The notes under the pieces were generated by a model. It made no database searches and was not told where the DNA came from. It saw only the letters and a program-made list of their open reading frames with translations. DNA of 64,000 bases from Bacteroidota bacterium. GTDB lineage: Bacteria; Bacteroidota; Bacteroidia; Bacteroidales; DTGW01. Positions 1-64,000 of this stretch are shown here, piece after piece; within the stretch, counting starts at the first letter, position 1; every line of letters begins with the position of its first letter. Location: the NCBI GenBank assembly GCA_029550865.1, contig JAKPGM010000038.1, positions 6,628 to 70,627 of the forward strand, in the 5' to 3' direction. Both the position numbers and the translations under genes were made by a program.

Positions 1-3000
1 CCAACCCGTTTGGCTCTCCTACCGTTTATTATAGTCGTCAAACGGGCTTATGGGGTAATGTCAATAGCTGGTCGACGGTATCGCATACCGGGCCCCCTGC
101 TGCAGCGGTTCCAACGGCTGAAGATATTGTAATAATTGGGAATAATGACTCCATTTACTTGAATACTAACCTTACAGTGGCTAATACCGATGTGCGTAGT
201 TGTGCTATTTTGAGAATCGAACAGGGATCGGCATTGGATATAGGGTATAATCCAGCTTGTAATTTTGCCTTGGTACTAAGCCATCCTAATGGCAATGGTA
301 ATTTACGACTGACGACAAGTTTTACTTCTGGCTCTACTTATCAATTTCCCGCTGGTGACTATACCGACTTTAATGTACATCTGGGTACTACCGAGATGTA
401 TACCACTAACTCTAAAGCAGGAACTACCTATTATCTTCCCAATGGGGTTACTGAATATGGAAATTTAATTCTTTCTCCGCTGGGAGGTTCAAATATCATT
501 TTCCCCAATAATAATCTGTTGATATATGGTAACCTGACCACGCGAGGGCAAAATGCCGATTCGTGGTTCTGTCCTGTATGGAATACCAACTATCCTACAC
601 CTCCTAATGCACGAATTGCAAAAACCATTACGATTAATGGAAACCTTAATATTCAGGGAGGTGCGTTGGTATGGTATGGTGGTGGGGCACTTTTACAAAC
701 CATTGAAGTAAAAGGAAATGTATTTGTCAACACGGCTTCGGCTATAGATAACTGGGATGGTTCGGCAGCGCGTATGTATATTGGCGGAAATTTAACTAAC
801 AATACTACGGGGGCCACCGGAGGCGGAATAGCTACTCCACGTGAGTGTGATTTTCGCAATATTCCACTGACCTTCAATGGTACTGGTACGGCTTCTGTTG
901 CCAATACAGCCAATACTCCCATAACAAGGTTTGGACAGGTTACTGTTGATAAGGGAAGCTCCCAGGCCGATTCGCTCATCATATCTATTGGGGGTACGCT
1001 GACCACTCCTGTAGATAATTGGTTGACCCTGAAAAATGGAACTTTGGTATATCGTCGAACCAATCCTTCAAGCGATTTTACCATTTCTACAACTACCTCG
1101 TTTGTCATCCCTGAAACAGCTGGTCTGTATATCGATTACCCCAACAACTCGGGTAATAGAAATATTCTGATTGCCAATGCTGCTGTAAACACAAATGATT
1201 TGATGCTGTTTGGAAAGCTCACGCTTAAGGCGGGGAATGTATACGTAGGGCCTACCAATGGAACCACTAATAATAACAATGATATTGAGTATTCAGGTGA
1301 TGGTAATTCTACCATTATCATTGACGGTGGACGTTTGTTCGTAAATGGTCAAATACGCCGCAGTACGGCAACAACAACGGGTGTACTTAAGTATTATCAG
1401 AGTGGAGGCGATGTAACAATCAATGGGCAGGGTGCCGATGTTACTTCACTTACCCGTGCTAAACTGGAAGTTGTTAATCCTGGAAGTGTATTTAATATGT
1501 CGGGAGGTACTATTACGATAGTACAAGGGGGAGGTACAACTTTTGGCGATTTATATCTGCGACCTGCAAGTGGTAGCGTAACAGCAGGCCAGATTATCTT
1601 TACCCAAACACCCGCTTACTGGGCAACTATTGATGCTGCACAAAATTATCGCATGGATGCAAATCTGACGCTCAATGATCTTGTTATTACTGGTAAGGTT
1701 GCGGGTACTGCTCGGACAGCTACCGTTACACTTATGATCAATCCCCTAATCTTAAATGGTAACCTCACTTTAACAAATAATCAGAGCTTTTTGATAGCCA
1801 ATAATCTTAATGTTACAATCAACGGCGATTTAATCAACAATGGAACCTATACCCCAGGAACGAATACTACGACTTTTAGTGGAAACGTTCAGAACATTTT
1901 AGGAACATCTTCGACTAGCTTTAACCACCTGGTAGTTAATCCTGTCACCTCGCTTACTCTATCCAATTCGATTTCGGTTACGGGTAACTTGACAATATCC
2001 AGCGGCTCTTTTGTTTGTGACAATAATGCTGTAAGCGTGTCTGGTAATCTTACCAATAACGCTACCTATACGGATAATGGCAATGGAACAGGTATTATGC
2101 TGGTAGGTTCTGCTTTACAGTATGTATCGGGGACGGGAACATTTAGCACCCTTACGCTCAATAATTCCAATGGTGCACGTTTGCAAAGTTCTATTACGCT
2201 CAATAAAAACCTGGTACTTGTACAGGGTATCTTTAATATCAATCAGTACATGCTAACATTGGGTGTGAACAGTATTGTAGATGGGGCACCATTTAATGCT
2301 GCTAAGATGATACAAGTTGATGGCGTTTTTAGTAATGTTGGTATTCGAAAATATTTCAGTGCTTACAGTGGACCTGCTGTTTCATTTACCTATCCCCTCG
2401 GGGTAACTGGTAAGTATACACCTGTGGTTTTCACTTACAGTAATAATGATCTGACGGGTTATGTTCGTATCAATGCTATCAATGATCATCATCCGGGGGT
2501 AATTGATCCCACCAAAGTGCTTCAGTATTATTGGGAAGTACAGAATAGTGCGGTATCCGGTGTTAATGGGAGCCTGGTATTTTACTATAAAGATGCAGAT
2601 GTGTTGGGCAATGAATCGAACTATGTAGCTGCTCGCACTGTAGGGGGTACCAGCTGGAGTAAGGCCGCACCCGGACCTTCGACCGACAATGTTGATGAAA
2701 GTCTTAATACCATCACTTTTAACCTGGTGGGTGCCGACGATTTAAATGGGGAATTTATAGCTGGAGAAGACCCAGCTATTCCTAATAATATTCCTCAATT
2801 TACCTCTATCAAGGACGGTAATTGGAACGATCCTAGTATTTGGATGCAAACGGCAGGAGATCCCTATACACTTACGGGAGGGCCCAATGGATTTATTGTA
2901 ACCATCGGCAGCAATGATACCGTTACCATTAACCAGAATCAGGCATTTACTTATCATACTACAATAAATGGTACCTTGCGGGTGGTACAACCCTATTATG

Positions 3001-5180
3001 GGCATAATATTGGGATAGTAAACGGCACGGGTACACTTTATCTCAATGGAGGTCCTTTCCCGGCAGGTCAGTACGATAATTTTATGGATTGTACAACGGG
3101 AGGAACCCTCGAATATGGAGGGAGCTCAGATTACAATGTAGTGGCTGATTTGTATAACAGTGTTCGAAAATTGCGTTTCACAGGAACAGGGAGTCGTTAT
3201 TTACCCAATAAAGATCTTACTATCTGTGAGCAACTGCTCATTAATGGGCCAACAGTAGATAATTCGGTCAATAATCGGAAATTGACCATTCTGGGTACTT
3301 TTGAACGATATGGTACAGGTGTTTTCAAAGCGGGCAGTGGAACAAATGCTATTGTAGAGTTTGCAGGAACCAGTGCACAAACAATCGGCGGTCCTACGGG
3401 CAATTTTTCGGGTGCCAATAAATTTTATCATTTGAAAATAAACAATAGTAATGGGTTGAGCATTGGTACGGGAGGAGTTATTGAGGTCGCTGGCAATTTG
3501 TATCTTACCTCGGGACGCATTATTACAACTGCAACCAATCAGCTGCGCATTATCAATACTGCGATCAATTGTGTTGTACCTGCGGGAGGTTCGTCGGCTT
3601 CGTATGTGGATGGACCACTAACCAAACGTATTCTATCGGGTGATAACTTCAAATTTCCTGTAGGTAAGGGAACTGTACTGGGCAATAAAATTACGCTCTC
3701 TTCTTCTCAACCGGGTACCATCGATTGGACAGTTGAATTTTTTACTCCCAACAGTACCTATACTTCCTATGCTGCGCCGCTTACCTATGTTAACTCGATG
3801 GAATACTGGACTGTTTCAGCAACATCTGGCAGTCAAGCTTATGTAGGTTTGGATTGGGATCCAGCCAGTGATCTTACTCCGCTTATGACCCAAAATGGGC
3901 TTTCGGATATGCGTGTGGCTTACGATAATGCAGGTACCTGGACAGAATTAACGTCAACAGCAACGGGAAATAGCAGTTATGGAACGGTAACCACAGTAGC
4001 TCGGATAACTATTCCCGTATCGGGTAGCAGTAAATTCACAACCGCATGTATTAATACTACAAAGCCTCGTGCTCGTCTTAATCCTTCTGGTCCTGTTTGT
4101 GGAACAGCGGGTATCCCAGTTACCTTTACGGGTTCAGTTCGTCCTTTCAATTATATACTTGGTTATACCAAAAACGGTGTCCCCCAGACCCCTGTTACTG
4201 TTAACTCCGAACCCTATATTTTACCGACCGATGCCACTGGAGCTACCTATCAGCTTACGAGTTTCATATATAACGATCCCGCTGATCCTACTACCGGTGT
4301 TGTTGATCCTACCCCAGTAACTACGTATACGGTACCTACTACGGCTAATGCAGGTCCCGACCAGTCGATTTGTGGAGGTACCTCTGCAACGCTGGCTGGT
4401 AATACGCCTGTGGTGGGGAGTGGGCTGTGGAGTATTGCATCGGGGCTTGGTGGAACAGTTGTAACTCCTACTACGCCTAATAGCCTGTTTAATGGGATAA
4501 ATGGTAACACCTACCGACTTGTCTGGACCATTAGCAATGGCGGATGTAGCTCGAGCGATACTGTTATAATTAGTTTCCCGCTTCTTCCTACAACTCCTTC
4601 TGGTTTTATTCTGTTCGATAATAGCGTATGTCAGGGTGATATGGGGGTTGCCTATTCGGTACCCAACGATCCTACGGTTACCTTTACCTGGATTTACTCG
4701 GGTAGTGGTGCTACAATCAACGGATCGGGCAATGCCGTTACAGTCGATTATGCCGTGACAGCTACCTCAGGAAATATTGGGGTGTATACCACCAACGGTT
4801 GTGGCAACAGTGATACCCTGGCGTTGGCAGTATCAGTACATGGTTTACCTTATGCTACGCTGGCTGTATCGGGGAGTGCAACTGTTTGTGAAGGTAATTC
4901 TACCACGCTTACCATCACCATTTCGGGAGGCACATCACCTTACAATGTAACGTTGAACGATGGTACAACAAATTATAATCTAAGCAATATTACCTCGCCG
5001 TATGTTTACAATACGGGGGCTCTTAATTGGATTGGACCCTCCTCATTACGAACGATAACTTACAGCATACCAACCGTCGTTACTTCTGATGGCTGTGTTA
5101 ATGCGGGTTCAAACACTGTAAATGTCGGTGTATATAAAAACCCCGATACAGGTCCTTTCTACCATAAGCCAAACAAGTGA
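1..5180 (+). CDS. Giant secreted/surface protein (adhesin-like; beta-rich repeats, C-terminal PKD/Ig-like domains), 5'-truncated by the window
   Basis: The frame is open from base 3 (NPFGSPTVYYSRQTGLWGNVNSW...), so the TTG at 159 is not the start. Rich in G/N/T/S, with two SxxxGxWxxxxxW module starts and TANAGPDQSIC PKD-like units. Confidence 0.8.
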   Translation, partial: NPFGSPTVYYSRQTGLWGNVNSWSTVSHTGPPAAAVPTAEDIVIIGNNDSIYLNTNLTVANTDVRSCAILRIEQGSALDIGYNPACNFALVLSHPNGNGNLRLTTSFTSGSTYQFPAGDYTDFNVHLGTTEMYTTNSKAGTTYYLPNGVTEYGNLILSPLGGSNIIFPNNNLLIYGNLTTRGQNADSWFCPVWNTNYPTPPNARIAKTITINGNLNIQGGALVWYGGGALLQTIEVKGNVFVNTASAIDNWDGSAARMYIGGNLTNNTTGATGGGIATPRECDFRNIPLTFNGTGTASVANTANTPITRFGQVTVDKGSSQADSLIISIGGTLTTPVDNWLTLKNGTLVYRRTNPSSDFTISTTTSFVIPETAGLYIDYPNNSGNRNILIANAAVNTNDLMLFGKLTLKAGNVYVGPTNGTTNNNNDIEYSGDGNSTIIIDGGRLFVNGQIRRSTATTTGVLKYYQSGGDVTINGQGADVTSLTRAKLEVVNPGSVFNMSGGTITIVQGGGTTFGDLYLRPASGSVTAGQIIFTQTPAYWATIDAAQNYRMDANLTLNDLVITGKVAGTARTATVTLMINPLILNGNLTLTNNQSFLIANNLNVTINGDLINNGTYTPGTNTTTFSGNVQNILGTSSTSFNHLVVNPVTSLTLSNSISVTGNLTISSGSFVCDNNAVSVSGNLTNNATYTDNGNGTGIMLVGSALQYVSGTGTFSTLTLNNSNGARLQSSITLNKNLVLVQGIFNINQYMLTLGVNSIVDGAPFNAAKMIQVDGVFSNVGIRKYFSAYSGPAVSFTYPLGVTGKYTPVVFTYSNNDLTGYVRINAINDHHPGVIDPTKVLQYYWEVQNSAVSGVNGSLVFYYKDADVLGNESNYVAARTVGGTSWSKAAPGPSTDNVDESLNTITFNLVGADDLNGEFIAGEDPAIPNNIPQFTSIKDGNWNDPSIWMQTAGDPYTLTGGPNGFIVTIGSNDTVTINQNQAFTYHTTINGTLRVVQPYYGHNIGIVNGTGTLYLNGGPFPAGQYDNFMDCTTGGTLEYGGSSDYNVVADLYNSVRKLRFTGTGSRYLPNKDLTICEQLLINGPTVDNSVNNRKLTILGTFERYGTGVFKAGSGTNAIVEFAGTSAQTIGGPTGNFSGANKFYHLKINNSNGLSIGTGGVIEVAGNLYLTSGRIITTATNQLRIINTAINCVVPAGGSSASYVDGPLTKRILSGDNFKFPVGKGTVLGNKITLSSSQPGTIDWTVEFFTPNSTYTSYAAPLTYVNSMEYWTVSATSGSQAYVGLDWDPASDLTPLMTQNGLSDMRVAYDNAGTWTELTSTATGNSSYGTVTTVARITIPVSGSSKFTTACINTTKPRARLNPSGPVCGTAGIPVTFTGSVRPFNYILGYTKNGVPQTPVTVNSEPYILPTDATGATYQLTSFIYNDPADPTTGVVDPTPVTTYTVPTTANAGPDQSICGGTSATLAGNTPVVGSGLWSIASGLGGTVVTPTTPNSLFNGINGNTYRLVWTISNGGCSSSDTVIISFPLLPTTPSGFILFDNSVCQGDMGVAYSVPNDPTVTFTWIYSGSGATINGSGNAVTVDYAVTATSGNIGVYTTNGCGNSDTLALAVSVHGLPYATLAVSGSATVCEGNSTTLTITISGGTSPYNVTLNDGTTNYNLSNITSPYVYNTGALNWIGPSSLRTITYSIPTVVTSDGCVNAGSNTVNVGVYKNPDTGPFYHKPNK

Positions 5181-5206
5181 GCCTTTGCTTTTCTTTATAA
5201 ACAAAC

Positions 5207-5239
5207 AAAGCCAGCTTTATAGCTGGCTTTAGTTTTTTT
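5207..5239. terminator. Intrinsic terminator between convergent genes
   Basis: AAAGCCAGCT-ttat-AGCTGGCTTT, a 10-bp stem with T-rich runs on both strands. Confidence 0.85.
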
Positions 5240-5251
5240 AAGGATTTAGTA

Positions 5252-6526
5252 TCACTTGATGTATTCAAAACCACAATAAGGTACCAGTACGTTGGGGATT
5301 TTTATTCCCTGGGGTGTTTGATTATTTTCGAGTAGAGCAGCCACTATGCGGGGTAGAGCTAGTGCACTGCCATTCAGCGTGTGGGCTAAGCGTGTTTTTT
5401 TGTCGGCAGGGTCACGAAAGCGCAATTTCATGCGGTTGGCCTGAAAGGTTTCGAAATTGGATACTGAGCTAACCTCCAGCCATTTCTGCTGGGCTGCTGC
5501 ATACACCTCGAAATCGTAAGTAAGTGCTGAGGAAAAACTCATATCTCCCCCACATAACTTAACAATGCGGTAGGGCAATTCGAGTTTTTGAACCAGACTT
5601 TCTACATAGGCAACCATTTCGTCGAGAGCCTCGTACGATCGGTCGGGATGCTGAATCTGCACTATCTCTACCTTATCGAATTGATGCAAGCGGTTGAGCC
5701 CACGTACATCTTTACCATAGGAACCAGCTTCGCGGCGAAAACATGGCGTGTAAGCCGTGTTTTTAATGGGAAGCTCGTCGGCTTCAAGAATCACATCGCG
5801 ATAAATGTTGGTAACCGGTACTTCGGCCGTGGGGATCAGGTAATAATTATCGGCGGTCACATGGTACATTTGTCCTTCCTTATCGGGGAGTTGACCGGTT
5901 CCAAACCCCGAGTCTTCGTTGACCATCAGGGGTGGCATAACTTCAGTGTAGCCTGCCTTTTGGGCTTCATCGAGGAAGAAATTAATGAGAGCACGTTGTA
6001 ATTTTGAACCTTTACCAAGATAAACTGGAAAACCTGCTCCCGTGAGTTTTACACCCAATTCAAAGTCGATAATCTGGTATTTTTTGGCCAGATCCCAGTG
6101 GGGTAAGGCATTTTCGGGTAGTTGCGGCATACTTCCTCCGGTCCGAACTACCACATTATCGTCGGCGCTTGTACCAGCAGGTACACTGGGGTGTGGAAGG
6201 TTGGGCAATAGCACAAGTACACTTTCGAGTTCTTTTTCCAGCCCAGCTAGCTTGTCGGACAGGATTTTAAGCCCTTCCTTGAGCTGGGCAGTTTGTTGAC
6301 GTGCTTGTTGGGCTTCCTCGTTTTTACCTTCTTTGATGAGTTGGCCTATTTGCTTCGATATTCTATTCATTTCGGCTTGTGTGGCATCAAATTCTTGCTG
6401 TGTTTGACGCCGTTTAGCATCGAGTTCAAGCACCTGGTCGACCAGTTCGAGCTGCTTGAAGTTTTTTACCTGTAAACGTTCCAGAACGTATTCTTTTCGT
6501 TCTTTTAATAGATTCAGTGTAAGCAT
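5252..6526 (-). CDS. serS: Serine--tRNA ligase
   Basis: N-terminal coiled coil, LIPTAEVP, FRREAGSYGKDVRGLNRLHQFDKVE and HTLNGSALA motifs. Confidence 0.98.
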   Translation of the reverse strand: MLTLNLLKERKEYVLERLQVKNFKQLELVDQVLELDAKRRQTQQEFDATQAEMNRISKQIGQLIKEGKNEEAQQARQQTAQLKEGLKILSDKLAGLEKELESVLVLLPNLPHPSVPAGTSADDNVVVRTGGSMPQLPENALPHWDLAKKYQIIDFELGVKLTGAGFPVYLGKGSKLQRALINFFLDEAQKAGYTEVMPPLMVNEDSGFGTGQLPDKEGQMYHVTADNYYLIPTAEVPVTNIYRDVILEADELPIKNTAYTPCFRREAGSYGKDVRGLNRLHQFDKVEIVQIQHPDRSYEALDEMVAYVESLVQKLELPYRIVKLCGGDMSFSSALTYDFEVYAAAQQKWLEVSSVSNFETFQANRMKLRFRDPADKKTRLAHTLNGSALALPRIVAALLENNQTPQGIKIPNVLVPYCGFEYIK

Positions 6527-6550
6527 AGCTTAAATTTTCGAAAATAAAAT

Positions 6551-6598
6551 AAAAAAGGCTCTGCAATTTAGCAATACAATTGCTACCTCACAAGAGCC
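6551..6598 (-). terminator. Long irregular hairpin plus U6 after rpmA
   Basis: Minus strand reads GGCTCT-tgtgagg-TAGCAAT-tgt-ATTGCTA-aattgc-AGAGCC-TTTTTT. Confidence 0.65.
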
Positions 6599-6620
6599 CG
6601 CACAATATATTTTTCAGAGG

Positions 6621-6878
6621 TTATTCCTGAGGAATGACAGATACTATCGATTTTTCGCCGCGCGATCTTTTAAAAACTACTTTCCCATCGACCAGGGCAA
6701 AAAGCGTATGATCTTTACCCATGCCCACATTTAATCCCGGGTGATGTACGGTCCCTCTCTGGCGTACAATGATGTTTCCTGCTTTGGCCATTTCGCCACC
6801 AAAAATTTTGATACCCAGGCGCTTACTTAACGAGTCGCGGCCGTTTTTTGAACTACCAACGCCTTTTTTATGAGCCAT
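6621..6878 (-). CDS. rpmA: 50S ribosomal protein L27
   Basis: [16 protein letters not shown]...KRLG...[10 protein letters not shown]. Confidence 0.99.
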
Positions 6879-6904
6879 ATCTTTACAAGTTTAAATGTTT
6901 TACA

Positions 6905-7291
6905 TTATGCCTCAGCACTGCTTTCTTCTTCGCTAGCAGTAGCTTTTGCTTTTCGGGTTGCTTTTTTGGCTGTACCACCCCCCAATACGATATCTTCAAT
7001 TAATATCTGGGTAAAATATTGACGGTGTCCGTTGAGTTTCTGATAGCCTTTTCTTCTTTTCTTCTTGAATACAAGCACTTTGTCGCCTTTGACGTGAGCC
7101 AGTACTTTTGCCTGAATGCTTGCACCTTCAACGGTAGGAAGCCCAACCTTTACATCACCGTCGTTATCGACCAGAAGCACTTCGTTGAAGGTTACACTGC
7201 TACCTTCTTCATTCTCAAGCCGGTGGACGTAAATTTTTTGATCTTTCGTCACTTTAAACTGCTGACCGGCAATGTTTACAATTGCATACAT
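6905..7291 (-). CDS. rplU: 50S ribosomal protein L21 (with C-terminal tail)
   Basis: [14 protein letters not shown]...[16 protein letters not shown]. Start moved to the ATG at 7291. Confidence 0.98.
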
Positions 7292-7331
7292 TGTTTTTTC
7301 TGCTTTACAGTTTTTTCTCAAAAATGGACTG

Positions 7332-7339
7332 CAAATGTA
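7332..7339 (-). promoter_or_regulatory. Bacteroidota -7 promoter box for rplU-rpmA
   Basis: TACATTTG matches TAnnTTTG, 40 nt upstream of the ATG. Confidence 0.7.
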
Positions 7340-7406
7340 ATACTTTTCTTTTAATTGTAAACAGACCTGAAATTTTTTTTGTACTTTTTGTGGAGCGAAG
7401 GGAAGG

Positions 7407-8522
7407 TCATATTAATTTTTCGTACACTTTAATTATTTCCTGGGCTACCTTTTCCCGACGAAATGATTGTGCATGCATAAAACCGTCGAAAATCATGTTT
7501 TCGCGCATGAAGTTATTATTTAGCACTTCTTTGATGGCAAATCCAATTTCTTTGGGATTTTGGGGATCAACGTACAGGGTTGATTTGCCGCCAGCTTCCG
7601 AAAAACATCCTCCCTTGGAGGTTATGACAGGTGTTTTCGATACCAGGGCTTCCAGTATGGGTATGCCAAATCCCTCGAAAATAGATGGGTAAACAAAAAC
7701 GGTGGCCATTTGATAGATAGCAGGGAGGTCCTCATTGGGTACATTGTGCAAAAAGTACACATTGCGCATGTCGTGACGTTCGATGTATGATTTAATGCTA
7801 CCCAGATATTTTGTTGGTTTACCAATAATTACAATCGGATAATCGATTTGTGCTTTACGCATGCCAATGAGAATATTGAGTACATTTTTTCGTGGTTCAA
7901 TAGTGCCCACAAATAGGATATAGTGCTCGGGAATAAGGTATTTGGTGAGCACTTCCTGCTTTTTTAGTCTATCGGCTGTTTCCCAGAAAATGGGGTTACA
8001 ACTTTGGTATACCACATCTATTTTGTGCTCGGGAATTTTGAAAAACTCTTGCAAATCGTTGGCTGTTTGCTGACTTACGGCAATAATGCGGTTGGCATGT
8101 GTGGCAGCATAAAAACATTTTTCTTTGTAAATTTTTCGGTCAATAGGATTATAAAAATGTGGATATCGCATAAAAATAAGATCGTGTACGGTAACTATCG
8201 TAGGAATATTGGTCTTATGCATTTTAAAGGGGATTTCGTTGCTCAGACCGTGAAAGAGGTCAATCCTATCGCTTTCTACCTGTTGATGTAGGAGACACGA
8301 TCGCCAGTAGAATGGTAACCATTGGTGTAACCGTTTTTGTGGCGTAATTAGTCGTTGATTTGTTGGATTTATTGTAAAAAGTGGTTTCGGTGTTAGGGGC
8401 GTATACAGGTAATATTCATTCATGGGGAAATATTCGGCGAGCATGCTCAACACGTCGCGGCTATAATTTCCCAGCCCACTGCGGTTAAAAAAGGCTCTTT
8501 TGGCATCGTACCCCAATCGCAT
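7407..8522 (-). CDS. Glycosyltransferase family 4
   Basis: [11 protein letters not shown]..., VGTIEPRKN and [14 protein letters not shown] (GT-B EX7E motif). The ATG at 8522 sits directly after the dapL stop. Confidence 0.92.
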
Positions 8523-8523
8523 G

Positions 8524-9753
8524 TCAGGCAAGTTTTTTGATTCGATCGGTAAATTCGAGTACACTATCGCGATTGGCAAAAGCAGAAAAGCGGATATAGC
8601 CTTCGCCCGATGGGCCAAATCCTGCGCCAGGGGTGCCCACAATTTGTAGCTTATGTAGCAAATAATCGAAAAATTCCCACGAACCCATATTATCTTTCGT
8701 TTTTACCCATAGGTAAGGGGCATTGATACCGCCAAATACCTTAAATCCGACCGATTCAAGGCTTTTTCGCATGATGGCAGCATTTTCCATGTAATAGGCA
8801 ATGGTATCTCGCACTTCTTTTTTACCAGTATCGGTGTAGATGGCAGCTGCGGCTTTTTGAACGGGGTATGAGACTCCATTGAACTTGGTTGTTTGTCTAC
8901 GTAGCCACAGAGCATGGAGGGGGTGAGCATTACCTTGTGGGTCGTATGCTTTAACGGATTTAGGAAGAATAGTATATGCACAGCGTGTTCCCGTAAAGCC
9001 AGCAGTTTTTGAAAAACTGCGAAATTCAATAGCACATTCGCGCGCCCCTTCGATTTCAAAAATGGAGTGGGGGAGGGTAGCATCCGAAATATAGGCTTCG
9101 TATGCGGCGTCGTACAGAATAATAGCCCGGTGTTCAAGGGCAAAGTCAACCCATTTTTTCAGGGTCGCTTTGTCTATTGTTGCACCCGTAGGGTTATTGG
9201 GGAAACAAAGGTAAATGATGTCTACGGGTTGGCTGGGTATTTGTGGCAGGAAGTTGTTCTCTTCCTTGCAGGGCATGTACACAATGTTTTCGTAGTAGCC
9301 ATTTTCGAGCATAGGACCGGTACGTCCATCCATCACATTGGTGTCGACGTATACAGGGTATACAGGGTCGGCTATGGCTACACGATTATTTTTTCCAAAA
9401 ATATCGAGGATATTTCCCGTGTCGCATTTTGAACCGTCGGAAATAAAAATTTCGTCGATATCGATATTGACGCCCCGGCTGATGAATTCGTTATCGACGA
9501 TAGCTTTTCGGAGGAACTCGTAACCTTGCTCGGGACCATATCCTTTGAAAGTACTTTCATTTCCCATTTCTTCGACTGCTTCGTGAAAAGCTTTGATTAC
9601 GCTGGGAGCCAGCGGTCGTGTTACATCTCCAATACCCATTCGGATGATGCGAGCATCGGGGTGAGCTGTTTGATATTCACGTACTCTACGACCGATTTCG
9701 GGGAATAGATACCCCGCTTTTAGTTTCAGATATCCTTCGTTCAAAAATGCCAT
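8524..9753 (-). CDS. dapL: LL-diaminopimelate aminotransferase
   Basis: [26 protein letters not shown] and [13 protein letters not shown] (PLP lysine). TATATTTG box at 9771-9778. Confidence 0.95.
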
Positions 9754-9789
9754 ATATGCTTTCTTTTTTACAAATATAGTGTAGCTTTT

Positions 9790-11412
9790 TTATTTTAAGA
9801 TTTGTTTAAAAAAATCATTTCCCTTGTCATCTACCAGGATAAATGCGGGGAAATCGACCACTTCTATTTTCCAGATAGCTTCCATGCCCAGTTCGGGGTA
9901 TTCGAGCAGTTCTACTTTTTTGATATTTTCCTGCGCCAGGATGGCGGCCGGTCCGCCGATGCTGCCCAGGTAAAAGCCGCCGTATTTTTTACAGGCATCG
10001 GTAACCTGTTGGCTACGGTTGCCCTTGGCGATCATAATCAGGCTGCCTCCATGCCGCTGAAATTCTTCGACATAGCTATCCATACGTCCGGCAGTGGTGG
10101 GACCAAATGAACCTGAAGCAAAACCTTTTGGCGTTTTGGCGGGTCCAGCATAATAGATGGGATGGTTTTTAAAGTAATCGGGCAATCCTTCCCCCCTATC
10201 CAATCGTTCCTTAAGCTTTGCGTGGGCAATGTCGCGAGCTACTACCAGCGTACCGGTTAGCAGTAATCGTGTAGCAACTGGATACTGCGAGAGTTCGGCC
10301 AGTACCTCGCGAATGGGTCGGTTGAGGTTAATACGAACAGATTTTCCCTCATAACCTTGCCGATATTTTTCAGGAATGTATTGGCCAGGGTTATCTTCCA
10401 GTTTTTCGAGCCAGATGCCTTCCCGATTGATTTTGGCTTTTATGTTACGGTCGGCCGAGCAAGAAACCCCAATTCCTACAGGGCAGGAAGCACCATGTCG
10501 GGGCAATCGGATTACTCTGACATCATGGGCAAAGTATTTACCTCCGAACTGTGCTCCGATGCCCAGCTGTTGGGCTGCTTTAAGTAGCTTTTCTTCAAGT
10601 TCGATATCTCTAAAAGCACGTCCGTGCTCATTTCCAGTGGTGGGAAGTGTATCGAGGTATTTTGTAGAGGCTAATTTTACAGTTTTCAAGCAGGCTTCGG
10701 CCGACGTTCCTCCTATCACTATGGCTAAATGATAGGGGGGACAGGCGGCTGTACCAAGCATTTTCATTTTTTCAATGAGAAATGTTTCGAGACTTTTAGG
10801 GTTAAGTAGAGCTTTGGTTTCCTGAAAAAGAAAAGTTTTATTGGCCGAACCGCCCCCTTTGGTGACAAAAAGAAAACGATATTCATCGCCATGTGTTGCG
10901 TAGATATCAATTTGTGCCGGCAGGTTGGTACCGGTATTTTTCTCTTCGTACATACTCAGCGGTGCCACCTGCGAATATCGTAGATTTTCCTCGGTAAATG
11001 TAAGGTACACGCCTTTCGATAATGCTTCTTCGTCGTTGCCGGCGGTAAATACCTGGTGTCCTTTTTTAGCAATTACTGTTGCAGTGCCTGTATCCTGGCA
11101 AAATGGTAGAATTCCTTTTGCCGATATTTCGGCATTACGCAACATGGTTAGTGCAACGTATTTGTCGTTATCGCTAGCCTCAGGATCGTTAAGAATGGCG
11201 GCTACCTGTCGTTGGTGTTCGGGTCGGAGCAGAAACGAGCAATCGCGAAAGGCAACTTTTGAAAGGTAGGTAAGTCCTTCGCTTTCCACATACAATATTT
11301 CCTGTCCCCTGAAATTTTCTGTGTGTACATAATCGCGGGTAAGCAGGTAGTATTCGGTTTTGTCTTCACCCAATTCAAACAGGGGTTGATAATAAAAATC
11401 TGGCGTTGCCAT
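9790..11412 (-). CDS. Class I (Fe-S) fumarate hydratase
   Basis: [31 protein letters not shown] and GPTTAGRM motifs. Confidence 0.96.
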
Positions 11413-11414
11413 AA

Positions 11415-11756
11415 TTATAAAATTTTATCAATTTCGGTCACGGGTTGTCCAATAATAGCTTTTTCTTCGGTAACAAGGATTGGGCGTTGTAGCAGACGTG
11501 GGTTTTTAGAAAGGATATCTATCCATTCTTCGTCCGATAGGTTTTTATTTTTAAGTTCCTTTTTGTACAATTCTTCCTGGGTTCGCACCAGATCGATGGG
11601 GCGTTTACCTGATTTGTACAAAATATCCCGAATTTCATCGGCCGTTATACCTTTTTCCATGTATTTTATGATGGTAAAATTAGAAGTTTTCTCCTGGAGG
11701 TATGCCAGGCCTGCACAGCTTTTTTTGCAACGGGGATTATGATATATTTTGATCAT
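11415..11756 (-). CDS. ArsC/Spx family thioredoxin-fold protein
   Basis: [10 protein letters not shown]...LLQRPILV. Its start overlaps the prfB stop (ATGA). Confidence 0.9.
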
Positions 11757-12887
11757 GACTGAGGTTCTTTTAAATCTTTTCGATAGTTGATTATTTCATT
11801 GCTTCCGCCATACTCCATGAGATATGCTTTGATAAAGGCATCGAGGTCGCCATCAAGCACGTCTTGAGCATTGGAGGTTTCATAGTCGGTCCGCAAATCT
11901 TTGACCAGTTTGTAAGGATGCAACACATAATTTCGGATTTGTGACCCCCATTCGATTTTCATTTTTTTACCTTCGAGTTCAGCTTGTTTTTCACGTCGTT
12001 TTTGCAGCTCAAGCTCGTATAGCATCGATTTAAGAATGCGGAGGGCATTTTCTTTATTTTTTAACTGCGACCGATCTTCCTGATTTTCGATGACGATGCC
12101 AGTAGGGGCGTGTCGGAGTCGGACTGCTGTTTCCACCTTATTCACATTCTGGCCTCCTGCGCCGGAAGAACGATAGGTCTCCCAGGTAATATCGGCTGGG
12201 TTAATCACAATTTCAATAGTATCGTCGATGAGGGGAGATACGAATACCGATGCAAAAGAAGTATGACGACGTGCATTCGCATCGTAGGGGGATATGCGAA
12301 CCAGGCGATGGACACCATTTTCACCTTTGAGGTAGCCGTAAGCGTATTCGCCGTCGATTTCAAGGGTCGCCGATTTGATGCCAGCTTCTTCGCCTTTTAG
12401 TATGTCGATGATTTTCACCTTATAGCCATGGCGTTCGGCGTAACGTAGATACATACGCATGAGCATTTCAGCCCAGTCCTGGCTTTCGGTACCTCCTGCC
12501 CCGCTGTTAATTTTCAAAATAGCACCGAAACGATCTTCTTCATTGCGAAGCATGTTGCGCATTTCAAGATCTTCGACAGCTGCAAGCGTTTCGGCATATT
12601 GCCTATCAAGTTCCTCTTCCGTAGCTTCACCAACTTCGAAGAATTCAGCCAATAGTTCCAGATCGTCGACGGCTGTTTTTACTTTTTCGTAAGCTGTTGT
12701 CCATTGCTTAAGACTAGCAATTTTCTTCAGTTGTTGTTCGGCAGCTTTTGGATCATCCCAGAAATCAGGAGCATGTGTTTTTTGTTCTTCCTCCTCAATT
12801 TCAATGAGTTTGTTGTCGATGTCAAAGATACCTCCTGAGGGCTTCCTCGCGTTCACGTAAAGCTTTTATCTGCTCGTCCGTTACCAT
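11753..12887 (-). CDS. prfB: Peptide chain release factor 2, with programmed +1 frameshift
   Basis: The ATG at 12887 gives [21 protein letters not shown], then CTT TGA C; the +1 frame continues DIDNK. SPY (SPF-like) and GGQ motifs are present. TACCTTTG box at 12909-12916. Confidence 0.97.
12821..12836 (-). promoter_or_regulatory. prfB frameshift cassette (internal SD plus slippery stop)
   Basis: Minus strand reads AGGAGG-TAT-CTTTGAC. Confidence 0.95.
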
Positions 12888-12962
12888 ACATCCTGTTTTT
12901 TAGAATGGCAAAGGTACGAGAAATAATTTTTATTGCCAAAGATATGCGGTAGATGTTGTTTT

Positions 12963-14408
12963 TCAAGCCTGAATAGCAGGTAGTTCACAGTAAAACTTAC
13001 TGCCAACTCCCGGGGTGCTTTCCACAAAAATATTACCCTGGTGAATAGTTATTAATTCCTTACATAGCAATAAGCCTAACCCGCTTCCTTTTTCATTTTT
13101 CGTACCCGACGTAGAGATACTTGAAAGGGTAAACAGTATAGGAATTACTTCTGGCTTTATTCCCTTACCATTGTCTTCAATACAAATAATTAGTTTATTT
13201 TCAGATGTTTTCGACCATATTTTAATAAATCCTCCTTCGGGAGTAAATTTAATGGCATTACCTGTAACGTTGCGAATCACGGTTTTAATGATGTTTTTAT
13301 CAAGCGTCCATTCAGCCTTTTTGTCTATGTTGTTCAAGATGGTTATGTTTTTATTGTGTGCCTAATTGAAAAGAATTTCAATGGTTTCATCGACTAATTC
13401 GAATACGTTTAGCTTTTGAGGGTTAAAACTAATTTTGCCCGTTTGGGCGAGCGACCATTCGAGCAGATTCTCAAGTAATTCGTAAGCATTTTTACCGGCT
13501 TCGTAAAGCATTTTTGCCATTTCTTCAACGTTTTCCGGGGTATGATTTTGCGTTGCCAGCATTTCCGATAGTGCCATGATGGCGTGAAGTGGATTTTTTA
13601 AATCGTGGGCAATAATCGAAAATAGCTTATCCTTGGTTTTAAGCAAGTCTTGCTTTTGCTTTTCGACAATTGTGCGTTCGGTAATATCGGTGGCTGTTAT
13701 TAATACAAGTGTTTCGTTCTTGTTATTAATAATCCCCGAGCGTGCCTCAAACCAACGAAGTCCCTTTTGTGTTTCCAGGCTATATTCGAGGGTTTGTGAT
13801 ACCCCCGATTGCAGGGTTTGGGTGATGAAACGCATAAAGTAATCAGCCATATCGTTCGGAAATATTTCGCGTAGATTACGATTTAATATGTACTGGCTAC
13901 TTAAGTATAGCAACGATTCATCGTTGGCCATAACTTTTTTTATCATTCCTTCGGGGGTAATAATAAAAAGTAATACAGGCAGGGCTTGAATGATACTGTT
14001 CAGGTAATGCTCTGTGGTTACTAGTTGTTCTTCATATTGCTTTTGTGTTGTAATATCTATCTTAAGCGAAATGAAATGTTCAATAATATTGTGAGAGTTT
14101 TTGAGTGGATAAATGTACTGTTGTTCCCAATACAATTCGCCATTTTTCTTTTTGTTACAAAAAACATCCTTCCACGGTTGTCCCGAAAGGAGGGTGTCCC
14201 ACATTTTTTTATAGTAATCGCTGGAATGAATCCCAGATTTCAACAGGTTGGGATTTTTTCCAATGAGCTCATTCTTAGGATATCCTGTGGTATTACAAAA
14301 CGTTTGGTTAACATATTCGATGATTCCATGGGGGTCAGTGATTACTACGCCAACAGGGCTTTCTTCAAAAATATTATGCAGCTGTAAACGTCCAATATAG
14401 TCGTTCAT
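12963..14408 (-). pseudogene. PAS-PAS-HisKA-HATPase sensor kinase interrupted by one in-frame TAG (13362-13364)
   Basis: The two listed ORFs are in the same frame: ...EILFN*AHNKNITILNNIDK... The H-box AHDLKNP lies before the stop; the N/G1/F/G2 boxes lie after it. Confidence 0.8.
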
Positions 14409-14913
14409 ACATTATTAGTTTATTGCAAGATAGGAGTTTGCATGAAACCCACAAAAACACATTCAAAAATTTAATGGATGAGAAAGCAAATGTAAGTTGC
14501 GGAATTCTGCAATTTGAACATTACTTATTATAACAAATTTAATATAATTATGGAATAAATGCCAAATAATCTACTTCATGTTGCCTTATGATAAGCGAAT
14601 GAAAGACTATGCATCAAAGTGTTGTACCAGTGTATGTTATGGAAAAATTTTAATCCGGTTCTTAATTATTGCCTATGAACTTGGGTAATACATAGCCGTG
14701 ATAAACAAGTAATCTCGTAGTTACATTAAGGTTAAACTACTTGGTAGGGATTTTTTGAATGATACATTCAATTTGAAAAAAAATCAGTCATTAGTAAAGA
14801 GTACAAAATTAGAAAAAGCAATACTTTATTGGGTTACTTCCCAAAAATTGACAAATGAGGAATATTCTCAGGTTTTGCTTTTTTGTAAAATCATTGGCAC
14901 AAATTATAGAATG

Positions 14914-17900
14914 TTATTGTGTAAGGGTAAATCGTATGCTGAATCCAAATTTCGTATTGATGGTTTTATAGGAGCTTGAAATATGTGGATCGGTGAGCAG
15001 TCGATCGTAAAATGCCTGCAGGGTTAGCCTATCGCTCAGCTGGTAATCAGCGGTAAAGGATATTTTGATATTTTTATTTCCATTGGTGACTTTCTGATCG
15101 GAAATATCGAGACGTCGAATGAAAAACAAGTCGTCGCGAATAGAGATATCGGCACGCAGGTCGAGGTCGCTTTTGACGGGACTGTTCACTGCACCAAAAG
15201 TAATCATGGTAAGGGGTATGTCGGGGAAGCGATAACCAGAGCCGAATACGTATTCCGTTGCATAATTTTCGTTGAGGGTATAATTGGTCAGTCCCAGCAT
15301 GACGGTGCGACTCTTTTTGTACTCAAATCGTGCAGTAAGATTGTTTTTTAGGGTAACATCTACCCCAAATAGAGGGCTAAATTGTTCATTGATGGTTATT
15401 GAGCTTACATCGTACATAGGAGCATAATTACCCAGCTGGTCTCTGATATTACTGAATCCATCGGGGCCTTCCTGATAAATGGAATTAGTTACATAAGAGC
15501 CAATGTTGTATGTTGATGCATAGGCATGGCTTATGTTGATGGATTGGAAGTATTCAGCCAGCAACGGAATTTGCGTAAGCGAGGTAATGTTTACCCGCCA
15601 ATTGGGTCGTACGTACATGAGCGAAGGGAAAAGATCGAGCGTGAAGTTATTGGGGTCGTATCCACCATAGGTAGCTAAAAAGGCAGGTATTAACACTTGT
15701 TGTGAATTTTCCTTAAAGCCAGGGTCGGTTACAGGGTCATTTTGGTATGAAGGGAAATTGGCATACTTTTCCTGAAGTCGTGCAATGATTCGGTAGCGGT
15801 TTTCCTTAAATTTTGAAAAATATTTTGATTGGTTATAGTTATTGGCATTAAGGTTTTCAAACGAACCGAGCGAAATTATGGTCATGCTAAAATTGCCCGA
15901 AACAATAGGTTTGGCAAAATGTAACAGGTAGTTGGTGTCGTTTCGGAAGGGTAGATAGCTGGCATTTTTATTGATTGAACGGGAGTAGTTAGTATTAAGT
16001 TCAACACGAACACCCGGGAAAGGTTCGTAATTGGCTCTAAAGCTGATGGTTTTGGTGGTAGTTTGTAGCAGGTTTGTTTGTAGTAGGGTATTTGAAACAA
16101 TCCAATCGTTTTCCACCATTTTGCGGATATTGTTATCGTTTTGGTCGCCGAGGATAAAAGGAATACCTGGGGCTGCCCCCGACATTCCCAGGAATTTAGT
16201 GCCTCGTTTGTACCCCGAAAGGGAAGTACCGTTGGTTTCGGTATAGGAACCATTAACCGATTTTAGTCCTATCAGGAGTCGGGCGGTGTTCCGTACTATC
16301 CATACGAAGGGATTCGGACCTACATCCACTTTGCCTTCTACGCGAACATAAGCCACCGCCACATCCTTTTCGGGGGTAAAGACTACACGATTGATTGAAG
16401 GAACCTCGAGGGTACCCTTAACTTCATTACCGTTTTCGTCGGTAACCTTTACTACAACATCTTGCGTTTTGAGATTGTGCGAAATATTGCGTGGCGTTTG
16501 TGCTTTAAGATTAAAGTATCGTCTGTCGAATGTAACTGTCTTTTTCTCTTTTTGCTGTTGACCTCCCTGTCGACCCTGTTGTTGTATGTCGCGTAGGAAG
16601 GAAATTTTATTATATAGCGTATTCAGACTAATATTTCCAGTGAGCTGTATCGAGCGGGTATTGCCAATGCTATTACCCAGATCGGTGTAATTTCCGTTTT
16701 CATCGGTAAATTTTGGTTGAAGTTGCCAGTCGTAGCTTCCACTATAACGTGCCGAGGCTGATGTCCAATCAAGCAGGGGGAGTTTGTTGATGGGTATGTT
16801 GTAGTTGATATTAAATTGATGGGTATAACGTCGGTTATGTCCTCCATTTTTAATTTGTCGCCATTTATCGTATCGAGGACTTGTTCGCAGAGAAGAATCC
16901 ATGGTACGATCCCACTCATCGATGTAAGCGTAGTTTGTAGCTGAAAAATCAATTTTTATCGAACGCGACAGGTCGTATTTTACATCGTACATGCGATTCC
17001 ACAGAAAACTTTTTTCGATGGTGAGCGGAATATCCAGGCCATTTTTTGCCAGATTTCGAAGTTGTAAGGTATGATAATCACGGGTAATGTTTGTCCGAAA
17101 TGCAACGCTGGTAGGAGCATAGTAAAAATTAAAATCGCGGATAAGTCGAAAATAAGGTTTATTAAAGAAATTTATTTTTTGGAAAGGAGCAATATTTTTT
17201 GGTCTATTATTGAAAATGTAGTTAAAGCTCCCTTCGTGGTGATAGAGGTTGTTGTATTCGGTTTTATAATTTGAAGCCAATTGTTCGTAATACCCGTAGC
17301 TAACCGAGAAATTGGCAGGGTCGTAAAACTTAGGGGTACGACTGGTTTTATTAACTTTAACATTTGTAAAGTTAATGCTGCGACGCAAAACTCGATCGAT
17401 AGAAATACGCAGAATGCTATCCCGAATGCGTTTGTTTGGGGCATTGTCGAGGGCTGCTTGCAAGGGGATATCGGGGTCAAGCGGATTGTACTGAGGTTTG
17501 ATGGTTGTTTGCGAGTAGGCCATGTATAATGGAATTTGTACCTGGGCTTTTGTTGGGAAAAACTTTCCCAGTTCAAAGTCACCCGACAGGTCGTACTGGT
17601 CGGTTTGCGCTTTTTCGCGGTCATTTACCTTTGATTCAAGACTACCAAAGCCGGGTTGTATGGTACTTCCAGCAACACGAATGTTTCCAAGATCGGCCAG
17701 TTTAATTTGGGTACGGGCGTTAGCTGCCCATCCTCCTTTGTCACTAAAGTCGGTGAGCCGTAATTCATTTACCCAAACTTCGGCCGACTTAGGTAAGCCA
17801 TCGTTGGGATAAGGATTATTGCGTGAGGTAGGATTGCGTACACCAATCATAATCACGCGAATCTCACTCAGCGAAGGATTTCCACAGATGTATACATTGT

Positions 17901-20900
17901 TTTTTCCATCCTTCATATGATAAACCTGCTGCAGTGAAACATTAGCATCGTTTCGAGCCTGCTTAATTCGCTGAAAAAGATTTAAATCGATATCGAACTT
18001 ATTTTCTTCGGGCCATATTTTTTTGGGATCGGTGATATCGTTTTCCCGGGTGATTTTCATGGGAACTTCATATTCGTAGTAGTTATTTTTGTTGTCACTG
18101 CCTAAGCGTATGAAAACGGTAACATCGCCGTCGTTAAGAGGATTCAAATTATCGAGAGGTTGGCAGTGAACTTCCATTTTAAGGCGTTTATACTGACGTG
18201 CATCTACTTTTCCCGTTTTAAAAGCTGCCCGTGCATCACCGTCGGAGAGGTCACTTACTTTTAATACCATCGATTGTTCGTTCTGCAATATCAACTGTGG
18301 TTGGCTTGGGTCGGCTTCACGTTGAATCCCCGGCGGAGAGACATAATTGCTATTTTCTTCGATGTTTATGGCCTGAATATCAAATCCGCTGGCAGTCCCC
18401 TGGTCGGTAATGCCTTCACTGCCTTGCTGAAGTGAACCCAGATATTTACGCCACTCGCTTCTTACAAGGTCAAGGGTTGCAAAACGTAAAGTAGTTTTCT
18501 TGCTAAAGCCGGTGAGATACATCCGCAAGAAACGAATGGACTTGAAATCTTCTATATTGCCAACTTTACGATCGAAATTTTCGATGGGAATTTTAAATTG
18601 CAACCAACGTGCATTAACTTTTTTGCCTAAAACGTTAACGGAGGTGTTTCGTTCACTTACCACAAAGCTTTCACCGACTTTTAAATTGGGTCGTAGGTCG
18701 ATGCGGTACTCGTAGTAATTTTCCTTGTCACTGAGCGTATTATCATTATTCACATCTTCCATGTCGGGGGTTGAGTAGTTTGATTCGGATGAAGTGTTTG
18801 AACCAGCTTCAGGCGAGTTGTTTTCTACGCCGTTGTAGTCCTGATATCTTTCGTTCACATTGCTTTCGGTAGCGTCGTATGTGGGGTCACGGAAATAACG
18901 AAAATCGTCGCCTGCAGGGTCTTTTTCGAATTTTGCATAAGCTTCGGGATTGAGAATAGATTGAACCTGATTCAGGAAATTGGCGTATATCGATTTTTCA
19001 TCTTCATCATTTAATCCGTCGAGACCCAGATCCTGGTATTTCCGTAGTCCTACTCCATTGGTAAACGATTGTGTGAGCGGGTCGGTTTGGGCTATTTTTC
19101 CCCATACAGAGGTTTTTATTGGAGTTGAATCGCCGGGTATGGGGAGTCCCTGCTCAAAGCTCATCTGACCATCCTTGAGAATATCCTCGGAGATATCGCC
19201 GAGATTAAAGTATAGTTCTCCCCCTGTATTGGCCGAATCGTCAATAAATGGGTCCATCAACCAGAACTCGATATAGGAAATGTTGGCAGCTTCGAAGTCG
19301 GTAGTTTGCAAAGCTTTCATCATTCCCCCCCACCGCGTCTCGGGATTGGTAAGCTGTCCATCGGGGGTAAGATCGGTTGTAAAGTTGTAGGGTCCTCTTA
19401 TATTCGGGTAATAGGTAAGATTAAGCGTGTAAATATTGGTGGAAACCCCATTGGGTACCTGTTTGTTGGGGAAGAGCTCACTTTCAAATACCTCGCGAGC
19501 TTCGTTGGTTTGTAACCATTCCTTATGCTGTTTTACCTGGGCTGGAGTATAGCTGTTGTTGCGATAAAATGATTGGTCGATGATATACCAAGAAAGTTTC
19601 GCTCGATTGAAATTGTATCGTAAGTCATTGGAAAGAACACTTTCGGGGAAACGTGCCGGCGTGCTGGATAACGACCATCCATAAAATTGTTTGAGGTCAT
19701 ATTTGGTTTCACTTCCCTCGAAATCGTCGATATAAGCTACGCCCTTTTTACCAATAGCTTTTGACGAACCAGGAATAAGTTGTGCAAACTCACCGGTAAA
19801 GGTAATGGTAGAAGGTTCTTTGGTTTGTAACAAGGGCAATTTATCAACGAGCGTTGTTAAAAACTGTGAACGGGTACGATACGTAGTGTTAAGTCCCCAG
19901 ATGGTGTTGGAGATGGGTTCGTCTCCTATGTTAACCTTGTTGGTCAGTGGACGTTCATTCAGGTGAAGAATGGTTGCTCCGATGTTGAAGTCGTCGCTTA
20001 TTTTGTAGTCGAGATGAGTACCAATAAGGGTTTTGGTTTGGATATTGAACATGGTATTGCTTTCGAGCGATACTTTAATGGGCTGCCCCGACGACATGAC
20101 ACCACTATTGATTATTTTAACTGTTCCCATGGCATAATCAACCACGTAATCTACATTTTCGGTTAAGGGGATGCCTCCAACGGAAACTTTAACCGAGCCT
20201 TGCGGAATATTGCTTGCATTCAGGAATATCTCGGAGGAAGAGGCCGACTTGAAAGTTCCTTTTAGCTTAAATTTGTTTTTTTCGGATACCAGCTGAGCTT
20301 TGGTTTTGGTTGAGTCGTACAATTCGTAGTAAGTGTACTTTTTGCGCACCAGGGGGTCGGTAACGCCATTACGTTCCATTACCGAGTCGAGATAACGACC
20401 AAAGGGTTCTCGCATCGGAAAAATAATTCGACCATATCGTTTGTCTATAGTAATTTTGTCGAGGAAGTCAAAAACTCCATCGGGCTGGCTTTCCATCTGC
20501 GAATTTATTTTGTCGAGATTGAGGAGTCGAAGTAATATGATGTTGTTTATGTTACCTGATTTTTCGGGTATATAGTTAACATCGCTTCCTTTTGTATCGT
20601 CGCGATAAAGGACATCGAGGTAGAAATCTTCGGAGCTGATGTCGTAAGCATTGAGCGAGTAAATATTTTTCATCATCAATCGCCAGGTTTTTTGATTTGG
20701 CGAAAGGTTGGTTCCTTTTAGCATTTTGAGTACCAGCGGCATTTTCGAGGCTGTAATATCGGTCGAAAGGTCCCCTACTTTGTAAGTCTTTCCATTATAG
20801 ATATATTCGAAGGCAACACCCAGAACTTCATCGTTATTCAGGGCAGTATTCAGCGATATGTATCCCAGATTAGGGTCGTAGGAAAATTCGTTATCGTTAA

Positions 20901-22221
20901 GTTTACGAGCACTTTTGATTTTTTCGTAGTCGATACCATCGCGCAGTCCCAACTGTTTAATGGCATCATCATTTCCAGCACGAACAGCATCTTTTACCAG
21001 ATTGTAAAGGGTATTGGCTTCGTTGAAAGGAGTTTGAGCAGCATTGTTAATGCTCACTGCTGCTGGGTTACTCAGGTTCTGGGCTTCTATTTCGGCCAGG
21101 TCGGCAAAAGCGTATATAGCACGCACATTTTCGACATTTGCTTTATTGCGGTTGGTAACCCAAACTTCGATACGGGTAATGGTAATGTTGGAGGAGATGC
21201 GTGGTAAGTATTTGTGAGCGGCGTCGAATTGAGAGGCAAAAGTATGGGTAAGGAAGAAATGTTTATTTGCTTCGTATTCATCGGCATTGATTTCAAAAGG
21301 TGTTACCTGGGCACCTCCCTGTACTTGTATTACCTGTGTTTGTCCTCGCTGTTGAGAAAAAACAGTGGTCATGTTGAGCTTACCGAATTGTAGCTCAGTT
21401 TTTATACCAAAAAGGCTCTGGCTTCCGGTGATTAGTGTACCAGGAAGCGGGAGGGTTACATCACCGGCTTCAACTTTTTTCACGATGTCGTCTTCGTCAC
21501 CGTTGTATTCGAGCTTGGTTCGGTTTTCAAACTCAAACATAGCATCGGTATTGTAGCTTACACCCAGCTTGACCCGTTCTCCGATAGTTCCCGTTACGTT
21601 CATGTTGATTTTTTCATCGAAATCGAACGACCATACGGTACGCATGTTTTCCTGAATCTGAGGGTTGTTGGTAGTTGAGATGCTTCCCCCAAAGATTAGC
21701 TGGGCTTCTCCTTGCGGTATTATATTAATGGTGTTACCGCCAAACACTTTCTGGAATACCTCCCCTCCTATTGAGAATCCTTGAGAAAATCCGCGTGCGG
21801 TTGATTTTCCACCTGAGGCTTGCTGACGCCAGTATTCGCGTATTGTACGACGTAGCTCGTACTGTTGATACTCCTCCCGCGACATGGTAGCAGGTGGGCG
21901 ATAGTTGAGGTTGCCGATACGATTGGTGAAAATATATTGGTTTGTAGATGGGTCATATTGTACTTCCGAACGAACGTTGGAGGGACGTTTTAGTTGAATT
22001 CCTTCGGGTTCCTGTAAGTCGGCGGGGGGATAGGCTGGGTCATCCTTCAGACGGAACTGTGGACCTTCAGCTTTTACCGTAGTATCTTCGAGGATAGAAT
22101 CTTCCTCTGGAAGTCGTGGCTGTAGTCCACTGAAAAATGGGTAGGAGGCTTGTGTAGCAAGCCATACCGCGCCGCTGATAATAAAAATTGCTTTAAAAAA
22201 ATTTTTGTATGGTTGTGTCAT
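14914..22221 (-). CDS. sprA: T9SS outer-membrane translocon SprA/Sov
   Basis: 2435 aa with FEFENRTKLEYNGDEDDIVKKVEAG, GSQSLFGIKTELQFG and YIDDFEGS; next to ruvA. Confidence 0.95.
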   Translation of the reverse strand: MTQPYKNFFKAIFIISGAVWLATQASYPFFSGLQPRLPEEDSILEDTTVKAEGPQFRLKDDPAYPPADLQEPEGIQLKRPSNVRSEVQYDPSTNQYIFTNRIGNLNYRPPATMSREEYQQYELRRTIREYWRQQASGGKSTARGFSQGFSIGGEVFQKVFGGNTINIIPQGEAQLIFGGSISTTNNPQIQENMRTVWSFDFDEKINMNVTGTIGERVKLGVSYNTDAMFEFENRTKLEYNGDEDDIVKKVEAGDVTLPLPGTLITGSQSLFGIKTELQFGKLNMTTVFSQQRGQTQVIQVQGGAQVTPFEINADEYEANKHFFLTHTFASQFDAAHKYLPRISSNITITRIEVWVTNRNKANVENVRAIYAFADLAEIEAQNLSNPAAVSINNAAQTPFNEANTLYNLVKDAVRAGNDDAIKQLGLRDGIDYEKIKSARKLNDNEFSYDPNLGYISLNTALNNDEVLGVAFEYIYNGKTYKVGDLSTDITASKMPLVLKMLKGTNLSPNQKTWRLMMKNIYSLNAYDISSEDFYLDVLYRDDTKGSDVNYIPEKSGNINNIILLRLLNLDKINSQMESQPDGVFDFLDKITIDKRYGRIIFPMREPFGRYLDSVMERNGVTDPLVRKKYTYYELYDSTKTKAQLVSEKNKFKLKGTFKSASSSEIFLNASNIPQGSVKVSVGGIPLTENVDYVVDYAMGTVKIINSGVMSSGQPIKVSLESNTMFNIQTKTLIGTHLDYKISDDFNIGATILHLNERPLTNKVNIGDEPISNTIWGLNTTYRTRSQFLTTLVDKLPLLQTKEPSTITFTGEFAQLIPGSSKAIGKKGVAYIDDFEGSETKYDLKQFYGWSLSSTPARFPESVLSNDLRYNFNRAKLSWYIIDQSFYRNNSYTPAQVKQHKEWLQTNEAREVFESELFPNKQVPNGVSTNIYTLNLTYYPNIRGPYNFTTDLTPDGQLTNPETRWGGMMKALQTTDFEAANISYIEFWLMDPFIDDSANTGGELYFNLGDISEDILKDGQMSFEQGLPIPGDSTPIKTSVWGKIAQTDPLTQSFTNGVGLRKYQDLGLDGLNDEDEKSIYANFLNQVQSILNPEAYAKFEKDPAGDDFRYFRDPTYDATESNVNERYQDYNGVENNSPEAGSNTSSESNYSTPDMEDVNNDNTLSDKENYYEYRIDLRPNLKVGESFVVSERNTSVNVLGKKVNARWLQFKIPIENFDRKVGNIEDFKSIRFLRMYLTGFSKKTTLRFATLDLVRSEWRKYLGSLQQGSEGITDQGTASGFDIQAINIEENSNYVSPPGIQREADPSQPQLILQNEQSMVLKVSDLSDGDARAAFKTGKVDARQYKRLKMEVHCQPLDNLNPLNDGDVTVFIRLGSDNKNNYYEYEVPMKITRENDITDPKKIWPEENKFDIDLNLFQRIKQARNDANVSLQQVYHMKDGKNNVYICGNPSLSEIRVIMIGVRNPTSRNNPYPNDGLPKSAEVWVNELRLTDFSDKGGWAANARTQIKLADLGNIRVAGSTIQPGFGSLESKVNDREKAQTDQYDLSGDFELGKFFPTKAQVQIPLYMAYSQTTIKPQYNPLDPDIPLQAALDNAPNKRIRDSILRISIDRVLRRSINFTNVKVNKTSRTPKFYDPANFSVSYGYYEQLASNYKTEYNNLYHHEGSFNYIFNNRPKNIAPFQKINFFNKPYFRLIRDFNFYYAPTSVAFRTNITRDYHTLQLRNLAKNGLDIPLTIEKSFLWNRMYDVKYDLSRSIKIDFSATNYAYIDEWDRTMDSSLRTSPRYDKWRQIKNGGHNRRYTHQFNINYNIPINKLPLLDWTSASARYSGSYDWQLQPKFTDENGNYTDLGNSIGNTRSIQLTGNISLNTLYNKISFLRDIQQQGRQGGQQQKEKKTVTFDRRYFNLKAQTPRNISHNLKTQDVVVKVTDENGNEVKGTLEVPSINRVVFTPEKDVAVAYVRVEGKVDVGPNPFVWIVRNTARLLIGLKSVNGSYTETNGTSLSGYKRGTKFLGMSGAAPGIPFILGDQNDNNIRKMVENDWIVSNTLLQTNLLQTTTKTISFRANYEPFPGVRVELNTNYSRSINKNASYLPFRNDTNYLLHFAKPIVSGNFSMTIISLGSFENLNANNYNQSKYFSKFKENRYRIIARLQEKYANFPSYQNDPVTDPGFKENSQQVLIPAFLATYGGYDPNNFTLDLFPSLMYVRPNWRVNITSLTQIPLLAEYFQSINISHAYASTYNIGSYVTNSIYQEGPDGFSNIRDQLGNYAPMYDVSSITINEQFSPLFGVDVTLKNNLTARFEYKKSRTVMLGLTNYTLNENYATEYVFGSGYRFPDIPLTMITFGAVNSPVKSDLDLRADISIRDDLFFIRRLDISDQKVTNGNKNIKISFTADYQLSDRLTLQAFYDRLLTDPHISSSYKTINTKFGFSIRFTLTQ

Positions 22222-22227
22222 TTAGGT

Positions 22228-22803
22228 CTACAGTACTTTTAGTGCCATTTTTACCAGTTCTTCCACCGATAGTTGGGGATGCTGGCGGATGATGTCGCGC
22301 AGAGCTTTTTCTACCTGTTGCTTGGGAAAGCCCAGCATGACTAATGCTGATAACGCTTCATCAACAAAAGTATTGTTTGTCAAGGGAAAATTTTGTGGTA
22401 GTGCTCGGCTAATTTTATCCTTAAGCTCTACGACAAGTCGTTGTGCCGTCTTTGCTCCAATTCCTTTTATACCTTGCAACAGGGATACCTGTTCACTGGC
22501 AATTGCTTGCGTAAGCTCATCAGGGTTAAGCGCAGAAAGTATCATACGTGCCGTGTTAGCTCCAATTCCCGACACCGATAGCAAGAGTCGAAATACCTCG
22601 CGCTCTTTTTCATCCTTGAAGCCAAACAAAATATGCGCATCCTCCCGAATATGCTGGTGAATGTATAATTTTTCCTCCATTCCAGCATGCAACTGGCCAT
22701 AAGTATGCAACGTTATGTGAAGATAATAACCAATACCATTGTTATCCAGGACCAGATAAGTAGGCGTCAGAACCACTATTTTACCTATGATGTATTCGTA
22801 CAT
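22228..22803 (-). CDS. ruvA: Holliday junction branch migration protein RuvA
   Basis: HhH motifs VSGIGANTA and IKGIGAKTAQR; C-terminal ALVMLGF. TATATTTG box at 22827-22834. Confidence 0.97.
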   Translation of the reverse strand: MYEYIIGKIVVLTPTYLVLDNNGIGYYLHITLHTYGQLHAGMEEKLYIHQHIREDAHILFGFKDEKEREVFRLLLSVSGIGANTARMILSALNPDELTQAIASEQVSLLQGIKGIGAKTAQRLVVELKDKISRALPQNFPLTNNTFVDEALSALVMLGFPKQQVEKALRDIIRQHPQLSVEELVKMALKVL

Positions 22804-22944
22804 GTTGATTCGGTAAAAAACTTTGCCAAATATACATTTTTGACTAATACCGAAAAAATTAATTGAAACGACCCTGAAGCTGTATTTATATACCTATGAA
22901 AATATTTTCGTTTTTGTGCATACCGTTTTGTTGGCAAGTTCGTT

Positions 22945-22998
22945 ACATGCGAGTTCCATCCGACCACTATAAAAAATTAAAAAATGTTTTCGGATGAA
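22945..22998 (+). repeat. 54-bp dispersed palindromic repeat, copy 1
   Basis: 49/54 identical to 54436-54489; contains the inverted repeat CATCCGA...TCGGATG. Confidence 0.85.
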
Positions 22999-23122
22999 AT
23001 GATCTTGTAAGGCGGGGCAGTATTCACAAGCAATATGGAAATAATTTCATTTTTCTTGGCCTGAGTGCTCCTAATCGAGATGAATATCCCTAAAAAAAGG
23101 TGAAATTATAGGATATTAGATA

Positions 23123-23147
23123 TATAAGTGTTTATTAAACACTTATA
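23123..23147. promoter_or_regulatory. Perfect 12-1-12 palindrome, candidate operator
   Basis: TATAAGTGTTTA-T-TAAACACTTATA in the ruvA/susC divergent spacer. Confidence 0.5.
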
Positions 23148-23378
23148 AAAATGTAGTTAAGGGTTAGTGTTAAAATGTACATAAGTCAAATGATTGATAA
23201 TCAAATTTTTAAAAATTATACGTTCTGCCAATAAAGTTATCATACTATAGTACCATTCAATTATTGATGATTTCATGGAATTCCATTCTATAAGCGTGTG
23301 AAAATAACATTTAGTAGGTACTGCAACGAAAATGTTAGTATAACACGTTCATTTTTAAGTATTTAAATTAAAAAATCT

Positions 23379-23410
23379 TTTGCAATTGAGGACTCCTGTA
23401 TATATTTTTG
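23379..23410 (+). promoter_or_regulatory. Bacteroidota primary-sigma promoter for susC
   Basis: TTTG (23379-82), 20-nt spacer, TATTTTTG (23403-10). Confidence 0.7.
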
Positions 23411-23466
23411 GTATCAAATTTTACAAACTAACATGCAACACACACAAACTAAAAAAACAGGAATCT

Positions 23467-26400
23467 ATGATGAGAAAAGCTACTTTACTACTGGTTTCCC
23501 TGTTGAGCTTTTCGGTGCTATTTGCGCAGGAAAAGACCATAACGGGGAAGGTCAATGATGAAACGGGTGCTGGTTTACCCGGCGCCACGGTGCAGCTCAA
23601 GGGTACGCAAACGGGTACTATGACTGATGTGAATGGTAATTTTACCCTAAAAGTGCCAAGTGGTGGCGGTACTTTAGTGGTATCGTATGTTGGGTATACT
23701 GCGCAGGAAATTGAGATTGGTGAAAACACAAATTTTGTAGTTGATCTGAAACCTGCGGTAACCCAATTGGAAGAGGCTGTGGTAATAGGTTATGGTATTC
23801 AGAAGAAAAGCCTGGTAACTGCAGCCATCACTAAAATTGATTCTAAGGACATTACCTCAGTACCTGTTGCACGTCTCGATCAGGCTATGCAGGGGAAAGC
23901 TGCAGGGGTATATATTGCACAGAGTTCAGGAGCTCCAGGAGGAAGCATGTCGGTAAAAATCCGTGGTAACGCTTCCGATGGTAGCAATGAGCCTATTTAT
24001 ATCGTCAATGGGGTGAAGGTCAGAAATATCGACTTTCTTTCGCCAGGTGATATTGAGTCGATAGAAGTTCTCAAGGATGCTGCTTCAGCTGCTATTTATG
24101 GTACCGAAGGGGGAAATGGCGTTGTGATTATTACCACCAAAAAGGCAGTTAAGGGTATCTCTCAGATTAATTACAATCATTACCATGGCTGGCAATCAGC
24201 AGCGCATGTGCTTAAGTCGATGAGTGCCGAACAGTACCTTACATACATGAAAGAGGCTTACAAAAACGAACTGGACAATGGCGTAATTACACAGAACGCT
24301 TACAACAATGCTATTGCAAAATATGACGCGATGGGTGCAGCTGGGACATCTACCAACTGGTTGGATGAAATTTTTGGAACTGCCCCTATGGATGAGCACA
24401 ATATTTCCTTCAACACGGGGACAGATAAATCAAATTATCTTTTAAGTGCTTCCTATCTAACGCAGGATGGTATTGTTGGTGGTGATAAAGCTAATTTTAC
24501 GCGTTATACCTTTACGTTGAATAATTCCAATCAAATTAAGGAGTGGTTAAATATTGAAACAAACATCACCTATTCTCGTTCTAAAAGAAATAATTTAAAC
24601 GAAAACTCAGATTTTGGCAATGGGATCATCAACTCTGCTTTATACTTCGATCCTACTATTCCTATTTACTATAAGGATGAAAACGAGTTGCCGGTGGGCT
24701 GGCGCCCCAATGATCCAGGTACCATTTATCCAGCACTGGTGAAAACAAAAGATGGAAAAATATTCCATAATTCAACCGAAACCATGGGCGATGTGGCTAA
24801 CCCGCTGGCTATTATTCACATGACACATAACACCACGCGTCGTGAAAATTTACTGGGAAATATAAAAACGGAAATTTCACTTCCTTTGAAGTTGAAATTT
24901 ACCAACCTGATAGGGCTCGATTACGGGCTGGTAAACGATGATGTATTTACCCCTATATACTTTTTCGATGCTACGAATTCACAGACCAACGACAGTCTTG
25001 CAAGTGTTTATAGTGCCTTCACAAAGTATTATAAATACAATTTTGATAACTACTTGACCTTTAACTTTAGTCTTTTCGATGCACTCAATGTTGATGGTCT
25101 GGTGGGGACTTCGTATGAAAATAGCTCGCCTTACTATCTTACTGCAACAGGGTATAAATTCCCTTATGGAAGTCCCGATTTTGCGTATTTGTATAACCAA
25201 CAGTCGGGGAGTACTCCGGTTATCTCAGGTGGATATGGGTCACCAGGTCATCCCGATTCAACCTTGCTGCTGGCTTCCTATTTTGGTCGATTATCGGCTA
25301 ATTATAAGGAAATTATTATGGGACAGTTCAACTTCCGTCGTGATGGTTCCTCTCTTTTCGGTCCCAATCATAAATTCGCCAATTTCCCATCCTTCTCCGT
25401 GGGTTTGAACTTTTACAAATTTTTGCAGGATAACATGCCTTTCCTGAGCAACGGGAAGTTACGCTACAGTTGGGGGAAAAATGGTAATCAACAAAACCTT
25501 GGCATGTGGGCTTATACGTCAACCATTCGTCAATTTTCTGCCTATACCGATGTAGCAGGCACCTCGTATCTTGGTGCTATTCCCACTCGACCTGCTAATC
25601 CTGATTTAGTATGGGAAACCAGCGTCCAGCATGATATCGGATTGGATTTAGGATTCTTGTCCAATCGTATTACATTTACGGTCGATTATTTTAACAAGAC
25701 AACGGTTGACCAGCTGAATGTTAAGGCTAAAGATCCTTATTATCACGGATTTCAGAGTTCGCCTATTGAAAATAACGGTAAAGTACTTAACCGAGGCTGG
25801 GAATTTGACTTAACCTATCGGGAAGCAGAGAAAGAATTCAAATATTCTATTTCGGCCAATGCCTCTTATTTATTCAATGAGGTGAAAGAATATGGTTCGG
25901 AATATAAAGATGGCTATCGTATGAATGTTGGCGACTTTGTAACCCGTTATCAGCCTGGTTATCCGGTATGGTACTTTATAGGTCTAAAGGCAGAAGGAAT
26001 TTTCCAGTCGGTTGACGAAATAAATAGTTATACCGGTCGCGACTCACAGGGTAACCAAATTCTGGACAAAAATGGCGATCCCGTAAAAATACAACCCAAA
26101 GCGATTCCGGGTGACGTAAAATATGCCGATTTGAATAAGAATGGGAAAATTGATGACGGCGATAGAACCATGATAGGTAAGCCACTGCCCGACTGGATGT
26201 TTGGCTTGAATCTCTCGTGCAACTATAAATGGTTCGACTTAAGCGTATTTTTCCAGGGCGTAACGGGCAATCAAATCTTTTTCTCGGCCATTCAAGTTAG
26301 CCGTCCGCAGTACAATAAGCCCGAATTTTACTTTACTGAACGTTGGACAGGGCCAGGTACTTCAAATAAGTTTCCTCGCGCCACCTATAAGGACAACAAT

Positions 26401-26688
26401 AATAACTTCAGGGCCAGTACGCTTAATATTCATGATGGGGATTATCTGCGTTTGAAAAATATAACCTTTGGCATCAGCCTACCAGAGTCGCTGGTAAAAA
26501 GGGTTGGTATTCAGAAGCTGCGTTTTTATGTAACAGCAACCAACCTGATAACCTGGACCAAATATAAAGGTAATGATCCAGAAGTTGGCCGACTGTTTGA
26601 TACCCAGAGCAACAACTCCTACGGCGTGGATAGAGGTTTGTATCCGCAACCACGGCTTATTACAACTGGTCTTAATCTTACTTTCTAA
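23467..26688 (+). CDS. SusC/RagA TonB-dependent transporter
   Basis: Signal peptide MMRKATLLL...FA-Q, carboxypeptidase-regulatory-like N-domain, plug motif IESIEVLKDAASAAIYG, WETS, and C-terminal YPQPR...GLNLTF. Confidence 0.96.
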   Translation: MMRKATLLLVSLLSFSVLFAQEKTITGKVNDETGAGLPGATVQLKGTQTGTMTDVNGNFTLKVPSGGGTLVVSYVGYTAQEIEIGENTNFVVDLKPAVTQLEEAVVIGYGIQKKSLVTAAITKIDSKDITSVPVARLDQAMQGKAAGVYIAQSSGAPGGSMSVKIRGNASDGSNEPIYIVNGVKVRNIDFLSPGDIESIEVLKDAASAAIYGTEGGNGVVIITTKKAVKGISQINYNHYHGWQSAAHVLKSMSAEQYLTYMKEAYKNELDNGVITQNAYNNAIAKYDAMGAAGTSTNWLDEIFGTAPMDEHNISFNTGTDKSNYLLSASYLTQDGIVGGDKANFTRYTFTLNNSNQIKEWLNIETNITYSRSKRNNLNENSDFGNGIINSALYFDPTIPIYYKDENELPVGWRPNDPGTIYPALVKTKDGKIFHNSTETMGDVANPLAIIHMTHNTTRRENLLGNIKTEISLPLKLKFTNLIGLDYGLVNDDVFTPIYFFDATNSQTNDSLASVYSAFTKYYKYNFDNYLTFNFSLFDALNVDGLVGTSYENSSPYYLTATGYKFPYGSPDFAYLYNQQSGSTPVISGGYGSPGHPDSTLLLASYFGRLSANYKEIIMGQFNFRRDGSSLFGPNHKFANFPSFSVGLNFYKFLQDNMPFLSNGKLRYSWGKNGNQQNLGMWAYTSTIRQFSAYTDVAGTSYLGAIPTRPANPDLVWETSVQHDIGLDLGFLSNRITFTVDYFNKTTVDQLNVKAKDPYYHGFQSSPIENNGKVLNRGWEFDLTYREAEKEFKYSISANASYLFNEVKEYGSEYKDGYRMNVGDFVTRYQPGYPVWYFIGLKAEGIFQSVDEINSYTGRDSQGNQILDKNGDPVKIQPKAIPGDVKYADLNKNGKIDDGDRTMIGKPLPDWMFGLNLSCNYKWFDLSVFFQGVTGNQIFFSAIQVSRPQYNKPEFYFTERWTGPGTSNKFPRATYKDNNNNFRASTLNIHDGDYLRLKNITFGISLPESLVKRVGIQKLRFYVTATNLITWTKYKGNDPEVGRLFDTQSNNSYGVDRGLYPQPRLITTGLNLTF

Positions 26689-26715
26689 TTTCAAAATTTT
26701 ATGATTATGGAAAAA

Positions 26716-28257
26716 ATGAAAAAAATAATACATCTGGCAGGCATAATATTATTGCTGCTACCTGCCTGTACGGAAAAAGATATTGAGGTAACTCCTACTA
26801 CCGAAATAGCAGATGCTTATTATCTTCAACCAGCAAATGTTTCAACTATTCTTGCTACTACGTATAACTTTTTGTGGGTACGTACGGGCCCCTGGGGTAA
26901 TTCCCATCGAGCCTGGGGTAATTTTCCTTCGGATGATGCCTATACGGGAGGATCTGATGATGGTGATCAACAGACCTATCAAGATGCTGATAAATATCAA
27001 GTAACGCCTTTGGATCCAGCAGCAAATCTAACCACTCAATGGCGTACTAATTTTCAGGGAATCTATGCCTGCAATTTGTTAATTGACAATGTTCCTGCAA
27101 CTTTGGATCAGAATTTGATGGCCATTGCCGAGGCAAAATTTTTAAAAGCTTTTTACTATTTCGAGTTAGCTCGAATGTTTGGCGGGTTACCCATCCTCAC
27201 AAAGACAGTTGCCCCTACCGAGATTATTCCACGTGCCACCTATGAAGAGACTTTGGAATACATTGCGCAACTTTTGCGTGAAGCCATTGCTACCAAGCGG
27301 CTTGATGGGGTTACCCCAGCCCTATTTCAGCGAACCAGCCCTTCGGGTCCTGATAATGGAAAGGTTACGCTGGCTGCTGCGCAGGCTCTTTTAGGAAAAG
27401 TTTACCTGTATCAGAAAAAATATTCCGAGTCTATCGACATTCTGTTGAAGGTTGACCAGAATCCTAATTATGCACTTGAAACCAATTATGCAGATATTTT
27501 TAATGCTACCAATAAATTTGGTAAGGAAAGCATATTTGAAGTAAGCTATGCAAAACCAAATGGGACAGATGGAAGAGCCATGGGGAATGGAGAATTACAA
27601 CTGTTTGGACCACGTCCAGCTACGCTTAGCCAGTTCGATGCCGATTTACTGGCAGGTTGGGGGTTTGATCAGCCCACCCAGAGCCTCGTAGATGCTTACA
27701 AGAGTCAGAACGACTATGTACGTTTAAACAAAACGGTTATTTCATCGGATAGCCTGCAGAAAATTTATACGGCTTATTCGGGAGATGCTACCCCCATTGT
27801 ATGGCAAAACTCTAAAGATGGTTACTGGGATGGGAAACATTTGCCTCGTAATAGTAACAGAGGTGCTGCCTGGGGTAATGATTACACCAACACCATCATT
27901 CTTCGTCTGGCTGATGTATATCTAATGCTGGCGGAGGCATATAACCGCACAGGTAATGATGCTAAAGCTCAGGAATACCTTAATAGAGTTCGTGCTCGTG
28001 TGGGATTGCCTCCAGTTACCGCAAGTGGCGATGCTCTTTACGAAGCAATTAAACTTGAACGTCGCCTTGAGCTAGCTCTTGAGGGTGAACGATATTTCGA
28101 CCTGCTTCGTTGGGGCGATGCAGAAAAATATCTGGGACCGCTGGGTTGGACTGACGGTACTCCTGGTAAAAAAACCAACGGTTGGTTCCCCATACCCCAG
28201 TCCGAAATCAATCGTACCGATGGTCCCAATAGGCTGGTACAAAATCCTGGATATTAG
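26716..28257 (+). CDS. SusD/RagB lipoprotein
   Basis: Lipobox LLPA-C, EAKFLKAFYYF, LRLADVYLMLAEA and ERRLELALEGERYFDLLRWG. Confidence 0.95.
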   Translation: MKKIIHLAGIILLLLPACTEKDIEVTPTTEIADAYYLQPANVSTILATTYNFLWVRTGPWGNSHRAWGNFPSDDAYTGGSDDGDQQTYQDADKYQVTPLDPAANLTTQWRTNFQGIYACNLLIDNVPATLDQNLMAIAEAKFLKAFYYFELARMFGGLPILTKTVAPTEIIPRATYEETLEYIAQLLREAIATKRLDGVTPALFQRTSPSGPDNGKVTLAAAQALLGKVYLYQKKYSESIDILLKVDQNPNYALETNYADIFNATNKFGKESIFEVSYAKPNGTDGRAMGNGELQLFGPRPATLSQFDADLLAGWGFDQPTQSLVDAYKSQNDYVRLNKTVISSDSLQKIYTAYSGDATPIVWQNSKDGYWDGKHLPRNSNRGAAWGNDYTNTIILRLADVYLMLAEAYNRTGNDAKAQEYLNRVRARVGLPPVTASGDALYEAIKLERRLELALEGERYFDLLRWGDAEKYLGPLGWTDGTPGKKTNGWFPIPQSEINRTDGPNRLVQNPGY

Positions 28258-28268
28258 TATGTTATTCT

Positions 28269-28296
28269 ACTTTGCCGGGCAATTCCCCGGCAAAGT
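28269..28296 (+). other. 11-bp GC-rich hairpin after susD without a U-tract (3' stabiliser or weak terminator)
   Basis: ACTTTGCCGGG-caattc-CCCGGCAAAGT. Confidence 0.6.
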
Positions 28297-28396
28297 TCAA
28301 AAAAATGTTAATTCATTGTTTGGTTTTTTGAAAAATATTATATCTTTGTGATACCATAATCAATACCTTTTAGTATTAACTTAAAACTTACAACTT

Positions 28397-29281
28397 ATGA
28401 AAAAGGCAATGTTTACTCTTGTGGCAGCTGCTGCTATTATGTTATGCGGCACTAATTATGTTAAGGCTCTTAATGAAATTACAATTGAGCCTGTGACAGG
28501 CATCACTATTGATGGTGATCTTTCCGATTGGCCTGAAGCCATACCTTGGGTAACAGCGGATTCTTTAAAGGGTACGAATACTACCAACAAGATGAAATTT
28601 AAAATGGGTTATGATGACAAGTTTATTTATGTTGGTGTGAATGTTGAAGATTCTCAGATGGATACCACTCAAAGTCCTAATGCATGGGAAAAAGACTGTA
28701 TTGAATTGTTTTTTGTTTTTAATGACACCATAGCTGATGACAAAAAAGTGAGCTACAGTAATGGTCAATTGGGTGCTTGGCAATTGCGTAAAGTTTGGGG
28801 TCGGGACATGACAGATTTTCCAGGTAAAGGATTTGAAGCTGCTGAAATGGATATTCCTGGAGGTTTCGCTCAAGAATGGAAACTTCCAATTGATACTCTT
28901 GCATCTACAGGACATTTTACAACGAAAACAAAATTCCGTTTTGAAATTCAAAACGGCGATAATGACGGAGAAGGACGTAACGGTCAACTTTTTTGGAATT
29001 CTGCTGCTGATGATCAATGGAATACAATTTTACATCAAGGTGTAGTTAAATTTAAATGGCCTTTGGCTGTAAAACAGGCTATCGCCAAAGCTTCCTCGAT
29101 CCGTATCAAAGCTAATAGCATTGAATTTGCTAAAACAGCTAAGGAAGTTAACGTTTACAGCATCACCGGCCAGCTTATGCTTAAGGCTCGTAACGTAAAC
29201 GCTATCAGCACAAGCGCTCTGAAGAGTGGTGTATACTTTGTTGTTGCTGACGGCGAAAAAGCTAAATTCGTGATTAAATAA
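28397..29281 (+). CDS. Secreted CBM9-like (DOMON-fold) sugar-binding protein with T9SS type A CTD
   Basis: Signal peptide; ITIDGDLSDW, YDDKFIYVGVNVED and DCIELF; CTD VYSITGQL...LKSGVYFV...KFVIK. Own TATCTTTG box at 28341-28348. Confidence 0.85.
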   Translation: MKKAMFTLVAAAAIMLCGTNYVKALNEITIEPVTGITIDGDLSDWPEAIPWVTADSLKGTNTTNKMKFKMGYDDKFIYVGVNVEDSQMDTTQSPNAWEKDCIELFFVFNDTIADDKKVSYSNGQLGAWQLRKVWGRDMTDFPGKGFEAAEMDIPGGFAQEWKLPIDTLASTGHFTTKTKFRFEIQNGDNDGEGRNGQLFWNSAADDQWNTILHQGVVKFKWPLAVKQAIAKASSIRIKANSIEFAKTAKEVNVYSITGQLMLKARNVNAISTSALKSGVYFVVADGEKAKFVIK

Positions 29282-29303
29282 GCTGTCTGTCTCTTCAATA
29301 TCT

Positions 29304-29337
29304 AAAGGGCATCCAATAAAGGATGCCCTTTGTTTTT
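29304..29337 (+). terminator. Intrinsic terminator
   Basis: AAAGGGCATCC-aataaa-GGATGCCCTTT-GTTTTT. Confidence 0.9.
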
Positions 29338-29484
29338 ATATACAATAGCTAAACAGAAATAGTCATATTACTTTTAAAACGGGATAGTGCTGGTACCGTA
29401 GACTTTATTGTTAAAAAAATAAAAAACAAATTTCATTTTGGCAGGTATTTTGTAACATTGCCCCGTTTAATGAATTTTAAACAA

Positions 29485-30516
29485 ATGAAAGGTACACCTT
29501 TACTTAGCCTTTTGATTTTAATAGAAATTTTCGGGGTAAATCATTTAAATGCTCAGGATTTTTCGAATGTTGATACTTCGATTACTCCTTCTGTCGTATA
29601 AACATTACCTGAATACGATAATTTGTACTGGGTTAATGATACAGTGGCCTATCATTATCGACCCACCCGAAAATTTGGATTTATCCACAATGCCGTTGAT
29701 AATTTTTTGCATCAGCCCAAAGAATTGGTTCGTCGGGAGAACTTGAAAATTTTAACACTGGTGGCAGTAACCAGTGCAATATGTTTTTATTACGATCAGG
29801 AGATAGTGGATGCAGCGCAACAGTTTGGTCGATACATTGGATTATCAGGAGAAAACAATACCTATAATATTACGGGCACTAAGAAATTGCGTATCAATGT
29901 GCCTACTGACTTAAGCTCGGGACTGTATTACATTGGGGATGGTATTACCGAGTTGGCGGTTAATGCGGGATTTTATATTTATGGTATAGCTAAGGACGAT
30001 AAGCGGGCACTTCAGACTGCAGCCCAGCTGGCAGAAGGCATGATAGCTGTGGGCTCGTGGGTACAGATCCTTAAGCATCTTACTGGGCACGAATCGCCCG
30101 AATATGCTTCGGTTCCTGGAGGACGTTGGCGTTTTTTCCCAAGCCCCATCGATTATCATAAAACCGTCCCTAAGTACGATGCGTTTCCATCGGGTCACCT
30201 GGCTACGGCGATGATGACTACCACAGTAATTTCTATGAACTATCCCGAATACCGATGGATTAAGCCCTTATGTTTTACCCTGATGGGTTTGTGTGGGTAT
30301 CAAATGCTCAATAATGGGGTACACTGGATGGGCGATTATCCCTTTGCGCTGGCTTTAGGTTATTCGGTGGGCAAGTATGCATTTGAACGTGGACGTGTGG
30401 TTGTTTATAAGAATCAACTATCTTCTTCCACTATACAACCTTCCTTTGAGTACCGTGTGCATCCCGTATACATGGGTTTTGGGACATCAGGCCTGGCTCT
30501 CACAGTATCCTTTTAG
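29485..30516 (+). pseudogene. PAP2-family phosphatase interrupted by an in-frame TAA (29599-29601)
   Basis: The ATG at 29485 gives the signal peptide MKGTPLLSLLILIEIFGVNHLNA-QDF..., then VV*TLPEYDNLYWV in frame with ORF 29623-30516. PAP2 motifs FPSGH and HWMGD are present. Confidence 0.75.
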
Positions 30517-30702
30517 CAGGTAGGGTAAAAAATAAGTGTTTTTACACAACTTACTTTGTGTACTTTAACCACACAAAATAGGGGATTTTCTTCTTATTTT
30601 CCGTGAAAATGCCAAAGTTTTGTGCACATGGTTGACCCTAAATTTGTAATGTAAATTAATACAGTCACCATGCGCACATTCATACAATTTACGTCGCGGA
30701 AT

Positions 30703-31191
30703 ATGGCAAAAAGCTCAAATTATTATCTTGCTTTTGAGCTTAAAGGTAATTTGTTTGCAGCCAACTTCCCACGTATTTATGGTTTCACCCGTGAATATAC
30801 ATATCTGTCGTTAACTAATTTCTCTGAAAATGTTCCTGGAATAGCACTGGTACATACTGAATATATACCTGTTCTTGATTTATGGAAGAAAATTGGATAT
30901 AGCGAAAAAACATATACAGGCACTGAAAAACTTATGATTCTTGAAGCCGAGGTTTATGATACCAAATTACGTTTTGCTATTCCATACGATCAGCTTGGGG
31001 ATGCATTTGAGCTTTCTGCAAAAAAAATGATGCCTGCTCCTTCTGTTGGCTCAATTTTTGAAAAAGGATATATCAAAGGCATGTATATGCACCAAGAGGA
31101 CGTAATTTATATTATTAATTTCGAAAAACTCATAGATATTGATGATTTAATTGACATTAAAATAGCTCCTAACCGTCTGGTTGCAAGGTAG
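30703..31191 (+). CDS. Divergent CheW-like protein
   Basis: YLAFEL...FA...GI...IPVLDL...FAI...IKG...IINFEKLI pattern. Alternative start at 30670; TAAATTTG box at 30639-30646. Confidence 0.75.
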   Translation: MAKSSNYYLAFELKGNLFAANFPRIYGFTREYTYLSLTNFSENVPGIALVHTEYIPVLDLWKKIGYSEKTYTGTEKLMILEAEVYDTKLRFAIPYDQLGDAFELSAKKMMPAPSVGSIFEKGYIKGMYMHQEDVIYIINFEKLIDIDDLIDIKIAPNRLVAR

Positions 31192-31272
31192 TGTAAGTTT
31201 TTTCATAGGTTAGTTTTAAGTTAATAATTAGGTTAGTTGTGTAGCCTTACCCCACAGGGGTAAGGTTTTTTT
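31192..31272 (+). ncRNA. Candidate 3'-UTR-derived antisense sRNA
   Basis: 31198-31226 is complementary to 28374-28405 (start region of the CBM9 gene); the segment ends in a terminator. Confidence 0.45.
31243..31272 (+). terminator. Intrinsic terminator of the cheW-like gene
   Basis: AGCCTTACCCC-aca-GGGGTAAGGTT-TTTTT; the U-tract is on the + strand only. Confidence 0.9.
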
Positions 31273-31347
31273 ATTCGTGGTATCCCAAAAAGGCAAGTTT
31301 TTTTATATATTTACAGAACATTAAACTATGCAAAAAGCTACTGAGGT

Positions 31348-34300
31348 ATGACCGATGGTATTCCCGCGAGGGACAAACAGGAATTGACTACATTTAATAA
31401 ATTCTTCACCTCATTGTTTGATTCATTGAGTCATGGTTTTATTGTTGTAAAAGATGGACTAATTGTATTTGCCAACTACGCTTTTTTACGGATGACGGGT
31501 TACGATAGGGAAGAATTAATAAACGTTCCATTGCTTAACCTATGCCCGCATAAACAATCCAATGGAAAGCTTTCTCAATCGTTATTGGAAACTACCATAA
31601 ATGCTTCGGTATACGAACGAAAAGAATTAAATAATTGGAGATTTTTAGTTCGCACCCAGAAATCGTTGCGATGTCATATAATGGTAACGACCATTTTCCT
31701 TGAGCAGCAGGATTACGTGGTTTTAGAAGTTGAAGAAATAATTGCTCAACGGGATATAGCGCAGCGTTTGAAAGAAAAAAATAAGCAAATCGAATCCCTG
31801 AGTGAGGAGCGAGAAAGTCTTAATGAAGAACTTCGTGCCACCCTCGACGAATTGGTTGAGGTTAACAAACAGCTCGCCGATAGTGAATTTTGGAACAAAA
31901 CCATTGTCGAAAATATTCCATTGGGGCTGCAGGTAATTAATAACGGCGAAACCGAGTACATCAATGGTAAAATGCTCGAAATTACTAATTATCCTGCCAA
32001 CTATTTTCAGAACAGGTCGATATTTGATTTAGCAGATGAGGATGAAAGAACGCGGGTTGGAGCTTTTCTCGAACATGTCAGGCAGGATATGTTGAACGAG
32101 GCAATGTTAGAATTCTGGGCACGAACTTCCCAGCACGAGCGTCGATATTTACGTGCACAATATGTAAGGCTTAATAAGGCAAGTCGATGGATGGTTATAA
32201 CGGCCGACCTGACAGAGAATAAGCTGAAAGAAAATGAACTACTGACCATCCAACAGCAGCTTGAGTTTGCCATAGAATCGAGCCAGTCGCTTATCTGGGA
32301 CATTAATCTGGCTGCTCCCGACGATGAGCCAGGTATTAGTATTGGACGTATATTTGACTACCAGCCAGGGGAACTAAAAATTCGAAACAATATCTGGCAA
32401 GAAATCATCCATCCCGACGACTTTGCGCTCGTTTCCTCAGAACTCGAAAAGCACTATCGAGGCGAGACCTCTTTATTTGAGGTTGAATCGCGAGTTATAA
32501 CAAAAGCTGGCAATTATAAATGGGCACTTATTCGGGGAAAAATTATTTCAACATTTTTCCCGGAACCCTCTCGACACTTTTTTGGAATGCTGGTAGATAT
32601 TTCGAAACGAAAAGAAACGGAAGAACAGCTGGTTGTGTCGGAAGAGAAGTTTCGTACTATTGTCCAGCATTTGTCCGACCTTATATTGATAGTCAATAAA
32701 AATCTTACCATTATTTATGAATCGCCGTCGGTTTCTGCAACATTTGGTTACGAACCGGGTCATTTGATAGGGAAAAGTGCCCTTGAAATATTACATCCAG
32801 CCGATGTGGAGGTGGCTTTGAAAGAGTTTGAAAATGTGCTGAAAAAGGATAATGACTTTAAACCCACAGAACTTCGGGCACGTCATGCTAAGGGATATTG
32901 GGTATATCTTGAGGTACTTGGCGACGATTTATCCGAACATCCTGCCATTGGGGGTATCCTCATCACTGCTCGTGATATTTCTGAGCGTAAGGAAAATGAA
33001 ATGCAGCTCGACCTGTATCGTAACCACCTTGAGCAACTGGTTAAAAAACGAACCGAAGAGATAGAACTTATCAACGCCGAACTGGTAGCTATTAACGAAG
33101 AACTCAAAGCCACCAATGAAGAACTGGCTGTAAAAAATGAAAAACTCAATGATGAAATCCTGAAACGAATTGAGGCGCAGCTTGCCCTGGAAGAAAGCGA
33201 AAACAAATTCCGCAGCTTTATTGAACAATCCACCGAGGGGATTGTACTCATTGACGAGGAGGGTAAAATAGTCGATTGGAATAAGGGCATGGAATCGATT
33301 TTTAAAATTCCTCGGGAGGAAGTTATTAATACCTATGTATGGGAATTTGATTATCGTTTTTTACCCGATAAGCGAAAAACGCAAAAGCAATTCGAAGAGC
33401 TTAAAGCTTCGACCATTGAATATTTTAATTCCCTCGATCATTCGAAAATAATGACCGTTGAGGGATATTTTCAAACCATAGAGCTAAAACAAAAATACCT
33501 TACTGTTACTATTTTTCCGGTAATTACCCCTAAGCGTCGTTATTTGGGACGTATTGTTAGGGACATTACAAATATTAAAAAAGCACAGGAAGAGATACAA
33601 AAGCAGAGTGAAGAACTGCAACAGATAAACGAAAATCTTGAACAACAAAAGCGTGAACTTGAGAATGCTCTGGAAGAACTTCGCAAAACGCAGGCACAAC
33701 TGATCCATTCCGAAAAAATGGCCTCGCTGGGTGTTTTGACAGCAGGTGTTGCTCATGAGATTAATAATCCTGTCAATTACATCAACACAGCACTTGAAGG
33801 CTTAAAGATTACCCTCGCCGATTTTCTGGAGATATTCTACATGTACGAAACCATCACGCCTGAAAATGTTACGGCCAAGCTCGAGGAGATTAAACGGCTC
33901 AAAGCTCAACTCGATTTTCCAACACTTCAACAGGGGATTAACGTTTTGCTCAATAATATGCAAACGGGTATTGAACGGATTACCGAAATAGTAAAAAGTT
34001 TAAGAACTTTTGCACGCGTTGAAGAAAATGAACTTAAATTTACGAATGTACACGAGCTTATCGATACTACGCTGGTTATGTTGCATAATCAGTACAAAAA
34101 TCGCATTGAGATTGTAAAGGAATATGGTTTTGTGCATTCTATCAACTGTTATCCAGGAAAATTGAGTCAGGTATTCATGAATATACTATCGAATGCTATT
34201 CAGGCTATTCCCGACAAGGGCACCATTACGATTAATACCCATACCGACAACGATGGAAAATATATGTATATTTCCATAAAAGATACGGGTGTGGGTATAC

Positions 34301-34485
34301 CTGAGCAGATCAGGGAAAAAATCTTCGAACCATTTTTCACAACAAAAGAGGCAGGTAAAGGTACGGGGCTGGGGCTCTCCATTACGTATGGTATCATTCA
34401 ACAGCACAATGGAGAAATAAAAGTAAATAGTAAGGTTGGTGAAGGAACAGAATTTATTATAAAATTGCCAACAAACCTAAAATAA
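31348..34485 (+). CDS. Soluble multi-PAS histidine kinase (NtrB-like HisKA)
   Basis: About five PAS/PAC domains separated by coiled coils; [21 protein letters not shown]; FEPFFTTK...GTGLGL; no TM helix seen. Confidence 0.93.
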
Positions 34486-34506
34486 TAACCCTAAGAACCT
34501 AAGATT

Positions 34507-36087
34507 ATGGAAGAGTCATACAAAGAGCCGATTCTGTATGTAGATGATGAAGTTGAAAATCTTCAGGGCTTTGAATTTTTGCTACAGCGTGACTTTGAAG
34601 TGCATGTAGCCGCTTCAGCACGAGAGGGCTTGGAAATTTTACAGCATAACACCATAAAGGTGGTGCTGACCGACCAGCGCATGCCCGAAATGACCGGGAT
34701 AGAGTTTCTGGAAAAAGCGATGACGATATCGCCCGAAACCATTCGCATTGTTGTAACGGCCTACAGCGATTCCGATACAATACTACAGGCCATAAATCAA
34801 GGCAAAGCGTATCATTTTATTACCAAACCCTGGAACAATAACGAGCTGCGAAATATTATTCGTCGAGCCATTGAAACCTATAATCTACGTAAGGATAAAT
34901 TACAGTTGATAAATCATTTACAAAACCTCAATGCCGAATTGCTTAAGGCAAAAGAGCGTGCCGAGGAAAGCGATAAGTTGAAAACATCTTTCCTGGCCAA
35001 CATGAGCCACGAAATTCGAACGCCGTTGAATGCCATTGTTGGCTTTTCCAATCTACTTATTGATGACAACCTTAAAAATCCAGAATTAAAAAAAGAATTT
35101 GTAAAGATTATTGAACATAGTGCAGGAGATTTGCTCAACATCATTGAGGATATTCTGGATACAGCCCAGATAGAATCGGGCATTGTCAATATCCGAGAAA
35201 ACCTTGTAGACATTAATCAGTTGATGGTTGAACTACTAATAATGTACCAAAACCATCCACAGGTGAAAGAAAAACAATTGCAGGTAGAATACATTTATCC
35301 GGCTGCTACGGACAAGTTTGATGTTTATTTAGATAGGCTGCGATTAAAACAAATACTTACCAACCTGCTTAGTAATGCAGTAAAATTTACCGAGCATGGG
35401 AGAATAGAATTTGGTTACCGTCAACTGGAACATGCACAGAATGTATTACAATTTTTCGTAAGCGATACAGGTATCGGTATCCCTTCAGATAAGTTTGATT
35501 TTATTTTTGAACGTTTTCGGAAACTCGAAACGGATACCGATACGTTATACAGGGGGAATGGTCTTGGGCTATACATTTCGCGTAAGTTAGCCCAATTTAT
35601 GGGGGGAGATATCAGTCTGGAGTCGGAGGTAGGCAAAGGATCGACTTTTTATCTTACCATACCTTATTCTATTCGACAGCGTGAAGGATTAGGCGAGAAT
35701 TATACTTCATATTATGCCAATCTTACCTGGCCAGGTAAAACCATTCTTATTGTCGAAGACGAGACTTCAAATTATAAATACCTTGAAGCCCTGCTCAATA
35801 ATCGGGCAAATTTGCTTTGGGCGAAAAATGGTATTGAAGCGGTGCAAATATGTACCGAAAAACCGGTAGATTTAGTTTTAATGGATATTAAACTGCCGAA
35901 ACTCGATGGATTTGAGGCAACGCGTAAGATAAAAGATCTAAAGCCAAGCCTTCCGGTTATTGCTGTCACAGCATATGCCATGGAGGCTGATAAAAACGAA
36001 AGCATACAGGCGGGATGTAATAATTACATTTCAAAGCCCTTTAAAATGGAAGAATTATTCTCATTGATCAATTCTTACATCGGATAA
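34507..36087 (+). CDS. Hybrid kinase REC-HisKA-HATPase-REC
   Basis: ILYVDDE...DQRMP...TKPW; FLANMSHEIRTP; second receiver domain IVEDE...MDIKLP...SKP. Confidence 0.94.
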   Translation: MEESYKEPILYVDDEVENLQGFEFLLQRDFEVHVAASAREGLEILQHNTIKVVLTDQRMPEMTGIEFLEKAMTISPETIRIVVTAYSDSDTILQAINQGKAYHFITKPWNNNELRNIIRRAIETYNLRKDKLQLINHLQNLNAELLKAKERAEESDKLKTSFLANMSHEIRTPLNAIVGFSNLLIDDNLKNPELKKEFVKIIEHSAGDLLNIIEDILDTAQIESGIVNIRENLVDINQLMVELLIMYQNHPQVKEKQLQVEYIYPAATDKFDVYLDRLRLKQILTNLLSNAVKFTEHGRIEFGYRQLEHAQNVLQFFVSDTGIGIPSDKFDFIFERFRKLETDTDTLYRGNGLGLYISRKLAQFMGGDISLESEVGKGSTFYLTIPYSIRQREGLGENYTSYYANLTWPGKTILIVEDETSNYKYLEALLNNRANLLWAKNGIEAVQICTEKPVDLVLMDIKLPKLDGFEATRKIKDLKPSLPVIAVTAYAMEADKNESIQAGCNNYISKPFKMEELFSLINSYIG

Positions 36088-36090
36088 GGA

Positions 36091-39000
36091 ATGCTGGATA
36101 AGTCAGAGAAAACCATACTATATGTTGATGACGAGCAGGAAAACCTCGATGGTTTTCGCTTTAATTTTCGAAAAGACTATGTGATTTATACAGCACAAAA
36201 CACCCTTGAAGCCTTTAATATTATACGAAATGCACCCATAAAGGTAGTTATTTCGGACAATAAGATGCCCGATATGCTGGGCACCGAGTTTTTTGAGGTG
36301 CTTGCTGTCTCAAATCCTGACATTATTCGTATATTGGTTACTGCCTATGCCGATACCGAAGCAGCCATGCAGGCCATCAACAAAGGGCAGGTTTATCGAT
36401 TTATCACCAAACCCTGGAATAAGAACGAACTGCAGAACGCTATTGAAAATGCTTTTGAGGCCTATCAGCTTAAGCAGCAAAATCAACAACTCATTGAAAA
36501 TCTCACAAAGAAAAATTTTGAGCTGGAAGATTTGAGCTTTCGGCTAATGGTGGAAGTATCGGAGCATAGAAAAGTAGAAGAAGAACTGTTCGTTTACAAA
36601 AATCATCTGGAGCAATTAGTTGCCAAACGAACGGAAGAAATTGAACAGATTAACAAAGAATTAAGCCGATACAAGGACGAACTGGAGGAACTTGTTAAGG
36701 AACGTTCTGCTCAACTGATTGAGAGTGAACAACGTCTTAGAACCATAAGCGATAATCTTCCAGGAGGCGCTATTTTTAGAGGTTTCACCAAGCCCGATGA
36801 TACCGATTATTTGGTGTATACCAGTGCCAATATACATGCTATCACGGGGATTACTCGGGACGACATGCTGTCGAGCATTGGTATTTTTTTTAATCAGGTG
36901 TACCCCGACGATATTCCTCGTCTTATTGCTGCTCGTAAAAAAGCCATTGAAGATTCAAAAATTCTTGACGTAGAAATTCGTTTCTATCGAGCCCCCGATG
37001 ATATTCGCTGGCTACATTTGCGAATAATGTATAAAAATACTGAGGACGGTCTTATTTGGTGGGATGGGTATGTCATCGACGTAACCGATCGAAAAAGGGC
37101 AGAGCATGCGGCGAAAAGTCTTGAAAATATTATCAATCAAATCCATGAAGGGATATCGGCACATACCGGCGAAAAACTCATTGAAACGGTGGCAATGAAA
37201 CTTTTCGAGGTATTACAACCCGACCAACTTTTTATTGGGCAGCCCCTTACAGGACGACAAGCAATTCGAACTACGATTTTTATTGAGCACAACAACATTA
37301 AGAAAAACATCACCTTTTCTGCCAAGAATACTCCGTGCAGTTTAGTATTGAAAAAGGATAAAATAATATATTCCAGTGGTGTTCATGAACATTTTTCAGG
37401 CCTTGATACCCTGACTCATTCAAAAGCGGAAGCGTATGTAGGTATACCACTCATCAATTCATCTGGTAATTGCATTGGTTTAATTGCTGCTATATATTTT
37501 CGTCCGCTCGGGGAAGGGCAGCGAGTAGCCCAAATTCTCGAAATTTTTTCGGCTCGTATTACAGCTGAGTTGGAACGCATACAGTACGAGGAAGCCATTA
37601 AGCTTTACTCTGATGTTGCCGAAAATATGCAGGTGGCTCTGAATGTTTTTCAACTTCAGGGCAAAAATCTTATCCTGGTAAAAGCAAATCCTGCAGCGGC
37701 AAGAATTATCAATGCTACCCTTGAGGGCATGGTCGGCAAAAAGTTTGAAGAGATATATCCCCAGCTACAGGGATATCAGCTCGAAGAGGTACTGACCCGG
37801 GTGGTACGCACAGGTAAAGCCTATGCAAATGAAGAATTTAAATATTTTGCCGACGACGGTAAGGTATTTTTTTACAGCTTTAAGGCATTTCCTCTGCCTA
37901 ATAATTGTGTCGGAGTATTGTTCGAAGATATAACCCGCAAAAAACTTGCTGAACAGGCTATTAAGGAAAATGAAGAACGTTACAAGGCACTTTTCGAAAA
38001 ATCCCCCAACGGAATTCACCTCATCAGTACTTCAGGTGCTATGGCCGGCAAAATCGTATCGGTCAACCCCCTGGTTACCCGGATGCTTGGGTACACCGCT
38101 AATGATATTGTGGGTCAACCCTTAGAACACTTCATGGTTGGGCTCGATTCAGATTTTCGAAAACAGACTCTGGAAAAACTTATGGCTGGCCAAACGGTTA
38201 TTTTCGAAACAACTTTTATCCGCAAAGATGGTAATCGTTTTCCGGTAGAAATTACACAAAGTACCTTGAGTCTTGGTAATGAGATTTATATCCTTGGCAT
38301 CGTTCGTGACATTACTGAGCTAAAAAACGCTCAAAAACAATTGCAGGAAAATATCCATTTTCTTACTACACTGTTAGAAACCATACCATTACCGGTGGTT
38401 TACAAAGATAAAAATCGCAGATTTTTGGGATGCAATACCGAATTTGAACAGCTTATCGGACGAAAGCGAGAAGAGCTGATGGGCAAAACGGTATTTGATA
38501 TTTATCCATACGAGTTTGCGAAACGATACGATGAAGCCGACAGGCTGTTGCTTGAAAATGGGGTAACCCAGAAATTCGAAGAACAGATTGTAGATGCAAA
38601 AGGAAATGTTCGAGACATTATTCTAACAAAAGCTGCTTTTACTGATGTCAACAACGAAATCGCCGGCTTTATTCTGATTCTTTTCGATATTACCGAACGG
38701 AAAAATTATGAGATTCGATTGCTGGAAACCATTATTACTACCGAAGAAAAGGAACGAGAACGTTTTGCGGGCAATTTGCACGACGAAGTAGGCCCTTTAC
38801 TCTCAAGTCTGAAAATGTATCTATCTCTACTGGCCGAAAGCGAGGACAAAAAAAAGAAAGATTACATTTTGAAGCAGGTTCAACATCTGATTAAAGAAGC
38901 CATACAAACGGTACGTGAGATCTCAAACGATTTGAGTCCTCATATCCTAAACAATTACGGTTGTATCGCAGCTATCAACTCTTATATAGCCCTTAAATCG

Positions 39001-39348
39001 GATTTTATTAAAATCGATTTTCAGCAAAATATTGAAAATAAAAGATTTGGTGCACATCTCGAGACTATCATCTATCGGATTACCAAGGAGCTTATCAACA
39101 ACACCCTTAAACATGCTGAGGCTAACCATATCGAACTAAAAATCATTGAAAATAATAACGTCCTGAGCTATTATTATCGCGATGATGGGAAAGGTTTTGA
39201 GATGAAAGATACCCTGGAGACCAAGAGCGGCAGCATTGGATTGCTAAACATTGTAAGCCGTGTTAAAACTATCAATGGAAAATATCATATCGATAGCGCA
39301 CCTAACAAAGGTTTTACTTTTGAACTCGAAGTTCCATTAAAAAATTAA
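36091..39348 (+). CDS. REC-PAS-GAF-PAS-PAS-PAS kinase of NarX/HisKA_3 type
   Basis: N-terminal receiver domain; GAF (TPC...AYVGIPL); ERERFAGNLHDEVG; ELINNTLKHA; DDGKGF. Confidence 0.92.
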   Translation: MLDKSEKTILYVDDEQENLDGFRFNFRKDYVIYTAQNTLEAFNIIRNAPIKVVISDNKMPDMLGTEFFEVLAVSNPDIIRILVTAYADTEAAMQAINKGQVYRFITKPWNKNELQNAIENAFEAYQLKQQNQQLIENLTKKNFELEDLSFRLMVEVSEHRKVEEELFVYKNHLEQLVAKRTEEIEQINKELSRYKDELEELVKERSAQLIESEQRLRTISDNLPGGAIFRGFTKPDDTDYLVYTSANIHAITGITRDDMLSSIGIFFNQVYPDDIPRLIAARKKAIEDSKILDVEIRFYRAPDDIRWLHLRIMYKNTEDGLIWWDGYVIDVTDRKRAEHAAKSLENIINQIHEGISAHTGEKLIETVAMKLFEVLQPDQLFIGQPLTGRQAIRTTIFIEHNNIKKNITFSAKNTPCSLVLKKDKIIYSSGVHEHFSGLDTLTHSKAEAYVGIPLINSSGNCIGLIAAIYFRPLGEGQRVAQILEIFSARITAELERIQYEEAIKLYSDVAENMQVALNVFQLQGKNLILVKANPAAARIINATLEGMVGKKFEEIYPQLQGYQLEEVLTRVVRTGKAYANEEFKYFADDGKVFFYSFKAFPLPNNCVGVLFEDITRKKLAEQAIKENEERYKALFEKSPNGIHLISTSGAMAGKIVSVNPLVTRMLGYTANDIVGQPLEHFMVGLDSDFRKQTLEKLMAGQTVIFETTFIRKDGNRFPVEITQSTLSLGNEIYILGIVRDITELKNAQKQLQENIHFLTTLLETIPLPVVYKDKNRRFLGCNTEFEQLIGRKREELMGKTVFDIYPYEFAKRYDEADRLLLENGVTQKFEEQIVDAKGNVRDIILTKAAFTDVNNEIAGFILILFDITERKNYEIRLLETIITTEEKERERFAGNLHDEVGPLLSSLKMYLSLLAESEDKKKKDYILKQVQHLIKEAIQTVREISNDLSPHILNNYGCIAAINSYIALKSDFIKIDFQQNIENKRFGAHLETIIYRITKELINNTLKHAEANHIELKIIENNNVLSYYYRDDGKGFEMKDTLETKSGSIGLLNIVSRVKTINGKYHIDSAPNKGFTFELEVPLKN

Positions 39349-39480
39349 AAAGAAATTTTATTTATATTTGGACAAAATAAGATATTGGGTTTAATTTTAA
39401 GACGAAAAATCAGCAAATAGCAATTTATGATATAATTTCTCAATAATTGAGGATAAGCAATTACGAATTTGATAAAAAAA

Positions 39481-40335
39481 ATGGAAATGAGATACTCAGA
39501 AAAAGAGGGAAACAAAATTATTGTTCCCTGGGATTTTTCGCCTGTTGCTGGTTATACACTCGAACATGCCGAGCGGATAGCCCGTATCACCGATAAGGCT
39601 ATCGAGCTATTGCATATAGTAAAAAACGAGTCAGAGATTCCTAACAAAGAGAAAGAACTGGAAGCTATTGCCGAAGAAGCATTTGCAAAATATGGGATTC
39701 GCCCCGAAACCAAAGTCATGGAAGGTTCAATTTTTACGACTATATCAAATTATGCTTCCGATACCAAGGCTAATATGGTTATTATGGGAACCCATGGCAT
39801 AAAGGGTTTGCAAAAAATTACGGGCAGCTATGCTTTTAAGGTACTGCTGGGGTCAAAAGTGCCTTTTGTGGTAGTTCAAGCACCGCCAGGAAGCGAGGAA
39901 AAGCTTTCGAATATTGTATTTCCCATAGATTTCAGAAGTGAAAACAAAGAAAAACTCTATTGGGCAATCTATCTGGGTAAATACTTCAATTCTAAAGTAC
40001 ATCTTTTTAAATACCCTGTTAACGATCCTTCGCTACAGAAGAAGGTCAATATCAATCTCAATTTTGCCATTCGTTTTTTGATTCAAAACAGTCTTGATTA
40101 CGAGATTCATACAGCTCCTAAGGGCGAGTTTGGCAAGGAGACCATAAAATTTGCGCAGGAAATTAATGCCGACCTTATTTTAATTGTTACCTCGAAGAAT
40201 ATTAGTTTCATAGACTTTATTTTTGGTTCGCGTGAGCAATACATCATTGCCAACAGTGCAAAGATTCCTGTGATGGTGGTCAATCCCCGGGCTAGTTTTG
40301 CCACCATGGGACAGTTTATGTATGGCAATGCCTGA
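39481..40335 (+). CDS. Tandem universal stress protein
   Basis: IIVPWDFS, MVIMGTHG...GS, second domain IVFPID. TATATTTG box at 39363-39370. Confidence 0.9.
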   Translation: MEMRYSEKEGNKIIVPWDFSPVAGYTLEHAERIARITDKAIELLHIVKNESEIPNKEKELEAIAEEAFAKYGIRPETKVMEGSIFTTISNYASDTKANMVIMGTHGIKGLQKITGSYAFKVLLGSKVPFVVVQAPPGSEEKLSNIVFPIDFRSENKEKLYWAIYLGKYFNSKVHLFKYPVNDPSLQKKVNINLNFAIRFLIQNSLDYEIHTAPKGEFGKETIKFAQEINADLILIVTSKNISFIDFIFGSREQYIIANSAKIPVMVVNPRASFATMGQFMYGNA

Positions 40336-40345
40336 GATATAACCC

Positions 40346-41704
40346 ATGGCAAAAACACGCACGCGTTTTGTATGCCAGAATTGTGGGGCCGAATCGGCTA
40401 AATGGATAGGTCGTTGTCCTTCCTGCAACGAATGGAATACCTATGTAGAGGAAGTCATTAGCACGCAACCCGAACGGCAGGTACCCACAAACGCAATTCG
40501 TGCTTCTCAGGTTATTGCGCTGGCTTCGGTTGCAGAACGAGATTTTAGTCGTATCGATACTGGGGTTGGCGAAATAAATAGGGTGCTGGGGGGAGGATTG
40601 GTATTGGGTTCGGTTATTCTTCTGGGAGGCGAGCCGGGAATCGGGAAGTCAACCCTGGCATTGCAGGTGGCTTTAGGGTTAAGCAACTTAAAAACTTTAT
40701 ATATCTCGGGCGAGGAAAGCGCCTCGCAGGTAAAGCTTCGTGCTCAACGCCTGGGCAAAATTCACGACAACCTTCTCATACTTTGTGAAACAAATATCGA
40801 TGCCATATACGCTGCCATTGAGCACGAACAGCCCCAATTGGTTGTGGTTGATTCAATACAAACGCTCTATGCCGAATACATTGAATCGTCTCCCGGCAGT
40901 GTTAGTCAAATCAGAGAATGTACTTCACGTCTTATGCGGTTGGCCAAAAATAGGGCTATCCCGGTTTTCATGATCGGACATATTGTAAAGGATGGTAGCC
41001 TGGCAGGTCCAAAAACGCTCGAGCACATGGTTGATACCGTGCTCCAATTTGAAGGCGATCGGCAATATCTTTTTCGCATTCTTCGTACCACAAAGAATCG
41101 ATTTGGTTCCACCTCCGAGATTGGTATTTTTGAAATGCAGGGAACAGGATTAGTAGAGGTGCCAAACCCTTCGGAGATTTTTCTGTCACATAGTCAGGAA
41201 AACCTTAGTGGCATTGCGGTAGCAGCTACTATTAATGGCAACCGCCCCTACCTGATTGAATTACAGTCGTTGGTAAGTTCGGCCGTTTATGGCACCCCCC
41301 AGCGGTCATCGATAGGGTTCGATTTGCGGCGGTTGAATATGTTACTTGCTGTGCTCGAGAAAAGGGCAGGTTTTCGCCTGGCTGTTAAAGATGTATTTCT
41401 TAATGTAGCGGGTGGCCTTAAAATCGAAGAACCTTCGGTTGATCTGGCGGTGGCAGCTGCTATCCTTTCGTCGAATGCCGATATTGCAATCGATAAAAAA
41501 ACATGCATGGCTGGAGAAATTAGTCTTTCCGGCGAAATACGACCAGTCTATCGTGTCGACCAACGTGTAGCGGAAGCTACTAAATTAGGGTTTCAACAAA
41601 TGATTCTACCCCTTGCCAATAAAAAGGCTATTAAGTATGCAGGCGAAATGGAAATACGCTACATCAGTAAAATTGAACAGTTGCCTAAAGTGTTGTTTGG
41701 ATAG
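40346..41704 (+). CDS. radA: DNA repair protein RadA/Sms
   Basis: C4 zinc finger CQNC...CPSC, Walker A GEPGIGKST and the KNRFG motif. Confidence 0.98.
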   Translation: MAKTRTRFVCQNCGAESAKWIGRCPSCNEWNTYVEEVISTQPERQVPTNAIRASQVIALASVAERDFSRIDTGVGEINRVLGGGLVLGSVILLGGEPGIGKSTLALQVALGLSNLKTLYISGEESASQVKLRAQRLGKIHDNLLILCETNIDAIYAAIEHEQPQLVVVDSIQTLYAEYIESSPGSVSQIRECTSRLMRLAKNRAIPVFMIGHIVKDGSLAGPKTLEHMVDTVLQFEGDRQYLFRILRTTKNRFGSTSEIGIFEMQGTGLVEVPNPSEIFLSHSQENLSGIAVAATINGNRPYLIELQSLVSSAVYGTPQRSSIGFDLRRLNMLLAVLEKRAGFRLAVKDVFLNVAGGLKIEEPSVDLAVAAAILSSNADIAIDKKTCMAGEISLSGEIRPVYRVDQRVAEATKLGFQQMILPLANKKAIKYAGEMEIRYISKIEQLPKVLFG

Positions 41705-41712
41705 CCTGGGAC

Positions 41713-43347
41713 ATGAAAAAACTGCTACTATTGCTTGGAATTATTTGCTTTAAGTTGAGTCCCATTTTTGCCGGGGAGGTTGATACCATTCTTCAACAAA
41801 GGGGCGAACTGCATATTAAATTTGCTGTCCCATCAGCCTATTCGATGGAACAGCTTTCGCAAATAATGTCAATTGCGCGTTTTCGCGACGACACGGTTGA
41901 AGCTTTTCTTAATCGTTCGCAGTGGGAGAACTTTAAGAAATTACAAATACCCTATTCTATTGTTTATCAGCAGAAAAGAACAAAATCCTGGGGTGGTTAC
42001 CTGCAGTCATATCCCTCGGAGAAAGCGTATGAACAGGTCATGCAAAGATTTCAAAACGACTACCCGGCACTATGTTACCTTTACGAAGTGGGACGCAGCG
42101 TTAAAAATCGTCCTTTGTTATTTGCACGCATTAATTCCGATACATCTGTTGCTAAGCCCTCTATCATGCTTACCTCGAGTATGCATGGGAATGAAACGGG
42201 GGGAATGATACTCATGCTGCGCCTTATCGATTACTTGCTTACTCACAGGCAAGACAATGCGCAGGTGAAATATTTGACCGATAGCCTTGATATATGGATA
42301 AATCCTTTATCCAACCCCGATGGAATGTATTTCGATAGTACCGATATTTATCAGGCTACTCGATTCAATGCCAATGGGGTAGACCTGAATCGTAACTTTC
42401 CCGATCCGGTTAAGGGATCCCATCCCGATGGTATGGCATATCAACCCGAAACATGGGCTATGATGCAATTATTGAAACGCTATCATTTTGTTATGTCGGC
42501 CAATTTTCATTCGGGCGAAGAGGTAGTGAATTATCCCTGGGATTCAAAGCCTACTTTTCACCCCGACAATGATTGGTTCAGGATGCTGGCCCAAACATAT
42601 GCCGATTCGGCTATTCGGTATGGTACCAATGGATACTTTATGACATATATTGGGAACAGCAATATTGCCGGTATTACCAACGGATATGCCTGGTATCCTG
42701 TATTTGGCGGACGACAGGATTATGTTACCTACTTTATGCGGGGACGCGAAGTTACTATTGAAATAGATAAAGATTTTATTACACCTGAGACCAAACTTGA
42801 TCAACTGTGGCAGGCTAATTATCGCTCACTATTAGCGTGGATGTCTTTTGCTCTTCAGGGCGTAAGGGGAATCGTTACCGATAGCCTTACTGGGAAACCT
42901 ATTGCTGCTTATATAGCAGTTACCGGGCATGATGAAGCAAGTGCTATGATTACATCCGATTCGGCAAGGGGTGTTTTTTTCCGTTTACTTTTGCCTGGTA
43001 ACTATTCTTTTAGCATTACTTGCCCTGGTTATCGGACGCGTACTTTTGAATCAATTAAAGTATGTTCAGGCACCTATACCTATTTAAACGTATCGCTTAT
43101 TCCCGAAGGGAATACTTCAATTTCCCGGGTGGAGATCTTCCCTAATCCTGTTCGCGATAGGTTATACATTCGGCTTGATGATGATAAATGGGATTATGCA
43201 GTGATAAATGGACAAGGCAAGGTATTGATTCAAGGTGTTTCACCATGCGAGCACTTGAATGTTTCCCATCTATCCCCTGGTGTGTACATTTTGCGTATCA
43301 AAGGGGGAAACACAGAGTCAAGATATAGGTTTATGAAGCTTCCTTAA
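41713..43347 (+). CDS. M14 zinc carboxypeptidase with T9SS type A CTD
   Basis: Signal peptide MKKLLLL; HGNE, DLNRNF and NFHSG; CTD IFPNPVRD...GVYILRI. Confidence 0.92.
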   Translation: MKKLLLLLGIICFKLSPIFAGEVDTILQQRGELHIKFAVPSAYSMEQLSQIMSIARFRDDTVEAFLNRSQWENFKKLQIPYSIVYQQKRTKSWGGYLQSYPSEKAYEQVMQRFQNDYPALCYLYEVGRSVKNRPLLFARINSDTSVAKPSIMLTSSMHGNETGGMILMLRLIDYLLTHRQDNAQVKYLTDSLDIWINPLSNPDGMYFDSTDIYQATRFNANGVDLNRNFPDPVKGSHPDGMAYQPETWAMMQLLKRYHFVMSANFHSGEEVVNYPWDSKPTFHPDNDWFRMLAQTYADSAIRYGTNGYFMTYIGNSNIAGITNGYAWYPVFGGRQDYVTYFMRGREVTIEIDKDFITPETKLDQLWQANYRSLLAWMSFALQGVRGIVTDSLTGKPIAAYIAVTGHDEASAMITSDSARGVFFRLLLPGNYSFSITCPGYRTRTFESIKVCSGTYTYLNVSLIPEGNTSISRVEIFPNPVRDRLYIRLDDDKWDYAVINGQGKVLIQGVSPCEHLNVSHLSPGVYILRIKGGNTESRYRFMKLP

Positions 43348-43937
43348 AGGTTGAGTAGTTTGCGAATTTTTTCTGCCTCAATACTTTTCACTTGACCGGG
43401 CAAAAGGTTTCCCAGTTCAATATTGCCAATAGCAATACGAACAAGTCTTAGGGTCGGGAAACCTACTGCTGCTGTCATACGGCGAACCTGCCGGTTTTTG
43501 CCTTCCCAGAGGGTCACTTTAATCCATGAGGTAGGAATATTTTTACGATAGCGAATTGGAGGTATCCGTGGGGGTAGCTCGGGTTCGGCGGTGAGTATTT
43601 CAACTTTTGCAGGTTTGGTAAGATATCTTTTACCTTTAAGATTGATGATAACTCCTTTTTCAAGTTCTTTTTGTGCTTTCTCCGAAAAAATGCCTTCCAC
43701 CTGAACCAGGTATGTACGGGGGTGAGGATGTTTTTCATCAAATAGTAAACCGATTATGCGCTTGTCGTTTGTTAATAACAATAAGCCTTCACTATCAGCA
43801 TCGAGTCGGCCAACAGGATATACATCAGGTGGAAAGTGATAGTCCAGCTGCGACAAACCCACTTGTCCTTCACCAGCTGTGAACTGACTTAGCATCAGGT
43901 AGGGTTTATACACGATAAAATATTGGAGGGAAGCCAT
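43344..43937 (-). CDS. RsuA/RluE-family pseudouridine synthase
   Basis: GRLDADSEGLLLLT and EGKNRQVRRM; the short form without an S4 domain resembles RluE. Confidence 0.92.
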   Translation of the reverse strand: MASLQYFIVYKPYLMLSQFTAGEGQVGLSQLDYHFPPDVYPVGRLDADSEGLLLLTNDKRIIGLLFDEKHPHPRTYLVQVEGIFSEKAQKELEKGVIINLKGKRYLTKPAKVEILTAEPELPPRIPPIRYRKNIPTSWIKVTLWEGKNRQVRRMTAAVGFPTLRLVRIAIGNIELGNLLPGQVKSIEAEKIRKLLNL

Positions 43938-43940
43938 AGA

Positions 43941-44186
43941 TTATTCCGTCCGAACTACAACCGATTGTATTTCGGGTACCTCCTGCATGATGGTTTGTTC
44001 AACGCCCAGCTTTAAGGTAAATTTGCTAAAAGGACAATGTTCACAGGCGCCTATAAGATCCACTATCAGCACATTGTCGTGGGTCAGCTCAACAAATTTT
44101 ACATCCCCACCATCGGCTTGTAGATAAGGTCGGATCTTATCAAGAGCATTCTCAGCACGCTGTATTATTTCATCTTTATTGCTCAA
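43941..44186 (-). CDS. NifU C-terminal domain (Nfu) Fe-S carrier
   Basis: IRPYLQADGGD...GACEHCP. TTG start; TACCTTTG box at 44213-44220. Confidence 0.92.
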   Translation of the reverse strand: MSNKDEIIQRAENALDKIRPYLQADGGDVKFVELTHDNVLIVDLIGACEHCPFSKFTLKLGVEQTIMQEVPEIQSVVVRTE

Positions 44187-44237
44187 GGAAATCTGTTTTT
44201 AGATATTAACAACAAAGGTAACGAAAAGTTTTTTACG

Positions 44238-46199
44238 TTAATTCTTTTCTACACGGCTGAAGGGCACTTGCATTTTGGCTTTTTTATCGACATCCAGTAC
44301 TCGGTAAATGGAGTTGTGACTTTTGAAATCGGGGACTATTTCCTTCATCATAGCAACGATTTCCATTTTGTCGCCCGTTTCTGCCAAATTGATTAAACGA
44401 TTTACCTTTTGTACCACAACCTCAAAGGGATCGGGGATAACTTTGGCTATCATAATTTTAGGGTGGTAGGTTGGGATTGTATTTTCTTCTTTAGCGAGCA
44501 GTTCTTCGTATAGTTTTTCCCCTGGACGTAACCCGGTAAATTTAATTTCGATGTCTTTTCCAGGAATAAGGCCTGCCAGGCGAATCATATTTTTAGCCAG
44601 GTCGACAATTTTAACCGATTTACCCATGTCGAAGATAAATATTTCACCTCCCTTACCCATGGCACTTGCTTCGAGAACCAGTTGACATGCCTCGGGGATA
44701 GTCATAAAATAGCGTGTAACCTCGGGGTCGGTAACGGTAACAGGCCCACCGTTTTCAATTTGTTTTTTGAATAGCGGGATAACTGAACCGTTTGAGCCCA
44801 GGACATTCCCAAAACGTGTAGTAATGAAACTGGTTACGCCGAATTCATTGAGCGACTGGCAGTACATTTCGGCAATTCGCTTGGAAGCCCCCATCACATT
44901 AGTAGGATTTACGGCCTTGTCGGTCGAAATCATAACAAACTTTGAAACTTTAAATTTAATGGCCATGTCAGCCAGCAGTTTAGTGCCATAGATATTGTTT
45001 CGTACAGCTTCAGCGGGGTGGCGTTCCATCATGGGTACATGCTTGTAAGCAGCTGCATGATAGATTACGTCGATGTGATTGTTCTCGAAAATATGTTTTA
45101 GCTTAGTGGGATTGGTAATGTCACCGAGGATATATTCAATTTTGAACTCGGGTGCTTTTTCGTTCAATTCCAGTTCGAGATTATGTAGTGGGGTTTCGCC
45201 CTGGTCGAGCAGGATAACTTTATATGGGCTAAAATTACAGATTTGACGAACAATTTCACTACCAATCGAACCCGCTGCCCCGGTAATTAGTATGGTTTTA
45301 TTGCTAAGCTGCTTTTGTATTTCAGATACATCGAGGGTAATAGGCTCACGTTCGAGCAAGTCTTCTATGCGTATGTTACGTATTTTGCGTAAATCAACAC
45401 CACCATTTAACCAGCTTTTTACGTCGCTCACCGACATCACTTTTACGCCCTGCTTAAGACATTTCTCAATGACAAGATTTTTTAGTGCAGAAGAAATTTG
45501 CGTTCGAGCAATAATAAGTGCTTTTACGCCATATTTTTTAATAACAAAATCGAGCTTTTTGTAATGAAAAATATCAACTCCCTCCAGTTTTTTGTTTTGG
45601 GTGTGTTCGCCCGTATCAATGAATGCGACAAATTTATAAGAGGAGTCAGGATCTAAATCTAAAGCACGCTTTACAGAAACAGCTAATTCCTCAGTGCCAA
45701 AAATAATTGTATTTGTTTTTCCATTTGTATTCGAATGCCATTCGCTGTAGAGTAGTTTGACGAGCATTCGGGTAAAAATCAAAGCAGAGGTAGTAATGAA
45801 AAAATCAATCACTAAGACCGATAATCGAGTGTAGTAATATTTATCGCTCGAAAGCAAATAATAAAGGCCATCCAGGCAAGCTAATATAAGAGAAGCAACG
45901 AGTGTGGCACTTACAATTCGAAATAAATCGCGTATCGATGTGTATCGTATGATGTTGGTGTGCAATCGAATGAAATAGAAGATTAGCGATTTAACCAAAA
46001 CAACGATGGTTGATACTACCAAAATCTTTTTGAAATTTTCGGCAGGTATTTCAAAATTATATCGCAAAGCAAAAGCCAGCAAAATGGAGAAGATAACGAT
46101 GGCGAGATCTACACAAAAGACCATCCACGAAGGGGCAACTCGCGCAGCGAATTTTGCCCTCAGCCCCATCATATATTCCATAAATAGATATTGATTCAT
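44238..46199 (-). CDS. CapD/PglF/WbpM-type nucleotide-sugar 4,6-dehydratase
   Basis: Four N-terminal TM segments; TGAAGSIGSE, HAAAYKHVP, STDKAV and RFGNVLGSNGSV. Confidence 0.94.
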   Translation of the reverse strand: MNQYLFMEYMMGLRAKFAARVAPSWMVFCVDLAIVIFSILLAFALRYNFEIPAENFKKILVVSTIVVLVKSLIFYFIRLHTNIIRYTSIRDLFRIVSATLVASLILACLDGLYYLLSSDKYYYTRLSVLVIDFFITTSALIFTRMLVKLLYSEWHSNTNGKTNTIIFGTEELAVSVKRALDLDPDSSYKFVAFIDTGEHTQNKKLEGVDIFHYKKLDFVIKKYGVKALIIARTQISSALKNLVIEKCLKQGVKVMSVSDVKSWLNGGVDLRKIRNIRIEDLLEREPITLDVSEIQKQLSNKTILITGAAGSIGSEIVRQICNFSPYKVILLDQGETPLHNLELELNEKAPEFKIEYILGDITNPTKLKHIFENNHIDVIYHAAAYKHVPMMERHPAEAVRNNIYGTKLLADMAIKFKVSKFVMISTDKAVNPTNVMGASKRIAEMYCQSLNEFGVTSFITTRFGNVLGSNGSVIPLFKKQIENGGPVTVTDPEVTRYFMTIPEACQLVLEASAMGKGGEIFIFDMGKSVKIVDLAKNMIRLAGLIPGKDIEIKFTGLRPGEKLYEELLAKEENTIPTYHPKIMIAKVIPDPFEVVVQKVNRLINLAETGDKMEIVAMMKEIVPDFKSHNSIYRVLDVDKKAKMQVPFSRVEKN

Positions 46200-46377
46200 G
46201 GAGTTAGCAGTGTTTTTAGTAAAGTTATCAAAAATATTTTAGAAATGCACAGAATTAATACAGCATTATTAAATGTCAATTTTGTCCCAAAAGTTTCACC
46301 TTAATTATGTTTTCTCATTGAGAGGCTCGAATAATTTAACATTATTGGCACAGTAATGTTTGAAAACTTTGATTTTT

Positions 46378-46977
46378 TTAAGACAAATATTGTTCCATAA
46401 GTTTTGCTACATATTTTCCAATGATGTCGAATTCGAGATTAACGATTGAGCCTTTTGTTATCTGGTGAAAATTTGTGTGGTGATAGGTGTAAGGGATAAT
46501 TGCCACCTGAAAGGAGTCATGCTGAGAATTAACGATGGTAAGACTTACGCCATTTACTGCAATACTTCCTTTTTCGACGGTAATATTTTTAAGGGATGGG
46601 TCATAACGAAAAGTATAGTACCAACTCCCCCCGGCTTCGATAACTTCGATGCATTCGCCAGTTTGATCTACGTGACCCTGCACGATGTGACCGTCGATGC
46701 GGCCATTTATAAGCATACTGCGCTCAAGATTAACTTTGTCGCCAGGCTTTAATAAGCCGAGGTTTGACTTCAATAGGGTTTCTTTAACAGCTGTTACCGT
46801 ATACGTTTTTTCATCCCTGTTGATATTCACAACAGTTAAGCAAACCCCATTATGGGCAATACTTTGGTCGATATGTAGTTGGTCTACAAATGAACAGGTA
46901 AGGGTAATGTGTAGATTCTCCTCCTCGCGTTCCAACCTTTTTACAACTGCAGCTTCTTCGACTATTCCCGAGAACAT
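46378..46977 (-). CDS. ribE: Riboflavin synthase (alpha type)
   Basis: MFSGIVE start at 46977; NGVCLTV, VNLE and GHIVQGHVD. Confidence 0.95.
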   Translation of the reverse strand: MFSGIVEEAAVVKRLEREEENLHITLTCSFVDQLHIDQSIAHNGVCLTVVNINRDEKTYTVTAVKETLLKSNLGLLKPGDKVNLERSMLINGRIDGHIVQGHVDQTGECIEVIEAGGSWYYTFRYDPSLKNITVEKGSIAVNGVSLTIVNSQHDSFQVAIIPYTYHHTNFHQITKGSIVNLEFDIIGKYVAKLMEQYLS

Positions 46978-47017
46978 AAGATAAATGTCTTTTAGCAGAA
47001 AAAAAAACTTTATTGGG

Positions 47018-47042
47018 CAAAAGTAATTAATTCTTATCTTTG
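47018..47042. promoter_or_regulatory. Back-to-back divergent -7 boxes for ribE and pgk
   Basis: TACTTTTG on the - strand (47018-25) and TATCTTTG on the + strand (47035-42). Confidence 0.7.
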
Positions 47043-47066
47043 TGTGTTCATAAAATAACAAAAATT

Positions 47067-48329
47067 ATGCAAACTATTGATCAATACAATTTCAAGGGCA
47101 AAAGAGCCATTATACGTGTCGATTTCAACGTACCACTCGACAAGCAGACGTTTGCGGTAACCGATGATACCCGGATTCGGGGAGCTATACCCACCATTAA
47201 AAAAGTGTTGAATGATGGGGGTTCGGTAATTCTGATGTCGCATCTGGGTCGTCCGGATGGGAAGCCACAGGAAAAATATTCTTTGAAGCACATAGTTTCG
47301 ACTGTAGAAAAACATCTTGGCGTTCCCGTTAAATTCGTTGGCGACTGTATGGGAGAAGAGGCTAAGCAGGTATGTGCTTCTTTACAACCAGGGCAGGTTG
47401 TACTGCTCGAAAATTTACGTTTTTATGAAGAGGAAGAAGGTAAACCATACCATTTAGGGGAAAACGCTACAGACGAAGAAAAAAAGGCTGCCAAAGCTCA
47501 GGTAAAGGAAAAACAAAAAGCTTTTGTTAAGCAATTGGCAAGCTATGCCGACTGTTACATAAATGATGCTTTTGGTACTGCCCATCGTGCTCATGCTTCT
47601 ACTGCTTTGATAGCTGAATATTTCCCCAATGATAAAATGTTTGGTTATTTGATTGAGAATGAGTTGAAGGCCATGGATAAAGTTTTGCATTCGCCCGAAC
47701 GTCCGTTTACGGCCATCATGGGTGGTGCAAAAGTTTCTGACAAAATACTTATCATTGAAAATTTATTAAGCCGTGTTGACAACCTTATCATTGGTGGAGG
47801 GATGACCTATACTTTCATTAAGGCACAGGGTGGAAAAATTGGCAAATCGCTTTGTGAGGATGATAAGCTGGAATTGGCATTGGAGCTTCTAAAGAAAGCT
47901 AAAGAAAAAGGGGTGAAAGTATATTTACCTGTCGATGCCGTCAATGCCGATGCTTTTGATGCCAATGCCAATACGCAGGTGACGAAAATTGATGAAACTC
48001 CCGATGGATGGATGGGTTTAGACATTGCTGAGGAAAGTATTAAAATTTTTAGTGAAGTTATTGCCCAATCAAAAACTATCCTGTGGAATGGCCCGATGGG
48101 AGTTTTTGAGATGGAAAAATTCTCCAAGGGCACTTCCGCTATTGCAAAAGCCATAGCCGATGCTACCGCAAAAGGTGCTTATAGCCTTGTTGGAGGAGGT
48201 GATTCGGTTGCCGCAATTAACAAAAACAAGCTGGCCGACAAGGTAAGTTACGTATCTACTGGTGGGGGCGCTATGCTCGAATATCTTGAAGGCAAGGAAT
48301 TACCCGGTATTAAAGCTATTAGAGGATAA
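47067..48329 (+). CDS. pgk: Phosphoglycerate kinase
   Basis: [31 protein letters not shown] and STGGGA; ATG at 47067. Confidence 0.98.
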
Positions 48330-48345
48330 GTTTAGCCTATATAGC

Positions 48346-48372
48346 AAAAAAGCCCCGTTGAGGGGCTTTTTT
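48346..48372. terminator. Bidirectional terminator (pgk / tRNA)
   Basis: AAAAAAGCCCC-gttga-GGGGCTTTTTT. Confidence 0.9.
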
Positions 48373-48373
48373 G

Positions 48374-48444
48374 TTGTCCTGCTAGGACTCGAACCCAGAC
48401 TAGCAGAGCCAGAATCTGATGTGCTACCATTACACCACAGGACA
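48374..48444 (-). tRNA. tRNA-Gln (anticodon CTG), CCA not encoded
   Basis: TGTCCTG TG GTGT AATGGTA GCAC A TCAGA TTCTGGC TCTGC TAGT CTGGG TTCGAGT CCTAG CAGGACA A. TAAATTTG box at 48456-48463. Confidence 0.95.
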
Positions 48445-48592
48445 ATTTGGGATTGCAAATTTATAAAATTTTGGATTTTTTGGAACAAAATTTTTTCCTT
48501 TACTTTTGTGTCAAGCTCTGGTATTTTTAAGCTCGTCAATTGCTTAAGAAACTGTAAGACATATTTTTATAAATTGTTTTAAAAATAATATC

Positions 48593-49642
48593 ATGAAATT
48601 TTTGGTGACTGGCGCAGCCGGCTTTATTGGATTTCATCTCTGTCAAAGGCTCCTGGCGGAAGGATATTGGGTTGTTGGAATTGATAATATTAATGATTAT
48701 TACGACGTTAATTTAAAATGGGGAAGATTGGCTCAATTGGGTATTAGTCGGGAAGAAGTTGTGTATGGGAAAGAAACAAAAAGTCGAATTTTCGATAATT
48801 TCACATTTGTGCAATTAAATCTTGAAGACAACGCTATTCAAGAATGGTTTGGAAAGGCCTCTTTTGATTATGTGATCAATCTGGCTGCTCAGGCGGGAGT
48901 TCGTTATAGTCTTATCAATCCTATGGCTTATGTTAAGAGTAATATGGAGGGCTTTTTAAATTTGCTCGAATGTTGTCGTCGTTATCCGGTAAAACATCTG
49001 ATCTATGCCAGTAGTTCAAGTGTATATGGATTGAATCAGAAATACCCATTTTCCACCCATGCTAATGTGGATCATCCTGTAAGTCTCTATGCAGCGTCGA
49101 AAAAATCGAACGAACTTATGGCGCATGTATACAGCCATTTGTATGGGATACCTACGACTGGACTACGCTTTTTTACGGTATATGGACCATGGGGAAGGCC
49201 AGATATGGCACTTTTTCTGTTTACCAGGGCTATCTTAGAGGGGAAACCCATTGAAATATACAATAATGGAGAAATGGAACGTGATTTCACCTACATTGAT
49301 GATATCGTGGAGGGCGTATTTCGTATTATTTTTCATATACCACAATCTAATCCGCATTGGAATGCCATAAATCCTGATCCAGCAAGTAGCGTAGCACCCT
49401 ATCGTATTTACAATATTGGTAATAGTGAGCCAGTTCGGTTGATGGATTTTGTAGAAGCGCTTGAATTGGAACTTAATGTAAAAGCTCAGCTAATTTTCAA
49501 GCCTTTGCAACCGGGTGATGTGGTACGAACCTACGCCGATACCAGTGATTTGTATCGCGAAATAGGTTATAAACCCAGTACTCCTGTCCGTACCGGTATA
49601 CGGTATTTTGTGGAATGGTACAGGAGTTATTATAAAATGTAG
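48593..49642 (+). CDS. NAD-dependent epimerase (UDP-glucuronate 4-epimerase/CapI type)
   Basis: TGAAGFIG, LAAQAGVRYS, YAASK and FFTVYGPWGRPDMA. TACTTTTG box at 48501-48508. Confidence 0.93.
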   Translation: MKFLVTGAAGFIGFHLCQRLLAEGYWVVGIDNINDYYDVNLKWGRLAQLGISREEVVYGKETKSRIFDNFTFVQLNLEDNAIQEWFGKASFDYVINLAAQAGVRYSLINPMAYVKSNMEGFLNLLECCRRYPVKHLIYASSSSVYGLNQKYPFSTHANVDHPVSLYAASKKSNELMAHVYSHLYGIPTTGLRFFTVYGPWGRPDMALFLFTRAILEGKPIEIYNNGEMERDFTYIDDIVEGVFRIIFHIPQSNPHWNAINPDPASSVAPYRIYNIGNSEPVRLMDFVEALELELNVKAQLIFKPLQPGDVVRTYADTSDLYREIGYKPSTPVRTGIRYFVEWYRSYYKM

Positions 49643-49669
49643 TACTTTCGTACCCAGATAGAAAAGCAT

Positions 49670-50650
49670 ATGAAATCATTTGCACTGATTGGCGCAGCAG
49701 GTTACATAGCCCCTAAACATCTGAAAGCTATAAAAGATACCGGTAATATACTGGTTGCTGCACTCGATAAAAATGACAGCGTGGGTATCCTTGATAGCTA
49801 TTTTCCGCATGCTGATTTTTTTGTCGAATTTGAACGTTTCGATCGACACCTCGAAAAGCTACGTCGGGAGGGGCGAGGGGTTGATTATGTGAGTATTTGT
49901 ACCCCCAATTACTTGCATGATGCACATATTCGGTTTGCCCTTAGGCAACATGCCGATGCTATTTGTGAAAAACCATTGGTGCTTAACCCATGGAATGCTG
50001 AGGCATTACAGGTTATTGAAAAGGAAACTGGTCAAAAGGTAAATACCATTCTCCAATTGCGTCTTCATCCAGTTATTCGTGAGTTGAAAATGGCTGTCGA
50101 TAAAAATAGCTCCTCATTTTTTGATATCGAACTTACCTATATCACCTCGCGTGGTAACTGGTATTTCACCAGCTGGAAGGCACAGGAAGAAAAATCGGGG
50201 GGAATTGCCACCAACATTGGCATTCATTTTTTTGATATGCTCATTTGGATATTTGGTAGCGTCGAAAAGAACATTGTGCATGTTCTAGAACCAAAGAGGG
50301 CTGCTGGTTTCCTTCGATTAAAAAACGCCAATGTTCGTTGGTTTTTGAGTATTGACGAAAATACTTTACCTGATGAGGTACGCAATAGTGGCAAGCGAAC
50401 TTATCGTTCGTTGACCATCAATGGTAAAGAGCTTGAATTCAGTGAGGGATTTACCGATTTGCATACCCTTTCCTACGAAAAGATACTCGAGGGGGAAGGT
50501 TTTGGAATAGCTGACGCATTTCCTAGCATTGATTTGGCGCATCAGATACGAAATGCGAAACCGGTTGGATTACAGGATGATTTTCATCCTTTTGCCTTGA
50601 AAGAAATAGAATATCATCCGTTTTATAAGAAAAAAGGAAATAATGCTTGA
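49670..50650 (+). CDS. wbpB: Gfo/Idh/MocA oxidoreductase, WbpB-like (UDP-GlcNAcA 3-dehydrogenase)
   Basis: FALIGAAGYIAPKH, CTPNYLH, CEKPL, YITSRG.WY..SWK, GGIATNIGIHFFD and FSEGFTDLH. Confidence 0.85.
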   Translation: MKSFALIGAAGYIAPKHLKAIKDTGNILVAALDKNDSVGILDSYFPHADFFVEFERFDRHLEKLRREGRGVDYVSICTPNYLHDAHIRFALRQHADAICEKPLVLNPWNAEALQVIEKETGQKVNTILQLRLHPVIRELKMAVDKNSSSFFDIELTYITSRGNWYFTSWKAQEEKSGGIATNIGIHFFDMLIWIFGSVEKNIVHVLEPKRAAGFLRLKNANVRWFLSIDENTLPDEVRNSGKRTYRSLTINGKELEFSEGFTDLHTLSYEKILEGEGFGIADAFPSIDLAHQIRNAKPVGLQDDFHPFALKEIEYHPFYKKKGNNA

Positions 50651-51944
50651 TTTAAGAGCATATCGGGTAAAGGAAAAATCAATAGCTGTTGTAGGACTGG
50701 GCTATGTAGGATTACCACTGGCTTTAAGTTTTGCCCGGCATTATAGAATTATTGGATACGACATCAATGAGGACCGGATACTTGCCCTGCAAAAACATGT
50801 CGACCCTGATGGAGAGCTCTCGACGGATGATTTTGAAGGAACAGATATTATTTTCACCACCCAACTTGAGCATTTAGCTCAGGCTTCCACTTATATAGTA
50901 ACGGTACCTACGCCTATTGATGAATTCAAAAAACCTGATTTGTCAGCCTTGTTTTCGGCCACCCACACCATTGCTCGGGTACTGAAAAAGGGGGATGTAG
51001 TTATTTACGAGTCGACGGTATATCCGGGTTGTACCGAGGAAGAGTGCATACCTATTTTAGAACGAATTTCGGGTTTGCATTGCCTTGCTGATTTTAAGGT
51101 GGGTTATTCCCCCGAACGTATTAATCCTGGGGATAAAGAGCACACTTTTACCAGAATTATGAAAGTAGTTTCTGGTTGTGACGAGCCTACTGCTGACTTT
51201 CTTGCTGCTTTGTATGGGAAGGTAGTCGAAGCGGGGATATACAAAGCGTCATCCATAAAAGTTGCAGAAGCTGCCAAGATTATTGAAAATACCCAGCGCG
51301 ATGTGAATATTGGGCTGATGAACGAGCTTTCTATTATTTTTCACAGCATGGGAATAAATACGCACGAAGTACTTGAAGCTGCTCGTACGAAATGGAATTT
51401 TTTGCCATTTTACCCGGGTTTGGTAGGTGGGCATTGCATTGGTGTCGACCCGTATTATCTTGCCTATAAGGCTGCAAAGTTGGGTTATCATCCCCAGCTG
51501 ATCAATGCGGGACGGTTGATGAACGATAATATGGCCGCTTTCGTTGCAAAAAATATAATAATAGCGCTTATCAATAGTGGTAAAGACGTAAGACAGGCCG
51601 AAGTTCTTATATTGGGCTTTACTTTTAAAGAAAATATTACCGATACACGCAATTCGAAGGTGGCGGATTTAGTGTATGAATTGCAATCGTTTGGAGTAAA
51701 AAATATTACTATCTTTGACCCGCATGCCAACGCATCGATGGTGCAGAAGAATTATCGATTAAAATTGGCCAGTCAATATAAAGACCGTCAGTATGATGTG
51801 GTTGTTCTTGCGGTGCCACACAAAGAATTTACAACTTTTACTGAAGAAGAGCTTAAAAGCTTGTTACGTTCACCATATATATTTTTCGATTTAAAATCAG
51901 TGTATTTTTCAATACGTAAAAATTTTAATTATTGGAGTTTATAA
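50643..51944 (+). CDS. Nucleotide-sugar 6-dehydrogenase (WbpO/TviB type)
   Basis: GLGYVG, ESTVYPG, SPERINPG and GGHCIGVDPYYL. Confidence 0.92.
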   Translation: MLDLRAYRVKEKSIAVVGLGYVGLPLALSFARHYRIIGYDINEDRILALQKHVDPDGELSTDDFEGTDIIFTTQLEHLAQASTYIVTVPTPIDEFKKPDLSALFSATHTIARVLKKGDVVIYESTVYPGCTEEECIPILERISGLHCLADFKVGYSPERINPGDKEHTFTRIMKVVSGCDEPTADFLAALYGKVVEAGIYKASSIKVAEAAKIIENTQRDVNIGLMNELSIIFHSMGINTHEVLEAARTKWNFLPFYPGLVGGHCIGVDPYYLAYKAAKLGYHPQLINAGRLMNDNMAAFVAKNIIIALINSGKDVRQAEVLILGFTFKENITDTRNSKVADLVYELQSFGVKNITIFDPHANASMVQKNYRLKLASQYKDRQYDVVVLAVPHKEFTTFTEEELKSLLRSPYIFFDLKSVYFSIRKNFNYWSL

Positions 51945-51954
51945 TTTTTTGGAT

Positions 51955-54414
51955 ATGAAGCATGTTTTTTCCTTTATATGGTTGTTGTTTTTTAACAGTC
52001 TGATGCTTTTGTATGCTCAGGATTTTAGAACCATTGATGTAGATAAGCTTACCGATGATCAAATACAGAAAATTTTGACTCGTGCCAAAGAGTCGGGAAT
52101 GAGCCAGCAACAACTCGAAGCCGCTGCACTGGCTCGTGGGATGAGTGTGGTGCAGATTGAAAAGCTTCGTAAAAGAATAGCTTTACTCAATACCACTTCA
52201 CCTCAGGTCGGTGGTACAAATAATGCTTCATCGTACCTTCGTACTTATTCCGACACCACCTACATGCATGCCATGCGAGCCGATAGTTTGAGCATGGAAC
52301 GTTTGTTATTTGATGGCTTATTGGATACTATCCCACGGAAAGTAATTTTTGGTTCATACCTTTTTACTTCGAAAAAACTAACCTTTGAACCCAGTTTTAA
52401 TATTGCTACTCCCCAGAATTATCAGCTTGGGCCGGGCGATGAAATTGTAATTGATATATGGGGTGCTTCGCAGCAGAATTATAGGCTAACTGTTAATCCC
52501 GAAGGATATATTTTTATTGATAATGTGGGACCAATTTTTGTCAATGGATTAACGATAGAAAAGGCATCCAAACAAATTATAGGAAGACTTTCGTCGATTT
52601 ATGCAGGGCTGATGGGTCCTCGCCCCAATACCTTTGCCCAGGTAAATCTGGGTAATTTGCGAAGTATTAAGGTTAATATCGTGGGTGAGGTAAATTTTCC
52701 TGGTACCTATACCTTACCTTCACTGGCAACCGTTTTTAATGCGCTATATATGGCTGGTGGACCTACCGAAAATGGTACCTATCGTGAAATAAAAATTATA
52801 CGGGAAAATAAAACAATAGCTACGGTTGACCTGTATGAATTTCTGACCACGGGGGAACAGAAAACGAATATTCGGTTACAGGATCAGGATGTCATATTAG
52901 TAAGGCCATATCTTAATAGGGTAGAGTTACTGGGAGAGGTGAAAACACCTGCTTTTTTTGAGTTGAAGGATAATGAAACCATGGCCGACCTGCTGCGCTA
53001 TTGTGGTGGGTTTACCGATAAGGCATATCAGCATCGTATTAAAGTATTACGAAAAACCGATAAAGAGTTTTCAGTTGCAGAAGTTACCCGCAATACCTTT
53101 AATACCTTTAGGTTACAGGATGGCGATCAAATAAAGGTTGAGCCGGTACTCAATCGTTTTGCCAATCGCGTTGAAATAACTGGGGCTGTTTTTCGACCAG
53201 GTATTTATGAACTTACCGAAGGTATGACGCTCAGAGAATTGATAGAGAAGGCCGATGGGCTAAGAGAGGATGCCTTTACCGACCGCGCAATTATTTATCG
53301 CTTACAGCGCGATTTAAAAACCGAAACCTATCCTGTTGATTTGCAAAAACTTCTAAGTGATTCGTCGTACAATATTACCTTACAGAAAGAAGATCTGGTG
53401 CATGTATTTTCTATTTTTGAATTGGAAGAAAAGTTTAGTATTGATGTTTCGGGTGAGGTACAAATTCCGGGTACTTTTCCGTACATGAAGAATATGACCC
53501 TTTCGGATGCTATTGCGCTTGCTGGAGGATTTAAGGAATCGGCTTCATTGGCACGGGTAGAGATTGCCCGAAGAGTTAAAAATCAGGATTACACCCGTTT
53601 AACACCCGAAATAGCCATTGTGAAACTTTTTAATGTTTCAAAAAATCTTACCCTTTCCGATTCGGCATCTGCTTTTGTACTGGAGCCCTATGATAAGATT
53701 TATATTCGTCGTAGTCCGGGGTATGAAGTACAGACGCAGGCCCAGGTGGTTGGAGAGGTTTTGTTTCCGGGGGTATATACTATTCAGTCGAAAAACGAAC
53801 GTATTTCCGATTTGGTTAAACGAAGTGGTGGTCTCACCCCTGAGGCTTATATTCGTGGGGCTCGCTTGTATCGCCAGGTGAAAGAGGATGTAAAAATGCG
53901 CACCAAGCTCATAAAATCAATCGAACAGGTGGCGGTAGAAGATTCTATTAAATTGGTAGCCTCGTTCGATAAAGAGCAATTTATAGGTATCGATCTGGAG
54001 CAAATTTTAAAAAATCCGGGCTCGAAATATGACTTGCTGTTGCAGGATAGTGATCGATTGGAGATACCCAAGCGTCTTGAAACAGTACGTTTGAGCGGTG
54101 CTTTACTTTTTCCGATAACAGTCCATTATGAAGAGGGTATGCGTTTGCGGGCATACACCAGAATGGCAGGTGGGCTGAGTCCCAATGCACTCCCCTCGAA
54201 AGCTTTTGTCATCTATCCTAATGGGAAAGTTAAAACGACTACTTCATTTTTGGGTATCAGGTTTTATCCCAGGATAGAACCGGGGTCAGAAATTATTATC
54301 CCGAAAAAGGCAGAAAAGAAGGACAAACTCACTCTCCAGGAAACTCTTGCAATTGCTACAAGTCTTTCTTCGTTGACGGTAATGATTGTTACGCTTGTCA
54401 ATCTGATAAAGTAA
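51955..54414 (+). CDS. Multi-SLBB polysaccharide export protein (Wza/KpsD-like)
   Basis: Signal peptide, YQLGPGDE, repeated V.GEV..PG.Y SLBB units and a C-terminal amphipathic helix. Confidence 0.9.
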   Translation: MKHVFSFIWLLFFNSLMLLYAQDFRTIDVDKLTDDQIQKILTRAKESGMSQQQLEAAALARGMSVVQIEKLRKRIALLNTTSPQVGGTNNASSYLRTYSDTTYMHAMRADSLSMERLLFDGLLDTIPRKVIFGSYLFTSKKLTFEPSFNIATPQNYQLGPGDEIVIDIWGASQQNYRLTVNPEGYIFIDNVGPIFVNGLTIEKASKQIIGRLSSIYAGLMGPRPNTFAQVNLGNLRSIKVNIVGEVNFPGTYTLPSLATVFNALYMAGGPTENGTYREIKIIRENKTIATVDLYEFLTTGEQKTNIRLQDQDVILVRPYLNRVELLGEVKTPAFFELKDNETMADLLRYCGGFTDKAYQHRIKVLRKTDKEFSVAEVTRNTFNTFRLQDGDQIKVEPVLNRFANRVEITGAVFRPGIYELTEGMTLRELIEKADGLREDAFTDRAIIYRLQRDLKTETYPVDLQKLLSDSSYNITLQKEDLVHVFSIFELEEKFSIDVSGEVQIPGTFPYMKNMTLSDAIALAGGFKESASLARVEIARRVKNQDYTRLTPEIAIVKLFNVSKNLTLSDSASAFVLEPYDKIYIRRSPGYEVQTQAQVVGEVLFPGVYTIQSKNERISDLVKRSGGLTPEAYIRGARLYRQVKEDVKMRTKLIKSIEQVAVEDSIKLVASFDKEQFIGIDLEQILKNPGSKYDLLLQDSDRLEIPKRLETVRLSGALLFPITVHYEEGMRLRAYTRMAGGLSPNALPSKAFVIYPNGKVKTTTSFLGIRFYPRIEPGSEIIIPKKAEKKDKLTLQETLAIATSLSSLTVMIVTLVNLIK

Positions 54415-54435
54415 TAGGAAACGAGCATTTACCTA

Positions 54436-54489
54436 ACATGTAAGTTCCATCCGACCGCTATAAAAAACTAAAAAATATTTTCGGATGAA
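54436..54489 (+). repeat. 54-bp dispersed palindromic repeat, copy 2
   Basis: 49/54 identical to 22945-22998. Confidence 0.85.
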
Positions 54490-54490
54490 T

Positions 54491-55087
54491 ATGACAAAAA
54501 CGTTTTTTTATTTATTGGTTATTGGGTATAGTCTTTGTAGTAAGGCGCAGGATGTGGATGTTCGAATATTGCAGCAAATTCATACTCCACATGTAACAGA
54601 GGCCGATGATGCCTTACATTTGCTTACCAATTCAACTACCCTGGTGTCGGCAGGTATACCTGTTGGATTGCTGACGATAGGGTGGATCAGGAACGATTCT
54701 GTAGCCATACGGAGTGCTATGGTAGTGGTTGCTACCTATGTAGTTTCGAGCGCCGTTACCCTGTCGATGAAATATGCATGGAACCGTCCTCGACCCTTTG
54801 AGGCTTATCCTCAGTATTTTGTAAAGAAAGCCAGTGCTGGAAGCCCTTCTTTTCCATCGGAACATACCAGTTTGGTATTTGCTGCGGCAACATCGCTCAG
54901 CTTGCAATATCCGCGATGGTACATCATTGTGCCTTCCTATTTATGGGCCGGAGGGGTAGCCTATTCGCGCATGCACCTGGGGGTTCATTATCCCTCCGAT
55001 GTGCTGGTGGGTGCTTTAATAGGTTCAGCCAGTGCCTATTTAAGTTATAAAGCCAATCGATGGTTACACAAAAAGTATGGGTATTAA
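54491..55087 (+). CDS. PAP2-family membrane phosphatase
   Basis: K-x4-RPRP, SFPSEH and SRMHLGVHYPSD. The alternative ATG at 54485 lies inside the repeat. Confidence 0.92.
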   Translation: MTKTFFYLLVIGYSLCSKAQDVDVRILQQIHTPHVTEADDALHLLTNSTTLVSAGIPVGLLTIGWIRNDSVAIRSAMVVVATYVVSSAVTLSMKYAWNRPRPFEAYPQYFVKKASAGSPSFPSEHTSLVFAAATSLSLQYPRWYIIVPSYLWAGGVAYSRMHLGVHYPSDVLVGALIGSASAYLSYKANRWLHKKYGY

Positions 55088-55460
55088 CAATACTGCCATG
55101 AAGAACTGGATGGATAGGGAATTGAAAAGCTTTGGTTACGCCTTTAGAGGAATAGGGCTATTTTTCAAGTCCGAAACACATGCTAAAATACATTTGATAG
55201 CAGCGATACTGGTGATTGGTATGGGGTTTTATTTTGGCTTGCAAGCCTGGGAGTGGTCACTGATAATTTTTGCCATTGGATTGGTGCTGGTCGCAGAAAT
55301 TTTCAATACTGCTGTTGAAAAGCTTACCGATAAAATATGGGCAGAACAAAATCCACAAGCAGCATTTATTAAAGATATTGCTGCTGGGGGCGTTTTAATA
55401 GCCGCTATAGCTGCTGCAATCATAGGGATAATCGTATTTGTACCCTATATTTTTCGTTAA
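55077..55460 (+). CDS. dgkA: Diacylglycerol/undecaprenol kinase family
   Basis: SFGYAFRG, E.FNTAVE..D and KD.AAG.V; three TM helices. Alternative start at 55098. Confidence 0.9.
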   Translation: MGINNTAMKNWMDRELKSFGYAFRGIGLFFKSETHAKIHLIAAILVIGMGFYFGLQAWEWSLIIFAIGLVLVAEIFNTAVEKLTDKIWAEQNPQAAFIKDIAAGGVLIAAIAAAIIGIIVFVPYIFR

Positions 55461-58312
55461 AAGGAATAATTCACTCGTAGATAGGGTTCAACTATCGTTT
55501 TATTTTTGCCAGTTAGCAATGAGTAATTATATCCCAGGCGCAAGGTTACCAGAAAGAAAAAGAGATGAAAATCGGTAAAGAGTTGATATCCGATAGCAGT
55601 ATAATGGTTACGCCAGTATGTTCGAAATTGTGGTTGATACTCGTCGGTAACTGCGGTGCTGAAGAAGAGGGATCCAGCTAATAGCTTAAAATAGAATACT
55701 TTTAATGCTGTAAAACTTCCATAGCTAAGGGGGAAGTAGTAGTCGACGGAATACTGTTGGACATTTTTCAAATATGGTTGTATGGAGTCCCAGATGGCTA
55801 CATAACCTCGTGGAGGATCGAGCCGGGTATTGTAACGGTATGGTTTGTTGTTTTGGGTTTCGTATGCCATGATAAAATTAAAAGCATGGTGTTGCCAAAA
55901 ACCTGGTAAAAAAATACTTGTCCGTGTAGCCAGCTGGGTGGCGAAATACGATTGACCGGTAAGAGGTTGGGCTACCAATAAATCCCATACTATCCCCACC
56001 TGTGGAACGAAATCTCGAGGAGCCATTCGCCGATACCCTGTCATCGAAAAGGAAAAATAAAAAGTATTTTGGTCCTGTTTGATTGCATTTTCCGTTCGGT
56101 AATAGGCGTTTGTGTATTCGTAGGTGACTTTTGGAGATATAGCCAATAATCTGGCACCAGAGCTATAGTTGAGCGGTAAGCTTATGCCAGTGTAAAATTT
56201 AAATTCTTTTTCCCGAAAAGATTCATTTTGCAAGTTTATGCGTTGAATGGTATCCCCTTGTTGTATTCCAAGTTGCACAACAGGAATATGTCCCATATAA
56301 TTTATTTCGAGCTGATTGTAAAGACTTTTATTGTAGTAACCCTGTCCACCTACGATAACGAGTGTACTTAGTAAATTTTGCGACATGATATAATAGCCTG
56401 GAAAAATTTTGGGAGATTGTAGCGAATTTTTGGGAGTATACAGGTAAAAGGGAATCCAGCTATGGATGTGGATGGCATTTTGCCAACGACGATAAGGGGT
56501 AGATTCATAGGATTTTTTGACGATATTTTTTCGATCAAATTTCATAGGTTCTTGCTGTTGTAGGGCATCGGCTAAGTTTAACGAAACATCTTTTACCTCG
56601 TCCAGGGGAATCCATGCCAATTTGGTAAGGGGCATATTAACGATTTCGTAACCCCTAAAATCGTAGTTGCAGTAAAAAAGTTTGTTTGAGACAGTATCGA
56701 AACAGGGGTCGAAGGCACCAAAACGAGCAGAAGTAAGCTGATAAACCTTTTGCGTGGTGGTATCGAAGGCAAAAATATTATCAATTCCCGAATAGGTAGC
56801 CTTAAAAAGGATATATTGTTGGGCAAATACAGGGTAGCTAATGTCATAGCTTTTTGTAGAGAGGAGTTTTTGCCACGTACCATCGGTTGTACTTAAAATC
56901 ATCAGATTTTTTCCAGCGGTATCGACCAGGGTACACACAATTTTTTTTCCATCGGACGACCACGAAGGGAGTTGTATGGCAGCATTATCGGGAGTTGGAT
57001 AGCGTTGCATCACTGCACCAGTGGTATTATTCAGCAGGGTCAAGTAATTCTTCCCATATTTATCGTTTTCGACAACAGCCAAATAATCGCCCATTGGTGA
57101 AGGGGCCGGTGCAAAGTACCGACTTTTATGGGTCAGTTGAAGCATTTGGCCACTATGGATGCTATATGCCTTGATGACCGAATATACCTCATTACCCCAA
57201 CGGGGATGCGTTTGATATTCGTCGTAATAAATGATGTCATGATAAATCGTAAACCTATCGGAGGGAATGTTACCGGTTCGTAGTAGTAAATTTTCCCTAT
57301 TATTTTTTGGGTCATAAATAATAATCCGTGGGGCATGATCGAGCCCCGATTTGAGGGCAACAATTTTGTTTTCATAGCATTGAGGGCTGCGATAAACGGT
57401 GTAGGTAACAGGAGGAATAGGAAGGGTTACAGTATAGGGGGTATATTTTACATCTTTGATTTTTTCGGACCACAGGCTATCGAGTTCGCGAAAGGTTTGT
57501 TGGTAAAGTTTTTCCCGATTGAGGCCGGTTTGTTTTTTCAAACTTATGTTAAAGGGGGCAAGGAAGGGGTTGTAGCCGATGTCGTCGAGTACATTTTCCC
57601 ACAGTTCGGGTCCATATTTCAATCGGTTGTAAGCTACCATCAGGTATCCCAGTTCGTAATGGTTGGGGACATAGTCGTCGTAGGCACCAAATACGCTTTT
57701 GCGGAATGGGTAGGGACGATGAAAGGTAAGCTGAATTGTTCTAAACCCCATTTCAAATGAGGGTAATCGGCCTCTACCTGATGAAGAGAGAGCGGTTTCG
57801 GTAACTACCGCATCGCCTTCGAGAAACCAGGGATGTGCCTGTGCTATACCGATCGACCATCCGATTTCACCAAACGCATATCGTAAAAGGCTAACATTGG
57901 CTCGTTTCAGCCTATTGAGTTGCGACCAATGACGACCCTCATGAATGGCTAACTGTTCCAACCAATCCTGTCCGTACATATCCTGCGGGGGGGGTGAATA
58001 CCATTCCATACGCGCAGGTGCTAAGGTGACAAAGCCATTGGATACGGCGTTGCGATTATGCAGAAGAATATTTAACTTTCGATGGGGCTGATTTAACGTA
58101 TTACCGGTAAGCGTAAGGGTATAATCGAGCAGAGCTGCAGCACGTTGGGCTTCAGCTTCAAAATCTTTATCATAAACAAGCCTGAATTTGTCGGTTTTAA
58201 TCTGTCGCCACTGAATACCAGGATGATCCTGACCCATTATCGTGTATTGTGCCGAGAGGGTAAAAAATATCCCCGAAAAAATGAAAAGAACAACAGCAAT
58301 AAGGTAGTTCAT
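55457..58312 (-). CDS. Outer-membrane protein: zincin domain plus TolB-like propeller plus C-terminal barrel
   Basis: Signal peptide; HEGRH...WFLEGDAV; P.PSP.G and P.WS.DG repeats; RGY motif; terminal Phe. Confidence 0.7.
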   Translation of the reverse strand: MNYLIAVVLFIFSGIFFTLSAQYTIMGQDHPGIQWRQIKTDKFRLVYDKDFEAEAQRAAALLDYTLTLTGNTLNQPHRKLNILLHNRNAVSNGFVTLAPARMEWYSPPPQDMYGQDWLEQLAIHEGRHWSQLNRLKRANVSLLRYAFGEIGWSIGIAQAHPWFLEGDAVVTETALSSSGRGRLPSFEMGFRTIQLTFHRPYPFRKSVFGAYDDYVPNHYELGYLMVAYNRLKYGPELWENVLDDIGYNPFLAPFNISLKKQTGLNREKLYQQTFRELDSLWSEKIKDVKYTPYTVTLPIPPVTYTVYRSPQCYENKIVALKSGLDHAPRIIIYDPKNNRENLLLRTGNIPSDRFTIYHDIIYYDEYQTHPRWGNEVYSVIKAYSIHSGQMLQLTHKSRYFAPAPSPMGDYLAVVENDKYGKNYLTLLNNTTGAVMQRYPTPDNAAIQLPSWSSDGKKIVCTLVDTAGKNLMILSTTDGTWQKLLSTKSYDISYPVFAQQYILFKATYSGIDNIFAFDTTTQKVYQLTSARFGAFDPCFDTVSNKLFYCNYDFRGYEIVNMPLTKLAWIPLDEVKDVSLNLADALQQQEPMKFDRKNIVKKSYESTPYRRWQNAIHIHSWIPFYLYTPKNSLQSPKIFPGYYIMSQNLLSTLVIVGGQGYYNKSLYNQLEINYMGHIPVVQLGIQQGDTIQRINLQNESFREKEFKFYTGISLPLNYSSGARLLAISPKVTYEYTNAYYRTENAIKQDQNTFYFSFSMTGYRRMAPRDFVPQVGIVWDLLVAQPLTGQSYFATQLATRTSIFLPGFWQHHAFNFIMAYETQNNKPYRYNTRLDPPRGYVAIWDSIQPYLKNVQQYSVDYYFPLSYGSFTALKVFYFKLLAGSLFFSTAVTDEYQPQFRTYWRNHYTAIGYQLFTDFHLFFFLVTLRLGYNYSLLTGKNKTIVEPYLRVNYSF

Positions 58313-58492
58313 GAGACAATAGGGCTTAATTCATGGAGGCTTTTATTACAAGGTAGGGAGCAAAATATTTTGTGTTCCATCGCAAAATACGAAAGAGAAT
58401 TTTAAAGGGATAAAATACCAGAGCACGACAAATACGAGTAATTTCTTGCTTTTCCCAAAAGGCATTATCAGTCAATTGTTCCATATCAACTC

Positions 58493-59107
58493 TTAAAAAA
58501 GTCCATGTAACTGAGCGTTAATTTTATCGATTACAAAGCTAAGGGCATCAGCATTTTCGACAAAGTTATGATTGTCGACGTCGATAATAAGCTTTTTACC
58601 CAGCTTATAATTGTCAATCCAGTCGTCGTAACGTTCGTTGAGTTTTTGAAGATAGTCGAGGCGAATAGAAGCTTCGTACTTGCGACCCCGTTTCTGAATT
58701 TGTTTTACCAGTGTTGGTACCGAAGCTTTTAAATAGATAAGCAAATCGGGTGGGGATACCATCGACGACATCAATTCGAAAAGCCCACGGTAGGTTTCAT
58801 AGTCGCGTGTAGAGATGAGCCCCATATCGTGCAGGTTAGGGGCAAAAATATAGGCATCCTCGTAAATGGTTCGGTCTTGCACTATGGTGTGTTTAGCTTT
58901 TTTGATTTTAAGAATTTGCTCAAAGCGGCTTTTAACAAAATAAATTTGAAGATTAAATGCCCATCGTTGCATATCGGCATAAAAATCGGCCAGATAAGGG
59001 TTATCGTCGACGTTTTCGAAATGGGGTTCCCAGCCATAGTGCTTAGCCAGTAATTCGGCTAATGTCGTTTTACCCGAACCTATGTTTCCTCCAATGGCTA
59101 TGTGCAT
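58493..59107 (-). CDS. Deoxynucleoside kinase
   Basis: GNIGSGKTT, QDRTIYED and RGRKYE. Confidence 0.95.
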   Translation of the reverse strand: MHIAIGGNIGSGKTTLAELLAKHYGWEPHFENVDDNPYLADFYADMQRWAFNLQIYFVKSRFEQILKIKKAKHTIVQDRTIYEDAYIFAPNLHDMGLISTRDYETYRGLFELMSSMVSPPDLLIYLKASVPTLVKQIQKRGRKYEASIRLDYLQKLNERYDDWIDNYKLGKKLIIDVDNHNFVENADALSFVIDKINAQLHGLF

Positions 59108-59165
59108 GTGTGTTTGGTTTAATAATCAAAAATAACAAAAAATATCGGTATCAAACGCGATATGA

Positions 59166-60689
59166 TTAAATTGATTCCTTCATCAAAGTTAGTAACTCTT
59201 CAACATATCGACGGTTGTTCGAAAGCCGTGGGAGTTTGTTTTGCCCACCAACTTTATTGTGGCTTACAAACCATTTATGAAAAGTACCTCTGGGAAGAAT
59301 GCGAATAATAGGTTCAGTGAGGGTTGTATCCTTGTATCGTTTTGCCTCGTAGTCGGAATTGAGTTCTTTTAGTTTATTATCGAGTAATACCCTAAACTTT
59401 GCTATATCTTCAGGGTGTTTTTCAAATTCAATCAGCCATTCGTGGCAACCTTTGTTGTTGTTACTCATAAAAACCGGGGCAACCGTATATTCGTATACGA
59501 TGCTTTGGGTATGAGCCGCAGCATAAGCAATGGCTGTGTCGGTGTTGTGTACCATAAGCTCTTCGCCAAAAACGTTGAGATAGTGTTTAGTACGACCGGT
59601 AATGATAATTTTATAGGGTTTGACAGCTGTAAACATTACGGTATCACCGATGATATATCGCCAGAGCCCACCATTGGTTGAAATGACCACTACATAATTG
59701 ACATGAGGTTTTACATCGGCCAGAGGTATAGCATGTAGGTATCCTTTTTGGTAATCGTCCATAGCGATAAACTCATAAAAAATTCCATAGTCGAGCATCA
59801 ATAATAAACCGCTATCAGTAGGGTCATCCTGTATCCCAAAAAATCCTTCAGAGGCATTATACGTTTCGAGGTAATGCATCTTATCCGATGGGATTATCTG
59901 ACGAAATTGTTCGCGGTAGGGTTCGAAGTTCACCCCACCATGCATAAAAAGCTCCAGATTAGGCCAAATTTCCAGAATATTTGTTTTTCCAGTGTAGGCA
60001 AGCAGTTTTTGTAAAAAAACAAGGTTCCAGGAGGGGACTCCAGCAAAGCCAGTAACATTTTGTCGGGCAACAATGGGAAGCATACGAGCAATTTTTATTT
60101 CCCAGTCGGCAATCAGGGCAATTTTTCGGGGAGGGGTACGAAAATAATTTGCCCAGCGAGGAATATTCTGCAACAAAATAGCCGATAAATCGCCGCAACG
60201 TACCTTATGTCCGGCATGGTCGATCTGGTGACTCCCGCCAAGGGTAAACGTTTTCCCAGAAAAAAGTTTCGAAGAAGTATTGTTACGGAAATATAATAGC
60301 AATACGTCGGCGCCTCCGCGATAATGGCATCGATTGAGCGCTTCAGCTGTTACTGGTATGAACTTGCTTTTATCGTTAGTAGTGCCTGACGATCGTGCCA
60401 TCCAGAATATTTTGCCTGGCCAGAGTACATTTTTTTCTCCGTGCCGTATTTTTTCAATCCAGGGGTGTAGCTCTTCGTAATGAACTAACGGCACCCGCTG
60501 TTGAAAATCTGTATAGCTACGAATGTGTTTAAATTGATATTGATTGCCATATTGCGTATGTTGTGCAGTGTGCAAAAGCTGATGGAGGGTTTTTTCCTGT
60601 ATTTCCCAGCCTCGTTCATCATACTTTTCTATGGCACGAAGACGATACTGGTTGAGTTTCAGGAATAATCGTTCAAACGGGATAGTCAT
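59166..60689 (-). CDS. GH3 (auxin-responsive) family acyl-amido synthetase-like protein
   Basis: SSGTT...KFIP, YNASEG, GLWRYIIGD and GGQNKLPR. Confidence 0.92.
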   Translation of the reverse strand: MTIPFERLFLKLNQYRLRAIEKYDERGWEIQEKTLHQLLHTAQHTQYGNQYQFKHIRSYTDFQQRVPLVHYEELHPWIEKIRHGEKNVLWPGKIFWMARSSGTTNDKSKFIPVTAEALNRCHYRGGADVLLLYFRNNTSSKLFSGKTFTLGGSHQIDHAGHKVRCGDLSAILLQNIPRWANYFRTPPRKIALIADWEIKIARMLPIVARQNVTGFAGVPSWNLVFLQKLLAYTGKTNILEIWPNLELFMHGGVNFEPYREQFRQIIPSDKMHYLETYNASEGFFGIQDDPTDSGLLLMLDYGIFYEFIAMDDYQKGYLHAIPLADVKPHVNYVVVISTNGGLWRYIIGDTVMFTAVKPYKIIITGRTKHYLNVFGEELMVHNTDTAIAYAAAHTQSIVYEYTVAPVFMSNNNKGCHEWLIEFEKHPEDIAKFRVLLDNKLKELNSDYEAKRYKDTTLTEPIIRILPRGTFHKWFVSHNKVGGQNKLPRLSNNRRYVEELLTLMKESI

Positions 60690-60823
60690 AGCACGCACGT
60701 TTTGCCAAAAATAACAGAAAATATTTAATTCTTTTGCTCAAATGTGTTAAATCACGACATACAATTTTGATTTTGGGCAAGTAATGTTGTAATTTTAGGG
60801 TGAAAAACTAAAGGAACACAATT

Positions 60824-61372
60824 ATGGGAAAGATATTGGTACATTTAGCCGATGGTTTCGAAGAGATAGAAGCCATCGCCCCTATCGATATACTGCGTCG
60901 TGGGGGATGTGATGTGCTCACCGTATCGGTTATGGGGCGCAAGGAGGTGACATCGTCTCGGGGCGTGACGGTATTGGCCGATGTACTTTTTTCGGAAGCT
61001 TTATATGCCGATGCAGATATGCTTGTTTTGCCAGGTGGTATGCCAGGTACTAAAAATTTGAAAGAACATAAAGGTTTACAAGCAATGCTACTGCAGGCTT
61101 ATCAAACCGGAAAATGGATAGCTGCTATATGCGCAGCCCCAACTATCCTGGGGGGATTGGGTTTATTAAAAGGCAAAAAGGCAACCTGCTTTCCCGGCAT
61201 GGAAGATGAACTAACGGGCGCTGTGGTTACGGGTGCTTTTGTAGAACAGGATGGCAAAATTATTACTGCGAAAGGCGCAGGTGTGGCTACCGATTTCGGA
61301 TTTAGGCTCCTGAAATATGCAAAAGACGAAAAAACGGCTCTGGATGTAAAGGCAAAGATGCAGTTCCCGTGA
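60824..61372 (+). CDS. DJ-1/ThiJ/YajL family protein
   Basis: GFEEIEA, LPGGMPG and AAICAAP. Confidence 0.94.
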   Translation: MGKILVHLADGFEEIEAIAPIDILRRGGCDVLTVSVMGRKEVTSSRGVTVLADVLFSEALYADADMLVLPGGMPGTKNLKEHKGLQAMLLQAYQTGKWIAAICAAPTILGGLGLLKGKKATCFPGMEDELTGAVVTGAFVEQDGKIITAKGAGVATDFGFRLLKYAKDEKTALDVKAKMQFP

Positions 61373-61522
61373 TTGTTTGTGAATTTTCATGTTTTAAGGT
61401 TATTGTTTGTATATCAGGGTGCTTTTTATAATGCATGGAAGAAAATAGGTAAGGATGCCTGCGAAAGAAGGGGAGTTTTAGAGAAGGCATTAGGAAAGCA
61501 AAAATCCCTAATTTTTTAAAAT

Positions 61523-62326
61523 TTATTCTTTTTTAACTATAAAATAAGCTGCATTAGGAGCAATTCTCTGCCAACGAGAGGTGGCATGATAGTGTAAATT
61601 CATTTTAGTTAAGGATGATAAAAATTTGTCAAAATATAAGTAAAGCATATTTTCGTTAATACTACTGTCAAAAAATTTTGAATACAACTTGTCAAAATGA
61701 TAATTGAGAGTAAAAAGGTAACTTTCAGAAACAATTACAACACCTTGTTGATTAAAAATATTTTTAAACAAGGTCACAGGAATTCCTCGTTCATTTTTGG
61801 TCAGTCCGGGACGTGGCTTTCGCCAATCGCCCATCGAAATTATGGGTTCACGAATGATCAAATATCCCCCTGGCGATAGTACTCTAATTAATTCTGATAG
61901 AACGAATGAAACATTACAAATATGATGTAAAACTCCCAGACATGTGATCAAATCAAAGGTATCATTTGCAAACGGCAAATCTCCTTTAACGTCTGGTTTT
62001 ACATAGGTGGGAGTAAGATGTCCTATCTTTTGACTTCGTAGTTGTTCGGATGGTTCTACAATTGTAATCTGGTCAATCTGACAAATAATAGGAATAAATT
62101 CTTCGCCAAATGCAGCTCCAAAACCTAATGCATGTTTAAAATGTAAATGCTTTAGTTTGTTAAATGCATGTATTTTGTTTACTTTATGATATTTGTAGCG
62201 GTATGGTTTGTTTTGCTGTAAAGCTAAATTTGCATAGGCTTCCTCTTCCTCTTTGTACCATTGTAGTATTTCTGCCATAGTAAAATCATCACCATACAGC
62301 TTGTTTCCTTTGAAATATTCTTCCAT
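61523..62326 (-). CDS. Class I SAM-dependent methyltransferase
   Basis: LGFGAAFG, LPF...FDLI....VLHHI and RVLSPGG; AT-rich. Confidence 0.88.
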   Translation of the reverse strand: MEEYFKGNKLYGDDFTMAEILQWYKEEEEAYANLALQQNKPYRYKYHKVNKIHAFNKLKHLHFKHALGFGAAFGEEFIPIICQIDQITIVEPSEQLRSQKIGHLTPTYVKPDVKGDLPFANDTFDLITCLGVLHHICNVSFVLSELIRVLSPGGYLIIREPIISMGDWRKPRPGLTKNERGIPVTLFKNIFNQQGVVIVSESYLFTLNYHFDKLYSKFFDSSINENMLYLYFDKFLSSLTKMNLHYHATSRWQRIAPNAAYFIVKKE

Positions 62327-62481
62327 AATTTTTTTGTTGTTACAAAAAATACAATCTTTTATTTCAATTTGTAAAACGCTCTGAAAATGCTAAATTGAAA
62401 TTATTGTTGTACAATAATACTAAATTTTTCAATAAAATGGTTATTCGCTTTTTTCAATACATGTTTTAATAAAAAAAGACA

Positions 62482-64000
62482 TTATTCTTTGATACAGCGA
62501 ATATACCCACCATAATACGGTAGTAGGTCAAAACCTTTTATTACATTAATATTGTCATAAAATAATCTGATGTATAAGAAAGTTCCATCAGGATTTCTAG
62601 CAATAAATGTAGTTTGAGCTTGAATCCAAGTAAATTTTGCTAAATGACCTCGATTACCACCTGGTAAAGCCGAAAACCCACTTGAATTGTCTGCTCCTGT
62701 GTTTGGAGGAAGCCATAAGCTTGTTCCTATACTTTTTAAGTGTCCTCCTGCGATCGAATATCCTCCAAGGTAACTAATTAGTTCATCAAAGTCTGCTTCT
62801 GTTGGAATTCTCCAACCGGTAGGACAAATTTTTTGTGAATTAAGCGTGTAGTAGTTATATATTTTCCCATAAATATTATTATATGATTCATTATTATAAT
62901 AATAGCAATATGAAGGTTGTGTTGAGGATCGCCATGCCATACTATCAGTAATATAATTAATAGGAGTTCCATCATTTAAGCGGGTTGTTTTTAGATTTTC
63001 CGTCATCCATAATTGATTACCTATTAATTTGTATCTATAAGTATTGCCGTCAATGTCAACAATAGGAGGACAATTAAGTTGCTCATACATTTCTTGATAT
63101 TCATCAAAAGATACAACATATAGAATATCATTACAATTTACTAAACCTTTGTCAATTAGCAATTTATATAATTTAGTGATTTTTTCATCTACATACTTTT
63201 TATTAGCAGCATCGTTATCCCGAAGAGGATCAGCAATATTAATTATTTTAGAATTATTTGCATTGAAAATAGCCGTAATTGTGTCAGCACGAAAACCTCC
63301 ATAGCTATCGCGCAGGACGATGGTGTTGGGGTTGTTGCTGGCGGTAGCGCTGGTGGCTGAGTTGGCCACCTTGCCGGCAGTGGAGATGGTAGCCAGCTTG
63401 CTATCGGCAATGGCAGCCGAGGTGCTAATGTCGGCGTTGGTGATGGTGCCGTCGGCTATTTTGGCTGAAGTTACGCTGCCATCGGCGAGTTTTGCTGTGG
63501 TAACGCTATTATCGGCAAGTTTTAAGGAGGATACAGCTCCATCAGCAAGTTTGGCTGTTGTTACGCTGCCGTCGGCGAGGTCGGTAGCGGTGATAGAACC
63601 GTCGACAACTTTAGGGCTGGTAACGGTATTGTCGGCAATGGCCGAGGCTGTACCGTTGAGGTTAGCGGTGATGGTATTGGCGGAAAAGTTTCCTGAGGCA
63701 TCGCGCAGGACGATGGTGTTGGGGTTGTTGCTGGGGGTAGCGCTGGTAGCTGAGTTGGCCACCTTGCCGGCTGAGGAGATGGTAGCCAGCTTGCTATCGG
63801 CAATGGCAGCCGTAGGGCTAATATCGGCGTTGGTGATGGTGCCGTCGGCTATTTTGACTGAAGTTATGCTGCCATCGGCGAGTTTTGCTGTGGTAACGCT
63901 ATTATCGGCAAGTTTGAAGGAGGATACAGCTCCATCAGCAAGTTTGGCTGTTGTTACGCTGCCATCAGCGAGTTTAGGGGGGAGAACGCTGCCGTCGGCC
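62482..64000 (-). CDS. Fibre-like repeat protein with C-terminal Fib_succ_major (FISUMP) domain, 5'-truncated by the window
   Basis: The frame is open to the window end. 10-aa [10 protein letters not shown] repeats; KIINIADP...DAANKKYVD; DIDGNTY...[11 protein letters not shown]...CPTGWRIPT...GFSALPGG...IRCIKE. Confidence 0.88.
63307..63963. repeat. Intragenic 264-bp direct repeat (63307-63570 and 63700-63963), period 393 bp
   Basis: Hand alignment gives 11 mismatches in 264 bp. Confidence 0.92.

Follow-up and report, generated by a model that had tools for sequence, protein, structure and literature searches.

CpxQ and SdhX are 3'-UTR-derived small RNAs (sRNAs) of Proteobacteria, in which the seed sits downstream of the stop codon and ahead of the terminator that ends the same mRNA. 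This position couples the output of the regulator to transcription of the parent gene. In Bacteroidota, the -7 promoter box follows the consensus TAnnTTTG. Bacteroidales are known for invertible regions, and in the invertible promoters and shufflon-type inversions of Bacteroides short inverted repeats flank a DNA segment by surface-protein genes. The sRNAs most relevant to the present locus are the FopS sRNAs, described in 2025 in Bacteroides thetaiotaomicron and reported to be conserved within Bacteroidaceae (PMC11697453). They are reported to bind start codons and to block translation in vitro, with RbpB as an antagonist; FopS-10 acts on the susC gene BT_3983, and FopS-14 is a 3'-UTR-derived member (PMC11697453). 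In Flavobacterium psychrophilum, the sRNA Rfp18 is reported to exert a predicted, and partly shown, control of several secreted-protein mRNAs (PMC9723704). Among the matches listed for T9SS and sRNAs, this was the only work on sRNA control of bacterial secreted-protein genes. No description of an sRNA pairing at the translation initiation regions of T9SS cargo was found in the literature searched, and the supplement of PMC11697453 may already show homologues outside Bacteroidaceae or targets other than susC.

The window analysed here is a stretch of 64,000 nt from an uncultured Bacteroidales lineage (genome G000, 2.5 Mb, 83.7% complete). It contains a cheW-like gene (stop codon at 31189-31191) whose conserved mRNA tail resembles the Bacteroides FopS sRNAs and, as judged from its sequence, appears distantly related to them. 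The 3' UTR of this gene is probably a FopS-like translational repressor module, distantly related to the FopS/GibS-R1 family of Bacteroides, and it is predicted to block the translation starts of secreted sugar-binding proteins. Its features and those of its nearest predicted target are listed in Table 1.

Table 1. Features of the cheW-like locus and of the neighbouring CBM9 gene (positions in the window).
Feature	Position	Strand	Basis or remark
TATCTTTG, fits the -7 consensus TAnnTTTG, ~50 nt upstream of the CBM9 ATG	28341..28348	+	sequence reading
Predicted target site, CBM9/T9SS 5' UTR and first three codons (-23 to +9)	28374..28405	+	pairing
294-aa CBM9 protein, T9SS sorting domain at the C terminus	28397..29281	+	Pfam CBM9_1 1.1e-13
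Terminator-like hairpin closing the CBM9 transcription unit	29303..29332	+	hairpin
TAAATTTG, -7-type box, 24 nt ahead of the cheW-like start codon	30639..30646	+	likely promoter of the element-carrying mRNA
CheW-like gene, 173 aa, host mRNA of the element	30670..31191	+	Pfam CheW 8.3e-10
Probable FopS-like RNA element, 3' UTR of the cheW-like gene	31192..31275	+	conservation, RF04319 match, fold
Unpaired 5' part of the element	~31192-31242	+	centroid fold
Predicted anti-start seed	31196-31240	+	inside the unpaired 5' part
Intrinsic terminator	31243..31274 (hairpin 31243-31267)	+	11-bp stem, 6 G-C pairs, 3-nt loop, T run

The best Rfam match of the region was RF04319 (FopS), which covered model positions 1-71 of 71 with 28.1 bits, half of the curated gathering cut-off of 56 bits. 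The E-value was 0.016 when 251 nt were compared with all families, and 0.038 when the genome was searched with RF04319 alone. In the latter search the element was the top match of the whole genome. At E<=10 the model also matched 8 of 14 control genomes, archaea included, so that weak matches can arise from a terminator and U-rich sequence alone. Across 151 Bacteroidales genomes, 22 had matches above the cut-off, weaker ones ranged from 55 down to 28 bits, and intermediate sequences among the matches, for example in L060, L054 and L058, bridge FopS to the element. Both share an unpaired 5' stretch with the R1' seed, GUG...UUUUUCAU, then the blocks UUAG, UUUAAG and UUAAUAA, and a Rho-independent terminator immediately 3' of the seed. 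As with FopS, the predicted pairing is with start codons and A-rich leaders of envelope or secreted-protein mRNAs, a resemblance at the translation initiation region that is an in silico one. Paralogous copies exist in related genomes (additional ones within the same family in G001, G002, G006, G007 and G008; at E<=0.5, three matches in G001, two in G002 and two in G007), and RRM-1 proteins are encoded in the genome (two small RRM_1 ORFs, whose open frames span 90 and 106 aa). B. thetaiotaomicron FopS-14 is likewise reported to come from a 3' UTR (PMC11697453).

The element differs from FopS in several respects. It has a 5-nt insertion after GUG and a linker 12 nt longer, and measures ~84 nt from stop codon to U run, against a reported 65-70 nt for FopS. 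It has no canonical promoter of its own and lies, as 3'-UTR-derived sRNAs do, between the parent stop codon and the terminator; no further TAnnTTTG box occurs between 30647 and 31191. In this 84%-complete genome, one full and one partial copy (C5:17244-17305) were found, against the 12-15 copies reported for Bacteroides. The remaining RF04319 matches of the genome scored 21 bits at most, and one of them (C18:70863-70916) was discarded because it lies antisense to one of the start regions among the top 25 predicted partners. A minus-strand small ORF from 31206 (MKKLTL...) was also rejected, its conservation ending after six codons in G001 and G002. In the assembled contigs of three metatranscriptome runs, none spanned the whole UTR, and one (X20 record 11) covered cheW to position 31220.

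CpxQ and SdhX share with the element a regulatory seed between stop codon and host terminator, but belong to another phylum, depend on the Hfq/RNase E chaperone system and have no sequence relationship to it. GibS of B. thetaiotaomicron is reported to pair with translation initiation regions by an R1-type seed, as predicted here, but is ~145 nt long, carries a further seed (R2) and has a non-canonical promoter, traits absent from the element (PMC7366714, PMC11697453). Rfp18 is likewise a Bacteroidota sRNA aimed at secreted-protein mRNAs, but is reported to be structured, to pair via a stem-loop and to alter metalloprotease mRNA levels (PMC9723704).

In an alignment of the locus from three species (G000, G001 and G002), 81 of 86 positions between the cheW-like stop codon and the T run were invariant, versus 20 of 39 in the coding positions that precede them. 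The conserved block begins at the stop codon, and the whole loci are 74-78% identical. By this comparison, the 3' UTR is much more conserved than the coding sequence of the gene. The terminator stem is retained in G001 and G002, with an altered loop. On the other side of the predicted duplex, the CBM9 leader TATTAACTTAAAACTTA..ATGAAAAA is kept in homologues of four genera, and G001 and G002 both preserve the predicted target sites as blocks.

The UTR is complementary to the start region of the CBM9 gene. Positions 28374-28388 are the perfect reverse complement of 31212-31226 (15 nt); a 3-nt bulge, TAC, follows at 28389-28391 in the CBM9 arm, and then a second block in which 28392-28405 face 31198-31211 with 12 Watson-Crick pairs and 2 G-U pairs. 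This arrangement had been given in the preliminary description, as had the two copies of the motif TAGGTTAGTT in the UTR (31206-31215 and 31229-31238), and all strings were found where it placed them. With the CBM9 ATG at 28397, the duplex covers the start codon from -23 to +9. If TATCTTTG is the promoter box, this target site would fall in the transcribed CBM9 leader. The 15-mer occurs at just these two sites in the genome. Exact inverted repeats of at least 15 nt and at most 5 kb apart are, however, 62 in number genome-wide, or ~1.6 per 64 kb, and the window has this single one; the 15-mer is therefore near chance and not significant on its own, and was dropped as evidence by itself.

Unlike the 15-mer alone, the full duplex is significant against composition-matched shuffles. 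Its energy is -33.8 kcal/mol (RNAduplex, which ignores accessibility), rank 3 of the 1905 start regions of the genome, which were set at the first ATG of each ORF with 90 aa or more in a crude ORF call. The comparison with a shuffled UTR that had been proposed came out in favour of the duplex: 0 of 37 dinucleotide shuffles of the RNA, a small null, reached -33.8, their best energies against any start region ranging from -26.1 to -33.2. The pairing is also retained in all three other genomes tested (G001 -28.5, G002 -33.4 and G007 -24.6 kcal/mol, each equalled by 0 of 200 shuffles), and a leader substitution in G001 merely weakens it (-28.5 versus -33.8). The second FopS-like copy of G007 (C8) was rejected as a partner of the CBM9 leader, 18 of 200 shuffles being equally good. 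Compensatory changes between UTR and leader were sought in the alignments of the relatives, and none was seen in these sequences, whose strong conservation leaves too little variation to judge covariation.

Five start regions stood out, at -39.4 to -32.6, followed by a gap to -29.0. They belong to three CBM9/T9SS genes, one GDSL/T9SS gene and one gene for a methyl-accepting chemotaxis protein (MCP), so that T9SS tails are present in four of the five and CBM9 in three. No more than two start regions reached -32 in any of the 37 shuffles, against the five observed. T9SS genes numbered four in the top 5 and seven in the top 25, compared with 0-1 and 0-3 in 16 shuffles. Seed identity mattered as well: the genome's own seed yields outliers, whereas a canonical FopS seed from another genome, paired with the same start regions, gave none (best -25.8). 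Six CBM9 genes are present in the genome; the three predicted targets all have T9SS sorting domains, and the other three (C69, C12:14598-15863 and C14) were rejected as targets at ranks 893, 386 and 554. In the CBM9 protein of the window, Por_Secre_tail scored 25.1 bits (2.2e-5), slightly below the cut-off of 27. Common descent may account for the shared leaders of the CBM9 paralogues, which would then not be independent targets.

The FopS trait of a susC, or first PUL-operon gene, as target is absent: the top predicted targets here are T9SS CBM9 genes and an MCP gene, not susC, which did not occur in the top predictions among the 1905 start regions (best ORF of more than 900 aa at rank 41). 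The susC of the window (start near 23467) was rejected at rank 186. The CBM9 gene of the window lies directly behind a susC/susD pair. A match of the UTR to the start of an M14 peptidase gene had also been pointed out. The strings are indeed complementary (AGTTTTTTCAT, 31196-31206, with ATGAAAAAACT, 41713-41723), but specificity for this gene is not supported: at rank 28, its energy of -25.6 falls in the null range. The match is generic, because the 11-mer ATGAAAAAACT opens 8 of the 1905 start regions and occurs 20 times genome-wide. Nor does the distance of 2.8 kb between the two arms appear to carry meaning: unlinked genes on other contigs pair equally well or better, the homologues in G007 are on separate contigs, and closeness of the arms is not kept beyond the genus. 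What stands of the preliminary description, in silico, is its core, a 3'-UTR riboregulator acting over start codons of secreted-protein mRNAs, with UTR conservation, FopS architecture and seed, an outperformed null and retained pairing on its side; the M14 target does not stand.

Such a regulator may work as follows. The stretch of ~84 nt that follows the stop codon of the cheW-like gene, as far as its terminator (31192-31275), would form a trans-acting small regulatory RNA module. Transcription of cheW from the promoter near 30639 would produce it, and it would act either after release from the 3' end of the mRNA or while still attached to it. Its U/G-rich, unpaired 5' part would pair with the A-rich, Shine-Dalgarno-less leader and the start codon of a few mRNAs: the three CBM9/T9SS genes, including the neighbour at 28397, the GDSL/T9SS esterase gene and the MCP gene. 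By analogy with FopS-10 on susC BT_3983, pairing would block ribosome loading. More speculatively, a small RRM-type protein might modulate the element, as RbpB does in B. thetaiotaomicron. The signalling locus would in this way be linked to glycan binding.

Four other explanations were considered. The UTR might act purely in cis, serving termination, stability or translation of the cheW mRNA, with complementarity a by-product of U/G-rich sequence facing A-rich leaders. A discrete small RNA is only predicted, and such leaders give energies of -26 to -33 kcal/mol with U/G-rich shuffles too. The real sequence nevertheless did better than 37 of 37 shuffles, its target set is functionally coherent in a way that is absent with shuffles, and its seed blocks are common to FopS; we consider a purely cis-acting role unlikely. 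Quite unlikely, too, is a shared DNA element, in which a DNA-binding regulator of T9SS-cargo genes would recognise TTAAC(T)TAAAACT...ATGAAAAA as its operator or as a promoter-proximal site. This site would be present in inverted orientation at cheW, where it might control, for example, the downstream PAS kinase gene at 31348. The motif does recur ahead of several T9SS-cargo genes and is conserved across genera, and a conserved stretch is also present 3' of the terminator, ahead of the kinase gene. The register of the motif to the start codon is fixed, however, and it includes the ATG and first codons, in keeping with a role at the level of RNA or translation. Moreover, the cheW copy lies upstream of a + strand terminator, and both mismatches of the window duplex are G-U compatible. 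The resemblance to sRNAs reported to base-pair (PMC11697453) also speaks against a DNA site.

A functionless chance inverted repeat is disfavoured and very unlikely. It would agree with the 62 comparable repeats of the genome and with an arm proximity that is not kept beyond the genus, but related species retain both arms as conserved blocks, the extended duplex outperforms every one of the 37 shuffles, and equally good sites are found at paralogous and other T9SS genes. Least credible is the alternative raised in the preliminary description, a 2.85-kb segment that would invert by recombination between the two arms and so cut the CBM9 gene off from its promoter. Three genes are indeed bounded by a perfect inverted repeat of 15 bp, as in Bacteroides inversions, but none of the 35 window ORFs compared with Pfam is a recombinase, and the orientation is the same in G001 and in two collinear G002 contigs. 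One DNA run has contigs that run through each of the arms in the reference orientation (X4 records 12 and 18), and the left arm is also spanned by a contig of an RNA run (X18 record 1). No second orientation or strand-changing joint appeared in four runs from activated-sludge and anaerobic-digester samples (assembled contigs, which can hide rare variants), and the "repeat", explained by sRNA-target complementarity, is also common to unlinked loci.

The preferred reading is thus a FopS-like riboregulator. Its probable kinship with an sRNA family already described makes the riboregulator idea less novel. For annotation, it suggests that 3'-UTR anti-start-codon seeds followed by terminators in Bacteroidales are likely regulators, not inversion sites. 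This locus and the graded series of RF04319 matches in 151 Bacteroidales genomes suggest a family that extends well beyond Bacteroidaceae, with lineage-specific seeds, and in which T9SS cargo can take the place of SusC transporters as targets. We tentatively propose, as a possibility rather than an expectation, that FopS-type riboregulation is order-wide and not a speciality of gut Bacteroides and SusC, that seeds and target leaders co-diverge, and that here, in an environmental lineage, a seed in the CheW-like mRNA sets translation of T9SS-secreted CBM9 glycan-binding proteins and a chemoreceptor. If true, a chemosensory-type module would be wired directly to the secreted surface repertoire.

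All the strings quoted in the preliminary description were recovered at their positions. Nucleotides 28374-28388, in the leader of the CBM9 gene, are the exact reverse complement of 31212-31226 (15 nt), downstream of the cheW-like gene. The pairing resumes beyond a 3-nt bulge, between 28392-28405 and 31198-31211, with two mismatches that are both G-U as RNA; the pairing site on the CBM9 mRNA spans -23 to +9 relative to the ATG at 28397. The complementary element is placed, as described, after the cheW-like stop codon (31189-31191) and before a terminator (31243-31267), and the repeat TAGGTTAGTT is present in this UTR at 31206-31215 and 31229-31238.

The 15-mer occurs at these two sites only in the 2.5-Mb assembly. 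However, the assembly contains 62 exact inverted repeats of at least 15 nt with arms at most 5 kb apart, so that the perfect 15-mer alone is not evidence. RNAduplex was used to pair 31192-31243 with the start regions (-40 to +21) of 1905 ORFs of the same genome, which came from crude ORF calling (minimum length 90 aa, first ATG taken as start). The CBM9 site ranked third of 1905, and none of 37 dinucleotide shuffles of the UTR reached its energy with any start region (best per shuffle, -26.1 to -33.2 kcal/mol). Five start regions paired at -32 or better with the real RNA, versus at most two in every shuffle. The extended duplex, unlike the 15-mer, does stand out above chance, and the proposed riboregulator holds in silico.

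Features of the locus and the five best predicted targets of the UTR element (ranks among 1905 start regions)
Feature	Position	Strand	Remark
sprA, T9SS translocon gene	14914-22221	minus	Pfam SprA_N, 7e-190
susC	23380-26688		
susD	26701-28257		
CBM9 protein with T9SS sorting domain (tail)	28397-29281		own terminator 29303-29332; rank 3, -33.8 kcal/mol
PAP2 phosphatase	29623-30516		
CheW-like protein	30670-31191		
PAS or hybrid histidine kinases (3)	31348-39348		
Usp, RadA			listed between kinases and M14 peptidase
M14 peptidase with T9SS tail	41713-43347		
951-aa ORF	55457-58312	minus	no Pfam family at E ≤1e-5
CBM9, fn3, T9SS tail	C12:12504-14135		rank 1, -39.4 kcal/mol
HAMP, MCP signalling	C64:9248-10693		rank 2, -34.8 kcal/mol
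GDSL esterase, T9SS tail	C44:6258-7724		rank 4, -33.6 kcal/mol
CBM9, T9SS tail	C63:1120-2091		rank 5, -32.6 kcal/mol

The SprA homologue (2435 aa) is encoded 6 kb upstream of the CBM9 gene. Directly after the susD stop codon lies an imperfect palindrome (28253-28312, 30 nt, 77% complementary), which is probably the terminator of the susC/susD unit and sets it apart from the CBM9 gene. The CheW-like protein has relatives in MAG records labelled Bacteroidales bacterium. Word depth in three metatranscriptome runs was 281-586 for CBM9 contigs, 15-93 for the adjoining susD-side contigs and 2-5 for cheW contigs; genes cannot be ranked by contig depth, and these values do no more than hint at an abundant CBM9 mRNA. 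Another contig matches 28381-28420 (leader and first codons) and diverges afterwards, so that another gene in those communities has the same leader.

Alternatively, the arms 28374-28388 and 31212-31226 could be the ends of an invertible DNA segment. No recombinase was found among the 35 window ORFs scanned, and no strand-changing joint was reported in the assembled contigs of four public runs (three metatranscriptomes and one DNA run), although rare variants may go unseen in contigs. Both the left arm (28286-28520) and the right arm (30872-31400) are spanned by DNA contigs in the reference orientation, a 5569-nt contig from an RNA run crosses the left arm, and G001, another species of the genus, has the same orientation. 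Since the "repeat" is moreover common to unlinked loci, inversion is disfavoured. Elsewhere in the genome, a multi-copy element with GGATGGAACTCGCATGT and ATGAAACGAGCATGTA (contigs C18, C29, C35, C43, C51, C60, C65 and C76) forms long inverted-repeat pairs, exact up to 42 nt, which are spaced by 2-4.4 kb and often lie close to the end of a contig; an insertion sequence, or some other mobile or invertible element, is a possible identity. Palindromic repeats of the CCCCTCTCCTTTGAAAGGAGAGGGG type occur at several loci (C42, C51, C69, C70).

Under the riboregulator reading, the five predicted targets are outliers, followed by a gap to -29.0. T9SS-tail genes (51 in the set) account for four of the top 5 and seven of the top 25, versus 0-1 and 0-3, respectively, in 16 shuffles. 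The top five include three of the six CBM9 genes in the genome; the remainder, at ranks 386, 554 and 893, are not predicted targets. The paralogous CBM9 genes may have common leaders through descent. The M14 peptidase start, previously put forward as a further match, dropped out: it matches only via ATGAAAAAACT, a generic opening found in 8 of the 1905 start regions. The methyl-accepting chemotaxis protein (MCP) gene, second-best predicted partner of the seed (in the unpaired 5' part of the element) on the cheW-like mRNA, has a leader block AACTACTAACTAAAA..CCTATGA that is invariant in three species.

Gene order is kept in G001 and G002, both of the window's genus, where the loci are 74-78% identical overall. 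Of the 86 positions that run from the cheW stop codon through the T-run, 81 are invariant across the three species, against only 20 of the last 39 coding positions; the terminator stem is conserved and its loop variable. The CBM9 leader is also a conserved block, with TATTAACTTAAAACTTA...ATGAAAAA upstream of homologues in four genera, and the leaders of the C12 and MCP genes likewise form conserved blocks in G001 and G002. In G007, from another genus, a cheW-like gene carries a diverged form of the same UTR, followed by a terminator. Pairing of each UTR with the CBM9 leader of its own genome gave -28.5 (G001), -33.4 (G002) and -24.6 (G007), with 0 of 200 shuffles as good in each. No compensatory UTR/leader substitution was seen; the sole leader change in G001 merely weakens pairing.

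When 28200-31450 was scanned permissively against Rfam, the best match was RF04319 (FopS, sRNAs of Bacteroides thetaiotaomicron) at 31191-31275 (+), covering model positions 1-71 of 71; it scored 28.1 bits, whereas the family's gathering score is 56. The common blocks are GUG, UUUUUCAU, UUAG, UUUAAG and UUAAUAA, then the terminator. It is the top RF04319 match of the whole genome (E 0.038), but 8 of 14 control genomes also matched at E ≤10, so the weak score alone is no proof. Among 151 Bacteroidales genomes, 22 had matches above cut-off; below it, the scores grade without a break from 55 down to 28 bits, and the sequences of these weaker matches bridge canonical FopS and the cheW UTR element. 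More copies of the same layout were found within the family (G001, G002, G006, G007, G008), two directly after a stop codon and the rest intergenic. Within the genus, the copies L068 (G001:C2:310975-311051, -) and L073 (G002:C41:11303-11393, +) begin a few bases from the stop codon of an upstream gene, which is a 439-aa ORF for L068 and encodes an AraC-type regulator for L073; 3'-UTR placement is thus not confined to cheW. In the window's genome, a second, partial copy (TTAGTTTTGGGTTAATAATTGGTTAG plus terminator, C5:17244-17305) directly follows a stop codon; the protein encoded by that upstream gene ends, judged by eye, in what resembles a LuxR/GerE-type HTH. The copy lacks the anti-AUG part, and its best predicted partner, the start region of C13:121-1848 (-33.2), is an outlier.

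The element folds into an unpaired 5' part followed by an 11-bp terminator hairpin. It looks 3'-UTR-borne rather than independently transcribed, since the interval from the PAP2 gene to the element holds a single TAnnTTTG box, at 30639 and just upstream of cheW, and conservation begins exactly at the cheW stop codon. The 14 FopS sRNAs (~65-70 nt) are described as having a single-stranded 5' seed (R1') and a terminator, with a pairing site next to the start codon of susC or the first PUL-operon gene; they block translation in vitro, as checked with compensatory mutants, are antagonised by the RRM-1 protein RbpB, include a 3'-UTR-derived member, FopS-14, and are reported as conserved within Bacteroidaceae (PMC11697453). 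Two small RRM_1 proteins are encoded in the window's genome. In contrast to FopS, whose hallmark targets are susC genes, the element has no susC gene among its top predictions, and by the Rfam threshold it falls outside the family in the strict sense. When the canonical FopS seed of a different genome was paired with the start regions of the window's genome, no outlier emerged (best -25.8); the native seed does yield outliers, which suggests that seeds and leaders diverged together between lineages. Overall, the element appears to be a remote relative of the published FopS family and would work like FopS; its expression, processing, binding and repression are inferred.
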